NCBI GenBank assembly: GCA_964465065.1 | Contig: CAYXHZ010000006.1 | Span: 1,185 to 65,184, forward strand | Source: an uncultured Clostridia bacterium | GTDB lineage: Bacteria > Acidobacteriota > Aminicenantia > UBA2199 | DNA: 64,000 nucleotides | Direction of reading: 5' to 3' | Shown here: one piece after another, positions 1-64,000 of the stretch | Numbering within the stretch: the stretch's first letter is position 1 | How the letters are laid out: the number at the start of each line of letters is the position of its first letter | The notes under the pieces: generated by a model | What the model was told of the DNA's origin: nothing | Database searches by the model: none | The model's input: only the letters and a program-made list of their open reading frames with translations | Position numbers and translations under genes: made by a program

Positions 1-63
1 CAGTTTTACCGCGCCGACCAGCAGCAACACGACGAAAACCAGTATAATGTCTTTCTTGCTCAT
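1..63 (-). CDS. Partial CDS (N-terminus only; continues off window): small hydrophobic protein beginning MSKKDIILVFVVLLLVGAVKL
   Basis: ATG at 63..61 on the minus strand. The A of this ATG is shared with the TGA stop (62..60) of the downstream 60..290 ORF (ATGA overlap). The translation is strongly hydrophobic. Likely a further member of the ECF/LiaF-TM operon. Confidence 0.3.
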   Translation of the reverse strand, partial: MSKKDIILVFVVLLLVGAVKL

Positions 64-290
64 CGATTGGCATCGTCCCGATCCGAATCCAGCGGCGCTT
101 GGGCTTCATGGCGCTTCTGCAGGTGCGGCCAGAGGTTCTTGAGACCGACCGCGATCAGAATCAGGGGCCAATAGGTCAGAAACAGATCCCCGATATCGAT
201 ATCGAAACCCAGATTGTTCATCAGAAAGATGGCACCGAGCACCAGGAATAACACACCCCAGAACAGGTTGCTCTGCTGTTGATTTTTCAT
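60..290 (-). CDS. Small membrane protein with a LiaF-N-terminal-TM-like (DUF5668-type) motif ...DLFLTYWPLILIAVGLKNLW
   Basis: 76-aa ORF with two predicted TM helices. The C-terminal motif D(I/L)xDLxxxWPLILIxxGLK recurs in the adjacent 292..759 protein. 1-nt gap to the upstream gene, consistent with an operon downstream of the ECF sigma/anti-sigma pair. Confidence 0.5.
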   Translation of the reverse strand: MKNQQQSNLFWGVLFLVLGAIFLMNNLGFDIDIGDLFLTYWPLILIAVGLKNLWPHLQKRHEAQAPLDSDRDDANR

Positions 291-291
291 G

Positions 292-759
292 TCAATGCTC
301 CTTATTTTTACTTTTGGTGGCCATTTTCAAACCCAAAAATATCAGAATCAAAGGCCATAGATCGACGATGTCGCTCAGATCCAGATCCCATACGTCCAGG
401 TTGCCAAGCTGCAGCACGATGCCGGCGACGATCAGAACCAGGGCCAGTCCCAGTGACGGCAGGGCGGAAGCGGGCTCGACGGCTGACTCCAGGGCGGAAG
501 CGGGCTGTGCCGCAAAGTCCCTGGCATCCTGGTAGGCGTCGAAAATCTGAAAGAAATAAAAGGCCGACATCAGCAGGGCGATGATGACGTGATGCTCCGC
601 CCGATCGGCATGCACCTGGGCGACGATCAGGGTGGCCATCAAGGCCATGTAGCTGAGCGCCTTGAGGGGATTGCGCAGGTAAAAGTGACCGGTGCCCATC
701 ACGATCGCCGACAGACTCGCCGCCAGCAGGGGATTTTTTCGGACAGTCGTTTCAGCCAT
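292..759 (-). CDS. Membrane protein with a C-terminal LiaF-TM-like motif (DLSDIVDLWPLILIFLGLK) and an internal short repeat (ASALESAVEPASALPS)
   Basis: 155-aa ORF with an N-terminal TM region and the same C-terminal motif as the 60..290 protein. It overlaps the anti-sigma stop by 8 nt, suggesting translational coupling. Confidence 0.5.
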   Translation of the reverse strand: MAETTVRKNPLLAASLSAIVMGTGHFYLRNPLKALSYMALMATLIVAQVHADRAEHHVIIALLMSAFYFFQIFDAYQDARDFAAQPASALESAVEPASALPSLGLALVLIVAGIVLQLGNLDVWDLDLSDIVDLWPLILIFLGLKMATKSKNKEH

Positions 760-1255
760 TGTTCGTTCGCTCCTCCAGGCTGCCGGCAGGCGGCCGGGAT
801 TCGTTGCCGATGAAGGAAATCGGCATCGTTCTGACTTCCTGATCTTTCTGGAAACGGAAGAACAGGGCCTCGGTCTCGACGGCGATGCGTTCGATCCCTG
901 AAACCAGACCGTGCAGAGTGCGGTTGGCCTGGGGGAAGATATTGGTGAAATAGAAGAGGTTGAAAAACAGGATCATGGTGGCGATCATAGCCGCCGCCCA
1001 CTTCATGTACAGAGCCGGGTGTTCGTCCTCTTCGACGCTGTAGGCTTCCGGGATGTAATAGAGGCGGTTGCGCAGGAAAAACGGTACCTCCTCCTCGAGT
1101 TGGGAGCTGCCGGACAGAATCGAGACCAGATCTTCGTGCAGACAGCGGCACTGCGGACAAAGCTCGATGTGCGCGGCCATCTGGCGACCCGTGTTGTCGT
1201 CGAGCGTACCTTCGATATAATCGGACAGCAGTTCTTCGAAGCTACTGCATTCCAT
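752..1255 (-). CDS. Anti-sigma factor, zinc-finger (ZAS-type HxxxCxxC: AAHIELCPQCRC) with one TM segment
   Basis: The ORF in the track starts at 1348, but the internal ATG at 1255 (MECSSFEELLSDYIEGTLDD...) gives a typical ZAS N-terminus. It overlaps the ECF sigma stop by 14 nt. The hydrophobic stretch AAMIATMILFFNLFYF is the TM helix. Confidence 0.65.
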   Translation of the reverse strand: MECSSFEELLSDYIEGTLDDNTGRQMAAHIELCPQCRCLHEDLVSILSGSSQLEEEVPFFLRNRLYYIPEAYSVEEDEHPALYMKWAAAMIATMILFFNLFYFTNIFPQANRTLHGLVSGIERIAVETEALFFRFQKDQEVRTMPISFIGNESRPPAGSLEERTNNG

Positions 1256-1793
1256 GGCTACCTCCCTGCTGGCGGTAGAGCTGCGCCAGCCGGATGCGCG
1301 CCCGGTTGATCCGGGACTTGACCGTGCCGATGGGCAGGTCCAGGACATCGGATATCTCCTGATAGGATTTATCCTGGATATCCCTCATGATCAACAGCAG
1401 CCGCAAGTCCGGATTGATCCGGTTGATCAGGCCGCGGATGAAGACCGCCTCGTTGCTCCGGGTGGAGCAGTCTTCCGGACTGTCGTGGTCGACGGCCATG
1501 TTCTCTTCCAGTTCGCTCTGGTTGCGGCTGCGCTTGGTCTTGCGCCAGTAATCGATGCAGGTGTTGCGGGCCAGACGCATCAGCCAGGCGCCGAAATTGT
1601 ACTCGTCCTGGTACTTGTCGAGCTGGGTGTAGAGTTTGAGAAAGATATCCTGGGTGATGTCGGCCGCCTCGTCACCGGAGCCGCTGAAGTTGAGGGCTAT
1701 GTTGTAAACGCTCTTCGAGTAGCGATTGATCAGCATGTTCCAAGCCTCTTGCTGCCCGGTTTTAATCCGGGCTATCAGTTCGGTGATTTCCAT
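1242..1793 (-). CDS. ECF (sigma-70 family, RpoE/sigmaW-like) RNA polymerase sigma factor
   Basis: 183 aa. Region 2 (ITQDIFLKLYTQLDKY...FGAWLMRLARN) and region 4 (SYQEISDVLDLPIGTVKSRINRARIRL) motifs are present. It is immediately followed by the ZAS anti-sigma gene. Confidence 0.85.
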   Translation of the reverse strand: MEITELIARIKTGQQEAWNMLINRYSKSVYNIALNFSGSGDEAADITQDIFLKLYTQLDKYQDEYNFGAWLMRLARNTCIDYWRKTKRSRNQSELEENMAVDHDSPEDCSTRSNEAVFIRGLINRINPDLRLLLIMRDIQDKSYQEISDVLDLPIGTVKSRINRARIRLAQLYRQQGGSHGMQ

Positions 1794-1802
1794 TCTGTTT
1801 TG

Positions 1803-1831
1803 ATAAACGTCCCGGGGAACCGAAAAGTTCC
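1803..1831 (-). promoter_or_regulatory. Candidate autoregulatory ECF-type promoter GGAAC-N17-CGTTTA upstream of the ECF sigma gene
   Basis: Minus-strand reading: tGGAACttttcggttccccgggaCGTTTAtcaaaacagaATG. The GGAAC sits inside a palindrome (GGAAC-N6-GTTCC). The -10 would lie close to the ATG, implying a short or leaderless transcript. Confidence 0.3.
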
Positions 1832-1904
1832 ACAGAATCAGATGTACATACTATTTCACGAAAAATCAATCGTTTCCGCCGGATCCTGAAAAATTCACCC
1901 CGGT

Positions 1905-4220
1905 TCAGGTACGGATTCGGACCATCAGGACGATGGAAACGGCGGTGAACAGCAGGTAGGGCAAGACGCTGGCCAGCAGGGGGGGCAACAGGCCGTTGCT
2001 GCCGAACGAGTTGAGAAAGGCCATCATGCCCATGAAAACCATGGAAATGATGACCGCTGCGCCGATACCGTGCATCGAGCCTTTACGGCCCATCAGGAAG
2101 GCGAACGGAATGGCGATCAGTACCATGACCAGACAGGAGAAGGGGTACAGCCGTTTCTGGTAGATCTTGGCCTGAAAGCGGGTCGGGTCGCTGTCGTTGG
2201 CCTTCAGGTAGCGCACGTAGTCGCCGAGTTGGTCGATGTTCATGAATTCGCTCGAGCTGTCGGAGGTTTTGATCTTTTTAAAGAAAGAATCACCGCCGGG
2301 GACAAGCAGTTCATACCGGGTAAACTGACGGGAGTCCACCGGTTGCGAGTCGCGAAACCGGCGCTCGGTCCCGTCGTGCAGCACCAGGGTCCGCTCGTCC
2401 TTCCAGCTTGCCGAATCGGCCGTGAGTCGGGCCTTGATCACGAAGCCGTCTTCGAGCTGGATCAGGTTGAAGTGCCGGAATTGCTGCGTTTTCTCGTTGT
2501 AACGGTCGTAAAAAAAGATCCGCCGCTGCTCGTCGACAGCCCAGTATTTCTGCACATCCTCCTGGTAGGCGGCGTTGCGGTTGCGGGCCAGGATCACGTC
2601 CAGCACTTCCTGGGCCTTACGGCTGGCCTGCGGCAGGACCTGTTCCTGCAAGCCGAAAAACAACAGGCTGACGATCAGCCCGAAACCCAGGGCCGGCAGC
2701 AGGATGCGGTGCAGGCTGATGCCGCTGACCTGAATGGTGATGATCTCGTTCTGCTTGCTCATCAGCGAAAAGGACAGCAACACGGCCGTCAGCACGGCGA
2801 TCGGCAGGGTGATGCCGACCAGTTCGGGAGTGTGGTAATAAATGTATTCGAAAACCAGGGAAAAAGGCAGGCCGTTGTTGAGGATGTTGTCGATCAGTTC
2901 CAGGATCTTGGACAGGTACATGATGGCCATCAGCGACAGAAAAATCAAGGAAAAGGTGAAAACCAGCCGGCGCAGGATGTAGGCGTCCAGGATCCGGATC
3001 AGGCCGAGACGGAGACGAGCCGGGTAGTAGCGGACCAGAACCAGGGGCTTGAAAGACTGCGGGGTCAGCCTGTTGCGCAGACGGCCCAGTCCGGCCCCCA
3101 GCCGACGCAGGGAATCCAGACGCAGAGCGGCCCCGCGGCTGGTCACCCGGAAGGCCAACAGCCCGACCAGCAGCAGGAATATGTTGGCGCCCCAGATACC
3201 GGCGAACGGCGGAATGGTTTTAGCGATGGCCAGGTTACGACCCAGGGTTATCAGGGTGTAGTAGATGAAGATCAGGGCCAGCGACAGCACGAAGCCGCTG
3301 GTCCGACCGCCCCGTCTGGTGCTGATGCCCAGCGAGACGCCCAAAAAGCCCAGAACCAGGGCGGCGAAGGGGAAGGCGAAACGGTTGTGGAGATCGATAG
3401 CCAGACGGACATTGCCCGGGTCGGCGGCTAACAGTTTCCAGACTTCTTGAACCGGCATGTGCTCCGGCCGCTTATAGACGTCCCCGCTCTGGTCCTCGGA
3501 GATGTCTTCGATCAACAGCTTGTAGCTGCTCAGTTCGTAGCTGTCCTCGGGTTTGGTGCGGTTGAAACGGTGCACCTTGGCCTGCTGCAGGGTGATATAG
3601 CCCGAACGCCGGTTCTCCGAAGTGTAGGTGAAACGCCCGCGCTCGGCCAGGACCACCAGGTCGCTCTCCACCTGTTTGGTCGAATAGAGGAAGACGTTCC
3701 TCATTTCCTTGGTCTTGGGGTCGATATCCTCGAAGAACAGGGTGTAGGAAGGAATCTCGCCGTAAAAACTGCGCGGCTTGACCTGGCTGATGGCCCGCGA
3801 CAGGAAGACCTTGGATTTCAGACGCAGGAACTGGTACTGCGCCTGCGGCGCCAGGTACATGCTCAGCAGACTGGAAAAGACCCAGGTCAGCAGCGAAAAG
3901 AGCAGAACGGGTTTGTAGAGCCGGTGGTGATGAACGCCCAGCGTCCGCAACGCCAGAACTTCCGAGTCGCTGCTCATGCGGCTCAGTCCGGCCAGAATGC
4001 CCATCAGGGTGGCCATAGGAATGGTCAGCGACAGAATGGTGGGCATGATGAACAGCAGCATGCGCGCCACGGTCAGCGGCGGCGCCCCTTTGGAAATCAG
4101 CAGGTCGGAAAGCAGGAAAAAGGTGTTGACCAGCATGGTGAAGCTGTATACCGTCAGCCCGATGAAGAACGGGCTCGATATTTCGCGCAGAACGTAGTTG
4201 TCGAAACGCTTGAGCGGCAC
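1905..4220 (-). CDS. lptFG: Fused LptF-LptG (two tandem YjgP/YjgQ permease domains) LPS export ABC transporter permease
   Basis: 771 aa. The N-terminal half starts MPLKRFDNYVLREI... (LptF/G-like DRYI-type start). A second YjgP/YjgQ-like unit begins around ...ILDAYILRRLVFTFSLIFLSLMAIMYL at about residue 400. Each half has the usual TM pattern and a large periplasmic insert. Confidence 0.75.
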   Translation of the reverse strand: MPLKRFDNYVLREISSPFFIGLTVYSFTMLVNTFFLLSDLLISKGAPPLTVARMLLFIMPTILSLTIPMATLMGILAGLSRMSSDSEVLALRTLGVHHHRLYKPVLLFSLLTWVFSSLLSMYLAPQAQYQFLRLKSKVFLSRAISQVKPRSFYGEIPSYTLFFEDIDPKTKEMRNVFLYSTKQVESDLVVLAERGRFTYTSENRRSGYITLQQAKVHRFNRTKPEDSYELSSYKLLIEDISEDQSGDVYKRPEHMPVQEVWKLLAADPGNVRLAIDLHNRFAFPFAALVLGFLGVSLGISTRRGGRTSGFVLSLALIFIYYTLITLGRNLAIAKTIPPFAGIWGANIFLLLVGLLAFRVTSRGAALRLDSLRRLGAGLGRLRNRLTPQSFKPLVLVRYYPARLRLGLIRILDAYILRRLVFTFSLIFLSLMAIMYLSKILELIDNILNNGLPFSLVFEYIYYHTPELVGITLPIAVLTAVLLSFSLMSKQNEIITIQVSGISLHRILLPALGFGLIVSLLFFGLQEQVLPQASRKAQEVLDVILARNRNAAYQEDVQKYWAVDEQRRIFFYDRYNEKTQQFRHFNLIQLEDGFVIKARLTADSASWKDERTLVLHDGTERRFRDSQPVDSRQFTRYELLVPGGDSFFKKIKTSDSSSEFMNIDQLGDYVRYLKANDSDPTRFQAKIYQKRLYPFSCLVMVLIAIPFAFLMGRKGSMHGIGAAVIISMVFMGMMAFLNSFGSNGLLPPLLASVLPYLLFTAVSIVLMVRIRT

Positions 4221-4336
4221 GGTTCACCTTTTTTGCGATACCTGCAGGCATGTCCGCCCAACGGCGCGCCTGACAGATTATCCGTCATATTATAGGCCAG
4301 CCGGACCAAAAAGCAAGTCTGACCTGTCTCGGCAAA

Positions 4337-4365
4337 GACGGTCCGGTTTGCTTTTTCTGTACAAA
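4337..4365 (+). promoter_or_regulatory. Sigma70-like promoter candidate TTGCTT-N17-TATAAT upstream of nusA
   Basis: Sequence ttgctt(4337-4342)-17 nt-tataat(4360-4365), about 38 nt upstream of the nusA ATG. Confidence 0.35.
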
Positions 4366-4403
4366 TTCTTTATAATAAGCAACCAAAGCAATGAGGAACA
4401 AGT

Positions 4404-5465
4404 ATGGCAGCCGATTTATTGGACAGCATCAAGCAACTGAGCCGAGAGCGGGGTATCTCGCCCGAAATTTTCTATTCCGCCATACAGGAAGCGCTGCTCA
4501 CCGTAGCCAGCAAGTATTTTAACTCCAATTCCGACATCCAGGTCGATATCGACGAAGAGCAAGGCAAGATCGAAGTCTTCGTCAGCAAGCTCGTGGTCAA
4601 GGATGTGCGCGACCCCGACCGGGAAATCTCCTGGAAAGAGGCCTTAAAATTCGACAGCAAGGCGCAGGAAGGCCAGGAGATCAAGATCTACCTGCCCGGA
4701 GAAACCCTGGGGCGCATCGCCGCCCAGGCCGCCAAGCAGATCATTCTGAGCAAGGTGCAGCGCGCCGAGCAGAAGAAGATTTACGATCAGTATCTGCCGT
4801 TGCGGGGCACGCTGCAAACCGGCGAAGTCCGCCGCATCGAGAACCAGAACGTCATCATCGGCCTGGAAACGGGCGAAGCCGTCCTGCCCATCAAGGAACT
4901 GTCCCCCAAAGACCAGTTCAAGCGGGGGGACATCATCCGCTTCTTCATCAAGCGGGTCTTCCCCGAAGGCAAAGGGCCGCTCATCCTGGGCACCCGCTAC
5001 ATGAACGATTTCGTCCTGGAACTGATCAAGAAGGAAGTCCCGGAAGTGGCCGACGGGATCGTGAAAATCGCCGCCATCGCCCGTGAACCCGGCACCAAGA
5101 CCAAGGTCGCGGTGTATTCGACCGAAAAGATGGTCGATCCGGTCGGCGCCATCGTCGGCATGAACGGCAACCGGGTGCTGTCGATCACCAAGGAACTCCG
5201 CGGCGAACGCATCGACGTCATCGCCTGGAGTCAGTCCCCGGAACGGTTCATCGCCTCGGCGCTGACTCCGGCGGAAGTGGTCAAGGTGGCCATACTGGAC
5301 GAAGAAGGCCACCGGGCCGAAGTCACCGTGACCGAGGAATCCCTGTCGGCCGCCATCGGCAAGCAGGGCATCAACATCCGCCTGGCCTCCAAGCTGACCC
5401 AATGGAACATTCAGCTGACCAACCGCCTGGCCCCGCGCGATGAACGTCCCACCAAAAAGCTCTGA
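4404..5465 (+). CDS. nusA: Transcription termination/antitermination factor NusA
   Basis: 353 aa with an N-terminal NusA domain, then S1 and KH regions (..GEVRRIENQNVIIGL.., ..KVAVYS.., GMNGNRV..). Followed by infB in the canonical order. Confidence 0.9.
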   Translation: MAADLLDSIKQLSRERGISPEIFYSAIQEALLTVASKYFNSNSDIQVDIDEEQGKIEVFVSKLVVKDVRDPDREISWKEALKFDSKAQEGQEIKIYLPGETLGRIAAQAAKQIILSKVQRAEQKKIYDQYLPLRGTLQTGEVRRIENQNVIIGLETGEAVLPIKELSPKDQFKRGDIIRFFIKRVFPEGKGPLILGTRYMNDFVLELIKKEVPEVADGIVKIAAIAREPGTKTKVAVYSTEKMVDPVGAIVGMNGNRVLSITKELRGERIDVIAWSQSPERFIASALTPAEVVKVAILDEEGHRAEVTVTEESLSAAIGKQGINIRLASKLTQWNIQLTNRLAPRDERPTKKL

Positions 5466-5484
5466 TTTCTAAGGAGATCACTAT

Positions 5485-8064
5485 ATGCAGAATATCAAAC
5501 TCCACGAAGCGACGAAGCAATTCGGCATCAACAACAAGGTGGCCATGTTCTTCCTCGAAAAGAACGGGGTTCCCGTCAAATCCCATTCTTCGAGTATCAG
5601 CATGGATCAGCTTGAGATGCTTCGTGAGTTTGCCCAGGATGCGGACAGCGTCGCGCAACTGACCGTCGAGTTCAAGGCAGCCGAAAAAGCGGCCGCCCAG
5701 CCGGTCAAGGAAACGCTTCCTGAGCCCGAGATCGACACCGGCGAGATGCCGGCCGAGCCGACGGGCATTCAGCCCGTCCAGGTTCCGATCCAAGCCCCGG
5801 CGCAGCCTGCCGCTCCGTTGCAGGAACCTACCCCGCCGCCGGTCCGCGAAACGCCCGAGCCAGCGGCCAAAGCCGAGCCCGTCGTCGTGCCGCCGCCCAA
5901 AACGGAAAGCGAGCCCGAGCCTGTTTTGGTCCCGAAAAAGACCGCCGAAGAGCATGCCCTGCCGAAAGGCAAGACCGAGACGCCCGCTCCGGCGGCTCCA
6001 GCGGAAAAAGACCACCGTCACAAAGACATCCCCATAGAGAAGAAAGCACCGGCCCCCGCCAAGCGGCCGGCCGTCACCCCCCGCACCCCCATGCAGATCG
6101 AGGTCCCGGGAGTCGACGCCGTCGAGCCCGCCGAACATCCGGTCAGCCGTCAGGGCGCCCCGCTCCCCGAAGGCCAGAGACGGGAAAAAATATTCCGCCG
6201 CCAGCCGGGTCAGGCCCCTCATGGCGGAATGCGCACCCAGGGCCGGAAACCGGGCCGGGGAAAGCGGGTGAAAATCACGGTACAACCCAAGATCATGGAG
6301 TTCGATTTGCCGGATAAAATTCAATTGCCCGATTACGTGACCCTCAAAGAGATCGCCGAAAAACTCGACGTCAAGATGAAATACGTGGAAGAGAAGCTGG
6401 CCCACGAAAAGCGGGACTACCCCGCCAATCAGGTCCTCAAGAAGGCCGACATACTGGATGTGTGCGAGCTGTTGGGCGTCGAGGTCGAGGTCCTCAGCTA
6501 CGAGGATTACCAGTTCGTCAACAACATCCGGACCCGGAAGGCCGAGCTCAAATCCCGACCGCCGGTCATCACGGTCATGGGCCATGTCGACCACGGCAAG
6601 ACCACCCTGCTGGACACCCTGCGTAAAACCCGGGTCGCCGAGAGCGAGGCCGGGGGCATCACCCAGTCCATCGGCGCCTACGAGCTGAAAAACGAGAAGG
6701 GACGATTCATCTTCATCGACACCCCGGGCCACGAGGCCTTCACCAACCTGAGAGCGCGCGGCGCCAAAGTCACCGATCTGGTCATCCTGGTGGTGGCCGC
6801 CAACGACGGCGTGCAGCCGCAGACCGTCGAGGCCATCAACCATGCCCGTTCCGCCGGCGTGCCGATGATCATCGCCATCAACAAGATCGATCTGCCCGGC
6901 GCCGACACGATGAAGGTCAAACAGGCCCTGACCAAACACGATATCGTCGTGGAGGACTGGGGCGGCGACGTCGTCTCGGTCGAGATCTCCGCCAAACACA
7001 ACAAGAACATCGACGCCCTGCTGGAGATGATCTCGCTGGTGGCGGAAATGCAGGAGCTCAAGAGCTATTTCGACATCCCGGCCCGCGGCACGGTCATCGA
7101 GTCCCGGCTGGATCCCAAACTCGGCCCGCTGGGCACCGTGCTCATCCAGCACGGTCGGCTGAAGCGCGGCGATCATTTCATCTGCGGCAACTCGGTCGGC
7201 AAGGTGAAATCCATCTTCGACGACCGCGGCAAACTGCTCAACGAAGGCGAAACCCCGCAACCGGTCGAAATCATGGGCTTCGACAACGTACCCCAATCCG
7301 GTGACCGCTTCCAGGTCGTCGACGACCCGGAACGGGCCAAAAAGGTCATCGGGCTGCGCATCCTCTGGGGCAAAGAGCAGCGGGACGAAGAGGTCGACGC
7401 CGACAAGAAGCTGAACCTGCAGAATCTGTTCGACCGGCTCGAGGGCGAAGTCAGCGATGTCAAAGAAATCCCCATCCTGATCAAGTCCGACAATTTCGGC
7501 TCCAGCGAAGTGCTCGAGGAGATCCTGCGCAAACAGGAACAGGAAAAGGTCAAGATCAACATCATACACAAAGGCATCGGCAACATTTCCGAGAGCGACG
7601 TACTGCTGGCCTCGACCGCCAAGGCCATGATCCTGGGCTTCAACGTCAAGGCCCCCCAGAAAGCCCTGGTCCTGGCCAAACGGGACGGTATCGATATCCG
7701 CCTCTACAACGTGATCTACCACCTGATCGAAGACATGCAGAAGGCCATCAAGGGCCAGATCGAACCGGTCTATTCGGAAACCCTGATCGGCAAGGTCGAG
7801 GTGCTCAACCTGTTCAAGATTTCCAAGATCGGCATCGTCGCCGGTTGCCGGGTCAAGGAAGGCAAGATCACCAACAAGTCCCGCGTCAAGGTGTTGCGCA
7901 ACAACGAACTGGCCTTCGAAGGCAGCCTGGAAACCCTCAAACGCATCAAGGACGAAGTCTCCGAGGTCAAGGCCGGCACCGAATGCGGCATCAAGATCAA
8001 AAATTACAACGCCATCGAAGTCGGCGACCTGATCGAGGCCTATGAACTGACCCTGGTATCATGA
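5485..8064 (+). CDS. infB: Translation initiation factor IF-2
   Basis: 859 aa. Pro/Ala-rich N-terminal region, then the GTPase G-domain ([28 protein letters not shown]). Confidence 0.95.
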
Positions 8065-8357
8065 CCGTCGGTTTGCTGGTGATGGACATGATCATCGAGG
8101 AAGCGACCAGTCTCAAGGACAAGCGCATGGTGCTCAGCAGCCTCAAGGACCGGGTAGGCAGACAATTCAACGTGTCCCTCATCGAAAGCGCGCACCAAGA
8201 CCTGTGGCGCAACGCCGAACTGTCCTTCGCCGTGCTCGCCATCAGCCATCGCCAAGCCGAACAGCAACTGGACAGCATCGAACGCTTCATCTTCGATTCG
8301 TACCCGGGCCGGCACAGCGGCAGCCATCGTCAATACTTCGACGGCCTGGAAAAGTGA
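8061..8357 (+). CDS. DUF503 (YlxP-like) protein
   Basis: 98 aa. SLKDKRMVLSSLKDRVGRQFNVSLIESAHQDLW matches the DUF503 signature (SLKEKR..S...R....FNVS.AE...DLW). ATGA overlap with the infB stop. Confidence 0.75.
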   Translation: MTVGLLVMDMIIEEATSLKDKRMVLSSLKDRVGRQFNVSLIESAHQDLWRNAELSFAVLAISHRQAEQQLDSIERFIFDSYPGRHSGSHRQYFDGLEK

Positions 8358-9355
8358 TCGACTACGACCCGTTCCACGAATTGACCGACGCCGACCAGAA
8401 GATCCTTTCCCGGATCTGCGACGCCATCAGACAGGCTGAAAAAATCGCCATCAGCGCCCATATCCGCCCGGACGGGGACGCCATCGGCAGCGGACTGGCG
8501 CTGCTGGAAATGCTGCGCCAGATGGGCAAGGAAGTCCATTTCTGCAATGCCGACCAGGCCCCGTTCCCCCTGTCCCGCCTGCCGTATTACGAAACCATCG
8601 AACAGCGCCAGGTCTACCCGGAGCAGTTCGATCTGCTGATCCTGCTGGAAGGCGCGAACAGCTGCCGTTGCGGCCAGGACGGACTGGACCGCTATTTCAC
8701 CATCAACATCGACCACCATGCCAGCAGCGCTCGGGACGCCACTCTGAACTGGGTGGACGCCCATGCCGCCGCCGTCGCCGAGCTGATCTACCTGCTGGGT
8801 CGACGTCTGCCGATCCGGATGACCGAGAGTATGGGCTTCAACCTGTACGCGGCCGTCATCGCCGACACCGGTTCGTTCAAATATTCCAACACCACGGCCC
8901 GCACCCTGTTCATCGCCGCCGATCTGGTCCGACGCTGCGGCTTCGATCCGGCCACGGTCAGCGATCTGATTTTCAACTCCAACCCGCCGGAAAAAATCCG
9001 CATGCTGCAGAGAGTCCTGTCCACCCTGCAAATTCACCAAAACGGCGAAGTGGCCGTCATCCACTACCGGAGCGATTTCATGGAAAATCTGCAGCTCAAG
9101 GATGTCGACACCGAGGATGTCGTGGCCATTGTCCGCTCGATTCTGGGCGTGAACATGACCCTGTTCTTCAAGGAAGTCGAGCCCGAACGCTTCCGGGTAT
9201 CCATCCGCTCCCGGGGCCAGGCCAACGCCCAGCTGATCGCCTCCCGGTTCGGCGGCGGCGGACACCAGCATGCCGCCGGCTACAACCACGATGGACCGCT
9301 GGAATCCGGAATCCAGGCCGCGCTGCAGGTCATCGCCCAGCACCTGAAGGCATGA
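8354..9355 (+). CDS. nrnA: DHH/DHHA1 phosphoesterase, NrnA-like bifunctional oligoribonuclease/pAp phosphatase
   Basis: The track ORF is extended upstream to 8204 in junk sequence; GTG at 8354 overlaps the DUF503 stop (GTGA). DHH motifs are present (HIRPDGDAIGS, ..NIDHH..) and there is a C-terminal DHHA1-like GGGH. Confidence 0.75.
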   Translation: MIDYDPFHELTDADQKILSRICDAIRQAEKIAISAHIRPDGDAIGSGLALLEMLRQMGKEVHFCNADQAPFPLSRLPYYETIEQRQVYPEQFDLLILLEGANSCRCGQDGLDRYFTINIDHHASSARDATLNWVDAHAAAVAELIYLLGRRLPIRMTESMGFNLYAAVIADTGSFKYSNTTARTLFIAADLVRRCGFDPATVSDLIFNSNPPEKIRMLQRVLSTLQIHQNGEVAVIHYRSDFMENLQLKDVDTEDVVAIVRSILGVNMTLFFKEVEPERFRVSIRSRGQANAQLIASRFGGGGHQHAAGYNHDGPLESGIQAALQVIAQHLKA

Positions 9356-10251
9356 TGGACGGTCTGCTCATCGTCGACAAGCCGCCGGGCATGACCTCGC
9401 ACGACGTGGTCAACCGCATCCGCAGGCTCCTGGGCATCAAACGGGTCGGCCATTTCGGCACCCTGGACCCCATGGCCACCGGCGTACTGCTGCTGGCGGT
9501 CGGCAAGGCCACGCGCCTGTTCGATTACTACCGGGACCGCGTCAAGATCTACGAGGGCATGGCCCAATTGGGCTGGAGCACCGACAGCTACGACGCCACC
9601 GGGAAAATGGTCGGAGAAAAAACTCCGGTCGATCTGAAAAAAATGAAACTCCAGGAGGTGATCGCTCGCTTTCTGGGACAATTTTCCCAGACCCCGCCCG
9701 TCTTTTCCGCCAAAAAGAAAGACGGCAAGCCTCTCTACCACTACGCACGCCAGAACATCCCGGTCGAATTGAAAAGCGCCGAGGTGACCATATACGAACT
9801 GAACTGGCGAATCGAGGGTCCGGACCGCTTCTGGTTCTCGGCCAGCACCTCTTCGGGCACCTACATCCGCTCCCTGATTCACGACATCGGCCAGGCGCTC
9901 GGTTGCGGCGGACATCTGGCCGAGCTGCGGCGAACAGCCATCGGCGAGTTCACCCTGCAGCGAGCCCTGCCCCTGGACCAGCTGACGGGACCCGCCGAAG
10001 CGGGGCAGCTTTCGCAGGCCTGGGAACCGATCGAGAGCCTGCTGCCGGAATGGTCCAAGCTGATCCTGTCCGAAACGGGGGCCAAATTGGCCCGCAACGG
10101 CAATTCCATCCCCCTGTCGGCTGTCGAGCTGCTGACTCCCGGTACCCAGAGCGACCGCTTCCGCATCTTCGACCAGTACGGAACCCTGATCGGCCTGGGC
10201 GCCAAGGAATTCGAGACCAAGAGCATCAAACCCTTCCTGGTTCTGGCCTGA
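9352..10251 (+). CDS. truB: tRNA pseudouridine(55) synthase TruB
   Basis: Starts [51 protein letters not shown], with the catalytic Asp in GTLDP. A C-terminal PUA-like region follows. ATGA overlap with the nrnA stop. Confidence 0.9.
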   Translation: [299 protein letters not shown]

Positions 10252-10300
10252 AGCGTGCGCCGTTCCTCTATCCCAAGTCTGTCGGGAACACGGTCGGGTT

Positions 10301-11128
10301 TTATCGTTTGGCGCTCCGACTTGCCAACAAAATGAACGCCGGCGTCAATCCCAGAACGGCGGTGAAGATCCACAGAGGCAGCATGGTCCAGGCATCGGCC
10401 AGTCGGGCTTTCAGGGCAAACGGCGTGTATGCGATCAAGATGAAGCTGTAAAACCCGCACACCAGACCCATCACGACTCCCAGGACATAGCCCCGCCCCT
10501 CCCCTTTCAAAAGCCAGACTGCCGCCAGGACCTGAGGAACCGCCAGCACCAGCAGATCGAAGGTGGATATCACCGCCACCCCCTCCATATCCAGGGTTCC
10601 GGTCATGAGAAACTGTACCCAGCGCCCGCCCCACAGAAACACGAAGACCAGCGCGAAGGCCAGCAGCATGGCGGCCACCGTGATCGCGCTGCGTTTTCCG
10701 GGGATGTGTTTCCGGTACTTTTTGAGATTCATGCCCAGCATTGCGAATATGAAAGAATACATGGAGACGCCCAGAATCAGGACGTACAGGAGAAAGTAGT
10801 CGTTGTACGCCACGCCCAGCGGGTAATAAATATAATCATAGGTGATCAGCGCCTGAACGCCCAGCCAGAAAACCTGGCCCTTATCCGTACCGCGCCGCAG
10901 CATAACGAGCGCGACGATCAGCAGCGGAACGAAAAGGAACAGGTTTACCAGGTCGTTGCCCCGGAAAACCGCTCGGCCCCAGGTGTTGTCACGGGCGTAG
11001 GTACCGGGCACAAACATTCCGACCGCCGCCTGCACGGTCATCGCCAGCAGGCTGATCTGTGAAAGAATCATCGGCGTCCGCAGCGACTTTTCCGGAGTTT
11101 TTTCGTCGATAAAATCTCGTTTTGTCAT
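10301..11128 (-). CDS. Polytopic inner-membrane protein, function unknown
   Basis: Start chosen at MTKRDFIDEK... (ATG at 11128) with a GGAGG-like SD. About 7 predicted TM helices and no recognisable catalytic motif. Confidence 0.5.
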   Translation of the reverse strand: MTKRDFIDEKTPEKSLRTPMILSQISLLAMTVQAAVGMFVPGTYARDNTWGRAVFRGNDLVNLFLFVPLLIVALVMLRRGTDKGQVFWLGVQALITYDYIYYPLGVAYNDYFLLYVLILGVSMYSFIFAMLGMNLKKYRKHIPGKRSAITVAAMLLAFALVFVFLWGGRWVQFLMTGTLDMEGVAVISTFDLLVLAVPQVLAAVWLLKGEGRGYVLGVVMGLVCGFYSFILIAYTPFALKARLADAWTMLPLWIFTAVLGLTPAFILLASRSAKR

Positions 11129-11284
11129 CCTGGCACCTCCCTTCTCGGACGATCTGTCACTGTTTATAGGACGATGGACAATAATATGCAAGAGGCAGTC
11201 CCGGTTTTTGGGAATGGTGATGGTTATCATGTGTACAGGCGCAGGCAGGCGTCCCCTATGCACCCTGGATCATGGAGATAATCA

Positions 11285-11427
11285 ATGAAAACAATCCGTA
11301 TGCGTTTCCTTTTTCTGACGATGGCGGTTTGGATCCTTCCTGTTCTTGCCGACGAGTTCCGCTACGTCATCAACACCCGCGACCACGGGGATCACATGGC
11401 CGGCAACGAGCTGGCGCCGAGCAGGTG
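11285..11427 (+). pseudogene. Short ORF resembling a degenerate MBL-fold (glyoxalase-II-like THHHxDHxGGN) hydrolase fragment
   Basis: Translation: MKTIRMRFLFLTMAVWILPVLADEFRYVINTRDHGDHMAGNELAPSR*. The VINT-RDHGDH-MAGNEL segment resembles the LLNTHHHADHTGGNLEL Zn-binding block with His->Arg/Asp substitutions. It lies in an AT-rich intergenic stretch. Confidence 0.25.
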
Positions 11428-11626
11428 ATTGCCGCCGATCTGCGAACAGGGTCGTGATGGTGGCAAAGACCGCGGGTGGTGAAATCCCGTCTGAATGAAC
11501 CGGCAAAGAATGAGTAAAAGTACTCAAAGAGGCGTTCGTTTTCTTTGAATCCGCATGGGTATAACCACAAGGCAATAATTCAAAAAACACCGATAATAAA
11601 AGATATACAGTCTCTTCATGTTTGAA

Positions 11627-11666
11627 ATTACAATGTAAAACCCGTGACACTGTTCTGTATTGCAAT
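11627..11666. repeat. Imperfect inverted repeat (ATTaCAATgtAaAACC-N8-tGTTCTGTATTGCAAT), a degenerate copy of the perfect palindrome at 35461..35500
   Basis: The right arm tgttctgtattgcaat shares a 15-mer with the 35.48 kb element; the left arm matches its reverse complement at about 11 of 16 positions. It lies roughly 75 bp upstream of the 11744 start codon. Confidence 0.4.
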
Positions 11667-11743
11667 ATGACGCCGAAAAAAAAGGAGATTTGTTCTAGGC
11701 TGTGAAGGCGAGGGCGGATCAAAGCCTCAAACAGGAGAACAAA

Positions 11744-14371
11744 ATGAGTAAAAGAAATAGGATTGTCGGGATGCTGATTCTGATGCTCGGGCTGACAGGA
11801 ACCGTCCGGGCTGTTGAAAAAGCCCCAATCCGGGCCGAACGGCTCCAGGATCCAGTAACCGTCGATGGACGGCTCGAGGAGTCGTCCTGGCAGCGACAGG
11901 GTTACTGCGAGTTCTGGCAGCGGGAGCCGGACGAAGGCAAACCGGCCAGCGAAAGGAGCGAGGTGTGGCTGGCCTACGATGATGATGCCCTCTATGTGGC
12001 CGCCCGCTTGAGCGATTCTCAGCCCGAACTCGTGTCCGGGCTGCTGGGGCGGCGAGATACGGAATTAGACTGCGACTGGTTCACCGTCTATCTCGATCCC
12101 TATCTGGACAAACTCAGCGGCTTTGCCTTCGGCATCACTCCGGCGGGATCGGTCAGCGATCGCGCCTTGTATAACGATGTCGGATGGAACAGTCTATGGG
12201 ATGGCATCTGGAACGGCAAGGCCCAGCGGGACCGCCAGGGCTGGACGGTGGAGATGCGCATTCCCTTCAACCAGCTCCGCTTTTCCAAAAAGGATGGGGA
12301 ATATCGCTGGGGAGTTCATTTCCGGCGCATCGTCATGCGCAAGAATGAAGTGTCCGATTCGGCGCCCATACCCCGGACCGGCAATAACATGGTATCCCTG
12401 TTCAAGGAAATGGTGGGCATCGAAGGCATCGCCCCGCGACCGTTGATCATGGTCAGTCCCTACCTGGTGGGAAAAGGGGAATTCCTCGCCGGAGAGGTGG
12501 ATCAGGCGACGGGGAATCTGGGGCTGGACGCCAAGATCGGCCTTCGGAGCAACCTGACTCTCGACCTGTGTGTCAACCCCGATTTCGGCCAGGTGGAGGT
12601 GGATCCGGCCAGCATCAACCTCAGCGCCGCCGAGACCTACTATCAGGAAAGACGTCCCTTCTTCATAGAGGGTGCGGATCTGTTTACCAATTTCAGCTTC
12701 TGTGGTGGGAATCACCCCAGTGCTGGCTGGAACAACCCCCGATTCTTCTACAGCCGTCGCATCGGCCGACCACCGCAGGGTTCCGTTTCTCAGTCCGGTC
12801 AGATCGATATGCCGGAATGGGCGACGATTCTGAGCGCGGCCAAACTGACCGGCACCCTGGGGAACGGATGGAAGATCGGGGCCATCTACGGACTGACCGA
12901 GCGGGAGTTCGCCGCAGTCGATGATCTGGGCCAGGAGTTCGAGGTGGAGGTCGAGCCGCTGACCCATTACGCCGTACTGCGCACCCAGAAGGAATTCAAC
13001 CAGGGGCGGCAGGGTCTGGGCTTCCTGGGCACCCTGGTGGCCCGGGATTTTGCGGATGATTCCCTGCGAGGGGCTCTCAATTCCGATTCCTGGATGGTGG
13101 GGTTCGATGGCTGGGCGTTCTTCGGTCCGCAGAAGAATTGGGTTTTGAGTGGATGGTTCAGTTCCAGCCGGGTCAACGGTTCGGCCCAGCGCATCACCTC
13201 CTTGCAGCAAGAATTCCCCCATTACTACCAACGTCCCGACATGAGTCATGTGAACCTGGATACTGGTTTGACCCATTTGGATGGCTGGGTCGGCAGAATT
13301 GAAGTCAACAAGGAAAAAGGGAATTTAAGATTCAATGCGGGACTGGGTGCCGTGTCTCCGGGTTACGATATCCGGGACGGCGGGTATCATACGAGCGCGG
13401 ATGTCATCAACGGGCATGTGCTGGTCGGGTGGCAGGATTTTACTGTGGGGAAGGTGATACGCAAATGGAACATCGATCTGTGGCATCAGCGCAACTACAA
13501 TTTCGCCGGGGACAAGATCGGCGAACAGCGTGTCATTGTCGCGGCCAATGCCCAATTCCTGAACTACTGGTCCTGCAATTTTATGACCAGTTACAATCCC
13601 GGTCATTTTTCCCAGACCGCGACCCGAGGCGGACCGTTGATGAAGATACCATCCTATCAATGGTATAATTTTACCATCAGCAGCGACAGCCGCAAACGGC
13701 TGGTCGGCTCCCTGTCCGGTTATGTGAACCAGAGCAGCAACGGGTCATCGGAAAACACTTTCTCCCTGTCTCTCAGTCTGAAACCCAGCAGCCGGTTCAG
13801 TCTGTCCATCAGCCCGGCTTACAGCTCTATCAATGAACGGGCCCAATACGTGACCCAGGTCAATGATCCGACGATGACGGCCACCTACGGCAAGCGGTAC
13901 GTTTTCTCTGCTTTGGATTTGAAGGAACTCTCCTGTTCCATGCGCATCAACTGGATCTTCACGCCCCAGCTCAGTCTGCAGGGATATATCCAGCCTTTTC
14001 TTTCGGTGGGTCATTACCGGGATTTCGCCGAACTGGCTGAGCCGTCGAGCGATCGATTCAGGCCATTCGGACACGATGGCTCCACCATCGAAGCGGAAAA
14101 CGGGTCGTTTGGGGTCGATCCCGACGGCAGCGGGCCGGCCGCTCCTTTCCGGTTCAACAATCCCGATTTCAACCTCAAATCGCTGCGAGGCACTCTGGTC
14201 CTGCGCTGGGAGTACCTTCCGGGATCGAGCCTGTATTTCGTCTGGACGCAGAATCGGGCCGACTATGCCAACCCCGGCGATTTCCGTTTCGGCCGTGACC
14301 TGGGCGATCTGTTCTCCGCCCGGGGAGACAATGTCTTCATGGTAAAACTGACCCACGGTTTCAATCTGTAG
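11744..14371 (+). CDS. Large exported DUF5916 / CBM9-like (family-9 carbohydrate-binding-like) domain protein
   Basis: ATG at 11744 with an AGGAG SD 7 nt upstream. Signal peptide MSKRNRIVGMLILMLGLTGTVRA. The N-terminal region (..WLAYDDDALYVAARL..DWFTVYLDPY..) is typical of DUF5916/CBM9-like proteins, and the C-terminal 600 aa is beta-rich. Confidence 0.6.
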   Translation: MSKRNRIVGMLILMLGLTGTVRAVEKAPIRAERLQDPVTVDGRLEESSWQRQGYCEFWQREPDEGKPASERSEVWLAYDDDALYVAARLSDSQPELVSGLLGRRDTELDCDWFTVYLDPYLDKLSGFAFGITPAGSVSDRALYNDVGWNSLWDGIWNGKAQRDRQGWTVEMRIPFNQLRFSKKDGEYRWGVHFRRIVMRKNEVSDSAPIPRTGNNMVSLFKEMVGIEGIAPRPLIMVSPYLVGKGEFLAGEVDQATGNLGLDAKIGLRSNLTLDLCVNPDFGQVEVDPASINLSAAETYYQERRPFFIEGADLFTNFSFCGGNHPSAGWNNPRFFYSRRIGRPPQGSVSQSGQIDMPEWATILSAAKLTGTLGNGWKIGAIYGLTEREFAAVDDLGQEFEVEVEPLTHYAVLRTQKEFNQGRQGLGFLGTLVARDFADDSLRGALNSDSWMVGFDGWAFFGPQKNWVLSGWFSSSRVNGSAQRITSLQQEFPHYYQRPDMSHVNLDTGLTHLDGWVGRIEVNKEKGNLRFNAGLGAVSPGYDIRDGGYHTSADVINGHVLVGWQDFTVGKVIRKWNIDLWHQRNYNFAGDKIGEQRVIVAANAQFLNYWSCNFMTSYNPGHFSQTATRGGPLMKIPSYQWYNFTISSDSRKRLVGSLSGYVNQSSNGSSENTFSLSLSLKPSSRFSLSISPAYSSINERAQYVTQVNDPTMTATYGKRYVFSALDLKELSCSMRINWIFTPQLSLQGYIQPFLSVGHYRDFAELAEPSSDRFRPFGHDGSTIEAENGSFGVDPDGSGPAAPFRFNNPDFNLKSLRGTLVLRWEYLPGSSLYFVWTQNRADYANPGDFRFGRDLGDLFSARGDNVFMVKLTHGFNL

Positions 14372-14400
14372 GGGACGAAAACCTTGACGGCAGCGGACAC

Positions 14401-14790
14401 ATGGCCGATTTCTTCAAACAGCTCAACGGTCAGGACGGGAGTTATTAGCGTCAGAGCCATGGCGGACGGGGCTATGTCTTTCAGGATCGCTACAAATCAT
14501 ACCTGATCCAGGATGAGGCCTACCTGATGCTCTGCCTGGCCTATGTGCTCAACAACCCGGTCAAGGCCGGAATATGCAAGGGATTCGAGAACTATCGCTG
14601 GTCCAGTGCCCAGTCCTACTTTTCAGATGAACCCCCAGAATGGCTGGACACGACGTTTATCGAAGAACTCTTCGGAGATGCCGATGCTTTGATGCGCTTC
14701 GTGGATGCGCAGGCCGAACTGGATCCGTTCGCCGATCTCAGCGTCAACAGCCTGGGGGTCATGTACCATCGGGCCCGCCGGAAAGGGTAA
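14401..14790 (+). pseudogene. 3' remnant of an IS200/IS605-family HUH (RayT / REP-associated tyrosine transposase-like) transposase, with an in-frame TAG
   Basis: Frame-1 translation: MADFFKQLNGQDGSY*RQSHGGRGYVFQDRYKSYLIQDEAYLMLCLAYVLNNPVKAGICKGFENYRWSS.... This matches the C-terminal third of Y1/RayT transposases (..WQ.RY....I.......YI..NPV.AGLV....YPWSS). The HUH-containing N-terminal half is absent because the DUF5916 stop abuts it at 14371. Confidence 0.65.
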
Positions 14791-14823
14791 CGGTGGGCGA
14801 CAATGTAAAGAAGTACAGCACTG

Positions 14824-15468
14824 TCACCCCCGCCTCCGTGTTCGCCACATGTAGACAGACACCAGAATGCCGATTACGGGGTAGGTAATACCAACCGTTG
14901 AACTGATCAAGAAGAGAGGCTGAATAATCAGGGCGGCAAACACAAAAGGCGCCGCGCAACCATGGATCAGCATCATGATTCTGATCGTTTTTATAATCCC
15001 GCGGCCTTTGATGGCCAAGGCCATGAACAATGTCGAAAGGCCCATCAAGGTATACGCCAGGCCATTGACAGCATAAAAAGGTTTACCTGCCGCCATTTCA
15101 AAGATCGAAACGCTTTGAAAGGTATTGTTTAAAAAAGAGGGGGCAATTATCATCACCTGTACAACATACACGACTGAATTCAAGGTGGCGTAAATGACGG
15201 CCAACGCCACTGCGAACGAGAACAATATTTTCACTTTGTTTATTTCATCGCGATAGAGAGACAAGGTCATTCCCAGGAATGAATAGGCCAACAGCAGCGA
15301 TGGTCCGTACCATGAAAGCGAAATCCAGAACTGCGATTCCATGACTCCTGTCAATCCCAAAACCGCTGCGACATCAAACATGATGTAAAAAAGAGATGAT
15401 AAAATCGCCGTGATAAAGCCGAACATTTTTGCAGTGCGGAATTCCTGATCTGAAAACATGTCACTCAT
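14824..15468 (-). CDS. Polytopic membrane protein encoded in a low-GC islet, function unknown
   Basis: 214 aa with about 6 TM helices. The local GC is clearly lower than the flanks (AT-rich codons, many Ile/Phe/Lys/Asn). Confidence 0.55.
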   Translation of the reverse strand: MSDMFSDQEFRTAKMFGFITAILSSLFYIMFDVAAVLGLTGVMESQFWISLSWYGPSLLLAYSFLGMTLSLYRDEINKVKILFSFAVALAVIYATLNSVVYVVQVMIIAPSFLNNTFQSVSIFEMAAGKPFYAVNGLAYTLMGLSTLFMALAIKGRGIIKTIRIMMLIHGCAAPFVFAALIIQPLFLISSTVGITYPVIGILVSVYMWRTRRRG

Positions 15469-15760
15469 TCGCTCCTCCTTTTGAGTGTTCCAAATGTCTT
15501 CAATGCGCTGTTAGGCCAGAAATGTTTCATTTTATACGGTCTGATCGAAAAAAGTTTGTTTTAATTCCCAATATAGCCATGATGATAAAGAAAGACACCG
15601 TGATTAAACCACAGATCATACATATCACGCCATCGGAACATATACGGAGACGAGCGTTCAATGTTCCAGACAGGTAATCCGATACGCTGATTGTTATAGG
15701 ACAGTGAAAACAATAAAGCAAGAAGATGACTCGGCAATTCGTCCGGTCGCGGCAGAAATT

Positions 15761-16414
15761 TCAGTAGTAGATCGTCACCCGGAAGGAACCGGAATTGTCG
15801 CCGAAGTCGAAATCGTTGATGCCGATGAACAGGCGCCCGGCACGGCTCATGCGGATCGGCGCCCGGTTGTTGCCCACGTAGAACGGCGGACCATCCTCGG
15901 CCACCCGGGCGATGACGGCCCCGGTCGGCTGTGTCGGCATGGTCTTGTCCTTGTGCCAGTTGAGATTGAGCTCACCGTCCTGGAAAACCGAATTCTTGTC
16001 GTCGATGAAGATCGATCCGCTGCAGGAGAACATGATCTCCTGGCCGGTCTGCACCGTCAGACCGGTGTCGATCCATTGTTGACCGGCCTGGAGATCGACG
16101 CTGAGCGACCGTTTTTTTCGGCGCAGTTTCTGATACTTCTGCTCCACATCGTAGGCGGATTGAATGATTTGCGGGGCTGCCGAGGTGAACTCGATCTTCC
16201 ATACCTTGCCGATCGGTATCCTCAATGTATGACTTTCCGCCTGCCCCTGTTTGAAGACATTGAAAAAAATCGTCTCGTAGCGCAGATCGACCATCTTGCC
16301 GATATACTGAGTGCCATCGGTCGTATACAGGACATGATGCTCGGCAACCAGCGCCCGGGGCCAAGCCCAGATCAAGCCCAAAAACAAACCCAGCCAAGCC
16401 AGCCGTTTACTCAT
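15761..16414 (-). CDS. Secreted protein with a C-terminal PA-IL (LecA)-like lectin domain
   Basis: Start at MSKRLAWLGLFLGLIWAWPRALVA (signal peptide). The C-terminus ..GAVIARVAEDGPPFYVGNN..RLFIGINDFDFGDNSGSFRVTIYY resembles P. aeruginosa LecA (..[38 protein letters not shown]). Start overlaps the stop of the DapF-like gene by 8 nt. Confidence 0.5.
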   Translation of the reverse strand: MSKRLAWLGLFLGLIWAWPRALVAEHHVLYTTDGTQYIGKMVDLRYETIFFNVFKQGQAESHTLRIPIGKVWKIEFTSAAPQIIQSAYDVEQKYQKLRRKKRSLSVDLQAGQQWIDTGLTVQTGQEIMFSCSGSIFIDDKNSVFQDGELNLNWHKDKTMPTQPTGAVIARVAEDGPPFYVGNNRAPIRMSRAGRLFIGINDFDFGDNSGSFRVTIYY

Positions 16415-17243
16415 CGCCAGACTCCAGATATTCTCCCTTATAAACGATCCGGGTACGGTTTTCAATAAAGATGCGGTCGCAACCGGATATTTTTATTTTT
16501 TCCCCGCTCGGCGGCAAGAAAACCAGCTCGCTCAAACCTGGTTCGAGAGCCCGGAGCACCGCGTAGGCGCCGGCCGTTCCGGTGGACGAGGACAGGGTCG
16601 CTCCGACGCCGCGCTCGTAAAAGCGGATGCCGACCCCGTCGTCGCCCCGGTCGGTGATGATCGACACGTTGGTGCGCTGCGGAAAGATCGGTTGGCGGTG
16701 CAGTTCTTCGGCCAAGGCCAGCGCCTCGGCCGTCGATTGTCCGGCTGCCTGAAAGAAAACGACCTGCGGGTTGCCGACGGCGACCGGGTAGAAACGGAGG
16801 GAACGGTGATAAAACCCGTCACGCCAGCGCCGCTGCGGGTCGGCATTGAGAAAAGGGAAAAATCGGCTGTCGGCGAAATCCGGAAGCCCCAGATCGATCC
16901 GCAGACGGTAGCCGTTGTCCCGGCTGTCCAGCAGGCGGTGGCGATAGAGGTCGCGAATCCCGGCCAGCTCGATGGTATCGCCGTTCGCACCCAGATGGCA
17001 CAAGAGCGCGCTCAGACCGGCCATACCGTTGCCGGACAGTTCGGCCTCCAGGCCATCCTGGTTGAAAATGCGGAAAGAAACCGGCCGAACGGACCGGTCG
17101 TAAACGACCAGCCCGTCCGCGCCCGCACCGTAGTGACGGTCGCACCAGCGCCGCACCTGCGTCGGCGAAGGTGGCCCGCTCAGCTCGGCGGCATCGACCT
17201 GTAAAAAGTCGTTACCGCCGCTGCAGCTCTTGTAAAAAACCAT
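16407..17243 (-). CDS. Diaminopimelate-epimerase (DapF) family protein with both catalytic cysteines replaced (Cys73->Ser, second Cys absent)
   Basis: MVFYKSCSGGNDFLQVD (GNDF motif). FRIFNQDGLEAELSGNGMAG aligns to E. coli YRIFNADGSEVAQC73GNGARC. FYERGVGATLSSSTGTAGAYAV aligns to [21 protein letters not shown] with no Cys at all. ATG at 17243 overlaps the degP TGA (TGATG). Confidence 0.7.
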   Translation of the reverse strand: MVFYKSCSGGNDFLQVDAAELSGPPSPTQVRRWCDRHYGAGADGLVVYDRSVRPVSFRIFNQDGLEAELSGNGMAGLSALLCHLGANGDTIELAGIRDLYRHRLLDSRDNGYRLRIDLGLPDFADSRFFPFLNADPQRRWRDGFYHRSLRFYPVAVGNPQVVFFQAAGQSTAEALALAEELHRQPIFPQRTNVSIITDRGDDGVGIRFYERGVGATLSSSTGTAGAYAVLRALEPGLSELVFLPPSGEKIKISGCDRIFIENRTRIVYKGEYLESGDE

Positions 17244-18712
17244 CACTCTTCGGGAATGGTGAACGGAATGACCTGCTCGTTGCCCTGGCGGTTGATGTAG
17301 AGGTAAACGCCGTCACCCGGTGAACGCCGGCCCATGAGCTCGCGGAACTGTTTGACCGATCTCAGTTCGGTCCGGCCGACGGCGATGATGACGTCGTTGG
17401 GCCGCAAACCCTGCTGATGCGCCGCACCGCCGCGCACCACCTGGTCGACGACGACGCCCTCGTCGGTCTTGAGCTTGCGGCGCGAGGCCTCGGCGGCGTT
17501 GTTGTCCACCAGCACCATGCCCAGATCGATGAGCCCGCCGTCTTCCCCTTCGGCCTGGATGGTCTCCGATTCCGGAGCCTCGCCGACGATGACCGTGAAC
17601 GAGATGGGCTTGCCGTCACGCACAACGCCGACCGCCAGCTTTTCTCCCGGTTTGAGTTCGGCCACTTTGATGCTCAGCAGGCGGGATTCCTTGATCGGTT
17701 CTCCGCCCAGCGAAGTGATCAGATCGAGCTTCTTGAGGCCCGCCTTCTCGGCCGGTGAACCTTTCTCGACCGAGCGGATCAGGATACCGGGCTGACCGAT
17801 ATCGAACTTCTTGGCTCTTTCCTCGTCCATTTCCTCGATTTCCACACCCAGCCAACCGCGGATGACGCGGCCGCCCTTCTTGAGGTCCGCCACGACCCGT
17901 CTGGCCAGATTGGAGGTGATGGCGAAACCCAGGCCGATGCTGCCGCCGCTGTTGGAAACGATGACCGAGTTGATACCGATGACCTGGCCCTGCATGTTGA
18001 TCAGCGGACCGCCGGAATTGCCCTGGTTGATGGCGGCGTCGGTCTGGATGAAATCCTGGTACTGCAGACCGGACTGACGCAGCCCTTCCATGTAACGGCC
18101 CTTGGCGGAAATGATGCCGCTGGTGACGGTCAGATCCTGGTAGAGAGGGTTGCCGATGGCCAGAACCCATTCCCCGACCTCGGCCTTGTCGGCGTCGCCC
18201 ATTTCCAGGTAGGGGTGATCGCCACCCTCGATCTTGAGCAGGGCCAGATCGGTCTTGGAATCCTCGCCGATCTTCTTGGCCTTGTATTTCTTCTTGTCGA
18301 TGGTCTCGATGGTGATGCTGATGGCGTCCTTGACCACGTGATGATTGGTAATGATGTAGCCGTCGGCGGAAATGAAGAAGCCCGAACCCAAACCTTCGAC
18401 GGGTTGACGTCGCTGCGGCTGCATGTTGAAGAAGCGGTCGAAGATGTCATCGCCGAAAGGGGACTGGCTCCTTTCGGAAATGATCTGCGTCGACACCTTG
18501 ACCACGGCCGGCCGCACTTTGCGTACGATCGGGGCGAAGCCCATACCCTGGGCCGGATTGTTGTCGGTGGCCGCCAGGACCGGAGTCGCTGTCAATCCCA
18601 AAACCTCGGCGGGAGGATTATCCGTCGCATCCCGGTTCAGAAAACCCGTGAAGGCCAGAGTGGACAGGCCGACCAGGAATCCCAGCAAACTGGCTAAAAC
18701 AACTTTTTTCAT
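17243..18712 (-). CDS. degP: Periplasmic serine endoprotease DegP/HtrA (trypsin-like domain plus two PDZ domains)
   Basis: Signal peptide MKKVVLASLLGFLVGLSTLA. Catalytic motifs NHHVV, DLALLK and GNSGGPLINMQGQVIGINS. Two PDZ-like C-terminal regions. AGGAGG SD 6 nt upstream of the ATG at 18712. Confidence 0.9.
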   Translation of the reverse strand: MKKVVLASLLGFLVGLSTLAFTGFLNRDATDNPPAEVLGLTATPVLAATDNNPAQGMGFAPIVRKVRPAVVKVSTQIISERSQSPFGDDIFDRFFNMQPQRRQPVEGLGSGFFISADGYIITNHHVVKDAISITIETIDKKKYKAKKIGEDSKTDLALLKIEGGDHPYLEMGDADKAEVGEWVLAIGNPLYQDLTVTSGIISAKGRYMEGLRQSGLQYQDFIQTDAAINQGNSGGPLINMQGQVIGINSVIVSNSGGSIGLGFAITSNLARRVVADLKKGGRVIRGWLGVEIEEMDEERAKKFDIGQPGILIRSVEKGSPAEKAGLKKLDLITSLGGEPIKESRLLSIKVAELKPGEKLAVGVVRDGKPISFTVIVGEAPESETIQAEGEDGGLIDLGMVLVDNNAAEASRRKLKTDEGVVVDQVVRGGAAHQQGLRPNDVIIAVGRTELRSVKQFRELMGRRSPGDGVYLYINRQGNEQVIPFTIPEE

Positions 18713-18760
18713 GTGCATCCTCCTTTGTATAGATAGTCTATCGGTATTCGATTACTATCA

Positions 18761-18790
18761 GACGCTCTGTCAACCCATCGGGTTTCACGA
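18761..18790 (-). promoter_or_regulatory. ECF (sigmaW/sigmaE-type) promoter candidate tGAAAC-N17-CGTCTGA upstream of degP
   Basis: Minus-strand reading: gtGAAACccgatgggttgacagagCGTCTGAtag, about 45 nt upstream of the degP ATG. Compare B. subtilis sigmaW TGAAAC-N16-CGTA and E. coli sigmaE -10 TCTGA. Confidence 0.4.
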
Positions 18791-19000
18791 TTGATTTTAA
18801 CACGATTGGCGGCGGGACAGAATGCCGGACAGGCGGAAAAATATGCAGCCTCACGGCGGTTTTTTCCGCACCCGACCCGCACCGCCACCGTGCAGCGCCG
18901 TGCCCCGGAATGACGCCTGAGCCGGGTCCAGAGCCGTAAATGCGGACGGGCCGGACCGGACCGTCACGGTCTGCGCACATGGCAACGGAATTGCTGAACG

Positions 19001-20227
19001 ATGGGCATGAACATACCTACTGGCAGCGTCTCGACCCTCAGCCTTCGTATCGACAATCGTTGCCGGCTGTCCGGCGACAGCCAGTCCCCCAGAACGGACA
19101 GAAAAGGCAAACCGGCCCAGGCCGACAACGATTTCGAACAGGCGATCAGTACGCAGAACCTTCCCGAGCCCCAGCCCCCGAAAGAGCAGGAAACCGAAAC
19201 ATCCGGAACCGAAACGCAAACCAGACCCGCCGACAGTCCGGCCAGTGCCGACGACACGGCGGCGGCCGATTTGCCAGCCTCTCAGGAACTTCAGGGCGAA
19301 ACGGCCGACTCCGATCCGGCCAGAGCGCAGGAACAAACCCGGACCGATGCCCCGGCCCAGATCCAGACCGAACTGCGCTTGCCGCAACCCCAGTTTATCC
19401 AGCAAACGGCAGCGATCGCCTTCGACAGCGCCCTGGTCGATCTCTCGGCAGACGCAGGACCGCAGACCGCCAAGCCGGTGCCGGAGCAGGCGCCTGCCAC
19501 GTCCCGGACCGATCCGGCCGCCAGCAAGGTCATCCAGACCAATATTCCCGCGCAGACCGAGCCAAGCCCCTTGCCCTGGACAGACGGCGAACAGAACGAA
19601 GGCGCCGGCACTGCGACAGTCTCCGAACCGGTTTTACCCAAAAAAATTCCCGAAAAGGGACTGCCAACCGGACTCGGCCACAGCCAGCCGGAGAACGGCC
19701 TGACGCCGCCAACCGGCGTTCCGTCCGGTGAGGCAGCGGTCAATACGGCCCAGATCAGCCAGGCGACGCCGGTCTGGCAGAACAGCCCGGTCAACCCCGC
19801 CGACATCATCGACCAGGTCCGGGTGCAGATCCTGCAGGGCAGCAAGTCGGGTGAAAAAAAGATCACCATGCAATTGCAACCCCCGGAACTCGGCAAGATG
19901 AGCATCGAACTGTCCCTGAGCGACAAACAGATCGAGGCCCGCATCTACACCGAACATCAGGTGGTCCGCGAGGTGGTACTGTCACAGATCGAGCAGCTGC
20001 GCTCGCAACTGGCCCAGGAAGGTTGGAATCTCAACAAGGTCGATGTCAACATCGGCACCTTTCGCGAACAGCAGGACCAGACGGCCCAGGCTGCACTGCA
20101 ATCGCTCAGAGCCGGCTACCGTGGCGGCGCGGCCGCCGGTCGGGACGGGCAAACGGAAAGCGCCGATACCGCTCAGCGGGTCTGGCAACCACCGGGATTG
20201 GGCAGAAGGGTGAACCTGATCGTCTGA
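19001..20227 (+). CDS. Protein with a FliK (flagellar hook-length control) C-terminal Flg_hook-like domain and a Pro/Gln/Thr/Ala-rich low-complexity N-terminus
   Basis: The C-terminus ADIIDQVRVQILQGSKSGEKKITMQLQPPELGKMSIELSLSDKQIEARIYTEHQVVREVVLSQIEQLRSQLAQEGWNLNKVDVNIG matches the FliK C-terminal domain. No other flagellar genes are nearby. The start codon is uncertain. Confidence 0.55.
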   Translation: MGMNIPTGSVSTLSLRIDNRCRLSGDSQSPRTDRKGKPAQADNDFEQAISTQNLPEPQPPKEQETETSGTETQTRPADSPASADDTAAADLPASQELQGETADSDPARAQEQTRTDAPAQIQTELRLPQPQFIQQTAAIAFDSALVDLSADAGPQTAKPVPEQAPATSRTDPAASKVIQTNIPAQTEPSPLPWTDGEQNEGAGTATVSEPVLPKKIPEKGLPTGLGHSQPENGLTPPTGVPSGEAAVNTAQISQATPVWQNSPVNPADIIDQVRVQILQGSKSGEKKITMQLQPPELGKMSIELSLSDKQIEARIYTEHQVVREVVLSQIEQLRSQLAQEGWNLNKVDVNIGTFREQQDQTAQAALQSLRAGYRGGAAAGRDGQTESADTAQRVWQPPGLGRRVNLIV

Positions 20228-20320
20228 AGCGGATCGACGACTAACTCCTGACAAAATAAAAAAAGCAGCGCATTACAGATATGCCGCATTCTTGGCAACG
20301 GGGTGAAAAAAAACGGCGAT

Positions 20321-20340
20321 TGTGTAACATCTGTTACAAC
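20321..20340. promoter_or_regulatory. Palindrome TTGTGTAAC-ATCT-GTTACAAC about 50-70 bp upstream of hcp, a candidate CRP/FNR-family (HcpR-like) or NsrR-like operator
   Basis: Half-sites TGTAAC (20323-20328) and GTTACA (20333-20338) with outer TTGT...ACAA. Positioned in front of the hcp gene. Confidence 0.35.
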
Positions 20341-20389
20341 ATAGGCGACAAGGAGCGGCTAAAATGATTGCAGAACCAAGGAGGAACTC

Positions 20390-22018
20390 ATGTCAATGTT
20401 TTGTTTTCAATGTCAGGAGACGGCACGCAACACGGGCTGCACCGTCAAGGGAGTATGCGGCAAGAAGGAAGAGACCGCCCTGCTTCAGGACCTGCTGATC
20501 TATACCTGCAAGGGTATCGCCATGGCCGCCAGCCATCAATACGATCAGGCCGCCGGCCGTTTCATCATCAGCGCCCTGTTTTCCACCATCACCAACGCCA
20601 ATTTCGACGATGACCGCCTGCAGGCCCTGATTCAGGAAGGGCTGGGCATCCGCAGACAGCTGGTCAACAGCTGCGGTCAGAAATGCTGCTCGGGTCCCGA
20701 CTGCCACGACGCCCTGAGCTGGGAAGGCCGCAGCCTCGAGGATCTGCTGGCCAAGGCCCGGACCGTGGGCGTCATGTCCTGCCCGGATCCCGACATCCGT
20801 TCTCTGCGGGAACTGGTCGTCTACGGCCTGAAAGGCATCGCAGCTTACGCCTCGCACGCCGAACACCTGGGCTACGAGGACGACGAGATCTACCGGTTCA
20901 TGTTCAAGGCCCTGCCGGCCACCCTGAAACTGAGCGACGCGGAAAGCCTCAAGGCCCTGGTTCTGGAAACCGGGAAATTCGCCGTACAGACCATGGCCCT
21001 GCTCGACCGGGCCAACACGGAAAAATACGGTCACCCGGAAATCACCCAGGTCAACATCGGTGTCGGTACCCGACCGGGCATCCTGATCTCCGGACATGAC
21101 CTGCACGACATGGAAATGCTGCTGAAGCAGACGGAAGGCAAGGGTGTCGACGTCTACACCCACAGCGAGATGCTGCCGGCCAATTACTACCCGGCCTTCA
21201 AGAAACACAAACACTTCGTGGGCAACTACGGCAACGCCTGGTGGAAACAGGCTGAGGAATTCGAAAAATTCAACGGCGCCATCCTCATGACCACCAACTG
21301 CATCATCCCGGTCCGGGAATCATATCTGGGACGCATCTTCACCACCGGTATGGCCGGTTACCCCGGAGTCCGTCACATCCAGGCCGGCAAAGACGGCCGA
21401 AAAGACTTTTCGGCAGTCATCGAGACGGCCCTGGCCTGTCCTCCGCCGCAACAGATCGAGGAAGGCTCCATCGTAGGCGGCTTTGCCCACAACCAAGTGC
21501 TGGCTCTGGCCGACAAGGTGGTGGCCGCCGTCAAGAGCGGCGCCATCAAACGCTTTGTGGTCATGGCCGGCTGCGACGGCCGCCACACCAGCCGGCAGTA
21601 CTTCAGCGACGTGGCCCAGACCCTGCCCAAGGACACCGTCATCCTGACCGCCGGTTGCGCAAAGTACCGCTACAACAAACTGAAATTGGGCGATATCGGC
21701 GGCATTCCCCGGGTTCTGGACGCCGGACAGTGCAACGACTCCTATTCGCTGGCTCTCATCGCACTCAAGTTGAAAGAGGTGTTCGGATTGGCCAGCATCA
21801 ACGATCTGCCCCTGTCCTTCGATATCGCCTGGTACGAACAGAAAGCGGTGGCCGTGCTGCTGGCCCTGCTCTACCTGGGAGTGAAAGGCATCCGCCTCGG
21901 CCCTACCCTGCCCGGATTTTTGTCCCCCAACGTGGCGAAGGTGCTGGTGGAACTGTTCGATATCAAGGCGATCGGCCAAGCCGGCGACGATGTCGCCCGG
22001 ATGATGTCCGGTCACTGA
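20390..22018 (+). CDS. hcp: Hydroxylamine reductase / hybrid-cluster protein Hcp
   Basis: [36 protein letters not shown] is the classic Hcp N-terminal Cys cluster. 542 aa. AAGGAGG SD 7 nt upstream. Confidence 0.95.
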
Positions 22019-22035
22019 TCCCGTATTCCGACGGG

Positions 22036-22061
22036 CGGCGGCAGGCACGCGCCTGCCGCCG
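22036..22061. terminator. GC-rich hairpin (cggcggcaggc-acgc-gcctgccgccg) between convergent hcp and kdsC; no clear U-tract
   Basis: 11-bp perfect stem seen in sequence. Could be a factor-dependent or bidirectional terminator. Confidence 0.3.
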
Positions 22062-22070
22062 TCGTCCGGA

Positions 22071-22652
22071 TCAGGAGTTGATCTGGTTGAGCAGGGACTG
22101 CTCGTCCTGCGAGGATTTGATCTTGATGAAGATGTCGGACCATTTCTCCTGGGCGTCCAGGATGAAATCGATCACTTCGCGCACCGCACCCCGGCCACCG
22201 TAGCGCTTAGCGATGTAGTGGGCGATCCGTTTGATCAGAGGGTGCGCGTCCCCGACCGCCGCCGAGAAACCGACCATACCCATCACCTCGGCGTCACCGA
22301 TGTCGTCGCCGATGTAACAGACCTGATCCTTGGTCAGTTCGTATTTGTTGAGCAGCTCCATCAGGGGTTCGGTTTTATCGCTGATCCCTTCGTAATAGTT
22401 TTCGATCTGCAGCTCCTGGGCCCGGCGGCGTACCGTCTGCGACACTTTTCCGGTGATGATGGCCGTATGCAGACCGGCCAGACCGGCAAAAACCACACCG
22501 GTGCCGTCCTTGACGTCGAAAGACTTGATCGTTTCCCCGGAAGGCAGCATGAAAAAACGCCCGTCCGACAAGGTGCCGTCGACATCCATCACAATCAGCT
22601 TCACGCGTTTGGCCAATTCTTTCTGGTCCATTAAATCATCTCCGTACGCCAC
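22071..22652 (-). CDS. kdsC: KDO 8-phosphate phosphatase KdsC (HAD family)
   Basis: LIVMDVDGTLSDG (HAD motif I) and ..GDDIGD.. (motif IV). An alternative start at MDQKEL (ATG 22631) would overlap the kdsD stop as TAATG. Confidence 0.8.
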   Translation of the reverse strand: MAYGDDLMDQKELAKRVKLIVMDVDGTLSDGRFFMLPSGETIKSFDVKDGTGVVFAGLAGLHTAIITGKVSQTVRRRAQELQIENYYEGISDKTEPLMELLNKYELTKDQVCYIGDDIGDAEVMGMVGFSAAVGDAHPLIKRIAHYIAKRYGGRGAVREVIDFILDAQEKWSDIFIKIKSSQDEQSLLNQINS

Positions 22653-23599
22653 AGGTCATGCAAGTGTATCAAGCCCAGCACCCGTTTCTGTTCGACCACC
22701 GCCAGCGAGGTGATACGGTGGGTCTCCATGATCTTGAGCGCTTCGACCGCCATTTTCCCGGGGGCGATGGTCAGGGGCGAGCGGGTCATCACCTCGTCGA
22801 CGAAACCGCTGCGGAAATCGGTTCCGCGCCGAATCAGGCGGCGCAGGTCGCCGTCCGTGACCACGCCATGAAGGATACCGTCGGCATCGACCACCAGACC
22901 GACGCCAAACTTCTTCTCGTCGATCAGATCGACCACCTGCAAGAGCGGGGTGCGCGGGGCGATCAGGGGCAGCTCGTCGCCGCGGTGCATCAGGTGGGAA
23001 ACTTTGAGCAGCTTTTTACCCAACGCCCCGCCAGGATGGTAGATGCGAAAATCCTCTTCCTGGAAGCCGCGCTTCTGCATCAGGGCAATCGCCAGCGCAT
23101 CGCCGACGGCCAGAGTCAGGGTGGTCGAGGTGGTGGGAACCAGGCCGAAGGAGCAGGCTTCGCGCTCGACGCTGCAGTCCAGAACCACTTCGCTCTGTTG
23201 GGCCAGGGTCGAATCCAGATTCCCGACCATGGCGATCAGCTTGACACCGATGCGTTTGAGGTAGCCGATCAGGCGGATCACCTCCTCCGTCTCGCCGCTG
23301 GTCGACAGAGCCAGTACCGTATCGTCTTCGTTGATGATACCCATGTCGCCGTGCAGGGCGTCGGCGGGGTGCAGAAACACCGCCGGAGTGCCGGTCGAGG
23401 TCAGCATGGCCGAAATCTTCTTGCCGATCAGGCCCGATTTGCCCATGCCGGTGACGACGATACGGCCACGGCTGTCCATCATCAGTTCCACGGCCCTGAC
23501 GAAACTGTCATCCATACGGTCCGCGCCGATCAGCAGCGCCTGAGCCTCCGTGCGCAGAACTTCCCGGCCGACGGCCAGGATATCTTCATTCATGGGCAA
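22631..23599 (-). CDS. kdsD: Arabinose-5-phosphate isomerase KdsD/KpsF (SIS domain plus tandem CBS domains)
   Basis: GRIVVTGMGKSGLIGKKISAMLTSTGTPAVFLHPADALHGDMG is the SIS motif. Two C-terminal CBS domains. Confidence 0.85.
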   Translation of the reverse strand: MPMNEDILAVGREVLRTEAQALLIGADRMDDSFVRAVELMMDSRGRIVVTGMGKSGLIGKKISAMLTSTGTPAVFLHPADALHGDMGIINEDDTVLALSTSGETEEVIRLIGYLKRIGVKLIAMVGNLDSTLAQQSEVVLDCSVEREACSFGLVPTTSTTLTLAVGDALAIALMQKRGFQEEDFRIYHPGGALGKKLLKVSHLMHRGDELPLIAPRTPLLQVVDLIDEKKFGVGLVVDADGILHGVVTDGDLRRLIRRGTDFRSGFVDEVMTRSPLTIAPGKMAVEALKIMETHRITSLAVVEQKRVLGLIHLHDLWRTEMI

Positions 23600-24419
23600 T
23601 TCTCCAACGGTACAAATCGGTCAGCTTCTGCAGTAACGGCCGCAGCTGGCCAAGGTTCAGGGCGTTGAGACCATCCGACTTGGCCCGGTCCGGATCGGGA
23701 TGGACCTCCATGAACACCCCCCGGGCGCCGCTGATGATGCCGCATTGGGCGATGGTCGGGATGAAGCGGGGCAAGCCGCCGGTCACCTGCCCGGCCGCAC
23801 CGGGCTGCTGGACTGCATGGGTGGCGTCGATGATCACCGGGCAGCCGCTGTCGGCCATGATCGGCAGCGATCGCATGTCCACCACCAGATCGCGGTACCC
23901 GAAAGTCGATCCACGCTCGGTCAGCATCAGCCGCCGTCGGTCCGGACCGCGCACCTCGTCGATCTTGCTGACCACATGGGCCATGTCCTGCGGTGCCAGA
24001 AACTGTCCCTTTTTGACATTGAGCCAGCAGGAACTTTTCGCCGCCTGGAGCAGCAGGTCGGTCTGCCGGCACAGAAAGGCGGGGATCTGGATGACATCGA
24101 CCACTTCGGCCACCGCCGCCACCTGGACGGATTCGTGGACATCGGTCACCAGCGGCAGACCGGTTTCCTCTCTCACTTTCGCCAGGATGCGCAGACCTTC
24201 GTCCAGGCCCGGTCCGCGAAAGGAATGAATGGAAGATCGGTTGGCCTTGTCGAAGGAAGCTTTGAAAAGAAGCGACAGGTTCAGGTCATGTTTCAAGTCG
24301 AGCAGGACCCGGGCGATGTGCAGAGTCAGTTCCTCGGATTCGATGACACAGGGACCGAGAATGAAGAGGGGGGTGTCGGCCGGAAAGGATTGAGTTCCGA
24401 TCGTCAACGCATCGCCCAT
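23586..24419 (-). CDS. kdsA: 2-dehydro-3-deoxyphosphooctonate aldolase (KDO8P synthase) KdsA
   Basis: ..LFILGPCVIESEEL.., ..KASFDKANRSS.., ..PVIIDATH... Start chosen at MGDALTIGT (ATG 24419); the track ORF extends to 24455. Overlaps the kdsD start by 14 nt. Confidence 0.85.
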   Translation of the reverse strand: MGDALTIGTQSFPADTPLFILGPCVIESEELTLHIARVLLDLKHDLNLSLLFKASFDKANRSSIHSFRGPGLDEGLRILAKVREETGLPLVTDVHESVQVAAVAEVVDVIQIPAFLCRQTDLLLQAAKSSCWLNVKKGQFLAPQDMAHVVSKIDEVRGPDRRRLMLTERGSTFGYRDLVVDMRSLPIMADSGCPVIIDATHAVQQPGAAGQVTGGLPRFIPTIAQCGIISGARGVFMEVHPDPDRAKSDGLNALNLGQLRPLLQKLTDLYRWRIAHE

Positions 24420-24494
24420 GGTCGGAATTGTACCAGATATGGGGCGGCTACGCAATGGGAAAGATGGAACGAGACCGGCAGGACCGTAAAAAAC

Positions 24495-26792
24495 TCAGGC
24501 CTCGGACTCTTCGGAATCCCCGCTGCCCATGCCGCCGGCGCGCAGGCCGGCCAGGTCCTCGACCCCCATCAGGATCTCGCGCTGGTTGCGGCTGTTGGCC
24601 TCCGACACCACCCCCTGAGCCTCCAATTGGTCCATGATTCGCCCGGCGCGGGCGTAACCGACGCTGAGCCGGCGCTGCAGAAAGGACGTGGACGCCTGAC
24701 CGGTCGAGATGACGATCTCGGCCGCCTGGTAGAACAGTTCGTCGAGAACGTCGCTTTCCTCGCCTTCCTCGCGGTTGGTCTGCGCTTTGACCACCTGGGT
24801 GTTGTACTTGGGTTTCTGCTGCTTGGCCAGGAAGTTGACCACCCGCAGCGCCTCCTCTTCGGAAACGTAGGCGCAGTGCAAACGCACCAGCACAGCGGTT
24901 TTCGGCGGCATGAACAGCATATCGCCGTGTCCGAGCAGTTTTTCGGCACCCATGGCGTCGATGACCGTGCGCGAGTCGTGCTTGGAGGGCACGGCCAGGG
25001 CGATGCGCGAAGGGAAGTTGTTCTTGATGGTGCCGGTGATGACATCCACGGAAGGCCGCTGGGTGGCCAGAATGATGTGAATGCCAACGGCCCGGGCCTT
25101 CTGGGCGATACGGGCGATATCGTACTCGATCTCCTTGGTCGATTCCATCATCAGGTCGGCGAATTCGTCGATTACGATGACGACATAGGGAAGTTTCACC
25201 GGCTCGCCCAGGTCGACGGGAATGTCGCCTTCGGAATGAACCAGGAGCTCGATGCGTTTGTTGTACTGATCGAGGTTGCGCACCTGCAGGATGGCCAGTT
25301 TCTTGTAGCGCTCCTCCATCTCGTAAACGGCCCAGTCCAGGGCGTTGCGGGCCAGCTTGGTGTTGACCACCACCGGAGTCAACAGATGGGGCAGGGAATT
25401 GTAGATGGCCAGCTCCACGCGCTTGGGATCGATGAGCACCAGTTTGACCTCGTCCGGCGAGGCCTTGTAGAGGATGCTGAGGATGATGGTGTGAATGGCC
25501 ACGCTCTTGCCGCTGCCGGTGGCCCCGGCGATGATCAGGTGCGGCATTTCGCGCAGGTCGGTGATGAAGATCTCCCCGTTCTTGCTTTTGCCCAGGGCGA
25601 TGGTCAACGGGGAACGGGAGTTGCGGTATTCGGCGGACTCCAGAATTTCACGCAGATGGATCACCTCGCGTTTCTTGTTGGGGATTTCGATACCGATGGC
25701 CATCTTGCCCAGGATGCGCTCGATGCGCACGTACTGGGCCCGGGCCGCCAGGGCCAGGTCCTCGGCCAGATTGGTGACGTCCTTGACCTTCACGCCGGTG
25801 TCGGGAACGAACTCGTAGGTGGTGATGACCGGGCCCGGAGTGTACTCCACGATGCGGCCGCTGATTTTGAATTCCTGCAGGCGTTGCGCCAGATCGTGCA
25901 TCTTGTCCCGCAGCTCCTGATGATCGATCTGCGAACGTTCGGTCGGCGCGTCCAGGTAGGTCAGCGGCGGCGGGTGGTAGCCGATCAGCCCCCCTTCGCT
26001 GAGATCGCCGAACAGCAGCCCTTCTTCCGGTATCTTGCTCGGCTCCCGGACCAGGCGCTTCTTCTCCTTGCCGTCGAGTTCCGGTTCGGCCTTGACCGCC
26101 TCGATCTTGGGATCGCTTTTGCTCACCTTCTGGTGATACTTCTCCTCGATGCGCTTGATTCGGCCTTCCTCTTCCTTCTTGTCCTGCCGGTCCTGCCAAT
26201 GGGACTGAAAGACCAGCAGCAGTTCACGACCGTTAGCCAGCAGCCACTTGACCAGGCGACGCATCGAGAACCGGGCCACCAGGGCCAGCGCGACAACCAG
26301 CAGCAGAAGAAACAGAAACAGGGCGAAGACGCTCTTGATCTGCCCGGAAACCATGTCGTTGACGATGAAGCCGATAAAACCTCCGCTGCGCACCTGGATG
26401 CCGTCCATGCTGACCAGCGGGTGGACATTGTCGAAAATCGCCGCCAGCGCCATGGCCAGCAGCAGGTAACCGACCGATTTGGTCACCATGCTGGGGATGC
26501 GGCGGTTGACCAGAAAATAGACGGCCCAGATCACCAGGTAGACCACGACGGTAAACGAGGCGAAGCCGAAGAGCGTGTACAGCATGGCCGACAGGTAGGC
26601 TCCGAGACGGCCGGCCAGATTGTCGACGCCATCCTGAGCGCCGGCGGAAAAAAAGCTGGGATCGGTCGGAGAATAGCTGAACAGGCTGAACAGCAGCAGA
26701 ACCGCCACAAAAATGAACAGCAATCCCCAGAGTTCGTTGTGCAGACGAAGTTCTTGGGTGTCGACCATCCGGGGGTGCTGCGTGCTTTTCAT
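24495..26792 (-). CDS. ftsK: DNA translocase FtsK/SpoIIIE
   Basis: N-terminal TM region, a Glu/Lys-rich linker, and a C-terminal motor (IAGATGSGKSV Walker A; ..LVLIDPK..; ..VVIVIDEFADLM..) plus the gamma domain. The start is uncertain: 26792 or 26768, while the track ORF extends to 26951. Confidence 0.85.
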   Translation of the reverse strand: MKSTQHPRMVDTQELRLHNELWGLLFIFVAVLLLFSLFSYSPTDPSFFSAGAQDGVDNLAGRLGAYLSAMLYTLFGFASFTVVVYLVIWAVYFLVNRRIPSMVTKSVGYLLLAMALAAIFDNVHPLVSMDGIQVRSGGFIGFIVNDMVSGQIKSVFALFLFLLLLVVALALVARFSMRRLVKWLLANGRELLLVFQSHWQDRQDKKEEEGRIKRIEEKYHQKVSKSDPKIEAVKAEPELDGKEKKRLVREPSKIPEEGLLFGDLSEGGLIGYHPPPLTYLDAPTERSQIDHQELRDKMHDLAQRLQEFKISGRIVEYTPGPVITTYEFVPDTGVKVKDVTNLAEDLALAARAQYVRIERILGKMAIGIEIPNKKREVIHLREILESAEYRNSRSPLTIALGKSKNGEIFITDLREMPHLIIAGATGSGKSVAIHTIILSILYKASPDEVKLVLIDPKRVELAIYNSLPHLLTPVVVNTKLARNALDWAVYEMEERYKKLAILQVRNLDQYNKRIELLVHSEGDIPVDLGEPVKLPYVVIVIDEFADLMMESTKEIEYDIARIAQKARAVGIHIILATQRPSVDVITGTIKNNFPSRIALAVPSKHDSRTVIDAMGAEKLLGHGDMLFMPPKTAVLVRLHCAYVSEEEALRVVNFLAKQQKPKYNTQVVKAQTNREEGEESDVLDELFYQAAEIVISTGQASTSFLQRRLSVGYARAGRIMDQLEAQGVVSEANSRNQREILMGVEDLAGLRAGGMGSGDSEESEA

Positions 26793-26979
26793 TTCTGGCA
26801 AAGTATAGGCAGCACGCCTGTTTTTGTCAAGAAAGCTCCTGTTTTGGCTTTGTCGCCGGTCCGGGCCGCCATGCCGAAACGCAGCCCGTTCTTCCTGTTG
26901 CGACAGCAGTGAAAACCGAAAAAAAACATGGTAATATTCAGCTACAATCAATCATTCGGCAACGCAACAGGAGGCATCC

Positions 26980-27339
26980 ATGGTTCGCAAAGCTTTGGTT
27001 TTGGCAGGCATCATCGCGGCATTGTTCATCGCCAGTCAGCTTCTGGCCGGAGAACAGGATTTCACACTGATCAATTCGACCGGCGTCGAGATCCATGAGC
27101 TGTACATCTCCGCCCATTCGACCAACGAATGGGAAGAAGACGTCCTCAGCGTCGACACTTTGCCCGACGGCGAAGAAGTCACCATCAATTTTCCCCATGA
27201 AGAGGACGAATGCCTCTGGGACATGATGGTCAAAGACAGCGAAGGCAACAGCATCACCTGGCAGAACATCGATCTGTGCCAATACGCCAGCATCACCCTG
27301 CATTTCAAAGACGGCAAGGCCTGGGCCGAATGCGAATAA
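26980..27339 (+). CDS. Small secreted acidic protein, function unknown
   Basis: Signal peptide MVRKALVLAGIIAALFIASQLLAG. 119 aa with 4 Cys. Confidence 0.4.
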   Translation: MVRKALVLAGIIAALFIASQLLAGEQDFTLINSTGVEIHELYISAHSTNEWEEDVLSVDTLPDGEEVTINFPHEEDECLWDMMVKDSEGNSITWQNIDLCQYASITLHFKDGKAWAECE

Positions 27340-27370
27340 GGCCCGCTCGCTGACTTCAGCCTCTCACAAA

Positions 27371-27403
27371 GGCGGCCAAGCTGTCCGCTTGGCCGCCTTT
27401 TTT
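27371..27403. terminator. Rho-independent terminator (GGCGGCCAAGC-tgtcc-GCTTGGCCGCC followed by TTTTTT), bidirectional between convergent genes
   Basis: Perfect 11-bp GC-rich stem, 5-nt loop and a T6 tract, all seen directly in sequence. Confidence 0.6.
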
Positions 27404-27414
27404 ACCTGTTCAGC

Positions 27415-28311
27415 TCATCCGTTCAACGAACGCCAGCTCAGCCATGAGCCGGCGACGAGCAGAAAACAGCCCGCCCACAACCCGGCTCCGGGCATGACCC
27501 CGAGGTAGAGGACGCTGATCAGGGACGACAACAGCGGGGTCAGATAGGAAAAACTGGTCACCAGAGCCAGCTTGCCGTTGCGCATGGCCCTGTCCCACAG
27601 GCTGTAGGCCAGAAAGGTTGCCGTACCCAGGAAAACCGTCCGGACCAGGGTAGACGAATCCCAATGCCGTTCTTCCCCGGAAAACAGGGCCGCGACGGAG
27701 ATCAGCACACCCGTCAGCAACAAAAAGAACGCCACCCCCCCGGCCGATGTCCCGCCCGCCCACCTGCGGGTCAGGTTGGAGTAGAGTGCCCAGCAGACTG
27801 CCGCCAGCACCGCCGTCAGGTAAGCCCCGGGGTTGGCAGCCAAAGCGGACAAAAGCCTCGTTTGCGGCCGATCTCCCATCGGCAGCAGAACCAGGACGAT
27901 TCCCGACAAAGCCAGAACGGTGGCCGGCCAAAGTGTCCAGCGGGCCTTTGCCCCCAGCAAGGGCAGCGACAGCAACAGGGTCAGCGCCGGCCAGAGATAA
28001 TTGAGCAGTCCGACAATCAGCGTTTCTTCCCGGTTGCGGCTCCAGCCGACAGCCAGATAGAGGAGCAGGGTATAGACGGTGAAGAGAGCGCCGCAACCCC
28101 ACAGGTATTTCGCGGGCAGGGCCATCAGGGCCTGCCGCTGCCGTTTCGTCCGCAGGCTGAACAGAACAGCCAGACCGGCACTGAACAGACAAGTCAGCGC
28201 GGCGGCGCCGAGCGCGCCGAGATCTTCGGTCAGGCGTCGGCTGACGGCGATGGTCGAACTCCACAGCAATACGGCCGTAAAGCCGCCGGCGGTCGCCCGG
28301 TTGCAATTCAT
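27415..28311 (-). CDS. EamA-family (DMT superfamily) transporter
   Basis: 10 TM helices and two EamA-like halves (..LLWSSTIAV.., ..AVCWALYSNLTRR..). Confidence 0.7.
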   Translation of the reverse strand: MNCNRATAGGFTAVLLWSSTIAVSRRLTEDLGALGAAALTCLFSAGLAVLFSLRTKRQRQALMALPAKYLWGCGALFTVYTLLLYLAVGWSRNREETLIVGLLNYLWPALTLLLSLPLLGAKARWTLWPATVLALSGIVLVLLPMGDRPQTRLLSALAANPGAYLTAVLAAVCWALYSNLTRRWAGGTSAGGVAFFLLLTGVLISVAALFSGEERHWDSSTLVRTVFLGTATFLAYSLWDRAMRNGKLALVTSFSYLTPLLSSLISVLYLGVMPGAGLWAGCFLLVAGSWLSWRSLNG

Positions 28312-29204
28312 GACTGCGCAGTACCGGTCGAGGTTTGGTTAAAAACCTGGCGGTACAGACGATAGTGACTGTCGAAAACCCAGATCCGGACGAAGACTCT
28401 CGCAAGCATGAACAGCTGCTGAAGCAAAAAAACCAGCAGGATGGCCGGTCCCGTTGGGCCTTTCATGCTCTCTGCGAGCAGGTGGAAGACAAGCGCCAGC
28501 AGGAGACCTGTGAAAATGAACAGGGAAAACAAACCGGCGACGGTCCCAAGATTCCGGAACGTCAGGCCCAGAGAGGAAGCGATCGCCCGCCGCACCCGTT
28601 TTTCCTGGCCAGCGACGATGCCGACCTTGCCGTAACAGGAAACGATCAGCAGCAGGAGCGCCACGAACAGGTGCAGCACGGCTCCGCTCACGGCGACCCA
28701 GAAAAGCGTCGCTTCCGATTCGACGGTAACCGCCAAGTACTTGAGAATCAAAAACAAGGGCAGATAGACGGCGCATGCCGCCAGGATTTGGCAAACCGTC
28801 ATGCTCACCGTCAACCGGAAAAAACGCCCCAGGTACAACCGGGCTCCGTCCAAGAACGCACCGAAAGAAAAGCTTTGTCCCCGCTCGATCAGGTGCAGGG
28901 TACCGGCGGACGAAAAAACGCCGAAGAGGAAGTAGACGACGACGATCCACCAGGACTGGGCGAGAACGGTGGCCAGAGTTTGGGCGCCGTGCCGCAGCAG
29001 CTCGGACAGGGCGGTGAAATCGAAGCCTTCCAGCAGCGCTTCCGGCAGCATGGAACCGCGCAGCCCTTCCTGCAGACGGCCGACCAGAGGCAGGACCGCC
29101 ACCAGGGCCAGCAGAAGGTTGCAGCCGTACAGCAGGACCGTCAGCGGCAAGCTGAGGCTCATGTTCCGCAATCCGTTCCAATACGATTTCCAGATCTTGT
29201 TCAT
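28308..29204 (-). CDS. Polytopic membrane protein, function unknown
   Basis: 298 aa, hydrophobic, ATGA-coupled to the EamA gene. Two competing frames in the track (28339..29181 minus and 28335..29450 plus) translate to Arg/Pro/Ala-rich junk. Confidence 0.45.
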   Translation of the reverse strand: MNKIWKSYWNGLRNMSLSLPLTVLLYGCNLLLALVAVLPLVGRLQEGLRGSMLPEALLEGFDFTALSELLRHGAQTLATVLAQSWWIVVVYFLFGVFSSAGTLHLIERGQSFSFGAFLDGARLYLGRFFRLTVSMTVCQILAACAVYLPLFLILKYLAVTVESEATLFWVAVSGAVLHLFVALLLLIVSCYGKVGIVAGQEKRVRRAIASSLGLTFRNLGTVAGLFSLFIFTGLLLALVFHLLAESMKGPTGPAILLVFLLQQLFMLARVFVRIWVFDSHYRLYRQVFNQTSTGTAQS

Positions 29205-29218
29205 CGGAGCCTCCGCCT

Positions 29219-31261
29219 TCAGGAAAAGATCGACAAGGACTGCATGACGTTCTGGAGAAAGAACAGAAAATCGCGGCCCAGTTTCCAGGATGTCTTCTTG
29301 AGCGGCTCGACCCGCAGACTGTTGTTGAGCCGGTTCAAATCCAAGGGAATCCTGTTCTGCGGGTCCAGGCTGGCCCAGACGATTTTCTGCGGCCGGCGGT
29401 ACTTGAATTCCCCGCTGCGAGCCTGGCCGTCCCAGGTTTCCAGAACCTGAGTCCCGTCGTCGAAACAGACCAGCACATCGACCGGCAGACAGACGCCGCC
29501 CAGACGGTGCACAATGATCTCGGAATCAAAGAGCGCTTGCCCATCCTGATCGCCATCCGCTTTTTTCAGCAATTCCTTGCCGCCGCCGATCCCGACGAGC
29601 CCCCGGTCGGGCGTCAGCTCACGATTGTGAATAGCGGCCAGGCGGTAGTCGCAGACATCCGAACCGTACAGCACCTGATCGAAAAACCAGTTCATGTCCG
29701 GGCCGAAGCGTTGACCATGCCTGGCGGCCACCACCTCGTTGACCACGGCGATGAAGTCTCTGGCGCAGGGATGCCGGAATTTCCAGCGCTGATAGTAGGT
29801 CTTCATGATCTCGTCCATGGTCGCTGTGCCGATCAGCCCCTCCAATGTGCGCAGCCAGACGGCCGTCTTCTGGTAGGACAGCGGGCTGTAGCCACCGTGG
29901 GGGTAATGCCAGGAAAAGCGGAAATTCTCGGCGATACTGGGATTTTTCATAGCGACATAGCCCTGACGGACATTGTCGCCGTCCCCGATCCGGACGGTGC
30001 AGAAATCGACCAGCGAAGTCCTGGCGCCGTAGGCATGATCCATGATCCGGGCCTCGTAATAGGTGTTGAAGCCTTCGTCCAGCCAGGGTTCCTCGAACTC
30101 GTTGGAGGCCAGAATACCCATGAAGAATGCGTGACCGAACTCGTGCACCGAAACCATCTCGGTGAAGCGCAGACCGGGCGGCATGCCCCACAGGCAGCCG
30201 GCGGTGATCAGAGTGGTGTACTCCATGCCCGCCGAACCCAGACCGCGGAAAGGGGGATCGACAACGGTCAGGTGCGGGTAGGGGTATGCGCCCAGGTGTT
30301 CGCTGAAGTAGGCTAGGGCCGCCTTGACCGAATCGATGTGCCTGCCGGCCTGGCTGTAATGCTCCGGTTGCAGGTAAACCTGGATGTGGACATGCCGCCA
30401 CTGATCCTGAGCGATTCGGAAGCGGGGCGAGGCCGTCCAGGCGAAGTCGACGATGTCCTCGGCCCGGATCGCCACGGTCTTGGTGCCGTCGCCGTTGTCC
30501 TTCTCGGACTGGGTGATACCGCCGCTGCCGACAACGAATCGCCCGGGCAGCGTGATGCGCACATCGTAGACGCCGTGATTGGCGTAGAACTCGGAATCGG
30601 CGTGGAACTGATGGCAATTCCACTGCCCTTTTGCGGCATAGCGCTGTCCGGCCGGTTCGTAAACCCCGAGTTTGGGGAACCACTGACCGACCAGAAAATA
30701 ATCGTCGCTGTAGCCGGTTCGGGCGAAAATTTTCGGCAGTTTGCTGACGAATTCGATTTCGAGATCGATTTCCCCCTGCGGCAAGACCGGCTCGTCCAAG
30801 GTCACGGCCATGACCGTCTGATCATCGCTATTGCCGTCGTCAGGCTGAATGAAACGCATCCGGGCGGTCAGGTCCGATCCGTTGACCACCCGCAGGCGCT
30901 TGACATCGACAAAGCCCCAGTCCAGGGCCCGGTCCCCGTCCAGCCCGAAGCCGCGGTGCGAGCCCCGGGATTCCTTCATGAACGTGGAACGGGTGTTCTT
31001 GAAGGCGTTGAGGTAGAGGTGGAACTGCAGTTCGTCGACGGTGTCGTCCGACGGATTCTTCCAATGCAGGATCATACGGCCGTCTATCACCTTCTTATCG
31101 GTGTCCAGCCTCGCCTCCATATCGTAACGGGTCAGACGCTGACTCAGCGGCGACGGGAAGATATCCACCCCGGCGACGAGACGAAGCGTGAAAACCATGG
31201 TGAACGCCGCAAGCACACTAAACCGGACCGACAAGCCGGCCGCAGGATTATTTTTGCCCAT
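29219..31261 (-). CDS. M1-family zinc metallopeptidase (aminopeptidase-N-like), exported
   Basis: VHEFGHAFFMG (HExxH) followed by WLDEGFNTYYE (the third Zn ligand Glu). Start chosen at MGKNNPAAGLSVRFSVLAAF (ATG 31261); the track ORF starts with GTG at 31282. Confidence 0.8.
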   Translation of the reverse strand: MGKNNPAAGLSVRFSVLAAFTMVFTLRLVAGVDIFPSPLSQRLTRYDMEARLDTDKKVIDGRMILHWKNPSDDTVDELQFHLYLNAFKNTRSTFMKESRGSHRGFGLDGDRALDWGFVDVKRLRVVNGSDLTARMRFIQPDDGNSDDQTVMAVTLDEPVLPQGEIDLEIEFVSKLPKIFARTGYSDDYFLVGQWFPKLGVYEPAGQRYAAKGQWNCHQFHADSEFYANHGVYDVRITLPGRFVVGSGGITQSEKDNGDGTKTVAIRAEDIVDFAWTASPRFRIAQDQWRHVHIQVYLQPEHYSQAGRHIDSVKAALAYFSEHLGAYPYPHLTVVDPPFRGLGSAGMEYTTLITAGCLWGMPPGLRFTEMVSVHEFGHAFFMGILASNEFEEPWLDEGFNTYYEARIMDHAYGARTSLVDFCTVRIGDGDNVRQGYVAMKNPSIAENFRFSWHYPHGGYSPLSYQKTAVWLRTLEGLIGTATMDEIMKTYYQRWKFRHPCARDFIAVVNEVVAARHGQRFGPDMNWFFDQVLYGSDVCDYRLAAIHNRELTPDRGLVGIGGGKELLKKADGDQDGQALFDSEIIVHRLGGVCLPVDVLVCFDDGTQVLETWDGQARSGEFKYRRPQKIVWASLDPQNRIPLDLNRLNNSLRVEPLKKTSWKLGRDFLFFLQNVMQSLSIFS

Positions 31262-31376
31262 GACTGGAGTGTAAGAAGCCACTATGGAAAAGTCAATCCT
31301 CGCACCGGGCAGGCCTGGCGTGACATTGCCATATCACCTGGGTTATCATGGGGAATGAAATCCAGCGGAGGGGCGC

Positions 31377-32576
31377 ATGACCGGTTACGCAGAGCAGACG
31401 GAGCAAAGGCGGCAGCAAATCCTGCGTCTGGCCCTGCGGGTCATCGACGGCCCGGAACCGGCGGCGGCGGTCGCCCGCGAACGGGCGCTGATCGATACCG
31501 TCACCGTCTCCGATGTCATCACCCTCATCGACGCCCTGGTCCGCCAGGAACTGCCCATGGCCAAGCTCAAGACCGGTGTCAACAGGCTGATCAACCTGTT
31601 TTCCCGCAGTCTGAGCCGTCAGAGCGTCCCCTTTCCCGACACGCTGCCCCTGCTGAACACCCTGTGCGCCGACAACCGCCAGGCCGAGCAGTTGCTGTCC
31701 GCCCTGCGGCCGCTGGTCGGCGCATTGCAACGGCAGCCCCGCGACCCCGAATTGACCGCCGCCGCCCGCGAACTGCTGCTCAAGCTGCTGCGCTTCTGCA
31801 ACCACTACCTGATCAAGGAAAACGTGATCTTTCCCCGTCTGGAAGACAAATGGCCCGATTACCGTTGCCTGGCGGTGATGTGGTCCGTTCACGACGATAT
31901 CCGTTTCTGCCTGCGTGAGACCCTGGCCCAGCTTCTGCTCGAGGAACTGGACCTGGCGGCTTTCAACGCCCTGATCGGCCGCATCTTCTTCTCCGTTTCG
32001 GCCATCATCTTCCGGGAAGAAAAGCTGCTGCTCCCGCGCATGCTGACCACCCTGAGTCCGGCAGACTGGCAGGAGATGCTCGAACTCAGCGCCAAACTGG
32101 ACTGGCCGTTCGAGGCGCCGGTCTTCGTCCCGAAAAGAGCGCCGGAAAGCGACTACGTCCCGGACGGTCTCGTCAACCTGGGCAGCGGCCAGCTCAGCCC
32201 CAGGCAGCTGCTGCTGATGCTCAACAATCTGCCGCTGGACATCACCCTGGTCGACGCCAACGACCGCGTCCGCTACTTTTCGGAAGGCCGGGAACGCATC
32301 TTCCCCCGCAACCGGGCCATCATCGGCCGCCTGGTGCAGAACTGCCACCCGCCGGAAAGCGTGGCTGTGGTCGAGGAAATCATCCATGCCTTCCGCAGCG
32401 GCGAACGGGACAAGGCCGAATTCTGGATCGATCTGCCCCAGGGAAAAGTGCTGATCCAGTATTTCGCCCTGCGCGACAGCGGCGGCACCTACCGCGGCGT
32501 CCTCGAGACCAGCCAGAGAATCGATGCCATACGTGGATTGCAGGGTGAGCGGCGTCTGCTGGACTGGAACAAGTAG
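31377..32576 (+). CDS. DUF438 / hemerythrin-like / PAS-like domain sensor protein
   Basis: The C-terminal region NLPLDITLVDANDRVRYFSEG..RIFPRNRAIIGRLVQNCHPPESV resembles DUF438 (PAS-like). The N-terminal helical region has His/Glu residues consistent with a hemerythrin-like fold. Confidence 0.5.
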   Translation: MTGYAEQTEQRRQQILRLALRVIDGPEPAAAVARERALIDTVTVSDVITLIDALVRQELPMAKLKTGVNRLINLFSRSLSRQSVPFPDTLPLLNTLCADNRQAEQLLSALRPLVGALQRQPRDPELTAAARELLLKLLRFCNHYLIKENVIFPRLEDKWPDYRCLAVMWSVHDDIRFCLRETLAQLLLEELDLAAFNALIGRIFFSVSAIIFREEKLLLPRMLTTLSPADWQEMLELSAKLDWPFEAPVFVPKRAPESDYVPDGLVNLGSGQLSPRQLLLMLNNLPLDITLVDANDRVRYFSEGRERIFPRNRAIIGRLVQNCHPPESVAVVEEIIHAFRSGERDKAEFWIDLPQGKVLIQYFALRDSGGTYRGVLETSQRIDAIRGLQGERRLLDWNK

Positions 32577-32730
32577 CTGCAGGGCATAGTCCCATCAGAA
32601 ATTCACGGTAATTCAGCGGAATATCGGTTCTGATCAGAAGAAAAAGTGACAGAAAGACAAAAGCGTGTGATCAAAGCGAAAGCAAATGGAATGTTACAGT
32701 GCTATGATTTCAACGGGTCAAGGAGGCAAG

Positions 32731-34455
32731 ATGACGCGAACTTTGAAAATCATTCTCATCGTTCTGATCTGTCTGTTTTCACTGGCCAGCCTGACGGCGG
32801 CGCTGCACGACCAGTCCGGGTTCTACACGATTCCGCAGGTCAGCTACTCCTTGCATGACGGCACGGCACTGAGCCGGCTGTGCTTCACCGCTTCGGGGGC
32901 CCGTCTCTTCTACTGTTTCATCAAAGCCGACAAGGACCCGGAAAACAAGCCATTGTTCCTCTTCTTCAACGGCGGCCCCGGCAGCGCCACCAGCGCCGGC
33001 CTGCTCGGCTTCTACACCAGCCGCAAGACCTTCGACAACCGCATCAGAGGCGGTGGCGACCGCTACATCGACAACCCCTGCAGTTGGACAAAACTCGGCA
33101 ACCTCCTGTATATCGACGCCCGCTGCGCCGGCTTCTCCTACGGACTGTTGCCGGACGGCACCGGCCGCAATCTGGCCGGACTGTCCGGCGAGTTTCTGGG
33201 CCACAACTTCAACAGTTACATCGACGCTGCCGACTACATCCGCGTACTGCTGGCCTTTCTGGCAGATCACGCCGAGTTGCGGGACAATCCGGTCGTCATC
33301 GTCGGCGAGAGCTACGGCGGCGTGCGGGCCACCCTGATGCTGAACATGCTGCTCCATTACCCGGAGTACGGCAACAGCCTGGATATATACCAGGATGAGA
33401 GTCTGGTCGAAACGATCCAGGCGCATTACGATGCGGTTTTCCCCGAGTACAACGGCCAGGAGGTGCCGGCGCAGGTCATCGCCCGCCAGTTCGGCCACCA
33501 GGTTTTGATCCAGCCGGCCATCGACGCCTACCGTGATTATTTTGACGGCCCCATGCTCGAGCAACCCGGTTCGCTCGTCTACCGGATCGCCGCCGAGACC
33601 GGAACCGTATTCACCCCCTGCACCGGCAGCGATTGCGATGCCATGAGCAACATCTACGACTTCATCGAAAATGTCGCCAAGCGGGACATTTACGGCTGTC
33701 ACAAGCCGGCCGGATGGACGGACAGTTTCTTCGCTCACGCCGGCAGCCTGCTCCTCGACAGCGGGCAGTTCCAGGCCATCACAGGCACAGACCCCGCTCT
33801 GATCCCGCAGATCCGGCCCGATGCCCGTTCTCAGGCCTATAAATTCGCCTACTACCCGCCCGACAGCGCCCTGAGCCTGCTGCCCCGGCACCGCTGGATC
33901 CTGCCGCTGCTGTCAAGCGACCAGAAAGCCCGACTGCGCCGCCTTTTCACGGCGCCGGCCAACCCGCCGCAGACCGACGGCTACCACATCCCCACCCTGT
34001 TCGGTTCCCTGCTGGCCTTCGACGCCTATTTCAGCAGTTCGACCCACGACGGTTTCATCGCCTACTACTACCTCAACCCGACCTATTGCCGCGACTACGC
34101 ATCCTACTCCTACCACCCGCTGACCGGCCAGAAGTTTTTGCAGAACCTGCTCGATGTCCGCACCTTCATCACCAACGCCAAGTACGATCTGGTCGTGTAC
34201 ACCAACGCCCTGCCGCCGGCTCTGGGCATGCACGACAACCTGGTCGCCTCGTCCGTTCACCAGACCCAGCTGCCCCAGGGCAGCCAGCGGCCCGGACAGA
34301 TCGTCATCCAGTACCAGAACGGCGTATTGAATCAGAGCGGCAGTCCGGTTCGCACCATCCGTTTCCCCTATTACGCCCACAGCTCGCACCCCGTTTCGCT
34401 GACCGAACCGCAGGAATTTTTCAGCGATGTCAGCGCCTGGCTGAAAGAGGAATGA
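32731..34455 (+). CDS. S10-family serine carboxypeptidase-like protein, exported
   Basis: Start at MTRTLKIILIVL with AGGAGG 5 nt upstream. S10 motifs FFNGGPGSATS and VVIVGESYGGVRA (GESYGG, nucleophile Ser). Candidate His region ..AHSSHPVS.. near the C-terminus. Confidence 0.65.
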   Translation: MTRTLKIILIVLICLFSLASLTAALHDQSGFYTIPQVSYSLHDGTALSRLCFTASGARLFYCFIKADKDPENKPLFLFFNGGPGSATSAGLLGFYTSRKTFDNRIRGGGDRYIDNPCSWTKLGNLLYIDARCAGFSYGLLPDGTGRNLAGLSGEFLGHNFNSYIDAADYIRVLLAFLADHAELRDNPVVIVGESYGGVRATLMLNMLLHYPEYGNSLDIYQDESLVETIQAHYDAVFPEYNGQEVPAQVIARQFGHQVLIQPAIDAYRDYFDGPMLEQPGSLVYRIAAETGTVFTPCTGSDCDAMSNIYDFIENVAKRDIYGCHKPAGWTDSFFAHAGSLLLDSGQFQAITGTDPALIPQIRPDARSQAYKFAYYPPDSALSLLPRHRWILPLLSSDQKARLRRLFTAPANPPQTDGYHIPTLFGSLLAFDAYFSSSTHDGFIAYYYLNPTYCRDYASYSYHPLTGQKFLQNLLDVRTFITNAKYDLVVYTNALPPALGMHDNLVASSVHQTQLPQGSQRPGQIVIQYQNGVLNQSGSPVRTIRFPYYAHSSHPVSLTEPQEFFSDVSAWLKEE

Positions 34456-34456
34456 A

Positions 34457-35407
34457 ATGCAACGCGCACACCCATCCCTGTTGGTCCTGTTCTGCCTGCT
34501 GACGACCGTATCGGCGGCGGAAAAAGGCAACTCGAACGAATTCGGGCGCTGGCAACTGGAGATATCCGGCGGTCCGCAACTTTTTTTTGCCAACGACGTC
34601 AACCTGTTCACCCAGGCCGAAAACCGCTACCTCGATCTCTATTTCCGAGACAACCCCTATTGCTCCGTTCTCAACGATCCGGGTCTGAGCAATTTCCGTT
34701 ACGCCCTCAACGGCCGGATCCGCCTCCGTTATCAGCTGAACAGGCGCTTCCGGCTCTGCGGCGGTCTGCATTACCTGTACGGAAACAACAGCAATTCCGC
34801 CCGTTTCAGTTTCCAGCGCGACAACGGCTGGCGCACCCTGACCGATTCGCTGGATTACCAGGCCCTGGATACCCGGCTGGACCTCGTCTTCCCCCACCTG
34901 GGCCTCGCCTACCAGCTGCCGGTCGGCACCAGAACGGACCTGGAACTGGGCCTGTCGGCCGGCTTGGTCTGGGCCACTCTACGTCTGGAACGGCACATCG
35001 TCGACAGCATCCAGGCCCGGGAACTGGATCCGGTCAACGAGTACATCATCTATCAGGGCGAACGTTCGCTGAGCATGAAGGGCAGGGGCAGCGGTTTCGG
35101 AATCAACGCCGAATTGAAACTGAACCGGCGCGTCAACCGGCACCTGGGCGTCTTCCTGGAAACCGGGTACAGCTTCTACCATCTGCCCAGGCTACGCGGT
35201 CCCAGCAGCGAATTGGCCGGAGGCCGGACCCGCAGCTGGGATGGGGAATGGTTCCTGATCGGCGAACGGGTCGAAAAGAGCTGGGGTTCCGGCGAATTCT
35301 ACTACCCCAGCAACGATCCCAGTCTGACACAACGTCGCGGCGGCGATTTTTTCATCAACCTGCACGGCTTCATCAGCCTGCAATTCGGTATACTGATCAG
35401 CTTGTAA
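34457..35407 (+). CDS. Exported protein, probably an outer-membrane beta-barrel; immediately follows the S10 peptidase gene
   Basis: Signal peptide MQRAHPSLLVLFCLLTTVSA, alternating amphipathic beta-strand pattern, and C-terminal ..LQFGILISL. Only a 1-nt gap to the S10 gene. Confidence 0.45.
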   Translation: MQRAHPSLLVLFCLLTTVSAAEKGNSNEFGRWQLEISGGPQLFFANDVNLFTQAENRYLDLYFRDNPYCSVLNDPGLSNFRYALNGRIRLRYQLNRRFRLCGGLHYLYGNNSNSARFSFQRDNGWRTLTDSLDYQALDTRLDLVFPHLGLAYQLPVGTRTDLELGLSAGLVWATLRLERHIVDSIQARELDPVNEYIIYQGERSLSMKGRGSGFGINAELKLNRRVNRHLGVFLETGYSFYHLPRLRGPSSELAGGRTRSWDGEWFLIGERVEKSWGSGEFYYPSNDPSLTQRRGGDFFINLHGFISLQFGILISL

Positions 35408-35460
35408 TTCACTGTTTCGGCTCGCGGCGAAAATGGTCATGTCCCGCTCGGCCGTTCGAA

Positions 35461-35500
35461 ATTGCAATACAGAACCTTTCCGGGGTTCTGTATTGACAAT
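35461..35500. repeat. Near-perfect palindrome ATTGCAATACAGAACC-tttccgg-GGTTCTGTATTG(a)CAAT, with 12-bp perfect arms extendable to 16
   Basis: Seen directly in sequence, 54 bp downstream of the OMP gene stop and 64 bp upstream of the DUF4097 gene. The 15-mer GTTCTGTATTGCAAT recurs at 11651-11666. Confidence 0.45.
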
Positions 35501-35563
35501 CCGGAATTCCCCGCACCTGAGGCCGACGTATGTAGAGGCATGAAATCAACTGTGAGGTGAAAC

Positions 35564-36520
35564 ATGAACAAACAAGGCAAATGGATTTTGATGAGCGTCG
35601 CGCTGCTGAGCCTGGGGCTGACCCTGTACTCGGCAGAGATGCAAAGCGAGAACCGCGCCTTCAGCGGGAAAAAGAGCGTTCGGTTGGAACTGGTCAGCGG
35701 CGATTGCCGGATCAAAACCGTCGGCGGCGACCGGATCGAGGTGAAGCTCAGCTTCAGTTACGACCGAAAATCGTTCACCCCGAAATTCGAGGAACAGGGG
35801 GAAATCCTGGTTCTCGGTGAGGATTTCGACGGCAACAGTTGCCAGGGCGAATCGATCTGGGAAATTTCCCTGCCGGCCAGTACGGGCATCGAGTTCCGCT
35901 CGGCCTCTGGCAATTTAGTGATCAGCGGCGTTCAAAACGGTATCGAGGCCCACTCGGCCTCCGGCAACATCGAGCTCCGGGAAATCGGCGGCCCGGTGTC
36001 GCTGCACACCGCCAGCGGAAACATCAGCTTGAAAGACATCGGCGGCGACATCAACGCCCGCTCGGCCAGCGGCGACATCGACATCGAGCAGGTCAACGCC
36101 AAGCTCGTCTGCTGCAAGACGGCCAGCGGAAACATCGGCCTGAACAAGGTCAAGGCCGGACTGAAAATCGCCGGCGCAAGCGGCAACATCAGCGCCCAGG
36201 CTGTCAGCCCGGAGTCCGAGAGCAGTTTCAAAACCGCATCAGGCAATGTCGCGGTGCAGCTGGCCTCCGCCCTGAAGGCCGACATCACGCTGGCCTCGGC
36301 TTCCGGGGACGCCTGCCTGGATTTCAACGGTCAGCCCATGGATGGCAGCTTCGAGTTGACCGCCCGCAAGGGCCGCCCCATCCTGTCCCCGTTCAAATTC
36401 GACCGGGAAGAGGAATTCGAGCAAAACGACCAGACCTACGTCAAAAAGACAAAGGTTCAAAAGTCGGCCAGCCCCAAAATCACGGTGAAAACCGCTTCCG
36501 GAAAGGCCGAAGTCAAATAG
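35564..36520 (+). CDS. DUF4097 (LiaF C-terminal-like, beta-helical 'putative adhesin') exported protein
   Basis: Signal peptide MNKQGKWILMSVALLSLGLTLYSA, then about 10 tandem roughly 20-aa repeats (S/T)ASGN(I/V)... typical of DUF4097. Confidence 0.65.
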   Translation: MNKQGKWILMSVALLSLGLTLYSAEMQSENRAFSGKKSVRLELVSGDCRIKTVGGDRIEVKLSFSYDRKSFTPKFEEQGEILVLGEDFDGNSCQGESIWEISLPASTGIEFRSASGNLVISGVQNGIEAHSASGNIELREIGGPVSLHTASGNISLKDIGGDINARSASGDIDIEQVNAKLVCCKTASGNIGLNKVKAGLKIAGASGNISAQAVSPESESSFKTASGNVAVQLASALKADITLASASGDACLDFNGQPMDGSFELTARKGRPILSPFKFDREEEFEQNDQTYVKKTKVQKSASPKITVKTASGKAEVK

Positions 36521-36528
36521 TCATCGCA

Positions 36529-36550
36529 GGGGCTTGATCCATCAAGCCCC
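36529..36550 (+). terminator. Hairpin GGGGCTTGAT-cc-ATCAAGCCCC just after the DUF4097 stop
   Basis: Perfect 10-bp stem; the downstream sequence is only weakly T-rich. Confidence 0.35.
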
Positions 36551-36582
36551 GCTCCTTCCTGAATCTCATTCGACCCAAAGCT

Positions 36583-36610
36583 GAAACAAAAGCAGTCGCC
36601 GATTCGTACC
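36583..36610 (+). promoter_or_regulatory. ECF (sigmaW-like) promoter candidate cTGAAAC-N17-CGTACC upstream of the M13 peptidase gene
   Basis: ctGAAACaaaagcagtcgccgattCGTACCaattttt, about 40 nt upstream of the ATG at 36649. Same pattern as the degP and ECF-sigma upstream regions. Confidence 0.35.
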
Positions 36611-36648
36611 AATTTTTTGAGCTTGAGATCTACAGCTAGGAGACATAT

Positions 36649-38706
36649 ATGAAAATTTCCGTACAAAAGTTCCGCACTGTTCTGTTTTGGCTCGTCTTCA
36701 CACTGGTTTCGACCGACTCGGCATTCCTGGTCGCCGACGACACGAAGACACCGGCTCTGGACAAGAACAACATGGATGTATCCGTCAGACCCGGCGATGA
36801 TTTCTACCGCTACGCCAACGGTCTGTGGATCAAGAGATTCAATCTGCCCGACGACCGCAGTTCCTACGATGCCTTCGATCAGGTACGCGAGCAGAACCGC
36901 GACCGTCTGCATGCCCTGTGCCAGGAACTGGCCGCCACGCCCGGCCGGTTTCAAACGGGCAGCCCGGCGCAGAAGATCGGCGATTTCTACGCTACGGCCA
37001 TGGACACGGAAACCATCGAAAAACTGGGCTATGAGCCGTTGCAGGAAGAGCTGAAGCGCATCGCCGCCTTGAGCGATGTTAAAAGCCTGCTCGCCTTGCT
37101 GGCAGAATTTCACCGCAACGGCCTGGGCGCTCTCTTCGGTGGCGGAGTCATGGCCGATCTGGCCAATTCCAAGGCTACCGCCTATTACCTGGCCCAGACC
37201 GGACTCGGACTCTCCGACCGGGATTATTACACCCGGGACGATGCCGACGCCCAGCGCATCCGCCGCGAGTACCTGATCCACATCGCCAAGATGATGCAGC
37301 TCATCGGCGACAGTTCGCAACAGGCCGAGCAGGCGGCCAAGACGGTCATGGCCATCGAAACCCGCCTTGCCAAAGCTTCCAAAACCCGGGTCGAGATGCG
37401 CGATATCCCCGGCCTGTACAACAAGATGAGTATTACCCAGCTCCAGTCCCACTGTCCCCAGGTGGACTGGACCGCCTATTTCCAGGCCATCGCCGGCCGG
37501 GAAATCCCCGAAGTCGTCGTCATGTCCCCCAAGTTCTACAAGGAGATGGGTCTGATGCTGCAGGAAGTCCCGATCGCCGACTGGCGCTGCTACCTGCGCT
37601 GGCACCTGACCACCTTCTGCGCAGATTATTTGAGTTCGGACTTCGTCAACGAGGATTTCCGCTTCTTCGACCAGATCATGGAAGGCACCAAGGAGATCCA
37701 GGAACGCTGGAAACGCATGACCAACCTGACCAGCGACTGTCTGGACGAGATCATGGGTCAGATGTACGTGGAAAAATACTTCCCGCCTGCAGCCAAACAG
37801 CGCATGGCCCAGATGGCCGCCAATATCAAGCAGGCCCTGGAAGCCCGCCTGAAATCGGTCAGCTGGATGGGTGAAGAAACCAAAAAAGAGGCCCTGGCCA
37901 AGCTGGCGGCCATGAAGGTCGAGGTCGGTTACCCCGACAAGTGGCAGGATTACAGCAAGCTGGAGGTCAAGCGCGACGGATTTCTGGCCAACATCAGACG
38001 CTACGGCCGCTTCAACTTCGAAAAAAACATGCAGGAATACGGCAAGCCGGCCGACCACAGCAAGTGGGACATGCCGCCGCAGGTCGTCAACGCCGCCTAC
38101 AACCCGATCTTCAACCGCATGGTCTTCCCGGCGGGCATCCTGCAGGCCCCCTTCTTCTTCATGGACGCCGACGACGCCATGAACTACGGCGCCATCGGCA
38201 TGGCCATCGGCCACGAGATGAGCCACGGTTTCGACGACCAGGGCCGAAATTTCGACAGGGAAGGCAATCTGCGCGACTGGTGGACTCAGCAGGACGCAGC
38301 CGAGTTCAAGAAAAAGACCCAGGTGCTCGTCGACCAGTACAGCGCCTTCACCGCCGTGGGCGATGTCAAGGTCAACGGTGAACTCGCCCTGGGCGAAAGC
38401 ATCGCCGATTTCGCCGGTCTGACCATCGCCTATGATGCCTACCGCCTGTCTCTGGCCGGCAAAGAACCGGAACCCATCGACGGTCTCAGCGGCGGACAGC
38501 GCTTCTTTCTGGCCTTCGCCCAACTGTGGCGCGGCAAGATCCGCGACGAGGCGCTCAAGCGCATGGTCAGCGAGGACGTCCACCCCTGGGGCGAGTTCCG
38601 GGTCAATGGAGCCCCGTTCAACGTGCCCGCCTTTTACGAACTCTTCCAAATCAAAGAAGGGGACAAACTGTACCGCAAACCCGAGCAACGCGCCGTGATC
38701 TGGTAA
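36649..38706 (+). CDS. M13-family zinc metalloendopeptidase (neprilysin/PepO-like), exported
   Basis: IGHEMSHGFDDQG (HExxH) and GESIADFAGL (the ENIAD-type motif). Signal/TM N-terminus. 685 aa. Confidence 0.85.
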   Translation: MKISVQKFRTVLFWLVFTLVSTDSAFLVADDTKTPALDKNNMDVSVRPGDDFYRYANGLWIKRFNLPDDRSSYDAFDQVREQNRDRLHALCQELAATPGRFQTGSPAQKIGDFYATAMDTETIEKLGYEPLQEELKRIAALSDVKSLLALLAEFHRNGLGALFGGGVMADLANSKATAYYLAQTGLGLSDRDYYTRDDADAQRIRREYLIHIAKMMQLIGDSSQQAEQAAKTVMAIETRLAKASKTRVEMRDIPGLYNKMSITQLQSHCPQVDWTAYFQAIAGREIPEVVVMSPKFYKEMGLMLQEVPIADWRCYLRWHLTTFCADYLSSDFVNEDFRFFDQIMEGTKEIQERWKRMTNLTSDCLDEIMGQMYVEKYFPPAAKQRMAQMAANIKQALEARLKSVSWMGEETKKEALAKLAAMKVEVGYPDKWQDYSKLEVKRDGFLANIRRYGRFNFEKNMQEYGKPADHSKWDMPPQVVNAAYNPIFNRMVFPAGILQAPFFFMDADDAMNYGAIGMAIGHEMSHGFDDQGRNFDREGNLRDWWTQQDAAEFKKKTQVLVDQYSAFTAVGDVKVNGELALGESIADFAGLTIAYDAYRLSLAGKEPEPIDGLSGGQRFFLAFAQLWRGKIRDEALKRMVSEDVHPWGEFRVNGAPFNVPAFYELFQIKEGDKLYRKPEQRAVIW

Positions 38707-38732
38707 TACGGTCGTTCTTGCAAACCGCATCC

Positions 38733-38766
38733 GCGCCAGGGGTTTGATTCTGCAAACCCCTGGCGC
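38733..38766 (+). terminator. Rho-independent-like terminator GCGCCAGGGGTTTG-attctg-CAAACCCCTGGCGC followed by a U-rich tail
   Basis: Perfect 14-bp stem and 6-nt loop, seen 27 bp after the M13 peptidase stop. Confidence 0.5.
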
Positions 38767-38849
38767 ATTATCTGTTCAGTCCTCTTGCCAAAAGCACCCC
38801 AACAAAGGTATAACAAGCTCATACCAATCAAACTCGAATTGGAGATTTC

Positions 38850-41690
38850 ATGCAGTCACGCTTCTGGCTGAAACCGTTGCTTATCGCCCAAATGCTGTTT
38901 TCCATCACCCTATCGGCCCAAATCCGCCTAGCTCTGCTTCCGGTCGACACTCCGACCGCTCTGCCGGCGGTCAACTCCGACATACTGATCCTGCGGGAAC
39001 TGAGTTGGCAGACGGCCATCGGCTCCGATCCCAGCCCCATCTCCGCCGGATCGCAACCGCTTCTGCTGCGTCTCCGCTTTCCCGACGAGGGCGTGACCAT
39101 CGGTGACAGCGAACTCGATCGGCTGGAGATCTTCCTACAGCAAAACCCGGCCATCGACGCCATCATTCTCGATCTGGGCACCTTTAAACCGGCCAGCGAC
39201 CAGATGAATTACCTGCTCAAGCGGATTTCCAGCCTGATCAAAGGGGTCAAGACGGATTTTAAAATCGGCCTGGAGGCCGATGACCTGGATTCGCTGCTGG
39301 AAGCGATCGTCACCCAGAAACTGAGTTCCTACCTCGATGCCCTGGTCGTGTCATCGGCCGACAACGCCCTGCAGGAAAAGATCATGACCCGCCTGCCCGA
39401 GCTCAAGCTCTGGGAGCGCCTGAGCCCCAATCCGGGCACAGATACGGAAACCGCCCGGCTGATCACGCGTCTGCTCAACCGGCCGCTGTTCATGACCAAC
39501 ACCACTTCCCTCTACCTGTGCGAAAGTCCGGCCAGCGCCGAATGCCTGCATACCCTGGACCGACTGATGCCCTACCTGAGCATGGGACTCATCGACCACA
39601 TGGAAGTCGTCAACCTGCAGGAAGAAAAGGGCAGCGTCCGACCGTTGCCGCTCTACTACAAGCACGACGGCGTGTCGCCGGTGATCATGGCCGTCATCGA
39701 CCAGGCCGGGAAAAAATCGATCCAGCTGACCCCCGGAGTCTACGAAAACGCCCTGGTCACCGACCTGCAGACCGGAGCGCAGAACCGCGAGAAGATCGGC
39801 CGGCACAGCCGCAGCTTCAGGATCCAGCTGAATCCCTCCATATATGTCATCGAATTGAGCCCCCGCGATGAGCTCAAACGCCAGGTCATCGAGGTCGGCG
39901 TCAATTCCGAACGCCAGTTGAGCGCCGAGGAAATCGTCGCCAAGGCCCGTGCCTGGATGACCATGCAGAGCCGTCGGCTGCACTGCTTCATTGCCGATAT
40001 GAGCGTCAACTACAGCCTCACCGTCGGCAACCTCAACGAAACCTTCGATCTGCTCATCCGCGGACCGTACTTCAGCTCCCGCGGCGAACCGGCCGATTGG
40101 GTGCAACAGGATTTTTTTCTCAACCGTATCAAATGGAAATCGAAGAAAATACCCAAAATTCCGCTGCTGCAACCCGAGAAGGTCAGCGTCGTCCCCCTGG
40201 AAATCGAACTCAGCGAACTCTACCAGTACCAGCGCAGCCATGACGAAACCCTTGCCGGGACAGCGGTCTACGTCATCCATTTCAAACCCGGACCGGGCCT
40301 GAAGGATCAAAGCGCCTACGAAGGCCGCCTGTGGATCAGCAAAAAGGACGGCGCCATCCTGCAGAAGGAACTGAACCAGCTCAACCTCAAAGGCGAAGTG
40401 CTCTCCAACGTCGAGACGCAAACCATCAGTCCCATGGGCAGCGACGGAGAAATCTGCCTGCCGACAAGGCTGGTGGGCCACCAGATTTTCAACATCGCCG
40501 GTACGCTCACCCACATCGAGAAACTGATCGAATACGACAATATCCGCATCAATCCCGTGGATTTCACCGCCCAGCGCCAGGCGGCCCGCGATTCGGACGC
40601 CCGCATGGTACGGGACACCGACCGAGGCCTGCGTTACCTGGTCAAGGACAGCCAGAGCGGCGAACGCACCGTGGAATGGCAGCAGAGCAAAACGCAGACC
40701 GCCGCCATTTTCGGGAGCTTTTACGACAGTTCCTACGAATTTCCGGTGCCGCTGGCCGGCATCAATTACCTCAATTTCGACCTCGGTGGCCGTGGCAAGG
40801 GCCGCCAGACCAACATTTTTTTCGCCGGAGCCATGCTGCTGGCCAACTACACCGATCCGTCGCTGTTCGGCAGCGGTATCAGTTTCAACGCCAACCTCAA
40901 CGGCATCGCCTTCGCATCGCGGAACAAAATCTACCGCAACCTGGACCTGAGCCCCGGCGAGACCATCAAGGACCAGTCCTTCAAGAGTTTCATCAGTTTC
41001 GGCTTTTCACTGACCCGCAACGTCAAGCTGACCGCCGTCCTTGGCGCGGATTATTACATGTACAGCCGCCACAAGGAAGACACCAACCCGGAGTTCATCC
41101 TGCCCCGCGACAATCTGACCGGCAGCATCCGTCTCAAGCTGGACGCCAGTTTCAAGGGTTTCACCCTGTCCTGCTGGGCCGATTACGGCCGGCGCAGCGA
41201 TTGGGGTTTCTGGGGTCTGCCCGAAAACGACGATTACCTGGCCAGCCAGAAAGGCTTTTACCGCTTTCGGGTCATCGCCGCCAAGGACTTCCACCTGTCC
41301 CTGTTCCGCAAGATCCAGACCAAGTTCACCTGGCTGGACAGCTACCGCGTGGACCGCTTCAGCGCCTACAAGTTCGGCTTTTTCAGCGAGCTGCGCGTCA
41401 GCGGCTTCAACTCCGGAACCATTCGCGCCGAACGGGCGCTGATGTTCAATCTGGCATACAGCTATCAATTGAGCCAGCATTTCGGGCTGGAATTCAAGTA
41501 CGATTCCGTTCTGGCCAGCAACAGCAGCGAAGAGATGAGCCGGCAATATTTTTCAGGCATAGCCGCCGCCGCCAGTACCGCCCTGCCCTTCTGGGACAAC
41601 ATGCTGGTCAAGTTAGAAGCCGGACTGCCGGTGGTCAGCCACGGCGTCAAAGGCTTTGTTCTCTACCTGATGCTGCTCAAGATGTTCTGA
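38850..41690 (+). CDS. Large (946 aa) exported protein, function unknown; predicted beta-rich C-terminal (possible OM barrel) region
   Basis: Signal peptide MQSRFWLKPLLIAQMLFSITLSA. No catalytic motif recognised. The C-terminal 350 aa has an alternating aromatic/beta pattern and ends ..VLYLMLLKMF. Confidence 0.5.
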   Translation: MQSRFWLKPLLIAQMLFSITLSAQIRLALLPVDTPTALPAVNSDILILRELSWQTAIGSDPSPISAGSQPLLLRLRFPDEGVTIGDSELDRLEIFLQQNPAIDAIILDLGTFKPASDQMNYLLKRISSLIKGVKTDFKIGLEADDLDSLLEAIVTQKLSSYLDALVVSSADNALQEKIMTRLPELKLWERLSPNPGTDTETARLITRLLNRPLFMTNTTSLYLCESPASAECLHTLDRLMPYLSMGLIDHMEVVNLQEEKGSVRPLPLYYKHDGVSPVIMAVIDQAGKKSIQLTPGVYENALVTDLQTGAQNREKIGRHSRSFRIQLNPSIYVIELSPRDELKRQVIEVGVNSERQLSAEEIVAKARAWMTMQSRRLHCFIADMSVNYSLTVGNLNETFDLLIRGPYFSSRGEPADWVQQDFFLNRIKWKSKKIPKIPLLQPEKVSVVPLEIELSELYQYQRSHDETLAGTAVYVIHFKPGPGLKDQSAYEGRLWISKKDGAILQKELNQLNLKGEVLSNVETQTISPMGSDGEICLPTRLVGHQIFNIAGTLTHIEKLIEYDNIRINPVDFTAQRQAARDSDARMVRDTDRGLRYLVKDSQSGERTVEWQQSKTQTAAIFGSFYDSSYEFPVPLAGINYLNFDLGGRGKGRQTNIFFAGAMLLANYTDPSLFGSGISFNANLNGIAFASRNKIYRNLDLSPGETIKDQSFKSFISFGFSLTRNVKLTAVLGADYYMYSRHKEDTNPEFILPRDNLTGSIRLKLDASFKGFTLSCWADYGRRSDWGFWGLPENDDYLASQKGFYRFRVIAAKDFHLSLFRKIQTKFTWLDSYRVDRFSAYKFGFFSELRVSGFNSGTIRAERALMFNLAYSYQLSQHFGLEFKYDSVLASNSSEEMSRQYFSGIAAAASTALPFWDNMLVKLEAGLPVVSHGVKGFVLYLMLLKMF

Positions 41691-41693
41691 GTT

Positions 41694-42707
41694 TCAGTTT
41701 TTACCGGCCGGCAAACGGAGCTTCTCCAGAAAAGCGGCCTCCACCCACCATATCGACGGGTTACCGTTGGGAACCGTTGTCCGCATGCGGCGCAGATATG
41801 AAAAGTCGATGCGTTCGGGCGTCTGCGCCGGCAGGCGCGGCGACATGAAAAACAGATACTTCCCGTCCGGGGAAAGGCTGGCCGAATGCTCTTCGTTGTC
41901 GGCGGTGTTGATCAGCGGTCCCAGGTTGACCGGTTCGCTCCAGCTGTCATCGGAGTTATGGAAAACAACGTAATAATCCACCCCGTTCGGATTGGCTTTA
42001 TGTCCGTAGATCGGAACGATAGCCAAACGGTCGTCGGGCGAGAAATAGGCATTGTACCGGGCCTTGCCGGCGTTGATCTGCTCCGGCAGACGTTCGGGCT
42101 GGCTGTAACCGCCGTTTATGAATCGGCTGCGGTAGATGCACTCCCCGCCCCCCTCCTTCTCCGGTCCGGTGAAATACAGGGTGCCGTCGCGGGTGGTGCT
42201 GGGGAAAAATTCTCCTCCGGCTGTGTTGACCGGAGCGCCGAGGTTGCGCGCCTGTCCCCAGCCCGAACCGCTGCGTTCCATGACCCAGATGTCTTCGTCA
42301 CGCTCGGCGAAGACCTTTCCGGGAGCCGGCAGATTGGAGGCGAAGAAGAACTTCTGCCCGTCAGGAGAAATATGCGGCTCGATGTAATGAATCCCCGGCT
42401 TGTCCAGCCCCGCCACAACTTCCGGTTCGCCCCAGCGCCCGTTCTCGAAACGGCAACCGACGATGTAACTCAACTTGTACTGTCCGACGATGACCACGAA
42501 ATACAGTTCGCGGCCGTCGGGGCTCATGGTGAAATCCCGGGTGTGCAGGCCGGTGTTGACAATGCCCGGGGCAAACAGGACCGGTACCTGGCCGGGAGGG
42601 GTCTGGCCCAGATAGGGGATCGGCTCGTCCGGACTTGAGCCGGCAGCCGGCCAGGACGTATTGAGACACAGCAGAAACGAAAACAACACGGCAAATAAAC
42701 GGATCAT
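41694..42707 (-). CDS. PD40 / TolB-like WD40-like beta-propeller repeat protein, exported
   Basis: Start at MIRLFAVLFSFLLCL (signal peptide; GGAGTGA SD). Repeated ..SPDG(R/K)xL(Y/F)F.. motifs (SPDGRELYF, SPDGQKFFFAS, SPDGKYLFFMS) are typical PD40 repeats. Confidence 0.6.
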   Translation of the reverse strand: MIRLFAVLFSFLLCLNTSWPAAGSSPDEPIPYLGQTPPGQVPVLFAPGIVNTGLHTRDFTMSPDGRELYFVVIVGQYKLSYIVGCRFENGRWGEPEVVAGLDKPGIHYIEPHISPDGQKFFFASNLPAPGKVFAERDEDIWVMERSGSGWGQARNLGAPVNTAGGEFFPSTTRDGTLYFTGPEKEGGGECIYRSRFINGGYSQPERLPEQINAGKARYNAYFSPDDRLAIVPIYGHKANPNGVDYYVVFHNSDDSWSEPVNLGPLINTADNEEHSASLSPDGKYLFFMSPRLPAQTPERIDFSYLRRMRTTVPNGNPSIWWVEAAFLEKLRLPAGKN

Positions 42708-42831
42708 TTCTTCACTCCTTGCTTGCCTGCACGGTAAACGCGGCCGATAGCGGATTTCCTCAATCCATCCTGCCTGCAATCAGCAAAAAAATCAAGACCG
42801 TAATCGTTTGGAGGCTGTGCTATAATGGACA

Positions 42832-43806
42832 ATGGACAGTTCAATCGCATATTACCGCCGTCTCTGGAAAATCTACCGCAGTTACAAGCGCCGGGACACG
42901 ACTGTGGCCACCCTGCCGCTGCGCATGTGGGTGGAACTCTGTTCCGACTGCAATCTGCGCTGCGTCATGTGCCCAAACAAAGAACTGGCCGCCAAACAAC
43001 GCGGCATGATGGATCCGGAACTGTTTTTTCGCATCGTCGATCAGGCCGCCGAGTTCGTCCACGAGATGGCCCTGCACCACCGCGGCGAATCGCTGCTGCA
43101 CCCCCGTGCCGGCGAACTGATCCGTTACGCCGCCCAACGTATCCCGGTGACCAAATTGCACACCAACGGCACCCAGCTCAACGAGCGGATCTGCGCCGAG
43201 CTGGTTGATTCAGGTCTGACGCGCATCTCCTTCAGCTTCGACGGTTTCAACAAGGAAGATTACGAAAAAATCCGCGTCGGTGCCGATTACGCTGCCACCG
43301 TCGCCAACATCAAAACCCTGCTGCGCATCCGCCGCGAGAGACACAGCACCAGACCGATCGTCGCCATCGAGGTGATCAAGCTGAACGAATCGCAACTGGA
43401 GGCGGATAAACTGGCCCAGTTCAAGGCCATGTTCGGCGAAATCGGTCTCGACCAGTTCATCATCAAAAAACCGCACAACTGGGCCGGCCACCTGGACATC
43501 GGCCACAACCAGAATCAATACGCGCCCTGCACCTTCCTCTGGAACGCCCTGCTGGTTTTCTGGAACGGCGACGTGTCCCCCTGCGCCCAGGATTTTTTCG
43601 CCAGCTACACTCTGGGCAATGTCGGCCGGAACAGCTTGAAAGAGATCTGGAACGGTCCCGAGCAGCGCCGCCTGCGCCAGGCTCTTTCCGAACGCCGCTA
43701 CCAGGAATTCACCGCCTGCCGGAACTGCGACCGTCTCTGGCGCGACACCTTCCTGGGTATTCCCCGCGAGTACCTGCGCCAATTCCTGTTCCGGCGCATG
43801 CCCTAG
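42832..43806 (+). CDS. Radical SAM enzyme with a C-terminal SPASM domain
   Basis: CSDCNLRCVMC (CxxxCxxC) within ..LPLRMWVELCSDCNLRCVMCPN... C-terminal Cys cluster CTFLWNALLVFWNGDVSPCAQDF...CRNCD is typical of a SPASM auxiliary cluster. 324 aa. Confidence 0.75.
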   Translation: MDSSIAYYRRLWKIYRSYKRRDTTVATLPLRMWVELCSDCNLRCVMCPNKELAAKQRGMMDPELFFRIVDQAAEFVHEMALHHRGESLLHPRAGELIRYAAQRIPVTKLHTNGTQLNERICAELVDSGLTRISFSFDGFNKEDYEKIRVGADYAATVANIKTLLRIRRERHSTRPIVAIEVIKLNESQLEADKLAQFKAMFGEIGLDQFIIKKPHNWAGHLDIGHNQNQYAPCTFLWNALLVFWNGDVSPCAQDFFASYTLGNVGRNSLKEIWNGPEQRRLRQALSERRYQEFTACRNCDRLWRDTFLGIPREYLRQFLFRRMP

Positions 43807-43807
43807 T

Positions 43808-44383
43808 TCAGCGTTTCCGTCTGATGGAATGAATGGTCACCGGTTTGCGCAAGGTCTGACCGTCGGCCGGCATACTTTGAATGGCGCACACCACGTCCAT
43901 GCCGCGGATGACTTTACCGAAAACGGCGAATCCCTGTCCATCGGGGTTGCGCCGACCGGCGAAATCCAGCTCGGGCTGGTCGTGGATGCAGATGAAGAAA
44001 CTGCCCTGGGCCGAATCGGGCGCGCCACGGGCCATGGACAGCGCGCCGTCGCAGTGCCGCAGGCCGGTTTGATCGGTTCTCTCCAGACGGATTGGCGGCA
44101 AACAGCGCTCATCCGCCGGGCCGTCGGCCTGGACCACTTCGATTTTGACCCGGTCGTTCGGTTGGTTGTCGGGACGGACCACCCGGAAGAAACTGCACTT
44201 TTCATACATCCCGGCGTCGAGATAGGCCAGAAAGTTGGCCACCGTCAACGGTGCCTTGTCCGGATACAATTCGGCTTCGATATCCCCCATGGAGCAGTGC
44301 ATGACCACCCTGAGCGCCGCTGTCTCGGACAGGAGCCCCAACGGCAGCGCCAGGCAGATCAGCAGCCGGAAGAAACTTCTCAT
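43808..44383 (-). CDS. ppiA: Cyclophilin-type peptidyl-prolyl cis-trans isomerase, periplasmic
   Basis: Signal peptide MRSFFRLLICLALPLGLLS, then ..GDIEAELYPDKAPLTVANFL.., ..FFRVV.., ..GALSMAR.., ..FFICI.. Confidence 0.85.
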   Translation of the reverse strand: MRSFFRLLICLALPLGLLSETAALRVVMHCSMGDIEAELYPDKAPLTVANFLAYLDAGMYEKCSFFRVVRPDNQPNDRVKIEVVQADGPADERCLPPIRLERTDQTGLRHCDGALSMARGAPDSAQGSFFICIHDQPELDFAGRRNPDGQGFAVFGKVIRGMDVVCAIQSMPADGQTLRKPVTIHSIRRKR

Positions 44384-45195
44384 GACGCACCTCTATCCAC
44401 AGTCACCCCCTTGCGGGCGATGAGCAAGGTGGCGTAGCCTGTTTTGCAAAACAGCAGCCGGTCCAGGCGGGTGAACAGGTAGAGCAGGGGATAAATAAGA
44501 TATCGATAAAGCCGCATCAGGAACGGATTTTTATCCAAGGCCGACGCCGATGTCGGCGATATGGCGCCGCTGTGCAGATGCGAGCTTCGGATCCGGTTCT
44601 TTCTGGTGAACAGAACGTTGAGCGTCATCTCCACCATCTCGACGAAGAATTTGGCGTAGGTTCCTTGGTATTCCGTTTTCAGCCCCTGCTCTCCGGCCAA
44701 AAGTGCCAATTGCGCCAGGCTGTAGCCCTCACGTTTGTGACCGTAGATTTCGGGAGTCAGACCGAAGCGGTTTTTAAGCTTGTTGAACAGGAAAAAACCG
44801 CCCGAAATCGGCGTGGAAATGGCCAGCCGCCCCCCCGGGCGCAGCAGGCGGGCCGTTTCCGCCAGCAGGGCGCGGTCGTCGTCGACATGCTCCAGAGTAT
44901 CGAGCAGCAAGACATCGTCAAAGCTGCCGGAGGCGAAGGGCAACCGGGCGCAGGCGCACTGGACCAGATCGCGCCCCAGCACCGCTCGGGCCTCGGGCAG
45001 ATTGGCGAAATCGACATCGGTATGCACCCAGTTGCCGGCACCGTTCTTGAGCTGCGCCGACACGACGCCCTGGGCGCAGCCGATGTCCAGCACCCGCCGG
45101 CCGGACAGGTCCATCCGGGACCGGATGATGCGCACCTTTTCCTTCTTCATGAAGCTGATCGTATACAGACGCCATTGCCAGGATTTCTTATCCAT
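44380..45195 (-). CDS. Class I SAM-dependent methyltransferase (MT type-11-like)
   Basis: RVLDIGCAQG (motif I), ..VHTDVD.., ..FDDVLLLDTLEHV.., ..LRPGGRLAIST... The start is uncertain (ATG 45195 chosen; the track ORF extends to 45306). The stop overlaps the cyclophilin start (ATGA). Confidence 0.7.
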   Translation of the reverse strand: MDKKSWQWRLYTISFMKKEKVRIIRSRMDLSGRRVLDIGCAQGVVSAQLKNGAGNWVHTDVDFANLPEARAVLGRDLVQCACARLPFASGSFDDVLLLDTLEHVDDDRALLAETARLLRPGGRLAISTPISGGFFLFNKLKNRFGLTPEIYGHKREGYSLAQLALLAGEQGLKTEYQGTYAKFFVEMVEMTLNVLFTRKNRIRSSHLHSGAISPTSASALDKNPFLMRLYRYLIYPLLYLFTRLDRLLFCKTGYATLLIARKGVTVDRGAS

Positions 45196-45323
45196 GAGGC
45201 CAACATAGCGGGAATTTTCACCTTTGTCAACCTTTCTGTCCGCGCCTGTTTTTTGACAAAGACGACGAAAGGGCCTATCATTAACCCATATTCCGGAATA
45301 AAGCAAAGTTAAGGAGAAACAAT

Positions 45324-46019
45324 ATGAAAAAAACCCTGATCGTAATTGCCGTCATCCTGTTTTCGAGCCTGATGATCCAGGCCGATGTCTGCATCAAACA
45401 GAAGACCGAAGCCCCGGCCATGATGGGCCAGCCGGCCAAATCCGAAACCGTCCAGCAATGGCTCGGCGACGGTAAGATGGCCACCGTCGGCGGCGCCCAG
45501 GGCGTCGTCATCGACCTGACCGCCAAAAAGATGCTGATGATCGACAATACCGCCAAAACCTACGTGGAGGCGTCCATTCCCGTCGATTTCGGCAAGCTGC
45601 TGCCCCCCGAGGCCGCACCGATGGTCGAGCAGATGATGAAGAGCATGACCGTGACCGTCGAAAAGCTGGGTGCCACCAAGAAGGTGGCCGGCATCGACAC
45701 CGTTTCCTACAAGGTGACCATGAACATGATGGGTATGCAGATGCCGATGACCATGTGGGTGGCCGAAAAGCTGCCGTTCGACTGGAAGAAGTATCAGGAG
45801 GTCTACGGCCAGATGATGCAGATCATGATGAAGGGCGGCGAGCAGGTGATGAAAGAGATGGCCAAGATTCAGGGCTATCCCCTGGCCACCGAGATGGAGG
45901 TCATGGGGATGAAGACCACCAGCGAAACCCTCGAAATCCTGGCCAACGCCACCGCCCCGGCTGGCACCTACGCAGCCCCGGCCGGATACAAGAAAGTCGA
46001 CAAGGTGAATATGAAATAA
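45324..46019 (+). CDS. Met-rich periplasmic DUF4412-like protein
   Basis: Signal peptide MKKTLIVIAVILFSSLMIQA. About 13% Met with clusters MNMMGMQMPMTMW, MMQIMMKGG and EMEVMGM. Confidence 0.55.
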   Translation: MKKTLIVIAVILFSSLMIQADVCIKQKTEAPAMMGQPAKSETVQQWLGDGKMATVGGAQGVVIDLTAKKMLMIDNTAKTYVEASIPVDFGKLLPPEAAPMVEQMMKSMTVTVEKLGATKKVAGIDTVSYKVTMNMMGMQMPMTMWVAEKLPFDWKKYQEVYGQMMQIMMKGGEQVMKEMAKIQGYPLATEMEVMGMKTTSETLEILANATAPAGTYAAPAGYKKVDKVNMK

Positions 46020-46097
46020 GCGCGAGTTTTACGCACGATCCGGCCGGCGGACAGCCGCAATCTCCCGCCGACCGGATTCTATCATCCCCCCGAAACC

Positions 46098-47030
46098 ATG
46101 CGCATAGACCGCCTGCTGGCCATCACCGTTTTGCTGCTCGGCCGTGACCGGGTCACCGCCGCCGAACTGGCCGAAAAGTTCGAAGTCTCCGTGCGCACCG
46201 TCTACCGTGACATCGAAGCCATGAGTATGGCCGGCATTCCGGTTGTCCCCTATTCCGGCAACGGCGGCGGTTACAGCTTGATCGAAACCTACAAGCTCGA
46301 CCGGCGCCTGCTCAAGACGGAAGACATCCGGGCCATCATGTCCTCACTGTCCGGCCTGAACCGTACCCTGGGCGACCGGCACATGCAGAGCGCCCTGGAC
46401 AAGATCGGCAGCCTGCTCCCCAGGGGTTCCGGCCCCCAGGCGCCTTCACTGTGCGAACAGCTGGTCATCGATCTGTTCCCCTGGAACCAGAATCCGGCCC
46501 AGGTCGACACCATCCGCACCGTTCACCAGGCCATCAGCGAGACCAGGCTGCTGCATTTCCATTACCAGAACAGCCATAACGAATCGGGACGACGGCGGGT
46601 CGAACCGATGACCCTGGTTTTCAAGGGCTACGGCTGGTACCTGTTCGCCTTCTGCACGACCCGCAACGACTTCCGTTTCTTCAAGCTCAGCCGCATGAGC
46701 GAACTCGCTATCGCCGCGGAAACCTTCGCACGCCGTCCGGCCGGCTATCAGTCCTACCTGCCGGAGAAAAAAAACAGCGGAAACAGTTACCAACTTGTCC
46801 TGGAATTCGCCGCCGAGATGGCCCCGTTTCTGGAAGACAGCTTCCCCCAGGAACCCAAAGTGCCCCAGGAAAACGGAAGCATCCGCATCACCCTGACGGT
46901 CCCCCAGGACGATTGGGTACTGGGCATGATCCTCAGTTACGGACCTTACGTCCGTGTCATCGAACCGGATCGAATCCGCGACCAGGTCGTCAGCGCCGCC
47001 AAAAAAATACTCAGCGCCAATCAAACCTGA
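46098..47030 (+). CDS. YafY-family transcriptional regulator (N-terminal HTH plus WYL domain)
   Basis: HTH MRIDRLLAITVLLLGRDRVTAAELAEKFEVSVRTVYRDIEAM; WYL region ..LVFKGYGWYLFAFCTTRNDFRFFKLSRM... Confidence 0.7.
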   Translation: MRIDRLLAITVLLLGRDRVTAAELAEKFEVSVRTVYRDIEAMSMAGIPVVPYSGNGGGYSLIETYKLDRRLLKTEDIRAIMSSLSGLNRTLGDRHMQSALDKIGSLLPRGSGPQAPSLCEQLVIDLFPWNQNPAQVDTIRTVHQAISETRLLHFHYQNSHNESGRRRVEPMTLVFKGYGWYLFAFCTTRNDFRFFKLSRMSELAIAAETFARRPAGYQSYLPEKKNSGNSYQLVLEFAAEMAPFLEDSFPQEPKVPQENGSIRITLTVPQDDWVLGMILSYGPYVRVIEPDRIRDQVVSAAKKILSANQT

Positions 47031-47085
47031 CGTCACGCTGTCAGGGTACCCGTTTATACTTTGGCCATGACAATGACAAGGAGGC

Positions 47086-47607
47086 ATGCAAATGACTTTT
47101 CTACTGCTCTCATTTCTGGCCAGCGCGGCGCCGGCCGAGACGACCAACCAGGTGATCATTCGCACGGAGTCGGCCTTTGATTACGCCTGTATGGATCATC
47201 AGGGGGATTATGCGGCCATTCCCCAGGCTATTGCGGATTTTATGGCGGAGTTTTCGCGTCAGGACCTGAAAGCTGCAGGCCCCCTGCTGGGCATCTACCT
47301 CAACTTCGCCGCCGACACGGCCGGCTCCGACCTGAAGTGGCAGATCGGTCTGCCGATAACATCGGAAACAAAACCCAAGCCCCCCTTGCTGCGGGGTCGC
47401 TTCGAAAAGCAGGAGGTCGTCCATATCCTGCGTCAAGGTCCCTACGACACCGTCGGAGAAACCTATCGCCTCTTGCAGCAGACCATTAACGAAAAGGGGT
47501 ACCGGATCAACGGCCCGGCCTGGGAACGGTATCTCAGCGACCCGGCCCAGGTGGCGCCCCAGGAGACTCTGACCGAGATCTTCATTCCGATCCGCAAGAA
47601 AGACTGA
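47086..47607 (+). CDS. GyrI-like (AraC effector-binding / SbmC-like) small-molecule-binding domain protein
   Basis: 173 aa with ..GDYAAIPQA.., ..GPLLGIY.., and a C-terminal ..GYRINGPAWERYLSDP.. typical of GyrI-like domains. Paired with the WYL/YafY regulator, as is often seen. Confidence 0.6.
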   Translation: MQMTFLLLSFLASAAPAETTNQVIIRTESAFDYACMDHQGDYAAIPQAIADFMAEFSRQDLKAAGPLLGIYLNFAADTAGSDLKWQIGLPITSETKPKPPLLRGRFEKQEVVHILRQGPYDTVGETYRLLQQTINEKGYRINGPAWERYLSDPAQVAPQETLTEIFIPIRKKD

Positions 47608-47655
47608 CAGAAAAAAGCGGCGGCCGTTTTCGGTCAAAATATGCTATGATGGTCC

Positions 47656-48618
47656 ATGCCCTTGATCCAGCCAGCCACGTACCAGCCGCCTCGCTTTCTT
47701 GGCAACGCCCATCTTCAGACCATCTGGCACTCCGAATTCCGTCGCGTCGCCGGCGTGGCCTACCGGCGCAGCCGTATCGACACCCCGGACGGCGATTTTC
47801 TCGATCTCGACTGGCTGGACAAGGGCAGGCAGCGGCTCGCCCTGCTGGTACACGGTCTGGAATCGGCCAGTTCCCGAGCCTATATGAAAGGGATGGCCAA
47901 GGCCCTGGTCCGGCGGGGTTTCGACTGTCTGGCCATGAGCCTACGGGGCTGCGGCGGTCAGATTAACCGCCGGACTGCCTTCTACCATGCCGGCAAGACC
48001 GACGACCTGGAAACGACCCTGCAGCATGTATTCCGTCTCGGCCGAACCGAGATCTATCTCATCGGCTTCAGCCTGGGGGGGAACATCGTGTTGCGCTGGC
48101 TGGGCGAACAGGGCGACAAGATCGATCGTCGCATCATCGCGGCCGCTGCGGTATCGGCGCCCTGCGATCTGGTTTCCTCCAACCAGGCCCTGAACAAACC
48201 GTCGAACCGGCTGTACAACCGGCGCTTCGTCAACAAACTGACGGCCAAAGTCAGGGCCAAAGCAGCGGCCATGCCCGGAACTGTGGACACCGGCTTTCTG
48301 ATCGGTCTCAAAACCTTGGAAGATTTCGACGAGGCATTCACCGCCCGACAGTTCGGTTTCTCCGGCGCCCAGGACTACTACCGGCGCGCCAGCGCCCGAC
48401 CGCTTCTGAAACGCATCTCGGTACCGACCTTGCTGCTCAACGCCCAGGACGATCCCTTCCTGGGACCGGACTGTTTCCCCTGGGACATCGCTCAAGCCAG
48501 CGGTTTTCTGTTCCTCGAGGCGCCTGAACATGGTGGGCACATCGGCTTCCTGACCGGACAAGCGGGCGGCGAATACTGGCACGAAACCCGGGTAAGCGAT
48601 TTCTTCACCGCGGTTTGA
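47656..48618 (+). CDS. Alpha/beta-fold hydrolase, YheT-like
   Basis: ..LLVHGLESASSRAY.., GFSLGGN (nucleophile elbow GxSxG), ..DDPF.., ..HGGHIGF... Confidence 0.7.
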   Translation: MPLIQPATYQPPRFLGNAHLQTIWHSEFRRVAGVAYRRSRIDTPDGDFLDLDWLDKGRQRLALLVHGLESASSRAYMKGMAKALVRRGFDCLAMSLRGCGGQINRRTAFYHAGKTDDLETTLQHVFRLGRTEIYLIGFSLGGNIVLRWLGEQGDKIDRRIIAAAAVSAPCDLVSSNQALNKPSNRLYNRRFVNKLTAKVRAKAAAMPGTVDTGFLIGLKTLEDFDEAFTARQFGFSGAQDYYRRASARPLLKRISVPTLLLNAQDDPFLGPDCFPWDIAQASGFLFLEAPEHGGHIGFLTGQAGGEYWHETRVSDFFTAV

Positions 48619-48676
48619 GTCCAGCGTATTTGCGGTCCAAGCCAGACCAAAGGGATCCGAATCATCGCTCCGCTCT

Positions 48677-49303
48677 TTACAGGAATGCCACTGTCAAGCC
48701 CAGCGAGGCCGTAAGTCCACCCAGGTTGACATTTCCACGGCTCCCCCTGCCGGCCGGAATCGAAGAATACTCCAGCTGCAGCCGGGCATCCAGGTTATGC
48801 CCGAATCGGTAGCGGCCGCCACCCTGAACGAAAAACCCCGCCTTGTCGTTCTCGCCGGTCCAATTGACCGAGGGCCACTCCTCCTTGTAGAAGCTGTACG
48901 ATGCGCCAACACCCAGAAAGGGCGCCAAACGGGACCCAGAAAAAAAGTAATCGCCGCCCAGACGCACGGTCAGCATGCGCCATTGGACAGGATAGGACTC
49001 TTCCACCTGTTTGAAACCCTCGACCACCGTTTCCCCCTGGCACTTCATATGACGGACGGCTGCAAACAAGGACAGTCTGCGGCTGACCTTCCATCCCAAA
49101 GACAATTCCAGCGGCAGTATCGTCCGATCGTACACATCGCGGAATTCGCTCTGCCCGGGATAAAAATAGCCAAACGCCGCTCCGAGGAAAATCCTCCGGG
49201 TCGGCTTTTCCGCACCTGGAGCAGCGGCCGGAATCAGAAAAAGCGCGACCAGAAGCAATACCGAAGCCAACCCGTGTCCCCGCTCAGCCGTTGTTCTCGT
49301 CAT
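48677..49303 (-). CDS. Small outer-membrane beta-barrel (OmpW/OmpA-barrel-like) protein
   Basis: Start at MTRTTAERGHGLASVLLLVALFLIPAAAPGA (GGAGG SD). Alternating beta pattern; C-terminal ..LTASLGLTVAFL ends in Phe. Confidence 0.5.
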   Translation of the reverse strand: MTRTTAERGHGLASVLLLVALFLIPAAAPGAEKPTRRIFLGAAFGYFYPGQSEFRDVYDRTILPLELSLGWKVSRRLSLFAAVRHMKCQGETVVEGFKQVEESYPVQWRMLTVRLGGDYFFSGSRLAPFLGVGASYSFYKEEWPSVNWTGENDKAGFFVQGGGRYRFGHNLDARLQLEYSSIPAGRGSRGNVNLGGLTASLGLTVAFL

Positions 49304-50900
49304 CTCGAACCTCCACGGAATAGCCGCTTTCCTCGCCGGTTTCGTCAAGCGCCGTCAATACGTAATAATAATGCTGATCGGCGGCCAGAAACCGATCCAC
49401 AAATGCAGTCTGTTCCAGTAAAGATTCGTTGACGCGCACATAGGGCCCGGATTGCCGAGTCGAGCGGTATACGTTGTAGCCCAGTACCGGTCTCTGGTTG
49501 GCCTGCCAGTTCAGATAAACCGTTTTCATTCTGTAGAAAACCGCCGCCGACACCTGACAACGTCCCTGCAATCCGGTCGGAACTTCCGGTTCCGCAACCG
49601 ATTGGGCCAGATCAACCAGCACGGCCAGCGACGCCTTGACCACATCCGTGGCATAATCGAGATCCAGGGTGTCCACGGTGTCGCTTGTCTGGTGATAATA
49701 GGGGTTGTCGTCGGTCTCGATACCGCAAAGCGCCGAATAGCCCTGATCCCAGAAAGACGAATGATCGCTCCAGGTCAGGGAGGCGTCGACGGTTTTAACG
49801 AGATTCACGTTCACCAGCGGCTGGGCCACGGCGATGAAACGATCGGCCAGCCACTGCGACTTGCCGTTGACGATCAGAGACAGCTCGCCGGCCCCTGCAT
49901 GGTTGTAGGCGATCATGTCCAGGTTGATCACGGCCGTGATGGTACGATTGTGATCCCGGGCCTTGCGAGCGTAGTCCCCGCTGCCATAAAGGCCCCACTC
50001 TTCCGCCGAAACGCAAAGCAGAACGACCGGATTCTTAAATTTCCGCTTGGCCAGGATCCGGGCGATTTCGAGTACCGCCGCCGTACCGCTGGCGTTGTCG
50101 TCGGCCCCCGGAGCATCGGTATCCATGCTGTCGCTGTAGGAATCGTAATGGGCACACGCCAGGATAGTCTGGGTGGAGCCGGTCGTTCCGGGAATCAGGG
50201 CCACAATGTTCCGACTCCGGTACCGTGATTCAAAGGAAAACGTTTCCGCTTTGGCATCCAGTCCCAAAGACCGGAAACGATTCAGAAGGAATTCACCCGC
50301 CTCTTCACACTGGGCGGTGGAGGCGTACCGAGTCTTGAAATTCTGCAGAGCCACGATATCGCTTCGCACCCTCTGCTTTGAAACCTGCGTCAGCAGTTCC
50401 GGAATCAGCGGTCCGGTCCGGATCTGGATGCGCTTTGCGGCCTGCCGATCCGTACGCGCGGTCTCGGGAATACGTAGCGGCCGGGACAGTGAAAGCGCTT
50501 TCAGGTGGTAGGGCTGGCTCAACCGGTTCCGAAAATCACGATCGGAGCTCCAGATCAACCAGATATGCTCTTCCAGAGGATAGGCCCCGATTCCATCCGG
50601 TCCGGCGGCCTGCGGGTAGTGCAACAGGTAAAAAGATGCCCGATCGTCCGGCTGGACAATCACCTTGTAGGCGATCCCGGCCCGACCGAGTCCCGGCAGA
50701 GCCGATGGTCTGGAACTGACCAGGAAACAGCTTTCAAGTTCCTGCAGCACCGCGGCTCCGGCCGCATCGATCCGCTGCAGATCTACAGTCTCCGTTTTGT
50801 CCACTCTCAGCAGCAGCGCGTTTTCCACGACCGACGGCGAGGCCGGCAGCAACAAACAGCCAGCAACCAGCAATATGCCCCAAAGCATTCCCATTTTCAT
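49284..50900 (-). CDS. M28-family zinc peptidase with a C-terminal fibronectin-III-like domain, exported
   Basis: Start at MKMGMLWGILLVAGCLLL. ..CAHYDSYS.., ..DDNASGTAAVLEIAR.. (M28 Zn ligands), ..SAEEWGLYGS... FN3-like tail ..YNVYRSTRQSGPYVRV... Confidence 0.75.
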   Translation of the reverse strand: MKMGMLWGILLVAGCLLLPASPSVVENALLLRVDKTETVDLQRIDAAGAAVLQELESCFLVSSRPSALPGLGRAGIAYKVIVQPDDRASFYLLHYPQAAGPDGIGAYPLEEHIWLIWSSDRDFRNRLSQPYHLKALSLSRPLRIPETARTDRQAAKRIQIRTGPLIPELLTQVSKQRVRSDIVALQNFKTRYASTAQCEEAGEFLLNRFRSLGLDAKAETFSFESRYRSRNIVALIPGTTGSTQTILACAHYDSYSDSMDTDAPGADDNASGTAAVLEIARILAKRKFKNPVVLLCVSAEEWGLYGSGDYARKARDHNRTITAVINLDMIAYNHAGAGELSLIVNGKSQWLADRFIAVAQPLVNVNLVKTVDASLTWSDHSSFWDQGYSALCGIETDDNPYYHQTSDTVDTLDLDYATDVVKASLAVLVDLAQSVAEPEVPTGLQGRCQVSAAVFYRMKTVYLNWQANQRPVLGYNVYRSTRQSGPYVRVNESLLEQTAFVDRFLAADQHYYYVLTALDETGEESGYSVEVRDDENNG

Positions 50901-50943
50901 GCTCTTCTCCCCTTGGAACCGTTGTGACTTCCGCCCTCGGCCA

Positions 50944-52326
50944 TCAGCCGTGAATCGAGAAACCGCCGATCTGGGCCAGGGCTTCCCAGACATTCTCGCC
51001 CAAAGTGGGATGGATGGTGATCAGATCCCGGAACTCCTCGACCTTGAGCTGCCGGGTCACGGCGTAGTTGAGCAGAGGCATCAGTTCACCGGCCTCGGCA
51101 CCCAGGATGTGCGCGCCCACCACGGTTCCGTCGCTTTGGGCCAGAACCTTGACCAGGCCGTTCTTCTCGTCGATGGCGTTGGAACGCGAGCCGGCGGCGT
51201 AAGCGAAGCGGCCGATCCGGATGTCGGCGAATTGCTCCCGGGCCTGGACCTCGGTCAGTCCAATCGAGGCGAATTCCGGGAAGGTGAACACCGCCCCGGG
51301 AACGGGATGATGGACGATCGACCGGCCGGTGGCGATGCGGCGGGCAATGGCTATGGCCTGATGCGAAGCCTTGTGGGCCAGCAGAGGCTGACCGATCAGG
51401 TCGCCGCAGGCGTACACGCCCGGGATATTGGTCTGCAGCTGCTCGTCGACGACCACGAAGCCGCGCTTGTCGACGGCCAGAGCGAGGGCTTCGTCGGCAA
51501 GGCCGCTGCTGCGCGGTTTACGACCTACGGCCAGCAGTACCCGGTCGAAGTGTTCCAATTGCGAGTTTCCTTCCCGGGTCAGCTTGACGGCCACGCCGCC
51601 TCCGGGTTCGTCCAGTACGGGATCGGACAGAACAGTCGAGGTCAGCACCGAGATTTTCTGCTTCTTCAACTCGGCCTGCAACATGTCGGCCAGTTCGACA
51701 TCGCTGCCGGGAACGACATGGTCCAATACCTCCACCACCGTGACCTCGCTGCCCAGGTAAGAGTAGATCTCGGCCATTTCCAGGCCGATGGCCCCGGCGC
51801 CGACGATCAGCAGCCGTGCCGGAATCGAATTCAGTTCCAGCGCCTGATCGGAATTGATCACCCGTTCCCCGTCGGGTTTGAGGAAGGGCAGTGCGGCCGG
51901 TTCCGAACCGGTGCATAAAACGACATGCCCAGCCGAAAAATCACCGAGACCGGCAACGCTCACCCGCCCCGGGGCGGTCAGACGGCCCAAACCGCCGATC
52001 AGTTCGACGCCGTGTTCCTGGAACAGCAGTTCGATGCCCTTGGTCAGTTTGGACACCACCCGTTCTTTGTATTTCTTCAGTTTATCGACGTCCAGTTCAT
52101 AATCCTTCACCGTCAGGCCCGCCTTGGCCAGGTCCTTGAAGGCCTTGACCGATTTCAGCGGGTGCAGCAGCGCCTTGGTCGGGATACAACCCCAGTGCAG
52201 GCAGGTTCCCCCGGCCTTTTCCTTCTCGACGACGGCCGTCTTGAGCCCCAGTTTCGCCGCGGCGATAGCCCCTTCGTAACCGGCCGGACCGCCACCTAGA
52301 AAAATCACATCGTAGTTCATGTTCAC
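50944..52326 (-). CDS. lpdA: Dihydrolipoyl dehydrogenase (E3)
   Basis: YDVIFLGGGPAGYEGAI (FAD), GGTCLHWGCIPTK (redox-active disulfide), LIVGAGAIGLE (NAD). Confidence 0.9.
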   Translation of the reverse strand: MNMNYDVIFLGGGPAGYEGAIAAAKLGLKTAVVEKEKAGGTCLHWGCIPTKALLHPLKSVKAFKDLAKAGLTVKDYELDVDKLKKYKERVVSKLTKGIELLFQEHGVELIGGLGRLTAPGRVSVAGLGDFSAGHVVLCTGSEPAALPFLKPDGERVINSDQALELNSIPARLLIVGAGAIGLEMAEIYSYLGSEVTVVEVLDHVVPGSDVELADMLQAELKKQKISVLTSTVLSDPVLDEPGGGVAVKLTREGNSQLEHFDRVLLAVGRKPRSSGLADEALALAVDKRGFVVVDEQLQTNIPGVYACGDLIGQPLLAHKASHQAIAIARRIATGRSIVHHPVPGAVFTFPEFASIGLTEVQAREQFADIRIGRFAYAAGSRSNAIDEKNGLVKVLAQSDGTVVGAHILGAEAGELMPLLNYAVTRQLKVEEFRDLITIHPTLGENVWEALAQIGGFSIHG

Positions 52327-53066
52327 ACTCCCCGAAAAAACGGCAGTTCTTTCTCTCTGGCCAGCAGGGTCTTCATGCGCTTGACCGCCTCGGGAAGACC
52401 GATCAGCGCCGCATTGGCGATGATGGTGTGGCCGATGTTGAGTTCGTCGATCTCGTTGATCTCCACGATGGGCCGCACGTTCTGGTAGGTCAGACCGTGT
52501 CCGGCCAGCACCCGCATTTTGAGCTTGTCGGCGTATACCGCCACCTTGGCGATCTTGTCGAGCTCGAGCAAGGCGTAGCTGTTGTTCCAGTTGTGGGCGT
52601 ATTCACCGGTGTTGATCTCGATGAGACGCACGCCGATGCGATGGCAGGCCTTGACCTGATCCAGATCGGGATCGATGAAGATCGACACACTGATGCCGGC
52701 CGCCCGCAGGTTGCCCATAATCTCCTCGATACGGTCGGCGAACATGATCACGTCGAGCCCGCCTGTGGTGGTCACCTCCTCGGAGCTTTCCGGCACCAGA
52801 GTGACGGTATCGGGCTTGTTTTTCAGCGCGACTTTCACCATTTCCATGGAAATAGCCATTTCCAGATTCAGGTGCGACTTAACCGTCTTGCGCAGCAATT
52901 CCAGGTCGCGCTCCTGCATGTGCCGTCTGTCCTGACGCAAGTGCATGGTGATGCCGTCGGCACCGGCGAGTTCGGCCAGAGCGGCGGCGTAGACGGGATC
53001 GGGTTCGATGGTCTTGCGTGCTTCTCGGATGGTGGCGATATGATCGATGTTGACCGAAAGTTTCAT
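52323..53066 (-). CDS. pdxJ: Pyridoxine 5'-phosphate synthase
   Basis: MKLSVNIDHIATIREAR.., ..HLRQDRRH.., ..GHGL.. are classic PdxJ blocks. ATGA-coupled on both sides. Confidence 0.9.
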   Translation of the reverse strand: MKLSVNIDHIATIREARKTIEPDPVYAAALAELAGADGITMHLRQDRRHMQERDLELLRKTVKSHLNLEMAISMEMVKVALKNKPDTVTLVPESSEEVTTTGGLDVIMFADRIEEIMGNLRAAGISVSIFIDPDLDQVKACHRIGVRLIEINTGEYAHNWNNSYALLELDKIAKVAVYADKLKMRVLAGHGLTYQNVRPIVEINEIDELNIGHTIIANAALIGLPEAVKRMKTLLAREKELPFFRGV

Positions 53067-54406
53067 TGTGTTTCCCCTATGCTGTCCACGATAAAAGAAT
53101 GCAAACGATCTATCCAGGTGTCGACGACCTGCATGTCGTCGGCTTCGACCATGATCCGGATCTTGGGCTCGGTACCCGAATAACGGATCAGCAACCGGGC
53201 CTGCTTTGCGGCCGTCTCCCGCCGGAATTCCTCCTGCAGGGCCTGCAAGCCGGGCCAGTCCTCAAGACGCGGTTTTTGCGTTACCCGCAGACTTTGCAGC
53301 CGCTGCGGGAAACGCGTCATGCGGAAATCCCGCCCCAGCTCGTTCAAGGCCATGAAATGATGCAGAGCGGTCAACAGGCCGTCGCCGCTGCGCTGCAGCG
53401 AACGGATGATGACATGCCCCGAAGACTCCCCGCCCAGTTCGGCGTCGAATTGCTGCATCTGGCGGTAAACATGGCGGTCGCCGACATCGGCCCGAACCAG
53501 TTCGACACCCAACGAACGCAGAGAACATTCCAGTCCCAGGTTGGACATGACGGTTCCGACCACGACAGGCCGGAAATCGGGCGTCCGTTTGAGTCGATAT
53601 CCGGCCAGCAAATACAGGATGTCGTCGCCGTCGCTGATCCGGCCGTCCCGGCCGTCTACCAGCAAGACCCGGTCGCCGTCGCCGTCGAAAGCGATGCCCC
53701 AATCGGCGCCTTCGCTCCTGACTTTTTCCAGCAGCGCTTCCGGGTACTGCGAGCCGCAGCGCTCGTTGATGTTGCGACCGTCGGGCTGGTCGGACCGGAC
53801 AATCAGCCGGGCGCCGGTCCGCGCCAACACTTCGGGTGCCACACCGCACATGGCCCCGTTGGCCGTATCGACCAACAGGCTGAGACCGCGCAGGTCGATC
53901 CGGCTGGCCTGATCGAGCAGAAAATCCAGGTATGGCCGGGGATCGGCATCCAGCACCGGCGCGCTGGCCGCATGGGTAGAACCGGCAAGGCTCCGACCGG
54001 GGCTTTGTTCCCGGAAAATTCGGCTGATCTTCGCTTCCAGCTCATCGGGAATCTTCTCGCCGCAGGCGTTGAAGAGTTTGATGCCGTTGTCCTCGGCCGG
54101 ATTGTGGGAGGCGGTGATCATCATCCCGTACCTCCAATTCCCGTGCCCCAGCAGGTAAGACAGTCCCGGAGTGGGCAACACGCCAAGTCTGCCGACCGGA
54201 CAATGTCCGGCCAGACCGTCCATGACCCGATTCAGTATTTCCGGCCCCGAAAAGCGGGTGTCCATCGCCGTCAGCAGGGCCGCCCCGTCCATGACCGAGG
54301 CCATGGCCGCCCCCAGACGACGCAAGCCGTCAGCTGTAAACGGAAAATCGCCGAACCTGCCCCGAATGCCATCGGTACCGAACAGAGATTCCGCAGTCAA
54401 CGACAT
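53063..54406 (-). CDS. glmM: Phosphoglucosamine mutase
   Basis: LFGTDGIRG.., ..ITASHNPAEDNGIKLF.. (active-site Ser), ..GDGDR... Confidence 0.9.
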   Translation of the reverse strand: MSLTAESLFGTDGIRGRFGDFPFTADGLRRLGAAMASVMDGAALLTAMDTRFSGPEILNRVMDGLAGHCPVGRLGVLPTPGLSYLLGHGNWRYGMMITASHNPAEDNGIKLFNACGEKIPDELEAKISRIFREQSPGRSLAGSTHAASAPVLDADPRPYLDFLLDQASRIDLRGLSLLVDTANGAMCGVAPEVLARTGARLIVRSDQPDGRNINERCGSQYPEALLEKVRSEGADWGIAFDGDGDRVLLVDGRDGRISDGDDILYLLAGYRLKRTPDFRPVVVGTVMSNLGLECSLRSLGVELVRADVGDRHVYRQMQQFDAELGGESSGHVIIRSLQRSGDGLLTALHHFMALNELGRDFRMTRFPQRLQSLRVTQKPRLEDWPGLQALQEEFRRETAAKQARLLIRYSGTEPKIRIMVEADDMQVVDTWIDRLHSFIVDSIGETQ

Positions 54407-54409
54407 CGG

Positions 54410-55096
54410 CTATTCCTTTTTTTCTTCATGACTGTTTTTCGGGCTGTCGACCACAAAGGTGACATCCACGCTGGCGGCGCCTTCGAAGCGGATGATTCCG
54501 TCCTGTTTGAGCAACGGCACCGTAATGACCTGGTTGCGGTCGATATCTTCCAGGTTGATGGCGGACTCTCCTTCGACACGGTCGATTTTGATGATCTGGG
54601 ACAGATAGCCGAACAGTACCACCCGTTCGGGGGAAAGACGACGTTCCAAAAGCCGGACGCCACCGGGCAATCGTCCCTTATAGATGATCCGGACAGGCAC
54701 TTCGCGGGTACTGAACTCGTCGCTGATCACCCGCACGATCCGCGGTTGAATCTGACGCACCTCGATCCCTTCCGGCACCTGCAGATAATCCTCGGAAAAG
54801 AAGGCACTCTCCCCGGCCCGTTTGACGTTCTGCAGGTCGATGTTGAGCGCCAGCGAGGAAGCATCGAGTTTTTCGATCAGGCTGGAGATGCCGTAAACCC
54901 TGACCAAGACCTTGGTCGGCTGGATTTCCCGGACATCGATATGCGCCAGAACACCGTGATAGGTGACCCCCACCTCCAGATTTTTCTCGGAATATGCCCG
55001 AGCCTGACCGACGACGAAGGCCCAGATCAGCAAAGACACCAGCAGGGCCAGCAGCTTGAGATGAAGGTTTTTGAACAACAGTTTTTTCGGGTTCAT
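54410..55096 (-). CDS. cdaR: YbbR-like domain protein CdaR (regulator of diadenylate cyclase)
   Basis: N-terminal TM segment plus tandem YbbR-like repeats. Lies between cdaA and glmM, as in canonical cdaA-cdaR-glmM operons. Confidence 0.75.
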   Translation of the reverse strand: MNPKKLLFKNLHLKLLALLVSLLIWAFVVGQARAYSEKNLEVGVTYHGVLAHIDVREIQPTKVLVRVYGISSLIEKLDASSLALNIDLQNVKRAGESAFFSEDYLQVPEGIEVRQIQPRIVRVISDEFSTREVPVRIIYKGRLPGGVRLLERRLSPERVVLFGYLSQIIKIDRVEGESAINLEDIDRNQVITVPLLKQDGIIRFEGAASVDVTFVVDSPKNSHEEKKE

Positions 55097-55854
55097 TTAT
55101 AAACGAATTGCTGCAGACGGGATTTCAGGCCTTCGCGGTCCAGTCCGCGTACAAGCTCTCCGTCCACGGCGAAAGAGATTTTACCGGTTTCCTCGGAAAC
55201 GACGATGACCACGCAGTCGGTCTGCTGGGTGATGCCGATGGCGGCCAGGTGACGGGTGCCGCTGGGACTCAGTTCCAACAGAGGCGGCAGGGGGAAAAAG
55301 CAACGGGCCGCCTCGATGCGCTCCTCCTTGATGACCACCGCGCCGTCGTGCAGCGGCGATCCCGGAGTGAAAATAGTCAGCAGCAGATCCTTGTTGACCA
55401 TGGCGTCCAGACGGACCGGTTTGTTGACGTAATTCTCGACCCGCATTTTCCGCTCGATGGCCATGATGGCGCCGATCCGCGACAGGGACAGGGCCATGAC
55501 GGCGTTGAGGATCTCGTCGAGCACTTCCGAGCGGACGCTGGCGCTGTACCGTTTCTTGAGCCGGCCGCCGATCTCGGCCAGGATGCGCCGGATTTCGTCC
55601 TGAAACAGGATGATGATGGCCAGGATCAGGTAGCTCAGGAAGGCGTTGAGTATGAAAGAAAAGGCGGTCAGCTGCAGCAATCGCCCGAATACGGCGGCCA
55701 CGCCGATCAGGATCAGGCCGACGGCCACCTGGTAAGATTTGGTGCCCTTGATCAGCAGGATCATGTAGTAGAAGATGACCGTCATGAACAGGATGTCCAG
55801 AAAATCGTTGAGCCCGAAACGGGAAAAAGCGTTGACCAGATGGCTCCAGTTCAT
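55093..55854 (-). CDS. cdaA: Diadenylate cyclase CdaA (DacA), membrane-anchored DAC domain
   Basis: Three N-terminal TM helices, then DAC motifs ..GAIMAIER.., ..LHDGAVVI.., ..GTRHLAAIGITQQTDCVVIVVSEETG... Confidence 0.85.
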   Translation of the reverse strand: MNWSHLVNAFSRFGLNDFLDILFMTVIFYYMILLIKGTKSYQVAVGLILIGVAAVFGRLLQLTAFSFILNAFLSYLILAIIILFQDEIRRILAEIGGRLKKRYSASVRSEVLDEILNAVMALSLSRIGAIMAIERKMRVENYVNKPVRLDAMVNKDLLLTIFTPGSPLHDGAVVIKEERIEAARCFFPLPPLLELSPSGTRHLAAIGITQQTDCVVIVVSEETGKISFAVDGELVRGLDREGLKSRLQQFVYK

Positions 55855-55887
55855 GATTCGTCCATTTTCGACCGCGGACCGGTCACC

Positions 55888-57774
55888 TCAAGCCTCTTCG
55901 GTCTCTTCGACGGCATCCTCAAGCGGTACCTTGATCGCTTCGCCGTTGAGTATACCTTGAATGTCGGCGGCGCTCAGACTCTCCCGTTCCAGCAGCGTCT
56001 GGGCGATGATTTCCATTTTCTCCCGGTTGGCTTCGATCAGCTCGCGGGCTTTCTTATAGGCGGTATCGATGATTTTACCGATCTCTTCGTCGATGAGACG
56101 GGCCGTCTCGTTGGAATAATCGCTCTGGTGCATCAGATCGCGCCCCAGAAAGACCATGTCGTCTTTGCGGCCGAGCACACGGGGTCCCAGCGAAGACATA
56201 CCCCATTCGCAGACCATTTTACGGGCGATCGAAGTGGCCCTTTCGAAATCGTTACCGGCTCCGGTGGTCTTGGTATCCAGAAAGACTTCTTCCGAGATGC
56301 GGCCGGCCAGGAGGATCTGCAGCTGGGCCTCCAGGTAGGTCTTGGAATAGGTGTATTTGTCGTTGAGCGGCAGCTGCTGGGTGACGCCCAAAGCCATCCC
56401 GCGCGGAATGATCGAAACCTTGTGAAGGGGATCGGCCTCCTTGGCCAGAGCGGCGATCAGCGCGTGACCGGCCTCGTGGTAGGCGGTGATCTTTTTTTCG
56501 TCCTCGGAAATGATCATGCTGCGGCGTTCCGCACCCATCATGACTTTGTCCTTGGCGTATTCGAAATCCTTCATGGTCACTTTTTTCTTGCCCTTACGCG
56601 AGGCGTACAGGGCGGCCTCGTTGACCATGTTGGCGATATCGGCACCGGAGAAACCGGGAGTGGAACGGGCCAGAACCTTGAGATCCACACCCTTGGCCAG
56701 CGGAGTCTTGCGAGTATGCACGCGCAGGATCTCTTCCCGGCCGCGCACATCCGGGGTGGACACCACCACCCGGCGGTCGAAGCGCCCCGGACGAAGCAGG
56801 GCGGAATCGAGGATGTCCGGCCGGTTGGTCGCCGCCACGATGATGATCCCTTCGTTGGCGTCAAAGCCGTCCATTTCGACCAGCAGCTGGTTGAGGGTCT
56901 GTTCCCGTTCATCGTGACCGCCGCCCAGGCCGGCGCCACGCTGACGGCCGACGGCGTCGATTTCATCGATGAAAATGATGCAGGGCGAATGCTTCTTGCC
57001 CTCTTCGAAAAGATCGCGGACCCGGGATGCCCCGACACCGACGAACAACTCGACGAAATCGGAACCCGATATCGAGAAAAAAGGCACGTTGGCCTCGCCG
57101 GCAATGGCTTTGGCCAGCAGGGTCTTGCCGGAACCGGGCGCCCCGACCAGCAGCACGCCTTTGGGGATCTTGCCGCCCAGGCGCTGGAACTTCTTGGGTT
57201 CCTTGAGGAACTCGATGATCTCTTCCAGCTCTTCCTTGGCCTCTTCGACACCGGCGACATCCTTGAAGGTCACCTTGCCTTTTTCACCGGAGAACATCCT
57301 GGCCTTGCTCTTGCCGAAAGTGAAGTTTTTACCGCCGGCCTGCTGGCGCATCATGAACATCCAGAAAAAGATGATCAGGATGAACGGCACCAGGTAGGAC
57401 AGCCAGGAGGCCCATTCGTTCTTGGTGATTTTCTCGATATCGATGACCACCCCGCCCTCGCGCAACAGGTCGACCAGGTTGGGGTAATTGAGGGGAATGG
57501 CGGTTTCGTAGCGCGTGACCAGGTGAGAGGTCCCGGACTGGCCGTTAGCGGTATCGGGGTCCATCTTGCCGGTCACCACGTTCGAAGAGATGTTCGCCGT
57601 ATGAATCTTCTTCTGCTGCACCAGGTCGAGAAACTCCGAAAATTTGAGGTTTTTCACCGACTGCGGTCCAAGCCGGGACAGGGTGCTCCACAGCGAGAAC
57701 ACGACAATACCCGATATGATCCAAATCAGAAGGCCCCGGGAACGTTTTTGGTTTAAGTTATTTAAATTCTTCAT
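55888..57774 (-). CDS. ftsH: ATP-dependent zinc metalloprotease FtsH
   Basis: Start at [18 protein letters not shown] (ATG 57774). [23 protein letters not shown] (Walker A), ..[11 protein letters not shown].., ..ATNRPDILD.. (SRH), HEAGHAL (Zn site). Confidence 0.9.
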
Positions 57775-57884
57775 TACACCGTACCGTTTACAATTTTTCC
57801 GTCCAGCCGTATGGCGTTTCGACAGCTGCGGTCGTATCATTATAGCATAAAAAAACAGCGACGCTGACAAATACCCGGAGAGAG

Positions 57885-60290
57885 ATGGTCGGCAAAAGCA
57901 CCTGTTTCTTTTTTCCCGCCGTCATTCTGCTCATTATTCTGCCTCTGGCCCCGCTGCGGCTGAACTGGCCGGTCATTGGCCCGCCAATGCTGTTTCTGGT
58001 TATTTCCTACCGTCTTTGCCGTCGTCTCACCCTGCGACGACTCCTGCTCGTCTGCCTGTTCCTGCTGACCTTGCTGGTCATCCGCAATCAACGCTTCACC
58101 AGACTGCAGCTGGCCCAGTCCCTGAATTTTCCCGTTCAGGAATACCTGGACCTGCACGGTACCGTGGCCAGCCAGATTCAGCCCCTGCCCGAGAAGGGAT
58201 TCAGTTTCATGCTGCGCAGCCATAGCATTCAATACCGCAGACGGAAACACGCGCTTGCCCTCAACTTCCAGGTCCGACTGCGACAGGGGCCCTTACCCGA
58301 AGGATTTGCCCGGGGTGCGGAAGTCGCGATCGCCGCGGCATTGTCTCCGCCCCGGGAGCGGTACAATTTCCATATGGCAAACGGTACGGCGCGGCTCCTG
58401 GCCAGCGGTACCGATTGGCTGGCTTCCTGCAAAAGCGCCCACATGATCGAGGTCGTCTCGCCGGCCCCGTCTCACTGGCGTCTGCTGCAAACCTGGCGGG
58501 AGGCCATGGACCGCGCCGTCGACCGCCTGCCGGTACCGGCAAGAAACGACACCTTGACCAAACTGATCATGAAATCGTCTTTTCTGGGTTACCCCTACAC
58601 CGGCGAACCCGATATATACCATGGCTTCATGGTCAGCGGCGGGCTGCACCTGTTGGCCATATCGGGTTCCCACATCGCCCTGATCACCGCATTCACGCTG
58701 TTCCTTTTTTCATGGCTGCCGCCCAACCTGCGCCGTTGGCTCTGCGCCGTCGTAATCCTGCTCTACCTGCTTCAGGCGGCGGCTCCCGTTTCCGCTCAGC
58801 GATCGGCCATCGTCGCCTGGGCCTGGCTCTGGGCCTCGCATCGGCAACGCAAGATGCACTTCACCCATATCCTGGGGCTGTCGGGTTGCCTGGACCTTGC
58901 GTGCAATCCGCTCATCGTTTTTTCGGCCGGCTTTTTCCTGACCTATGCCATCTGTTTCGCGCTGGCCTACTGGGCGGACTGGCTGGGCCTCAGCCCGCAA
59001 GCCCAGCCGCGCCCGCTGCGAACCCGCATCGCGACACTGCTGAAAACCCAGGGCTTGGCGATCCTGACCTCCACGCCGCTGACCCTGCATTTTTTCAACA
59101 ACGCCACCCTGAACGCTCTCCCGGCCGGCATGCTGATGATTCCCCTGTTCAGCCTTCTGCTTCCGGTGGCGGCAGCCTGCCTGCTGCTGTTCATGTTCAT
59201 TCCGGCCAGCGCCGGCGTCAGCCTCTTCCTGCTCAACCCACTGGTCAGCCTGCTGCAGACGACACTGGCCTTCTTTTCCCATTGGGACTGCCTGCTTTTT
59301 TACCGTCAGGCGCCGTCTATCGGCCTGATTCTGGTTTACCTGGCCTTGCTTTTGGGCTGCGGCCCCCTCCTGGGCAGAAAACAGCCCATCCGCATCGGCC
59401 TGCTGCCTCTGCTGGCAGTTATTGTGTTCCTGCTCCTGCCGGACCGACCCTACCGCCCCAGCCGGACCGAACTCCACACCCCGGATATCGGCCAGGGGGA
59501 GATACACGCCCTGATCTTTCCATCCGGAAAAAGCATGCTCATCGATTGTGGGGGAAGCCCGTTTTCCGATCAGCGCTCCGCAACCCAGCTGGTCAGTTCT
59601 TATCTGCTCAACAACCGGATTCATCCACAATGGATCGCCGTATCCCACTTCCACTCCGACCATTGCGGCACGCTACCCGAACTGATTCGCATATTTGCTC
59701 CCCGGCAGATCCTGCACTCCGAATGCCCGCAGGACAACCCGCTGTTCAACCAGTCCCGAAAAGCCAGCACGAAACGGACGCAGTGGCTCCCCGTCAAGAA
59801 AGGCGACAGCCTGACCATCGACGGCACCCGGCTGCACTGGCTCTACCCGGAACGAATCGCCCCCGCTGCGGCAGAGACGGAAAACGGACATTCCCAGGTC
59901 ATCCACGTCCAGACCCCGGATTTCACCATCCTCCTGTGCGGCGACATCGGCAGCCGCGAGGAATCCCGGCTGCTGGCCTCGGTGCCCGAAATCGACATTC
60001 TCAAAGTTCCCCATCACGGTTCGAAAGGTTCTTCATCCATGGATTTCCTGAAAACCGTCTCGCCCAAGTTGGCCCTCTTCCATTGCGACCGGCACAACCC
60101 GTTTCATTTCCCGCACCCGACCGTGCTGGACCGCTACCGGCAACTCGGCATCCCCTGCCGGTTCACCTGGCAGGGTGGTTTGATCATCAGCGGCATTCAC
60201 AGTCGAATCCGCCTGCGGTTGGCCTCGAAAACCCTGATCCCGGCGTTTGAACCACTTGTCCCAGACAGGGCCGCCATTCTTGATTTTTAA
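57885..60290 (+). CDS. comEC: ComEC/Rec2-family DNA internalization competence protein (DUF4131 + competence TM domain + C-terminal MBL fold)
   Basis: 801 aa, polytopic. The C-terminal MBL block is ..IAVSHFHSDHCG.., ..HHGSKGSS... Confidence 0.8.
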   Translation: MVGKSTCFFFPAVILLIILPLAPLRLNWPVIGPPMLFLVISYRLCRRLTLRRLLLVCLFLLTLLVIRNQRFTRLQLAQSLNFPVQEYLDLHGTVASQIQPLPEKGFSFMLRSHSIQYRRRKHALALNFQVRLRQGPLPEGFARGAEVAIAAALSPPRERYNFHMANGTARLLASGTDWLASCKSAHMIEVVSPAPSHWRLLQTWREAMDRAVDRLPVPARNDTLTKLIMKSSFLGYPYTGEPDIYHGFMVSGGLHLLAISGSHIALITAFTLFLFSWLPPNLRRWLCAVVILLYLLQAAAPVSAQRSAIVAWAWLWASHRQRKMHFTHILGLSGCLDLACNPLIVFSAGFFLTYAICFALAYWADWLGLSPQAQPRPLRTRIATLLKTQGLAILTSTPLTLHFFNNATLNALPAGMLMIPLFSLLLPVAAACLLLFMFIPASAGVSLFLLNPLVSLLQTTLAFFSHWDCLLFYRQAPSIGLILVYLALLLGCGPLLGRKQPIRIGLLPLLAVIVFLLLPDRPYRPSRTELHTPDIGQGEIHALIFPSGKSMLIDCGGSPFSDQRSATQLVSSYLLNNRIHPQWIAVSHFHSDHCGTLPELIRIFAPRQILHSECPQDNPLFNQSRKASTKRTQWLPVKKGDSLTIDGTRLHWLYPERIAPAAAETENGHSQVIHVQTPDFTILLCGDIGSREESRLLASVPEIDILKVPHHGSKGSSSMDFLKTVSPKLALFHCDRHNPFHFPHPTVLDRYRQLGIPCRFTWQGGLIISGIHSRIRLRLASKTLIPAFEPLVPDRAAILDF

Positions 60291-60314
60291 GTCCTGTTAC
60301 ACTATATTGACGGA

Positions 60315-60686
60315 ATGGCAGGCAAGAATATTTTAATAATCGACGACGAGGACTATATACGCGACCTTCTGGTCGACATGCTGACACTTGAAGGGTTTTT
60401 CTGTAACTCGGCGGCTACAACCGACCAGGCTTTGCAGCTACTGGCGCAAGCCGAGAACGCCTACAGCCTGATTCTGCTGGACCGTCACCTGGAGAACCAC
60501 AGCAGTGACGCTTTTCTGACCTGGGCACGGGAACAGCCGGATCTCCCTCCTGTCGTGCTGTTGACCGGAGACCACGATATCGGCGCCGACGAAGCCCGGC
60601 AGCTGGGTGCCCGGGATATTTTCTACAAGCCGTTCCAGATCAACGGACTGCTGACGCGAATCAAAGAATTGTTGGAGCAATCATGA
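60315..60686 (+). CDS. Single-domain CheY-like response regulator (receiver only)
   Basis: NILIIDDEDYIRDLL (acidic pocket), ..LILLDRHL.. (phospho-acceptor Asp), ..LTGD.., ..KPF... 123 aa with no output domain. ATGA overlap with the next gene. Confidence 0.8.
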   Translation: MAGKNILIIDDEDYIRDLLVDMLTLEGFFCNSAATTDQALQLLAQAENAYSLILLDRHLENHSSDAFLTWAREQPDLPPVVLLTGDHDIGADEARQLGARDIFYKPFQINGLLTRIKELLEQS

Positions 60687-62449
60687 ATATGACCATGCGG
60701 ATTTTCACCTCCCTTCTCCTGCTGAGCGTTTTCATCCCGGCCGCAACCGAGATCATGCCGTTGTCCGAGATCCGACCCGGCATGAAAGGCATCGGCAAGA
60801 CTATTTTCAAGGGATCCGAAATCGAACAGTTCGATTTCGAGATTCTGGGCATCATGGAAAACAACATGGGCCCCGGTAAATCGCTGATCTGGGCAGAGCT
60901 GAAGAATCCCATTCTGGCCGAAACCGGGGTCATGCAGGGCATGAGCGGCAGCCCGCTGTACATCGACGGCAAAATCATCGGTGCCGTGGCCTACGGCATG
61001 CCGTTTGCCAAAAGGCCCATCGCCGGTATCACCCCCATCCAGGACATGTTGACCAGCTCAAGTTACAACACTCCGACCATCAGCATCGAAATTTCCAACA
61101 TTTCCGCCGACTTCGACAAACAAAGCCTGCAGAACCTGTCGGACCGGCTGATGCAGGCCCTGGCCAGCCGTCTTCCTGGTCTAGGCGACAATACCCTGAC
61201 CCCCATCGAGCTGATCCGCACCGGTAACCGGTCGCTGCAGCAGACAAACCAGTTCATTCCCCTGCAGGGCGGCGCTCAGATTCAATCCTCGCTGACACCC
61301 AAACCGACCCCCGGCGACAAATTCAGCCTGCACGAAGCCGACGCTGTAGCCATCCCGTTGATCAGCGGCGACATGGAGTACACGGTTTCCGGGACCGTCA
61401 CCTACGTCAAAGACAAAGATGTCTACATGTTCGGACACCCTTTCTACAACCTGGGCACCGTCAATTTCCCCATGCACAAGGCCGAAGTGATCACCTCGTT
61501 CCCCTCCTACAACAACTCCTTCAAGATGCACCGTACCGGCCAGATGGTCGGCACCGTCAAACAGGACCGGCTATCCTCGGTCTACGGAGTACTGGGGGAA
61601 AAACCGGTGCTCATGCCGATGAAGCTGTTCCTGCGCAACCGCAACAAGACCGTCAATCTGGAGATCATCAACCACCCGCTTTTCAACCCGGTCCTGACCG
61701 GCCTGGCCCTGCTCAACACCTTCAGTTCCGAATACCAGGATTTCGGCTACCAGTCCCTGCGCGTCAACGGCCGCATTTTCATTGAAGGGCAAAAAAACAT
61801 TGAAATATCGGATTTTTACAGCGGAACTACCGCCTACAACGAATTCTCGAACCTGATGATCATGGTACAGTACCTGCTGCTCAACAACCAGGAGATGCCG
61901 GCTAAAATCCAGAAAATAGACTTCGAATTCGAAGGTTTCGAGGCCCTGCGCCGCTCGGCAATCCGCGACGTCATCATCAACAAACACCAATTCGCCCCCG
62001 GTGAGATCATCAATCTGCAAATCACCCTGCAGAACGAACGCGGACCGCTGGTCAGCGAGCAGATCAGCATCGAGACGCCCAGGCTGCCCGACGGCAGCAC
62101 CTTTTTTCTGTTCGTTGGCGGCAAGGACGAAATGCTCAATTTCGATTCCAAGAACGTGAAGTCCGACTTCATGCCCGACAGCCTGCGGGCCATCACCCGG
62201 GCCATCAACAACCTGCGCAAGAACAACCGTATCTACGTCAAACTGGCCTCCCCGCAGAAAGGTCTGTTCGTCAACGGCTACGAATACTCGCAGGTGCCGG
62301 ATACCCTCGGTTCCGTTTTCAATTTCAACCCCCACGAACAAACCCCGCCAAACGATATCAAGATGTCGACATTGACAGAGTACCAGGTCGACATCCCCAA
62401 TGTCGTCAGCGGCTGGAAATCGTTCAAACTGACCATCAAAGAGAGGTAA
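60683..62449 (+). CDS. SpoIVB/S55-type serine-peptidase-like protein with an apparently permuted domain order plus a roughly 250-aa C-terminal extension
   Basis: [25 protein letters not shown] near residue 95 matches the SpoIVB Ser378 block [35 protein letters not shown] (approx. residue 190) resembles IKVIPGGQSIG at the start of the PDZ domain. [20 protein letters not shown] (approx. residue 250) resembles the His236 block [21 protein letters not shown]. In SpoIVB the His block precedes the Ser block. The comparison is from memory of the B. subtilis sequence. Confidence 0.45.
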   Translation: [588 protein letters not shown]

Positions 62450-62450
62450 C

Positions 62451-64000
62451 ATGCCTAGCATCCACCGTCTGTATACCCCCGTTCTGCTGGCCCTGCTCGC
62501 CATCCGCATCGGCGCAGTGGAAGTCAAGAAGATCACCGTAAACTCCTTCGATCTCTTCGAGAAGGGATCGTTCAGCTCGGCGCTTCTCGATCATCAGGGA
62601 CGCCTGAGAATCGGCCCGGGCTCTTCCCGGATAAACGGTCCGGCCAAAGAATTCTACCTCTGCTTTGACATCAGCGAACAGGGCGACATTCTGCTGGGCT
62701 GCGGCCACGGAGCCGAGGTCTTCAAGATCACCCCCCAAAGCGACAAGCCCGTTTCCATTTATAAAGGCGAGGAGCCGGACGTTCATGCTGTGCTGCAGCA
62801 TTCCAGTGGCGCCGTCATCGCCGCCACCGGGCCCAACGGCAAATTGATCAGCATCGACGCCAAGGGCAACAGCACCGTTCTGTTCGATCCCAAAGAACGC
62901 TTCATATGGGACATGGTCGAGGACCAGGACGGATCGCTCCTCGTTTCCGTCGGCGGCAACGGCGGCGTGTACCGGGTCAGCCTGTCGGGACAGGTCAGCA
63001 AACTCTTCGAGACCGAGGATCCGCACATCACCACCCTGCATCTGTCCCAGGACAAGATCCTGTACGCAGGCAGCGGCGAACGCGGCATCGTCTACATCAT
63101 CACCAAGAATAAAACCAAGGTCCTCTACGATTCGGTGTACAAGGAAATCCGCGGCATCACCTCCGACAACAAGGCCAATGTCTATTTCGCCGCCACCTAT
63201 TACGACGAAGAGGCCAACAAGCGCAGTGACAGCGATCCCAACCTGATCAAGACCACCGCCAAGGGCACCCCGGTCACCGGCTTGCGCAGCGTAGTCTACC
63301 AGCACCAGGCCAACGGCAACACCGAGGAAATATTCAGTCTGAAGAACGAAACCATTTTCGATATCGATTTCGACCTGAAGTCCCAGACCCTGCTGGTTGC
63401 CACCGGCAATTCCGGACGGGTATTCCAGGTCAAGCCGAACGGCGAATACGCCATCGTCTACGAGTCGGATGCCGCCCAGGTTTTCCGGGTCAGCACCAAA
63501 GGTCCGGGATCGACCATGATCACCAACAATTCGGCCGGCATCGTCCGCATCAACGATAACGACAGCAACAGCGGCAGCTATGTCTCCGACATCTTCGACC
63601 TCAGCATCCAGTCCAGTATCGGCAGACTGTACTGGCAGGATTACAAACCGGACGACGCACAGGTCGCCGTTTCGATCCGGGCCGGAAATTCCAGCAAACC
63701 CGACAACACCTGGACCGAATGGCTGCCCCCTTTCCTGGACAGCCGGGGTGCGGCCACCAACCTGTCCGCCTACCGCTTCGTTCAGTTCAAGGTCAATCTG
63801 AAGGCGGCCAGCAACGGCAAGGAACCCTTTCTGGAACAGTTGCACTTCTATTACTTGCAGAACAACCTATCCCCGCGCCTGAGCTCGGTGCAGGTTTTTT
63901 CCAGGGGCTCAAAAAAGGACGACCTGTCAGCCAAACCCGAAGAAAAAAACCCGGGCAACAATTCGATTGCCCCCAAAGACCTGGTCGTCACCTGGTCCTG
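62451..64000 (+). CDS. Partial CDS (runs off window end): exported beta-propeller-like repeat protein
   Basis: ATG at 62451, 1 nt after the previous stop. MPSIHRLYTPVLLALLAIRIGA (signal), then repeated ..DG.L..G..G.VY.. motifs. Open through position 63990 with GC3-rich codon use. Absent from the ORF track because no stop lies within the window; the minus-strand ORF 62436..63845 is its antisense artefact. Confidence 0.45.
   Translation, partial: MPSIHRLYTPVLLALLAIRIGAVEVKKITVNSFDLFEKGSFSSALLDHQGRLRIGPGSSRINGPAKEFYLCFDISEQGDILLGCGHGAEVFKITPQSDKPVSIYKGEEPDVHAVLQHSSGAVIAATGPNGKLISIDAKGNSTVLFDPKERFIWDMVEDQDGSLLVSVGGNGGVYRVSLSGQVSKLFETEDPHITTLHLSQDKILYAGSGERGIVYIITKNKTKVLYDSVYKEIRGITSDNKANVYFAATYYDEEANKRSDSDPNLIKTTAKGTPVTGLRSVVYQHQANGNTEEIFSLKNETIFDIDFDLKSQTLLVATGNSGRVFQVKPNGEYAIVYESDAAQVFRVSTKGPGSTMITNNSAGIVRINDNDSNSGSYVSDIFDLSIQSSIGRLYWQDYKPDDAQVAVSIRAGNSSKPDNTWTEWLPPFLDSRGAATNLSAYRFVQFKVNLKAASNGKEPFLEQLHFYYLQNNLSPRLSSVQVFSRGSKKDDLSAKPEEKNPGNNSIAPKDLVVTWS

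Follow-up and report, generated by a model that had tools for sequence, protein, structure and literature searches.

Three conserved ECF-type promoter candidates and the question of a shared sigma factor in a genome segment of an uncultured Aminicenantia bacterium

The DNA analysed here, a stretch of 64,000 nucleotides (hereafter the window), carries the gene of an ECF sigma factor together with three copies of a bipartite pattern built on AAC and CGT, which lie upstream of the sigma gene itself, of the degP operon and of the gene of an M13 family metallopeptidase. Do these sites outline a single envelope-stress regulon directed by the encoded sigma factor, as the initial annotation had proposed, or do they share only the general signature of ECF promoters? 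All three are present with the sequences first given for them, the degP site being placed here at 18758-18787 (Table 1). Their description as ECF-type promoters is borne out by comparison with orthologous loci, in which the boxes are invariant (8/8 for sigma, 5/5 for degP and 5/5 for M13) while the spacer varies. On the strength of this architecture and conservation, we regard the three sites as true promoters of the ECF class that evolution has maintained. Whether one sigma factor reads them all is a separate matter.

Table 1. Genes and candidate regulatory sites in the window, grouped by locus
Feature	Coordinates	Strand	Description and basis
ECF (group 4) sigma factor gene	1242..1793	-	183 aa; start 1793
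Gene of membrane-anchored ZAS (zf-HC2) anti-sigma factor	752..1255	-	Pfam zf-HC2, E = 1.3e-9
Gene of LiaI-LiaF-like TM protein	292..759	-	Third gene of sigma operon; Pfam LiaI-LiaF-like_TM1 and LiaF-TM
Gene of small LiaI-like membrane protein	60..290	-	Fourth gene of sigma operon; 76 aa; tblastn and gene order
Fifth gene of sigma operon, 5' part only	1..63	-	Leaves the window at its left end; synteny
Putative ECF-type promoter of sigma operon	1804..1831	-	GGAACTTTT-N13-CGTTTA, i.e. GGAAC-N17-CGTTTA
degP operon	15761..18712	-	Pfam; stops and starts overlap
Do/DegP protease gene	17243-18712	-	Pfam Trypsin_2 and two PDZ domains; start 18712 as in P0001
DapF-like epimerase gene	16407-17246	-	Second gene of degP operon
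Gene of 217-aa protein	15761 to about 16414	-	Third gene of degP operon
Putative ECF-class promoter of degP operon	18758..18787	-	TGAAAC-N17-CGTCTGA, 45 nt upstream of ATG 18712
Extended -10-like element	18794..18803	-	GTGTTAAAAT (TGnTAAAAT), directly upstream of degP ECF -35
M13 family metallopeptidase gene	36649..38706	+	Pfam Peptidase_M13_N and Peptidase_M13
Putative ECF-class promoter of M13 gene	36582..36610	+	TGAAACAAA-N14-CGTACC, 38 nt upstream of ATG 36649
DUF4097 gene	35564-36520	+	Pfam DUF4097
Weak site before DUF4097 gene (initial annotation)	35503..35533	+	GGAAT-N19-CGT, off-pattern
Weak site before low-GC membrane gene (initial annotation)	15502..15530	-	GAAAC-N16-CGC, no CGT
Alternative candidate, low-GC gene intergenic region	15641..15669	-	TGGAACATTGAACGCTCGTCTCCGTATA (GGAAC-N16-CGTA)

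The sigma gene, its operon and its own promoter

The product of gene 1242-1793 is an ECF sigma factor by every criterion that can be applied to it, and no curated equivalog fits it. It matches the Pfam models Sigma70_r2 (E = 3e-20) and Sigma70_r4_2 (E = 2.5e-13), plus Sigma70_ECF, and the only NCBIfam model that it passes is that of the sigma70-ECF superfamily, with 108.9 bits for a cut-off of 42.9. The public gene call for this protein (P0242, 164 aa) begins at Met20; the true start is at 1793, the 19 N-terminal residues of the longer protein being alignable with, and kept in, the orthologs. No second sigma gene was found in the window.

The sigma gene is followed by that of a zf-HC2 anti-sigma factor with a single hydrophobic or transmembrane segment, whose start overlaps the sigma stop codon by about 14 nt; this start, at 1255, was placed from the like arrangement at two related loci (L112 and L102). 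The anti-sigma gene stands beside the sigma gene in all orthologous loci, and the two are predicted to be co-transcribed as a cognate pair. Further down, the LiaF-TM gene is syntenic in loci L001-L005, L102 and L112, and the 76-aa LiaI-like protein is 70% identical (tblastn) to a 73-aa protein of L112. The ATG of the fifth gene, at 63-61, overlaps the stop codon of the LiaI-like gene and opens a reading frame that starts with MSKKDIILVFVVLLLVGAVKL, of which the first 21 codons lie in the window. It would encode a DUF4097/Toastrack protein of 415-423 aa, the domain itself lying outside the window: in relatives, the order is sigma, ZAS anti-sigma, LiaF-TM (151-161 aa), LiaI-like (61-73 aa) and DUF4097/Toastrack (415-423 aa), with the DUF4097 gene in fifth position in L102-L107, L112 and L113. 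Because of this synteny, the firm link between sigma and DUF4097 is co-transcription within the sigma operon, and not the separate DUF4097 gene at 35564. The operon also extends further than the initial annotation had described.

Upstream of the sigma gene, the minus strand reads GGAACTTTTCGGTTCCCCGGGACGTTTATCAAAACAGAATG, with 10 nt from the end of the -10 box to the ATG at 1793. When one genome per species was scanned, five orthologs of the sigma factor emerged, one 89% and four 52-56% identical to it at the protein level. These five belong to MAGs assigned to Aminicenantes, Acidobacteria and 'Omnitrophota' and share a neighbourhood consisting of a fused LptF/G gene, sigma, the ZAS anti-sigma factor and the LiaF-TM protein. 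Two further lineages (83% and 57% identity) were added from a protein collection, bringing the comparison to 8 loci that span 52-89% identity. The motif (G/A)GAAC(T/A)TTT-N12/13-CGTT lies directly before the start codon in all eight lineages. GAAC, TTT and CGTT are the only runs invariant across the eight loci, and the spacer, of 16-17 nt, is free in sequence. With a matrix derived only from the four most distant orthologs, the site of the window came first among 128,000 positions, and the strict motif does not occur a second time in 313 kb of related DNA. The site at 1804-1831 is thus well supported as an autoregulatory ECF promoter, and the sigma factor probably controls its own synthesis.

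The distance from the -10 box to the start codon is only 4-14 nt in every lineage, so that little or no leader is to be expected on the sigma mRNA, and this is probably why the public gene call begins at Met20. The sequence of events that we envisage is that envelope stress inactivates the anti-sigma factor and that the freed sigma factor then binds core RNA polymerase and would begin to transcribe just a few bases ahead of the sigma start codon, giving a nearly leaderless messenger. The element GGAACTTTT-N13-CGTT would act in this way as the positive-feedback promoter of the five-gene operon.

The sites upstream of degP and of the M13 peptidase gene

The succession of degP, the DapF-like gene and the gene of the 217-aa protein is also found in L093, L094, L095 and L097; at a further locus, L096, the contig ends just after the third gene begins. 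Upstream of degP the minus strand has the sequence TGAAACCCGATGGGTTGACAGAGCGTCTGA; the 45 nt from there to the ATG form a leader that contains AAGGAGG. The non-coding region was aligned for the window and four orthologs that share the divergent Flg_hook-like neighbour gene and whose proteins are 70-83% identical, so that this promoter comparison rests on fairly close relatives (at least 70% identity). Three of these four loci have the three-gene order in full, L096 being the one cut short. Only three runs of four or more nucleotides are invariant in the five species, AAAAA, TGAAAC and GCGTCT. The gap of 17 nt from GAAAC to CGT is kept at all five loci around a spacer of unconserved sequence, and the ribosome-binding site is conserved among the orthologs as well. 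The site has the architecture of the ECF class, with AAC, CGT, a 16-17 nt gap and the correct orientation upstream of the gene. One difference sets the window apart: the -35 element continues as TTT in the four relatives (TGAAACTTT), whereas the window has CCG instead.

The extended -10-like element that adjoins this -35 is likewise kept in all five orthologs, as GTGnTA(A/G)AAT. A simple scan of the degP intergenic region for two-hexamer sigma-70 promoters and terminators returned nothing, the extended -10 being without a -35 hexamer. Read as an extended -10, the element at 18794-18803 is probably the housekeeping promoter of degP. The operon would then have two promoters in tandem, a constitutive one of the housekeeping type upstream and, directly downstream, a stress-inducible one of the ECF class.

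At greater distance the signal weakens. An Aminicenantes ortholog of DegP with 52% identity (L114) has a degenerate TGAAAC-N17-TGTCTTA plus a canonical TTGACG-N17-TATAAT; upstream of another, with 51% identity (L116), no ECF-type site was seen and the promoter is of the sigma-70 type only. In a metagenome scan, GRAAC-N15-18-CGT was present upstream of 3 of the 73 distant DegP homologs (36-46% identity) that had enough upstream DNA. These homologs, at 46% identity or less, are not orthologs of the clade, and we set them aside as uninformative for footprinting.

Upstream of the M13 gene, the plus strand reads TGAAACAAAAGCAGTCGCCGATTCGTACC, and then comes a 38-nt leader with TAGGAGA; written in the pattern of the initial annotation, the site is GAAAC-N17-CGTACC at 36583-36610. 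The encoded peptidase has a hydrophobic N-terminus, a signal or anchor segment. Five out of five orthologs (66-75% identity) have xxAAC-AA(A/T)-N14-CGTA upstream of the gene, with a free spacer and with TGAAAC, GAGAAC or CCGAAC as variants of the -35 element; one of these instances, misaligned by MAFFT, was recovered through a pattern search. Where an additional gene has been inserted upstream, the motif still accompanies the M13 gene, and the start codon is preceded by a conserved ribosome-binding site. Taken together, the alignments support a conserved ECF-class promoter 41-49 nt before the start codon of each of the two genes.

The two weaker matches put forward initially fared differently. 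The one before the DUF4097 gene has no AAC, its spacing is N19 once the TC of GGAATTC is counted, and GGAATTC is absent from three orthologs in which CGTAT is invariant. What is conserved there is ATTGCAAT, invariant in all four orthologs, together with GAAC and CGTAT, and a second copy or near-copy of the box is found in three of the four sequences. These boxes look like an operator for another regulator, not an ECF -35/-10 pair. A sigma-54 reading of them was discarded, since the GG-N10-GC spacing fails by eye. The match before the low-GC membrane gene, described at 15502-15528, lacks CGT; its rank of 35-146 with the sigma matrix is due only to AACATTT. Within this intergenic region, the site at 15641-15669 may be the better candidate; it lies 172 nt upstream of gene 14824-15468 and is the best intergenic match with the sigma matrix apart from the sigma gene's own site (4th among 128,000 positions when the matrix includes the site of the window, 26th when it is built from the four distant orthologs only). 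No ortholog of the low-GC gene or of its upstream region was present among the fetched loci.

Could the degP and M13 matches have arisen by chance, without function? Counts within the window leave some room for this. Over both strands of the whole window there are 8 occurrences of GRAAC-N17-CGT, for 4.72 +/- 2.12 expected, and 8 of 100 shuffles reach that number; GRAAC-N16-CGT occurs 8 times for 5.0 expected, and neither count is unusual. On a gene map drawn from GC3 content, the intergenic DNA lying upstream of a gene in the correct orientation amounts to 23 stretches with a total of 3,231 nt, and the three main sites fall within them where 0.086 would be expected (P about 1e-4), a value inflated by the fact that the degenerate pattern was chosen after the sites had been seen. 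With the unfitted, generic AAC-N16-18-CGT, the same stretches hold 4 matches versus 1.96 expected (P = 0.13). The generic pattern is thus not enriched upstream of genes, and in-window statistics alone do not carry the claim. The main support comes instead from orthologous loci. The degP and M13 boxes are invariant in five loci each, whereas no more than 5-17% of the non-coding DNA around them is invariant, and both subtypes are rare elsewhere across 313 kb of related loci: that of degP occurs upstream of degP and in two intragenic matches in the window, that of M13 before the M13 gene and in one other place (L102, 920-946). This conservation effectively refutes chance, to which we give almost no credence. 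In another reading, the degP and M13 blocks would not be promoters but transcription-factor sites, or parts of a 5'-UTR element on an RNA that starts at the housekeeping promoter farther upstream; indeed, a transcript starting from the extended -10-like element of degP would contain TGAAAC...CGTCTGA. Several features make this very improbable. A bipartite sigma site is typically recognised by two short invariant boxes at a fixed gap, here of 17 nt, around a spacer free to vary, and the boxes stand 41-49 nt before start codons with the AAC and CGT hallmarks of ECF promoters (PMC8103513). The degP boxes, moreover, are not complementary to one another and would not pair as RNA, and a search of the whole window against Rfam gave no match.

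Does one sigma factor read the three promoters?

Given that the degP and M13 sites are probably ECF promoters, the question is whether they belong to the sigma factor encoded in the window. ECF promoters as a class are marked by AAC at -35 and CGT at -10 (PMC8103513); the pattern common to the three genes is therefore a signature of the class and does not tie them to this sigma factor. Outside that core, each gene has its own subtype: GGAAC-TTTT (GGAACTTTT) at -35 and CGTT at -10 for sigma (8/8 orthologs), GAAAC-TTT (GAAACTTT) and CGTCTGA for degP (5/5), and AAC-AAA and CGTA for M13 (5/5). The fourth base of the -10 element is gene-specific, being T at 8/8 sigma loci, C at 5/5 degP loci and A at 5/5 M13 loci. 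In Bacillus subtilis, it is the last base of the -10 element (CGTA, CGTC, CGAC) and a T-tract beside the -35 element that decide which ECF sigma factor reads a promoter, and CGTC promoters are common to several ECF sigma factors (PMC5758882). It is at these positions, decisive in B. subtilis, that the three subtypes differ.

Scored with a matrix of the eight autoregulatory sites, the sigma gene's own site reaches 23.7 bits, and the degP and M13 sites of the window 0.7 and -0.7 bits; the latter two rank about 4,200th and 7,200th of 128,000 positions, that is, in the background. With this matrix, the four relatives' degP sites score 10.8-14.3 bits and rank 2nd to 14th of 25,000-40,000 positions. 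As controls we used two promoters of unrelated ECF sigma factors, in what we take to be their sequences; B. subtilis PsigW scored 14.1 bits and E. coli rpoE P2 13.1 bits. Since these score like the degP sites of the relatives, the matrix recognises ECF promoters and cannot assign a sigma factor to them, and we rejected it as a discriminator of regulon membership. Neither target matches the sigma motif both above the background and above the promoters of other ECF sigma factors.

Relatives encode at least two further ECF sigma genes (L112, 8211-8774; L099, 12773-13366), one of which directly adjoins the ortholog of the window's sigma gene. The candidates for their own promoters are GGAAT-N17-CGTTTA and GTTAC-N17-CGTTAC, and neither of these two matches degP or M13 better.

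The proposal of a single envelope-stress regulon, in which the sigma factor of gene 1242-1793 drives its own operon, the degP operon, the M13 gene and possibly the DUF4097 gene at 35564, has real attractions. The AAC-N17-CGT core and its 17-nt spacing are identical at the three genes, and all three sites are conserved. In E. coli, degP/htrA is a classical target of an ECF sigma factor. AACTTT is common to the sigma promoter and to the relatives' degP sites, which the sigma matrix places within the top 0.01-0.04%. The functions fit too: the products of the sigma operon, degP and M13 all have N-terminal hydrophobic segments, as expected of envelope proteins, and a sigma factor with membrane-stress partners of the Lia/Psp type (PMC11237479) would have envelope proteases as its targets. 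Against this, the core is generic (PMC8103513), and the degP and M13 sites of the window, unlike the sigma site, score as background. The figure reached by the relatives' degP sites is equalled, at 13-14 bits, by PsigW and rpoE P2 in the sequences we assumed for them. The differences between the subtypes fall at selectivity positions and are themselves conserved; the genomes hold several ECF sigma factors; and the DUF4097 site fails. The single regulon thus appears unproven, and somewhat disfavoured by the conserved subtype differences, and we consider it unlikely. What stands of it is the autoregulatory promoter; its extension to degP and M13 depends on a generic core, in sites that have subtypes of their own and background scores in the matrix.

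On balance, we favour the reading that the three sites represent three distinct ECF subtypes, of which only that of the sigma gene is securely tied to the encoded sigma factor. In it, the sequences with their conservation, the make-up of the operons and the domains of the products are observed, and the start sites, the stress signal and the assignment of sigma factors to promoters are what we infer. Within this reading of three subtypes, the degP promoter may quite possibly be read by this sigma factor, although we lean slightly the other way; the T-tract beside its -35 element is lost in the window, so that such reading would probably be weak in this genome. If not, its reader would be a different ECF paralogue, or a group of them whose specificities overlap. 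For the M13 promoter, service by this sigma factor is doubtful, and another ECF sigma factor is the more likely reader. An unlikely variant, comparable in this to the single regulon, would have one sigma factor of Aminicenantes-like bacteria switch on DegP and the M13 peptidase directly through deliberately sub-optimal versions of its promoter, with a Lia/Psp-type membrane-stress sensor set (LiaF-TM, LiaI-like and Toastrack) wired to an ECF/ZAS pair in place of a two-component system; the sigma operon mRNA would be nearly leaderless in that case as well, and the degP version would be layered on a constitutive promoter.

Likeness to known systems

The initial annotation had likened the presumed regulon to that of B. 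subtilis sigmaW rather than to that of E. coli sigmaE. At the promoter level there are points in favour of this. The B. subtilis sigmaW, sigmaX, sigmaM and sigmaV promoters have (T)GAAAC at -35 and CGT at -10, the degP and M13 sites described here begin with TGAAAC, and the M13 site ends with CGTA, like those of sigmaW. The gap, however, is 16 nt in the B. subtilis network and 17 nt here, and the sigma gene's own promoter is of the type GGAACTTTT/CGTT where that of SigW is TGAAAC/CGTA. The SigW system has an RsiW/PrsW/RasP arrangement, whereas the anti-sigma factor here is a small ZAS protein, accompanied in the operon by LiaF-TM and Toastrack proteins. The best NCBIfam match of the sigma factor is SigW, with scores (117.2 bits versus a cut-off of 209, NF007223/TIGR02948, and 103.9 versus 243.1) that stay well below the cut-offs. 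The preference for sigmaW over sigmaE does not hold at the protein level: among solved structures the closest is E. coli sigmaE (1OR7, 83.6 bits), followed by SigW (75.5 bits) and Mycobacterium tuberculosis SigE (75 bits), and the RpoE equivalog TIGR02939 gives 92 bits for a cut-off of 236.15, so that neither equivalog fits. The protein is about equally distant from all three.

E. coli sigmaE has in common with the sigma factor described here a membrane anti-sigma factor and, probably, autoregulation. The -10 element of degP, GTCTGA, resembles the -10 boxes of E. coli sigmaE. The sigma promoter has a -35 element like the GGAACTT of E. coli sigmaE (PMC3326320, PMC8103513), but its -10 element, CGTT, is unlike that of sigmaE. 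Nor are there RseA, RseB or RseC homologs with this sigma factor, whose partners are the ZAS, LiaF-TM and Toastrack proteins.

Anti-sigma factors of the ZAS family are also typical of the SigH and SigR types. The GGAAC/CGTT site of the sigma gene resembles the GGAAC-N16/17-CGTT sites of the EcfG type and of the actinobacterial SigE/SigH type; canonical EcfG promoters have AAC at -35 and CGTT at -10 (PMC8103513). EcfG, however, works with a NepR/PhyR partner-switching module, which does not accompany the sigma factor here, and the taxon differs, the present loci coming from Aminicenantes/Acidobacteriota-like MAGs.

With the Lia/Psp systems, the sigma operon shares its LiaI-LiaF-TM and Toastrack/DUF4097 proteins. 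Lia and Toastrack domains co-migrate, and an occasional operonic linkage of such domains to a sigma factor has been noted (PMC11237479). In the classical lia operon, control lies with the LiaRS two-component system, whereas an ECF sigma/ZAS anti-sigma pair is found here, and neither PspA nor PspC was seen in the loci examined. The literature searched held nothing relevant on DUF4097 in combination with ECF and anti-sigma factors, or on Aminicenantes and ECF sigma factors.

An ECF sigma factor with its anti-sigma factor, and ECF-type promoters before envelope proteases, are expected biology and will not surprise a specialist. The comparison carries a caution for motif-based annotation, namely that a match to AAC-N17-CGT alone cannot assign a gene to one ECF sigma factor where the genome holds several. 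In the uncultivated lineages of the Aminicenantes/Acidobacteriota, regulation is essentially uncharted, and three promoters supported by conservation may serve there as anchors for the reading of metatranscriptomes and for heterologous sigma-promoter assays.

Upstream regions of degP and the DUF4097 gene

Directly upstream of the -35 element of the degP ECF promoter lies an extended -10-like block, GTGnTA(A/G)AAT, which is kept in all five species compared. The arrangement suggests that degP has housekeeping and stress promoters in tandem. An inverted repeat also occurs, in five species out of five, in the region that separates degP from its divergent Flg_hook-like neighbour (19001-20227). In three relatives the repeat receives a moderate score with the weight matrix built from autoregulatory sigma promoters, on the strand facing the Flg_hook-like gene. 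The invariant AAC is missing from the repeat, however, which may be an operator or a promoter of another type.

The DUF4097 gene at 35564, which is distinct from the Toastrack gene ending the sigma operon, is likewise preceded in the window by an inverted repeat. Four orthologs share, without any change, the self-complementary box ATTGCAAT and a CGTAT downstream of it; a second copy or near-copy of the box occurs after the first in three of the four sequences. By their spacing these elements are of neither the ECF nor the sigma-54 type. Together they probably form an operator for some regulator. At the other end of the gene, a perfect 10-bp stem without a T-run comes right after the stop codon; this is possibly a terminator or an RNA-stability hairpin between DUF4097 and the promoter of the M13 peptidase gene.

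Positions of the features in the window
Feature	Position	Strand	Detail
Sigma operon	1-1793	minus	fourth gene (LiaI-like) 60-290; fifth gene, first 21 codons only
Sigma start codon and promoter	1785-1831	minus	
Fused LptF/LptG	1905-4220	minus	771 aa
Low-GC membrane gene	within 14824-15760	minus	214 aa; about five membrane segments
Site upstream of low-GC gene	15641-15669		GGAAC-N16-CGTATA
Extended -10-like block, degP	18794-18803	minus	
Inverted repeat, degP/Flg_hook-like	18833-18869		CGGAAAAA-N~17-TTTTTCCG
Inverted repeat upstream of DUF4097	35461-35500		ATTGCAATACAGAACC...GGTTCTGTATTGACAAT
Invariant CGTAT	35527-35531		
Stem after DUF4097	36529-36550		GGGGCTTGAT-CC-ATCAAGCCCC

The low-GC gene and further ECF sigma factors

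The low-GC membrane gene (46% GC vs 59% for the window) has no match in Pfam or NCBIfam and no counterpart in the relatives, whose neighbour genes differ. Its upstream region (41% GC) contains, on the minus strand, the window's best-fitting intergenic site for the sigma's autoregulatory motif, the sigma site excepted.

Relatives encode additional ECF sigma factors, in loci L112 (8211-9818) and L099 (12773-15329). One of these is encoded, along with two unknown proteins, immediately before the gene for the present sigma's ortholog and is preceded by GGAAT-N17-CGTTTA and a short leader. Another has GTTAC-N17-CGTTAC upstream and is followed by a vWF-A/YfbK_C protein of 649 aa.

The sigma promoter and its operon

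The closest genome match is L001 (CAYMND010000005.1), which is fully syntenic and has a sigma with 89% identity; its label reads 'uncultured Clostridia bacterium'. L002 (JBLMYT010000103.1), with a 56% sigma ortholog, is entered as 'Candidatus Omnitrophota'; all remaining relatives carry Aminicenantes or Acidobacteriota labels. The Clostridia and Omnitrophota labels of these MAGs are probably wrong.

In eight of eight lineages, only 4-14 nt separate the sigma start codon from the -10 box of its promoter, a distance that would probably make the mRNA leaderless or nearly so. The public gene call P0242 (164 aa) begins the sigma at Met20, apparently because the gene has no ribosome-binding site, though residues 1-19 are conserved. 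LptF and LptG, directly upstream of the operon, form a single fused protein. This arrangement is kept in loci L001-L005, where the gap after the LptF/LptG stop codon is down to 44 nt, mostly occupied by the sigma promoter.

In relatives L102, L112 and L113 the operon comprises five genes, encoding the ECF sigma, a ZAS anti-sigma, LiaF-TM, a small LiaI-like protein and a DUF4097/Toastrack protein (415-423 aa in relatives). The gene set resembles a sensor module of the Lia/Psp type that is coupled to an ECF sigma in place of a two-component system.

Follow-up and report, generated by a model that had tools for sequence, protein, structure and literature searches.

A 53-bp double palindrome upstream of exported-protein genes in an uncultured Aminicenantes-related bacterium is probably a transcription-factor site

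A 53-bp double palindrome occurs twice in the 64,000-nucleotide stretch of DNA analysed here (the window). We argue that it is probably a transcription-factor site located upstream of a promoter, and that it most likely activates the exported-protein gene behind it. On this reading the element is an ordinary gene switch, previously undescribed, and not a mobile repeat. In the mechanism we propose, a dimeric or multimeric transcription factor would bind both units of the element. The promoter downstream would have a recognisable -10 (TATnnT) and a poor -35. The bound factor would most likely activate the next gene (DUF4097 behind site 1, DUF5916 behind site 2). Our leading candidate for this factor is a membrane-anchored one-component regulator with a periplasmic Reg_prop beta-propeller, a Y_Y_Y domain, a TM segment and a cytoplasmic AraC-type domain. 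The literature was searched for ATTGCAAT operators and for DUF4097 regulation with no match, and a link between the motif and exported toastrack/DUF5916 proteins or a membrane-bound AraC-type sensor was not found there.

Structure of the element

The original prediction started from a perfect inverted repeat with 12-bp arms around the loop tttccgg, and the repeat is real. CAATACAGAACC (35465-35476), the loop TTTCCGG and GGTTCTGTATTG (35484-35495) form a perfect 12-nt inverted repeat. The chance expectation for such a palindrome is none, and it was matched in 0 of 100 dinucleotide-preserving shuffles. The arms were also said to be extendable to 16, and they are, but only with a 1-nt bulge because the right arm, ATTGACAAT, carries an extra A. 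A second occurrence of the 15-mer GTTCTGTATTGCAAT is indeed present at 11652-11666. Copy 2 has, as was claimed, a degenerate left arm, which differs at 4 of 15 positions. At site 1 the 15-mer corresponds to the left arm read on the minus strand (35461-35475) and not to the right arm. A search for the 15-mer with up to 3 mismatches gives 3 matches against 0.24 expected; a 16-mer search needed 3 mismatches because an A is inserted after ATTG in unit 2 of site 1.

Judged from an alignment of 15 distinct site sequences, which defines the 22-bp unit, this palindrome is the inner part of a 53-bp element. The element is made of two 22-bp imperfect palindromes with the consensus GTTCGAAATTG|CAATTTCGAAC (Table 1). 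The first-noted palindrome joins the right half of unit 1 to the left half of unit 2 across the spacer. On the same alignment the striking hairpin is a geometric by-product of two adjacent palindromic sites, putatively for a protein. The original prediction offered as one of its readings the operator of a dimeric regulator for exported proteins. Its anatomy has to be redrawn, as the putative binding unit is a 22-bp palindrome on ATTG|CAAT that is present twice, and the hairpin merely bridges the two units. A first PWM built on the 12-nt arms worked but masked the real unit, and it was replaced by a 22-bp unit model.

Unit 1 of site 1 is symmetric about ATTG|CAAT by an inverted-repeat search and aligns with unit 1 of 14 related sites. 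The core ATTGCAAT is nearly invariant across the aligned sites, and so are GTnC and GAAC, with the starts of GTnC and CAAT 11 bp apart in each half-unit. The spacer has no conserved columns. It is 9 nt long in 12 of the 15 aligned sites and 10 nt long in 3. Three helical turns (31-32 bp) separate the centres of the units, and this would place both units on the same face of the DNA. The element is polar, and unit 1 is the better palindrome of the two. The promoter-side (gene-proximal) flank of unit 2 is G/C-rich (TCCGGAC, CCGGAAT, CCCCCGC and similar).

Table 1. Features of the two sites and of the genes they may regulate (window coordinates)
Feature	Position	Strand	Sequence and remarks
Site 1, whole	35454-35507	+	Unit 1, spacer, unit 2
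Site 1 unit 1, promoter-distal	35454-35475	+	GTTCGAAATTGCAATACAGAAC; 33.6 bits, best in window, scores on both strands
Site 1 spacer	35476-35484	+	CTTTCCGGG; 9 nt, length kept across sites, sequence not
Site 1 unit 2, promoter-proximal	35485-35507	+	GTTCTGTATTGACAATCCGGAAT; 1-bp insertion, aligns with related unit 2 GTTCTnnATTGCAATnCCGGAC
First-noted palindrome	35465-35495	+	54-nt region folds as RNA at -23.5 kcal/mol, z = -4.9
-10-like hexamer, site 1	35529-35534	+	TATGTA; 21 nt past unit 2, putative promoter element
Shine-Dalgarno and start codon	35554-35566	+	GAGGTGAAACATG; nearly identical in L012, L013, L016, L017
DUF4097 (toastrack) gene, putatively regulated	35564-36520	+	318 aa, exported, PF13349 E=3.3e-20, hydrophobic N-terminus
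Site 2, whole	11620-11673	+	Unit 1, spacer, unit 2
Site 2 unit 1	11620-11641	+	GTTTGAAATTACAATGTAAAAC; 26.4 bits, scores on both strands
Site 2 unit 2	11652-11673	+	GTTCTGTATTGCAATATGACGC; after 10-nt spacer, 22.0 bits, holds the 15-mer common with site 1
-10-like hexamer, site 2	11696-11701	+	TAGGCT; 22 nt past unit 2, putative promoter element
DUF5916 gene, putatively regulated	11744-14371	+	875 aa, exported, Pfam PF19313 E=5.4e-64

Conservation and copy number

The original prediction hinged on whether the palindrome is conserved upstream of orthologous genes, and the element is found before the DUF4097 genes of relatives. Loci were fetched by their DUF4097 orthologues at 41-56% identity (L012, L013, L016, L017, L019 and L021). 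All of these have two ATTGCAAT-like boxes upstream that are 31 bp apart, with GTnC and GAAC on their flanks. Metagenomes were also scanned with a DNA pattern built from the fetched loci, and 16 contigs matched. Seven of the 16 carry the element in fuller form (L026, L028, L030, L031, L033, L034 and L035, with L026/L031 listed as one entry among the independent finds). The genes beside these sites were identified afterwards. They are DUF4097 genes, and at L028 the gene has a CBM9/DUF5916-like N-terminus. Five further matches (L023, L025, L029, L032 and L037) were judged to be chance. In the remaining four (L024, L027, L036 and L038) the pattern hit an unrelated repeat, about 31 nt long and arrayed in tandem (ATTGCAATATTGAACGGCTTAGCTGTGCAGT...), on contigs of about 41% G+C.

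The two-unit element is present with the same polarity in 13 distinct related metagenomic loci, always upstream of DUF4097 or, at L028, of the DUF5916-like N-terminus. The downstream proteins in these loci are only 27-56% identical. The non-coding surroundings diverge across the 15 distinct sites: the spacer and flanks are unconserved and the units are kept.

Copies are few. When the unit model was run over the window and about 13 kb of DNA that flanks it in the same organism (L039 and L042), the two tandem sites were all it found. The units in the window score 22-34 bits against at most 14.9 bits in shuffled windows. Both sites are upstream of exported-protein genes and on the coding strand. 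The pattern CAATNNANAACCN{5,12}GTTCTGTATTG was run against 185,579 species genomes, a set that does not include the source genome, and gave 8 single matches in unrelated taxa. By our own estimate this is the number expected by chance.

The support across species is weaker for site 2 than for site 1. The closest three homologues of the DUF5916 gene (L045-L047, 61-64% identity) have no site upstream. Conservation of site 2 therefore rests on two parallels, a weak site before a DUF5916 paralogue of 36% identity in L016 and the good site at L028. At L045 (4252-9166) and L046 (12666-15161) the double palindrome is missing, and the homologues adjoin two-component systems of the LytTR type (His_kinase PF06580 plus Response_reg/LytTR). 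Control of the DUF5916 genes may differ in those lineages.

Promoter context and regulated genes

A TA(T)nnT hexamer is located 21-23 nt past unit 2 in 14 of 16 sites. Its forms include TATCAT, TATCTT, TATTAT, TATGAT, TATGTA and TAGGCT. No other conservation is seen between unit 2 and the hexamer, and all sites have a poor -35 where one would be expected (e.g. cGACAA, AATTCC). A scan for consensus promoters did not find a canonical -35/-10 pair at site 1. We infer that the conserved hexamer is a -10 of the sigma-70 type. If it is, unit 2 ends about 21 nt ahead of it at about -34, and would span about -55 to -34 with its centre at about -44.5. Unit 1 would span about -86 to -65 with its centre at about -75.5 (roughly -76). 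Transcription would start near 35541 and 11708.

Other promoter readings were considered and rejected. TTGACA (35493-35498) or the TTGCAA of box 2 might be read as a -35, but no orthologue has a -10-like hexamer at 16-18 nt from either, and the promoter scan found none. The aligned sites were also inspected for a sigma-54 promoter (GG-N10-GC) and an ECF-sigma promoter (GAAC-N16-17-CGT), and the spacing fits neither. A LexA-like site (CTGT-N8-ACAG) fails, by inspection, on spacing or orientation.

As first claimed, start codons lie on the + strand downstream of both copies, at 64-69 nt (ATG 35564) and 78 nt (ATG 11744), and the gene behind site 1 does encode DUF4097. The genes upstream of site 1 had been called an S10-peptidase/OMP operon. 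The S10 peptidase stands and the OMP label is less secure, as the second protein (316 aa) has no significant family. The homologues of the 875-aa DUF5916 protein carry the name 'carbohydrate binding family 9 domain-containing protein'. The best named relatives are Candidatus Aminicenantes/Acidobacteriota MAGs, with 50-54% identity for DUF5916 and 71-73% for the FtsH of the window. Weak matches of DUF4097 had first hinted, by their names, at the FCB group, a placement that FtsH and DUF5916 overruled. Short metagenomic assemblies (L001-L003) are identical to the window, and the organism occurs in samples such as SRR10083296, ERR14964774 and ERR14173542.

Some features of the surroundings can be recorded here. 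In relatives, a small stem-loop (GCC...GGC) separates the -10-like box from the Shine-Dalgarno in the DUF4097 leader (L012 9940-9975, L013 9945-9975, L016 775-800, L017 505-525); the leader in the window is shorter and lacks it. Secreted peptidases are abundant around these genes in the window (29219-41690), L012 and L016, with M1, S10 and M13 in the window and M16 in L016. A conserved exported protein of 946-947 aa without a family match is encoded at 38850-41690, and synteny with the relatives is partial.

The operator reading of the original prediction was right in kind. The distance and polarity are conserved, and the element is upstream of orthologous exported-protein genes. As a classical operator it fares less well, since a location upstream of the -10-like box suggests an activator site. 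The same double palindrome might still be the operator of a repressor. The factor would then occlude the -35 or loop the DNA, and an inducer would derepress the exported-protein genes. Tandem operators with dyad symmetry on one helical face are typical of repressors, and unit 2 reaches the expected position of the -35. Against this, the conserved -10-like hexamer and the expected start point lie outside the site, and the -35 region is poor in all sites, as it is at activator-dependent promoters. The candidate regulator encoded beside the site in seven related loci is AraC-type, and members of the AraC/XylS family are mostly activators. We consider a repressor unlikely, and an activator is the sign of regulation we favour.

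RNA hairpin

The strong RNA hairpin without a U-tract that was first described exists at site 1, but it is not strong in copy 2 or in most orthologous sites. Folding the 54-nt element as RNA gives -23.5 kcal/mol at site 1, -25.1 at L013, -17 at L012 and -10 at L021. The values drop to -7 at L016 and L017 and to -2.6 at site 2, where the fold is worse than all 200 shuffles (z = +1.8). In the alignment 79% of the stem cells are paired; shuffling the columns yields 76%. At three positions in the stem, 7-9 of the 15 sites are unpaired. Since pairing is about what column shuffles give, the symmetry comes from conserved columns and not from selection for pairing. An Rfam search of 35000-36000 had no match at E<=1.

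A hairpin could end the transcript of the upstream operon of S10 peptidase and 316-aa protein, either as a terminator or as a stabiliser of the 3' end. Site 1 begins 47 nt past the stop codon at 35407, its fold is strong (Table 1), and the same operon is upstream in L012. However, the stem at site 1 is A/T-rich and is followed by ACAATCCGGAATTCC with no U-tract, and a terminator scan made no call there. The stem is broken in L012, and the site in L013 comes after a divergent malic-enzyme gene. Covariation is weak and there is no Rfam family. Site 2 does not fold, and the intergenic region around it separates divergent genes, so there is no transcript for it to terminate and it cannot be a terminator. 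This function is quite improbable, and if it exists it is possibly a secondary role confined to site 1.

Two perfect 14-nt inverted repeats elsewhere in the window do look like terminator hairpins. The one at 27368-27400 (AAAGGCGGCCAAGC/GCTTGGCCGCCTTT) is between convergent genes, and the one at 38733-38766 (GCGCCAGGGGTTTG/CAAACCCCTGGCGC) is just past the stop codon of the M13 peptidase.

Mobile elements

A genome with REP elements carries tens to hundreds of them, for the most part outside genes and at gene 3' ends; in RayT systems, inverted REP copies flank an intact RayT gene. In the second reading of the original prediction, the palindrome is REP-like and a RayT tyrosine transposase would have mobilised it. 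This reading can claim an imperfect intergenic palindrome with at least 2 copies and an 87-aa ORF (14527-14790) with a weak match to REP_Tyr_transpos, confined to the C-terminal 24 positions of the profile (E=0.0023), but it is very improbable: there are 2 copies in about 77 kb of source DNA, both promoter-upstream, in one orientation and at a fixed distance to gene starts; orthologous promoters in distant relatives (37-56% protein identity) carry the element; and copy 2 is unable to form the hairpin that a Y1 transposase would need. The claimed RayT remnant is less secure too, as the match covers only the last 24 positions at 17.8 bits, far under the NCBIfam family cut-off of 80, and no intact, flanked RayT was found; no copy flanks the fragment, the nearest being 2.8 kb off and across a gene. 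The N-terminus of the 87-aa ORF (YVLNNPVKAG...WSS) resembles the C-terminal end of REP-associated tyrosine transposases, and the ORF is probably a decayed gene fragment.

A candidate AraC-type regulator

If the double palindrome is an activator site, its related loci offer a candidate for the factor. A gene for an AraC-type regulator is directly upstream of the site and on the same strand in seven of them (L019, L021, L026, L030, L031, L033 and L035), where it ends 20-70 bp ahead of unit 1. The regulators have a Reg_prop beta-propeller, Y_Y_Y, a predicted TM segment and HTH_AraC. A Pfam search of the L021-type protein (917 aa) found no histidine-kinase or receiver domain. Across lineages the C-terminal DNA-binding domains share 47-58% identity, whereas longer tblastn alignments give about 35-39%. 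The region of the second recognition helix, GFYSKSVFNTAFKKFTG, is nearly invariant. This conservation fits a shared DNA target. HTH_AraC is absent from all 49 ORFs of the window, and no AraC-type gene was found, beside the site or elsewhere, in the locus DNA of the closest relatives (L012, L013, L016 and L017).

AraC-family domains usually read asymmetric sites of 17-20 bp, not 22-bp palindromes. The marbox, for instance, is GCAC-N7-YAAA. The 11-bp spacing between the starts of GTnC and CAAT is suggestive of the geometry of the two helix-turn-helix motifs in one AraC-type domain. Palindromes of 22 bp are atypical for the family, so the fit can be no more than suggestive.

A bolder proposal is an undescribed regulon of uncultured bacteria, both Aminicenantes-like and related ones. 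Here a kinase-free, membrane-spanning AraC regulator would take a periplasmic cue through its beta-propeller/Y_Y_Y region. It would bind the 53-bp double palindrome as overlapping and opposed GTnC-N7-CAAT boxes, two per 22-bp unit, and switch on secreted proteins of the envelope, namely toastrack (DUF4097) and CBM9/DUF5916. We put this forward tentatively, as a possibility with the odds somewhat against it.

Comparison with known systems

The closest parallel is with AraC/XylS activator sites, such as AraC I1-I2 at araBAD and those of RhaS, MelR and XylS. Activator sites in this family abut the -35 hexamer. Like these, our element would have two adjacent sites at roughly -35 to -85 if the hexamer is the -10, and both combine a good -10 (putative in our case) with a weak -35. 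An AraC-family gene is also the neighbour in seven related loci. The AraC/XylS half-sites are asymmetric, whereas each of our units is a 22-bp palindrome. The candidate regulator also differs in being membrane-anchored with a periplasmic propeller sensor, and the window has no regulator gene adjacent to the site.

The hybrid two-component systems of Bacteroides have a Reg_prop/Y_Y_Y periplasmic sensor fused to an AraC output. Reg_prop repeats, Y_Y_Y and a C-terminal HTH_AraC are common to these and our candidate. Unlike them, the 917-aa protein of the L021 type has no Pfam kinase or receiver domain, so it would be a one-component transmembrane regulator. The putative targets here are toastrack and DUF5916 exported proteins, whereas the hybrid systems are tied to polysaccharide utilisation loci.

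Tandem class I/class II activator sites of the CRP type have centres near -41.5, -61.5 and so on. They resemble the element in their 22-bp dyad units, which lie on one face of the helix ahead of a weak -35. Our element has an uninterrupted ATTGCAAT core and not 5-N6-5, its centres would be at -44.5/-75.5, and no Crp/Fnr gene is associated. The likeness to REP/RayT is a short imperfect palindrome between genes and a weak RayT-like fragment in the window. The element differs from it in low copy number, fixed promoter polarity, orthologous conservation, one copy that cannot form a hairpin and the lack of a flanked RayT.

The DUF4097 toastrack domain of the putatively regulated protein recalls the Lia/Psp envelope-stress systems. 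The toastrack has been argued to be intracellular there, and an association with AraC was not reported (PMC11237479). In contrast to those systems (PMC11237479), the protein here has a signal-like segment at its N-terminus, and the associated regulator is AraC-type and not LiaRS.

The same genome has a second, different toastrack context. An operon running from 60-1793 of the window (- strand) into L039 (4863-7804) encodes an ECF sigma, a zf-HC2 anti-sigma, two LiaI/LiaF-TM proteins and a 422-aa DUF4097 protein, and it has no double-palindrome site. At 1905-4220 of the window (- strand), one ORF of 771 aa matches LptF_LptG twice and appears to encode a lipopolysaccharide export permease in which LptF and LptG are fused.

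Conclusions

The kind of element described here is wholly familiar, and no principle of gene regulation is overturned by it. Its value is a concrete cis-element and a candidate regulator for DUF4097 and DUF5916, two large uncharacterised families of exported proteins. The host lineages are uncultured and related to Aminicenantes/Acidobacteriota, where transcriptional control is almost unstudied. If the regulon proposed above is true, the toastrack proteins would gain an extracytoplasmic role, and AraC-type domains would have a new mode of DNA recognition.

Follow-up and report, generated by a model that had tools for sequence, protein, structure and literature searches.

Three genes lie in a row on the forward strand at the end of the window, by which we mean the whole 64,000-nt stretch of DNA that was analysed. 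They encode a stand-alone receiver, a protease related to SpoIVB and a propeller protein, here called P3. The features of the locus are listed below.

60280-60308, + strand: sigma-70-like promoter match, TTGATT-17 nt-TATATT (consensus scan; positions 3112-3140 of locus L001 mapped to the window)
60315-60686, + strand: stand-alone CheY-like receiver, 123 aa (PF00072)
60683-62449, + strand: S55-like serine protease, 588 aa plus stop (PF05580)
60683-60745, + strand: hydrophobic signal-like segment of the protease, residues 1-21 (AF2 helix 2-16; present in the family consensus)
60746-61036, + strand: putative serine barrel, residues 22-118, six strands, GMSGSP motif with S88 (PF05580, 9lnf, hhalign)
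61037-61327, + strand: linker, residues 119-215 (AF2, hhalign)
61328-61597, + strand: putative histidine barrel, residues 216-305, six strands, FGHP motif, H252, D295 and D230 (conservation, hhalign)
61598-62446, + strand: C-terminal region, residues 306-588, alpha/beta domain, then beta-sandwich domains (AF2 secondary structure)
62451-64000, + strand: P3, residues 1-516 of 679, running off the window
62523-63560, + strand: seven-bladed propeller of P3, residues 25-370, after a signal-like helix
63564-63902, + strand: beta-sandwich of P3, residues 372-484
beyond the window: two Ig-like domains of P3, residues 510-679

The three gene calls of the first-pass annotation were right: the coordinates were exact, and the ORF limits, the ATGA overlap and the 1-nt gap were all confirmed. 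The receiver and protease genes overlap in the ATGA at 60683-60686, and a GGAG lies 5 nt upstream of the protease ATG. The protease TAA (62447-62449) is followed by one base (C) and then by the P3 ATG at 62451, and the P3 frame is still open at 64000, after 516 codons. The promoter-like sequence agrees with the consensus at 9 of 12 positions and stops 6 nt upstream of where the receiver gene starts. Since six such sites were seen in the region and 3.1 were expected by chance, the match counts as weak evidence for a promoter; a transcript starting from it would have a very short leader or none. An Rfam scan of the whole window returned no RNA family. Neither the protease nor P3 matched a defence system in PADLOC, and the receiver received a generic receiver match only. 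A fused LptF/LptG gene at 1905-4220 of the window, together with LptD/LptC-like genes in relatives, supported the earlier claim that the host is an LPS-producing diderm.

The second gene product had been described as SpoIVB/S55-like, and the S55 half of this description was borne out. PF05580 matched the protease with 43.7 bits (gathering score 25; E 4.2e-11), although residues 22-104 aligned with profile positions 110-192 of 210, which corresponds to the serine half of the domain only. The lack of an S55 profile hit, named in the annotation as a refutation, was therefore not observed. The analogy to SpoIVB, the sigma-K checkpoint protease of Bacillus subtilis (MEROPS S55, PF05580, PDB 9lnf), was not supported. 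The SpoIVB equivalog profile, TIGR02860, scored 41.6 bits against a cutoff of 305, so the protease is not a SpoIVB orthologue. SpoIVB carries a PDZ domain N-terminal to its protease domain, whereas no PDZ family match (Pfam) was found anywhere in the protease studied here, which has instead a C-terminal region of about 280 residues. Relatives are labelled by NCBI as 'SpoIVB peptidase S55 domain-containing protein'; the named relatives all belong to Acidobacteriota or Planctomycetota and the window carries LptF/LptG, so a role in the sigma-K checkpoint of an endospore former is not supported.

The most distinctive feature of the protease is the order of its parts. The serine barrel is the counterpart of the C-terminal barrel of SpoIVB (PDB 9lnf match, E 6e-6), and G86-M-S88-G-S-P aligns with GM(S378A)GAP of 9lnf and with GMSGSP of SpoIVB fragments; the S88 codon is at 60944-60946. 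The hhalign alignment of this barrel reaches query residue 124, and the linker opens with the helix that closes the SpoIVB fold (aligned to ...HIEWML...). Another helix comes next, and after it a stretch that is variable and modelled with low confidence. In the AF2 model, the two helices span 119-127 and 146-163, and pLDDT falls below 50 at 165-211. The barrel that comes next resembles the N-terminal barrel of SpoIVB once the two are re-ordered and carries H252 (codon 61436-61438) and D295 (codon 61565-61567). The linear order is S88...H252...D295 rather than the His-then-Ser order of S55, whose peptidase unit in MEROPS is 188-426 (PMC3944710). No Pfam match was obtained for the C-terminal 288 residues, and the C-terminal region resembles no known family. 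A hydrophobic helix starts both the protease and P3, with putative cleavage sites that are not canonical A-x-A.

Re-ordering of the barrels improved the agreement with SpoIVB by two measures. The Pfam match of the re-ordered construct grew to profile positions 64-192 and rose from 43.7 to 49.8 bits. When a re-ordered profile of 141 sequences was compared with the SpoIVB protease domain by hhalign, the two were collinear over 166 columns (Prob 99.2, E 7.3e-20, score 128), with AFGHP on ALGHV, GMSGSP on GMSGSP, H252 on H236 and S88 on S378. In the native order, the serine barrel alone aligned (102 columns, score 114), and shuffling the columns of the histidine barrel gave re-ordered scores of at most 117.5 against the real 128. 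The histidine barrel is only weakly similar to SpoIVB in isolation (hhalign P 0.004), scoring 22.8 against a mean of 12.6 and a maximum of 20.5 in 60 shuffled controls; it had no Pfam match by itself, and phmmer against the PDB returned spurious lectin matches only. The depth of the profile mattered, as a shallow permuted alignment of 16 sequences extended about 28 residues past the junction without aligning the histidines, which global mode mis-aligned, and the 141-sequence profile was required to align them. Against the PDB, the permuted-alignment profile matched 9lnf as its sole hit, extending just past the junction. The homology search seeded with a SpoIVB fragment yielded short fragments only, of which those of about 208 aa begin just before H236 and were usable. 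By these alignments, the serine and histidine barrels stand in reversed order relative to SpoIVB, and the protease, though of a known family, is a structurally new variant. A literature search turned up no permuted chymotrypsin-like protease, and for S55 in Acidobacteria it gave a passing MEROPS count only (PMC8841776). Neither the permuted protease domain nor the protease-propeller pair as a conserved unit had been noticed in the first-pass annotation.

Conservation was examined in 141 representatives, a divergent set clustered at 50% or below. S88 and H252 were present in 141/141, D295 in 139/141 and D230 in 138/141, and the invariant positions fell nearly all within the two barrels. The 99-100% conservation of S88, H252 and D295 suggests that the protease is probably active. 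The AF2 model, which is of moderate quality (pLDDT 75; 61-63 for the other four models), contains two six-stranded barrels. One has the serine between its strands 3 and 4, and in the other the histidine follows strand 3 and the aspartate sits at the strand 5/6 turn. The spacing from H to D is 43 residues, and it is 45 in chymotrypsin. Foldseek matched HtrA and Rv3671c with probability 1.0 over 106-120 columns at TM-scores of 0.3-0.4 (relative to target), partial alignments that are expected of a sequential aligner faced with a barrel swap; no solved full-length homologue was found by Foldseek in the PDB. An hhalign comparison with the window's own DegP was not significant (Prob 1-2%), so the link to PA proteases beyond S55 is a structural one only. 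The D295 position corresponds to an invariant Asn in SpoIVB (N70 of the SpoIVB alignment, A5; about N290), and where SpoIVB has T393 the family has Ala or Ser.

P3 was completed with a contig that is 99.6% identical and contains the downstream sequence, giving a full length of 679 aa. The earlier description of a beta-propeller with a signal-like N-terminus was confirmed, and seven blades could be counted. Reg_prop matches were found in 40 of 47 homologues, placing the family among seven-bladed Reg_prop-type propellers, while the window copy stays under every Pfam threshold. Two loops of P3, residues 256-276 and 488-505, were modelled with low confidence.

The protease family is large, with 1,775 clusters (50% identity, E 1e-30 or better) and at least 589 species genomes, and was found across the Acidobacteriota classes sampled. 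The P3 gene lies directly downstream of the protease gene on the same strand in 64 of the 77 loci with room for it (62/75 without two loci that were fetched through P3). They come from Aminicenantes, Vicinamibacterales, Blastocatellia, Terriglobia and Bryobacterales, and the pair also occurs in one Planctomycetota genome (Gemmatales). Gaps between the two genes are often 0-30 nt, or the genes overlap. The conserved unit is the protease-propeller pair across Acidobacteriota. In 13/77 loci, from Pyrinomonadaceae and some Terriglobia, P3 is not adjacent, which means that the partners need not be paired in cis. Clustering of neighbouring genes revealed no conserved neighbour besides P3, and most genes around the pair have housekeeping roles. 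Counting within the locus gave one protease gene for each of the 87 loci. Two upstream 'families' from the clustering, c16 and c47, were rejected as arginine-rich spurious ORFs typical of high-GC DNA.

The distribution of the receiver gene is much narrower. It was found in 7/84 protease loci, all from one Aminicenantes clade, and is a later add-on in one lineage. The three-gene order that had been proposed as an operon is kept down to about 48% protease identity (L003, L005, L006, L087, L088 and L089, besides the window); elsewhere, the pair persists without the receiver gene, which is missing from 77/84 loci. The protein is a genuine receiver-only protein, as had been stated: it matched PF00072 with 57.5 bits (cutoff 30.2), has no output domain within its 123 aa and falls in the class of single-domain response regulators. 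D10, D11, the phospho-acceptor D56, T84 and K105 are all present (codons checked) and are invariant in 7 orthologues. Two-component control and a link to comEC or competence were not supported. The 20 largest other ORFs of the window (HisKA/HATPase) and the annotated genes of L003 and L087-L089 yielded no histidine kinase, and no DNA-binding output was found for the receiver. The receiver gene also sits within the operon, downstream of its own promoter-like site; it shares a transcript with the protease gene, to which it is also translationally coupled, rather than being placed to regulate it. comEC is upstream in the window (L001), L003, L005 and L089 and is replaced by LptD-like or other genes in L087, L088 and L006. 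The comEC adjacency is incidental.

We consider it fairly probable that the two genes form an envelope module in which an exported, catalytically competent S55 protease with swapped barrels and its propeller partner act together in the periplasm. The first gene of the pair would encode an exported serine endopeptidase of the SpoIVB/S55 lineage with a chymotrypsin fold, in which a linker of about 100 residues joins a leading serine barrel to the histidine/aspartate barrel behind it, with non-catalytic domains after the barrels. The second would encode an exported protein made of the propeller, the beta-sandwich and the Ig-like domains, and P3 may be a partner that selects substrates or activates the protease. 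In the Aminicenantes clade, a phosphorylatable receiver-only protein would have been added in front. It would be made along with the module from a position unsuited to transcriptional control of it and, as the receiver is cytoplasmic and the protease and P3 carry signal-like N-termini, would be unable to contact the exported proteins directly. Any role for the receiver is conjectural. Gene adjacency, even if conserved, is no proof of contact, and P3 could be a substrate or merely co-expressed.

This last point bears on another explanation, which we regard as rather unlikely: a lone degradative or quality-control protease of the envelope, for example in peptide scavenging, with P3 only co-transcribed or serving as substrate or cargo. 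Exported peptidases are abundant in the window (S10, M28, M1, DegP) and in relatives, the 13 loci without an adjacent P3 keep the protease, and the two low-confidence loops of P3 could be cleavage sites. However, same-strand adjacency is kept phylum-wide and in Planctomycetota while other neighbours change, as is typical of functionally coupled pairs, and the housekeeping flanks and the single protease gene per locus are unlike an expanded nutritional family. A catalytically dead pseudo-protease, with one SpoIVB-like barrel as a binding module and an unrelated second barrel, is highly improbable. It would account for the Pfam match to half of the S55 domain, the structure alignments of about 100 residues and the Ala or Ser at SpoIVB T393, but not for an absolutely conserved Ser and His, the near-invariant D295, the concentration of conservation in both barrels or the collinearity with SpoIVB, His on His, after re-ordering.

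The remaining explanation is the one first proposed, a SpoIVB-like regulated periplasmic proteolytic switch under two-component control through the receiver and tied to comEC. The sole characterised member of the family, SpoIVB, is a signalling protease (PMC12502668), the receiver keeps all its phospho-acceptor residues, seven divergent clade members show its translational coupling to the protease gene, and comEC is upstream in four of them. We nevertheless find this explanation improbable: the receiver lacks DNA-binding or other output and a nearby kinase, lies inside the operon that it would need to regulate and is absent from most loci in which the pair persists; comEC is swapped for other genes in three clade members; and the protease has no PDZ domain and falls far short of the SpoIVB equivalog cutoff.

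An extension of the favoured two-gene module can be put forward tentatively. Acidobacteriota and parts of Planctomycetota may possess an unrecognised periplasmic protease machine, in which a naturally circularly permuted S55 protease with a complete Ser-His-Asp triad is gated or activated by the propeller/Ig partner and performs a housekeeping step in envelope biogenesis or signalling, and in which the Asp marks the true third catalytic position of SpoIVB. If this is true, the invariant Asp would address the 'non-canonical triad' of the 2025 SpoIVB crystal structure. The aligned Asp/Asn position in any case offers a testable hypothesis for the third catalytic residue of SpoIVB. Of the S55 family, SpoIVB alone is characterised and is regarded as sporulation-specific; the proteins described here are a much larger sister family in non-sporulating diderms, with swapped catalytic barrels and a conserved propeller partner. 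Since domain annotation covers half of the catalytic domain, such proteins could pass for fragments or pseudo-enzymes. They offer a natural case for permutation tolerance in the chymotrypsin fold and point to a conserved envelope module, so far unstudied, in a phylum that ranks among the most abundant in soils and sediments.

Comparison with known systems places the module apart from each of them. In SpoIVB, the His barrel precedes the Ser barrel, an invariant Asn (about N290) occupies the position where D295 is invariant here, T393 is replaced by Ala or Ser here, and the working partners are SpoIVFA, BofA and SpoIVFB, whereas the protease here has Ser before His and is paired with a propeller protein in a non-sporulating diderm. 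Serine proteases are combined with repeat or propeller proteins in Prc-NlpI and in tricorn and prolyl oligopeptidase (built-in propellers). CtpA-LbcA is an envelope protease-adaptor pair (PMC11021448). The logic is alike, in that a repeat or propeller protein selects or admits the substrates of a serine protease, but these proteases have other folds (S41, S9). Their adaptors are either TPR lipoproteins or propellers fused to the protease; P3 is separate, apparently soluble and equipped with Ig-like domains, and an interaction is suggested here by gene adjacency only. Reg_prop (PF07494) sensors of hybrid two-component systems have a propeller followed by a beta-sandwich/Ig-like part, as P3 does; P3, however, lacks a transmembrane segment past the signal-like helix and has neither a kinase nor a receiver part. 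The receiver resembles CheY, DivK and CpdR, in being receiver-only, about 120 aa long and complete in its phosphorylation residues, although chemotaxis, kinase and ClpXP genes are absent from its gene context. HtrA/DegP/DegS and MarP (Rv3671c) show no detectable sequence similarity to the protease, which differs from them in having permuted barrels and no PDZ domains; a canonical DegP is encoded separately in the window, at 17243-18718.

The three open reading frames that follow comEC were described by the first-pass annotation as an operon encoding a receiver, an S55 peptidase and a propeller protein, and their coordinates and junctions were found to be exactly as described. The identity of comEC itself was confirmed by its TIGR00361 match. 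The genes are as follows.

57885-60290: ComEC gene, TIGR00361, 226.7 bits
60315-60686, plus strand: receiver gene, 123 aa
60683-62449, plus strand: S55-like protease gene, 588 aa, ATGA overlap with the receiver gene
62451 to the open window end, plus strand: P3 (propeller) gene, preceded by the protease TAA stop and a single C

Shine-Dalgarno-like motifs precede the protease start (GGAG) and the P3 start (GAGAGG), and no Shine-Dalgarno motif was found upstream of the receiver start codon. A promoter-like match at 60280-60308 (TTGATT, a 17 nt spacer and TATATT; a consensus match only) ends 6 nt ahead of the receiver ATG. Together with the start codon lacking a Shine-Dalgarno motif, this position suggests that the transcript is leaderless or near-leaderless. 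The public contig L001, which shares 99.6% identity with the window, contains the complete P3, of 679 aa, followed by a 70-nt gap and sucC. Since no convincing terminator was found in the interval between P3 and sucC, the transcript may be longer than three genes. The two copies of P3 have a single amino-acid difference, at codon 398 (63642-63644), which is Y in the window and N in L001; the change is strain-level and falls in a surface loop of the beta-sandwich domain. Two long antisense ORFs lie across the protease and P3 genes: 61571-62536 (minus strand, 321 aa) and 62436-63845 (minus strand, 469 aa). Both are artefacts typical of DNA with 55-60% GC, in which long frames stay open, and in relatives similar arginine-rich ORFs gave false clusters of conserved neighbours.

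The protease scored 43.7 bits against the PF05580 (Peptidase_S55) profile, compared to a gathering score of 25, as the annotation had anticipated. The match is limited to protease residues 22-104, corresponding to profile positions 110-192 of 210. By this score and its catalytic motifs, the protease is a member of the S55 sequence family. It is not a SpoIVB orthologue by the equivalog test, however, as it missed the TIGR02860 cutoff (41.6 vs 305 bits); it also has no PDZ domain, and its domains do not follow the canonical order. The only solved relative found by sequence was SpoIVB (PDB 9lnf), and this match covers only the serine barrel. The family is large and uniform in length: there were 1,959 matches in a 90%-clustered database, mostly of 580-630 aa, and at 50% identity there were 6,074 clusters with E 1e-3 or better, 1,775 of them with E 1e-30 or better. 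It was found in at least 589 species-representative genomes. Among 141 divergent representatives, S88 and H252 were each conserved in 100%, D295 in 99% and D230 in 98%, and nearly all invariant positions fell within residues 33-118 and 219-305. With its Ser, His and Asp invariant, the enzyme is probably active. In the protease the histidine follows the serine, whereas in SpoIVB, with a MEROPS peptidase unit of 188-426 (PMC3944710), H236 precedes S378 (PMC12502668), so the two orders are opposite.

This opposite order was examined as a barrel swap, in which the serine half-domain stands before the histidine half-domain. When residues 205-310 were synthetically joined to residues 22-120, the Pfam match widened to profile positions 64-192 with a score of 49.8 bits. 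With a 16-sequence permuted profile, the matches to 9lnf and by hhalign crossed the junction, and neither reached the histidine. A 141-sequence re-ordered profile was then compared by hhalign to A5, an alignment of SpoIVB protease domains built from fragments beginning MTFYDP..YGALGH. The two aligned collinearly over 166 columns (Prob 99.2, E 7.3e-20, score 128.0), pairing AFGHP with ALGHV and GMSGSP with GMSGSP, and the C-terminal ...IE.ML helix was aligned too. The native order aligned through the serine barrel only (102 columns, score 114.1), and the serine barrel alone scored 112.3. The histidine barrel alone scored 22.8 (P 0.004) with His on His, compared to 12.6 +/- 2.4 (maximum 20.5) for 60 column shuffles of it. 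In addition, 30 constructs joining a shuffled histidine barrel to the serine barrel scored at most 117.5. The re-ordered collinear alignment and the shuffled controls thus support the swap at the sequence level, with a histidine-half signal that is modest but reproducible. No permuted chymotrypsin-fold protease was described in the literature searched, although such a negative search result carries little weight. For S55 in Acidobacteria, the literature found has only a MEROPS count (PMC8841776). The protease is of interest both for protease evolution and for Acidobacteriota biology.

The AF2 model of the protease (pLDDT 75, pTM 0.73; the remaining four models score 61-63) has the following elements.

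Residues 2-16: helix
Residues 22-118: six-stranded barrel, with S88 between strands 3 and 4
Residues 119-127 and 146-163: helices
Residues 165-211: low-confidence stretch
Residues 216-305: second six-stranded barrel, with H252 just past strand 3 and D295 at the strand 5/6 turn
Residues 306-588: alpha/beta and beta-sandwich domains

In this model, H252, D295 and S88 match the canonical topological positions of chymotrypsin His57, Asp102 and Ser195. D295 (61565-61567), which is invariant in the family, aligns with N70 of A5 (about SpoIVB N290), where all 22 SpoIVB protease-domain fragments have Asn. In the 2025 SpoIVB structure, D363 is ~24 A from H236, and T393 was put forward as the third residue (PMC12502668). 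The aligned Asn is another candidate for this third catalytic residue of SpoIVB.

Synteny was compared across 80 loci from species-representative genomes and further loci obtained by exact protein look-up. The named sources are all Acidobacteriota except for evident mislabels, and the protease-P3 pair was also present in one Gemmatales (Planctomycetota) genome. In 64 of the 77 loci whose sequence extends 1.5 kb or more downstream, P3 comes directly after the protease and in the same orientation (62/75 without two loci fetched through P3). The 13 loci lacking an adjacent P3 are from Pyrinomonadaceae and a few Terriglobia. When all ORFs around the pair were clustered, no other conserved neighbour emerged, and the flanking genes are housekeeping genes of various kinds (a class-II aminotransferase-like gene, lepA, efp, aroDE, mobA-like). 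The evolutionarily stable unit is therefore the protease and the propeller protein. The three-gene arrangement proposed earlier holds within one Aminicenantes clade and breaks down beyond it, where the pair persists: the receiver is directly upstream of the protease in only 7/84 loci (L001, L003, L005, L006, L087, L088 and L089), all of this clade, with protease identities to the query of 48-100%. Within the clade, a receiver-protease-P3-sucC-sucD block is conserved, with a small Fumerase_C gene between P3 and sucC in L087. On the upstream side of the receiver the clade members differ, with ComEC, an LptD-like gene or another gene in that place, which leaves the suggested link to competence unsupported. 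Past the module, sucC-sucD is conserved, and in some members an FHA-GGDEF protein follows (with a Ser/Thr kinase in L003), then a ~125-aa protein with no Pfam match and an AI-2E family transporter, in these regions.

L003: 13895-21022
L087: 10791-14838
L088: 11127-15626
L089: 7334-10882

The receiver matches PF00072 (57.5 bits), and D10, D11, D56, T84 and K105 are invariant across seven orthologues that are 33-50% identical overall. These features point to a phosphorylatable single-domain receiver. No output domain was found in its 123 aa, no kinase was found among 20 large ORFs of the window, and its compartment differs from that of the exported proteins. It does not qualify as the operon's regulator, and the two-component control proposed for a periplasmic proteolytic switch is not supported. 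The receiver is instead a clade-specific, co-translated accessory.

All propeller profile matches of the window copy of P3 are sub-threshold. The fold is nevertheless clear from its AF2 model (pLDDT 88), which has a propeller (25-370), a beta-sandwich (372-484) and two Ig-like domains (510-679); 40/47 P3 homologues match PF07494 (Reg_prop). The invariant residues R410, G412, N413, W421, W424, R442, W515, D523 and W539 are concentrated in the beta-sandwich and the first of the Ig-like domains, suggesting a putative conserved binding surface there. The protease and P3 each begin with a signal-like helix, and genes for LPS transport (LptF/LptG) are present in the organism, so a periplasmic location is likely for both. 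P3 is proposed to act as a substrate-selecting or activating partner of the protease.

Several MAGs, co-assembled and titled Clostridia, Eubacteriales, Heliomicrobium or Bifidobacterium, carry the Acidobacteriota-type locus (L007, L009-L012, L014, L018, L022, L031, L038, L063, L066 and L070). Its neighbours there are Aminicenantes- or Vicinamibacterales-like, and the record titles are probably taxonomic mislabels.

Elsewhere in the window, three large ORFs had no Pfam match at E 1e-5 or better: 23700-26912 (plus strand, 1070 aa), 38850-41690 (plus strand, 946 aa) and 36457-38730 (minus strand, 757 aa). The last is overlapped by an opposite-strand 685-aa ORF, which leaves the coding strand uncertain. 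The window is also rich in peptidases, with a canonical DegP/HtrA (two PDZ domains), an M1 peptidase, an S10 carboxypeptidase and an M28 peptidase.

1905-4220, minus strand: 771-aa ORF with two LptF_LptG matches (510 bits), which appears to be a fused LptF-LptG permease
17243-18718, minus strand: peptidase ORF
29219-31282, minus strand: peptidase ORF
32686-34455, plus strand: peptidase ORF
49284-50993, minus strand: peptidase ORF

Outside of these findings, a FliK-like protein (Flg_hook domain) and a hemerythrin-PAS_10 protein are encoded at 19001-20227 and 31377-32576, both on the plus strand.

Follow-up and report, generated by a model that had tools for sequence, protein, structure and literature searches.

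The locus and its genes

The window analysed here, a stretch of 64,000 nucleotides, carries a group of three genes on the forward strand that encode a receiver-only response regulator, a protease-like protein and a β-propeller-like protein (Table 1). The protein encoded by the middle gene is 100% identical to the protease found in the sequence search (P0001). A GGAG sequence lies 9 nt upstream of its ATG start, which overlaps the stop codon of the receiver gene, and the gene for the propeller-like protein begins 2 nt after it. The latter protein has only sub-threshold matches to β-propeller families in Pfam and belongs to no family above threshold.

Table 1. Features of the three-gene group. 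Positions are those of the window unless another locus is named; residue numbers are those of the protease.
Feature	Position	Strand	Basis
Response regulator with a receiver domain only, 123 aa; its stop overlaps the protease start (ATGA), giving translational coupling	60315..60686	+	PF00072, E = 1.8e-15
Proposed permuted S55-like serine protease, complete ORF, 588 aa + stop	60683..62449	+	ORF and homologue matches
Probable Sec signal peptide, residues 1–21	60683..60745	+	Read from sequence
Barrel A, residues 22–127, six strands and terminal helix 119–127; counterpart of the C-terminal Ser-bearing barrel in SpoIVB/chymotrypsin	60746..61063	+	
GMSGSP nucleophile motif, residues 86–91 (Ser88, 60944–60946)	60938..60955	+	Conservation and alignment to 9lnf
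Variable linker, residues 128–212: helix 146–163, then a disordered stretch	61064..61318	+	AF2 model, family lengths
Barrel B, residues 213–306; counterpart of the N-terminal His-bearing chymotrypsin-fold barrel	61319..61600	+	
Asp230, GD turn between barrel B strands 1 and 2; alternative conserved acidic residue	61370..61372	+	
His252, proposed general base (His57/His236 equivalent), right after barrel B strand 3	61436..61438	+	Conservation, alignment, strand position
Asp295 of the QDR motif, possible third member of the triad, located between barrel B strands 5 and 6 (Asp102 topological position)	61565..61567	+	Inference
β-Hairpin after barrel B, residues 307–332 (strands 310–317 and 322–329)	61601..61678	+	AF2 model
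C-terminal ~255 residues: α/β and β-sandwich domains, family-specific	61679..62446	+	Model, conservation
Secreted β-propeller-like protein, at least 516 aa, runs off the window	62451..64000	+	Frame translation
Module at homologous locus L001	7639–11781		
Module at homologous locus L003	5639–9994		
Module at homologous locus L005	2659–6947		

The first 21 residues of the protease consist of a basic n-region, a hydrophobic core and small residues ahead of a likely cleavage site. Residues 3–17 form an isolated helix of low pLDDT in the AF2 model, and the N-termini of all aligned homologues are likewise variable and hydrophobic. From these sequence features, residues 1–21 are probably a Sec signal peptide and the protein is probably exported.

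The arrangement of the genes recurs at other loci. A receiver gene lies upstream of the protease gene in L001, L002 and L003, and the complete order of receiver, protease and propeller is found at homologues with 48% and 45% identity. An equivalent neighbour of ~670–720 aa is present in each of L001–L005, and the protease/propeller pair is kept even at representatives of ~30% protease identity. The protein whose gene follows that of P0079 shares 40% identity with the propeller-like protein in the window over an alignment of 508 aa (E = 2e-130), and on this likeness the two are judged to be orthologous. Directly upstream of the three genes, at 57885–60290 (+ strand), is a gene for a ComEC-type competence protein (Competence + metallo-β-lactamase + DUF4131). 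This neighbour is not conserved at the homologous loci, where an LptD_N-like gene is found instead.

Three other long reading frames in this part of the window lie antisense or out of frame to real genes: 62436–63845 (− strand, 469 aa), 61571–62536 (− strand, 321 aa) and 58415–60250 (+ strand, 611 aa). Because their translations are of low complexity, being rich in Gly/Asp/Val/Ala or in Pro/Arg/Ala, and the DNA has a GC content of ~58%, at which such frames are expected, we consider them to be shadow ORFs and not real genes.

Family size and distribution

The protease belongs to a large family, with at least 1959 homologues in 90% clusters and 7322 representative clusters at 50% identity, 2571 of which match with E ≤ 1e-30. 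Most of the best 150 representatives are full length, and all of the full-length ones share an architecture of ~600 aa. Where homologues are named, their sources are metagenome bins of Aminicenantes and Acidobacteriota and not endospore formers. In precomputed Pfam annotation of 120 homologues PF05580 is the only family assigned; for SpoIVB proteins PF17820/PF00595/PF13180 are listed. Conservation was counted in an alignment of 110 full-length representatives with a mean column identity of 24%. Only 13 columns of this diverse alignment are invariant, and these include Gly86, Ser88, Gly89, Ser90, Pro91 and His252.

The serine-bearing barrel

SpoIVB, of MEROPS family S55, is the signalling protease of the sporulation sigma-K checkpoint in Bacillus subtilis and is the type of protein with which barrel A has most in common. 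In a Pfam search PF05580 matches residues 22–104 only, which correspond to profile positions 110–192 of 210 and hence to the Ser half of the domain (43.7 bits, E = 4.2e-11). The protease therefore scores above the curated cut-off of 25 bits, and does so via half a domain. TIGR02860 gives a corresponding match of residues 27–104 to positions 301–378 of 402, at 41.6 bits, which falls short of the SpoIVB equivalog cut-off of 305.25 bits. The first-pass annotation, made from the sequence alone, had read the Ser block as S55-like and had named a trypsin- or HtrA-like assignment as the finding that would count against it. No trypsin or HtrA Pfam model matches the protease, even at E ≤ 10, and the similarity of the Ser block to SpoIVB is far above chance. 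Barrel A is homologous to the Ser barrel of SpoIVB: the GMSGSP..GK.IGAV motif is present in both, and the identity amounts to 37% over 67 profile columns.

Ser88 is aligned with SpoIVB Ser378 both in the alignment to PDB entry 9lnf and in the profile alignment. Since Ser378 is the first serine of the SpoIVB GMSGSP motif, the equivalent of the nucleophile is Ser88 and not Ser90. Gly86, Ser88, Gly89, Ser90 and Pro91 are each found in 110 of the 110 sequences.

The SpoIVB motifs used for comparison in the first-pass annotation were checked against the PDB. The B. subtilis sequence taken as reference is the same as that of 9lnf chain A over residues 101–426 apart from engineered Ser-to-Ala changes, and the motifs are thus correct. 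The motifs quoted for the present protease are also all found, at residues 82–106 (Ser block), 192–201 (the segment likened to the start of a PDZ domain), 235–254 (His block) and 286–305. Chain A of 9lnf reads GMAGAP, with alanine at both 378 and 380, while the paper describes S378A only (PMC12502668).

Upstream of the Ser barrel, the protease and every aligned homologue have only the hydrophobic, signal-peptide-like segment. The remark in the first-pass annotation that the first 96 residues contain no histidine is borne out by a motif scan of the whole protein, in which the first histidine is residue 217. A mis-called start that hides an upstream His barrel was considered and is excluded, since the DNA 5' of the gene encodes the receiver domain in another frame, so that a wrong start cannot conceal such a barrel; the homologues, moreover, all begin with a signal peptide.

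The linker between the barrels

Residues 128–212 were found to have no match in Pfam and no similarity to the SpoIVB profile (P = 0.61). The pLDDT of the AF2 model is below 50 at residues 134–141 and 165–212, and the length of the segment varies from 59 to 185 aa across the family, with many indels. On the strength of the missing Pfam match, the low pLDDT and the variable length, this segment is a linker and not a PDZ domain. The PDZ-like element that the first-pass annotation had placed in the middle of the protein is accordingly rejected, and a search for PDZ models gave no match at E ≤ 10.

Within this otherwise variable segment there is a small conserved motif at residues 172–181 (~61196–61225), with the family consensus L-x-P-I-x-T-P-L-x-x-S-G-F and with Gly181 kept in at least 90% of the sequences. 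It might serve as a processing site, or as the strand by which the chain passes from one barrel to the other.

The histidine-bearing barrel

The protein contains two six-stranded Greek-key β-barrels, as in clan PA, and barrel B has a chymotrypsin-type fold. The earlier view that the Ser half precedes the His half is upheld, with the Ser half of PF05580 at residues 22–104 and a second chymotrypsin-type barrel with an invariant histidine ~125 residues later. In the canonical S55 order the His236 block comes before the Ser378 block; here, the His-bearing barrel occupies residues 213–306. The canonical clan PA order of His, Asp and Ser is likewise replaced by Ser88 ... (Asp230) His252 ... Asp295.

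His252 is present in 110 of the 110 aligned sequences, and its column is the only one of the protein in which at least 50% of the sequences have a histidine. Two acidic residues of the same barrel are almost as well conserved, Asp230 in 109 and Asp295 in 108 of the 110. The invariance of these residues also has to be weighed under another reading, in which the protein is a pseudo-protease or scaffold that binds targets. Barrel A would then be an S55 relic and barrel B unrelated or MreC-like, and the serine and the histidine would be kept for structure or binding. We consider this unlikely.

At the sequence level the relation of barrel B to SpoIVB is weak. Searches of PDB sequences and Pfam with the His segment as a single sequence gave nothing related to S55 and only chance matches to lectins. 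A further origin to be considered at this point is an independent fusion, in which a fragment carrying the Ser barrel was placed upstream of a His barrel from another clan PA lineage, for example an HtrA- or V8-like one, as opposed to an origin by duplication and truncation; this we regard as very improbable. A profile of the His segment was compared using hhalign with a SpoIVB profile built from 40 sequences, and only two matches were obtained, which are collinear. The best-scoring block, weak by sequence, pairs residues 281–309 with SpoIVB 276–304 (P = 0.0056), in keeping with the resemblance, seen in the first-pass annotation, of the segment after the His block to the interval between His and Ser in SpoIVB. 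The second block, also weak, pairs residues 232–252 with SpoIVB 214–236 (P = 0.046) and puts His252 on His236. A relaxed MAC alignment and HMMER each join both blocks in one alignment, while the global mode of hhalign was uninformative for this pair.

The top score of 22.4 is higher than that of all 150 of 150 column shuffles (mean 12.7, SD 2.7, maximum 21.6), and the sum of the two collinear matches is 39.7. Control segments, consisting of the linker and three overlapping segments of the C-terminal region, gave P values of 0.06–0.6 against the same SpoIVB profile. A rival weak match pairs residues 239–272 with the start of the SpoIVB Ser barrel (P = 0.04–0.09), which could reflect the ancient likeness of the two barrels to each other.

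In the weak profile alignment, where residues 281–304 (61523–61594) lie opposite SpoIVB 276–299, the Asp102-like site is occupied by Asp295 in the present protease and by the invariant Asn290 in SpoIVB. Asp230 falls one to two residues from the conserved Asp213 of SpoIVB. Judged from these alignment positions, both residues may be relevant to the dispute over which residue of SpoIVB is the third catalytic one.

The C-terminal region

Barrel B is followed by a β-hairpin and then by a C-terminal region with pLDDT values of mostly 80–93. This region is conserved family-wide and has no match in Pfam at E ≤ 10. The hairpin was examined as a possible remnant of a duplicated Ser barrel and this was rejected, its likeness to the first part of that barrel not being significant (P of about 0.05–0.2).

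A proposed barrel-swapped serine protease

We propose, with a probability of about 0.78, that the protein is a barrel-swapped serine protease of clan PA, family S55. The original suggestion of a circularly permuted S55 protease is kept in its reversed order of the two barrels and is given up as regards the PDZ-like segment. The invariance and the topological positions of Ser88 and His252 suggest a retained catalytic pair. In the proposed architecture the signal peptide would be followed directly by the barrel that is normally C-terminal, with the GMSGSP nucleophile/oxyanion motif and Ser88. A variable and largely disordered linker of ~60–185 residues would then bridge to the barrel that is normally N-terminal, which would provide His252 and a conserved aspartate; this would be Asp295, which has the Asp102-like position, or else Asp230. 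The two barrels are expected to pack as in ordinary chymotrypsin-fold enzymes, such that Ser88, His252 and one of the aspartates would meet at their interface to form the active site.

An active protease might also be assembled in trans, with barrel A of one subunit joining barrel B of another and oligomerization switching on the activity. A linker that is disordered and varies between 59 and 185 aa does not force the pairing to be intramolecular. HtrA family proteases are regulated by oligomerization, and relatives of this type are among the structural matches. Against this, the AF2 monomer model has a pTM of 0.71 with folded domains, and there is no specific sign of swapping in the sequence. 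Assembly in trans thus appears distinctly unlikely.

Substrate binding or regulation would in such a protease likely fall to the C-terminal region of ~255 residues, which would stand in for the PDZ domain of SpoIVB. The protein would act as a secreted or periplasmic serine endopeptidase, and its apparent co-transcription with the genes for the receiver and propeller proteins suggests a regulated extracytoplasmic proteolytic module. A broader reading, towards which we lean slightly, takes the protein as a natural circular permutant of clan PA with a working triad, and as a member of a large uncharacterized family. Its receiver/protease/propeller module would perhaps be an unrecognized extracytoplasmic signalling system in Acidobacteriota- or Aminicenantes-like bacteria, and Asp295 may help to resolve the disputed third residue of SpoIVB.

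The chymotrypsin fold is a textbook scaffold in which the catalytic residues are taken to be ordered His-Asp-Ser. If the proposal is correct, this fold tolerates the permutation of a whole barrel, and does so in a widespread natural family that could serve as a template for the engineering of permuted or split proteases. The thousands of database proteins in which only a partial S55 domain is recognized, and which one might otherwise set aside as truncated or inactive homologues, would likewise be accounted for. A conserved three-gene module is flagged in abundant, poorly cultured phyla of sediment and soil. For SpoIVB the family offers an evolutionary comparator, the third catalytic residue of that protease having been in dispute since the crystal structure of 2025 (PMC12502668).

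Comparison with other proteases

The crystal structure of SpoIVB has a two-barrel chymotrypsin-type fold (PMC12502668), as has the present protease, and both proteins are exported, which for the present one is a prediction. The order of the catalytic residues is His...Ser in SpoIVB and Ser...His here. SpoIVB has a PDZ domain N-terminal to its protease domain, whereas the present protein has none; it has instead a disordered linker of ~85 residues between the barrels and ~280 family-specific residues (307–588) after barrel B. In the 2025 structure Asp363 of SpoIVB is ~24 Å away from His236 and its catalytic role was questioned, Thr393 being proposed in the same paper (PMC12502668). Neither residue is kept in the present protease, in which they correspond to the variable Lys74 and to Ala103 (Ala or Ser in the family).

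In the periplasmic S1C proteases of clan PA, HtrA/DegP/DegS and Rv3671c (MarP), the catalytic residues follow the canonical order His-Asp-Ser, in contrast to the present protein, and the PDZ domains of these enzymes are unlike the C-terminal domains described here. For neither S55 nor clan PA did a literature search of partial coverage yield a report of a permuted protease, which is no proof of novelty. The lone mention of an 'S55 domain-containing' protein comes from a pull-down experiment in a diderm Firmicute and is unrelated. The nearest precedents are in the permuted papain-like cysteine peptidases (the permuted group of NlpC/P60, PPPDE/C97, LRAT and LupA), in which the catalytic order is reversed and the three-dimensional active site is kept (PMC10318531). 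These have another fold, clan and nucleophile, and in them the permutation has moved a helix, alone or together with one strand, in contrast to the exchange of whole barrels proposed for the present protease.
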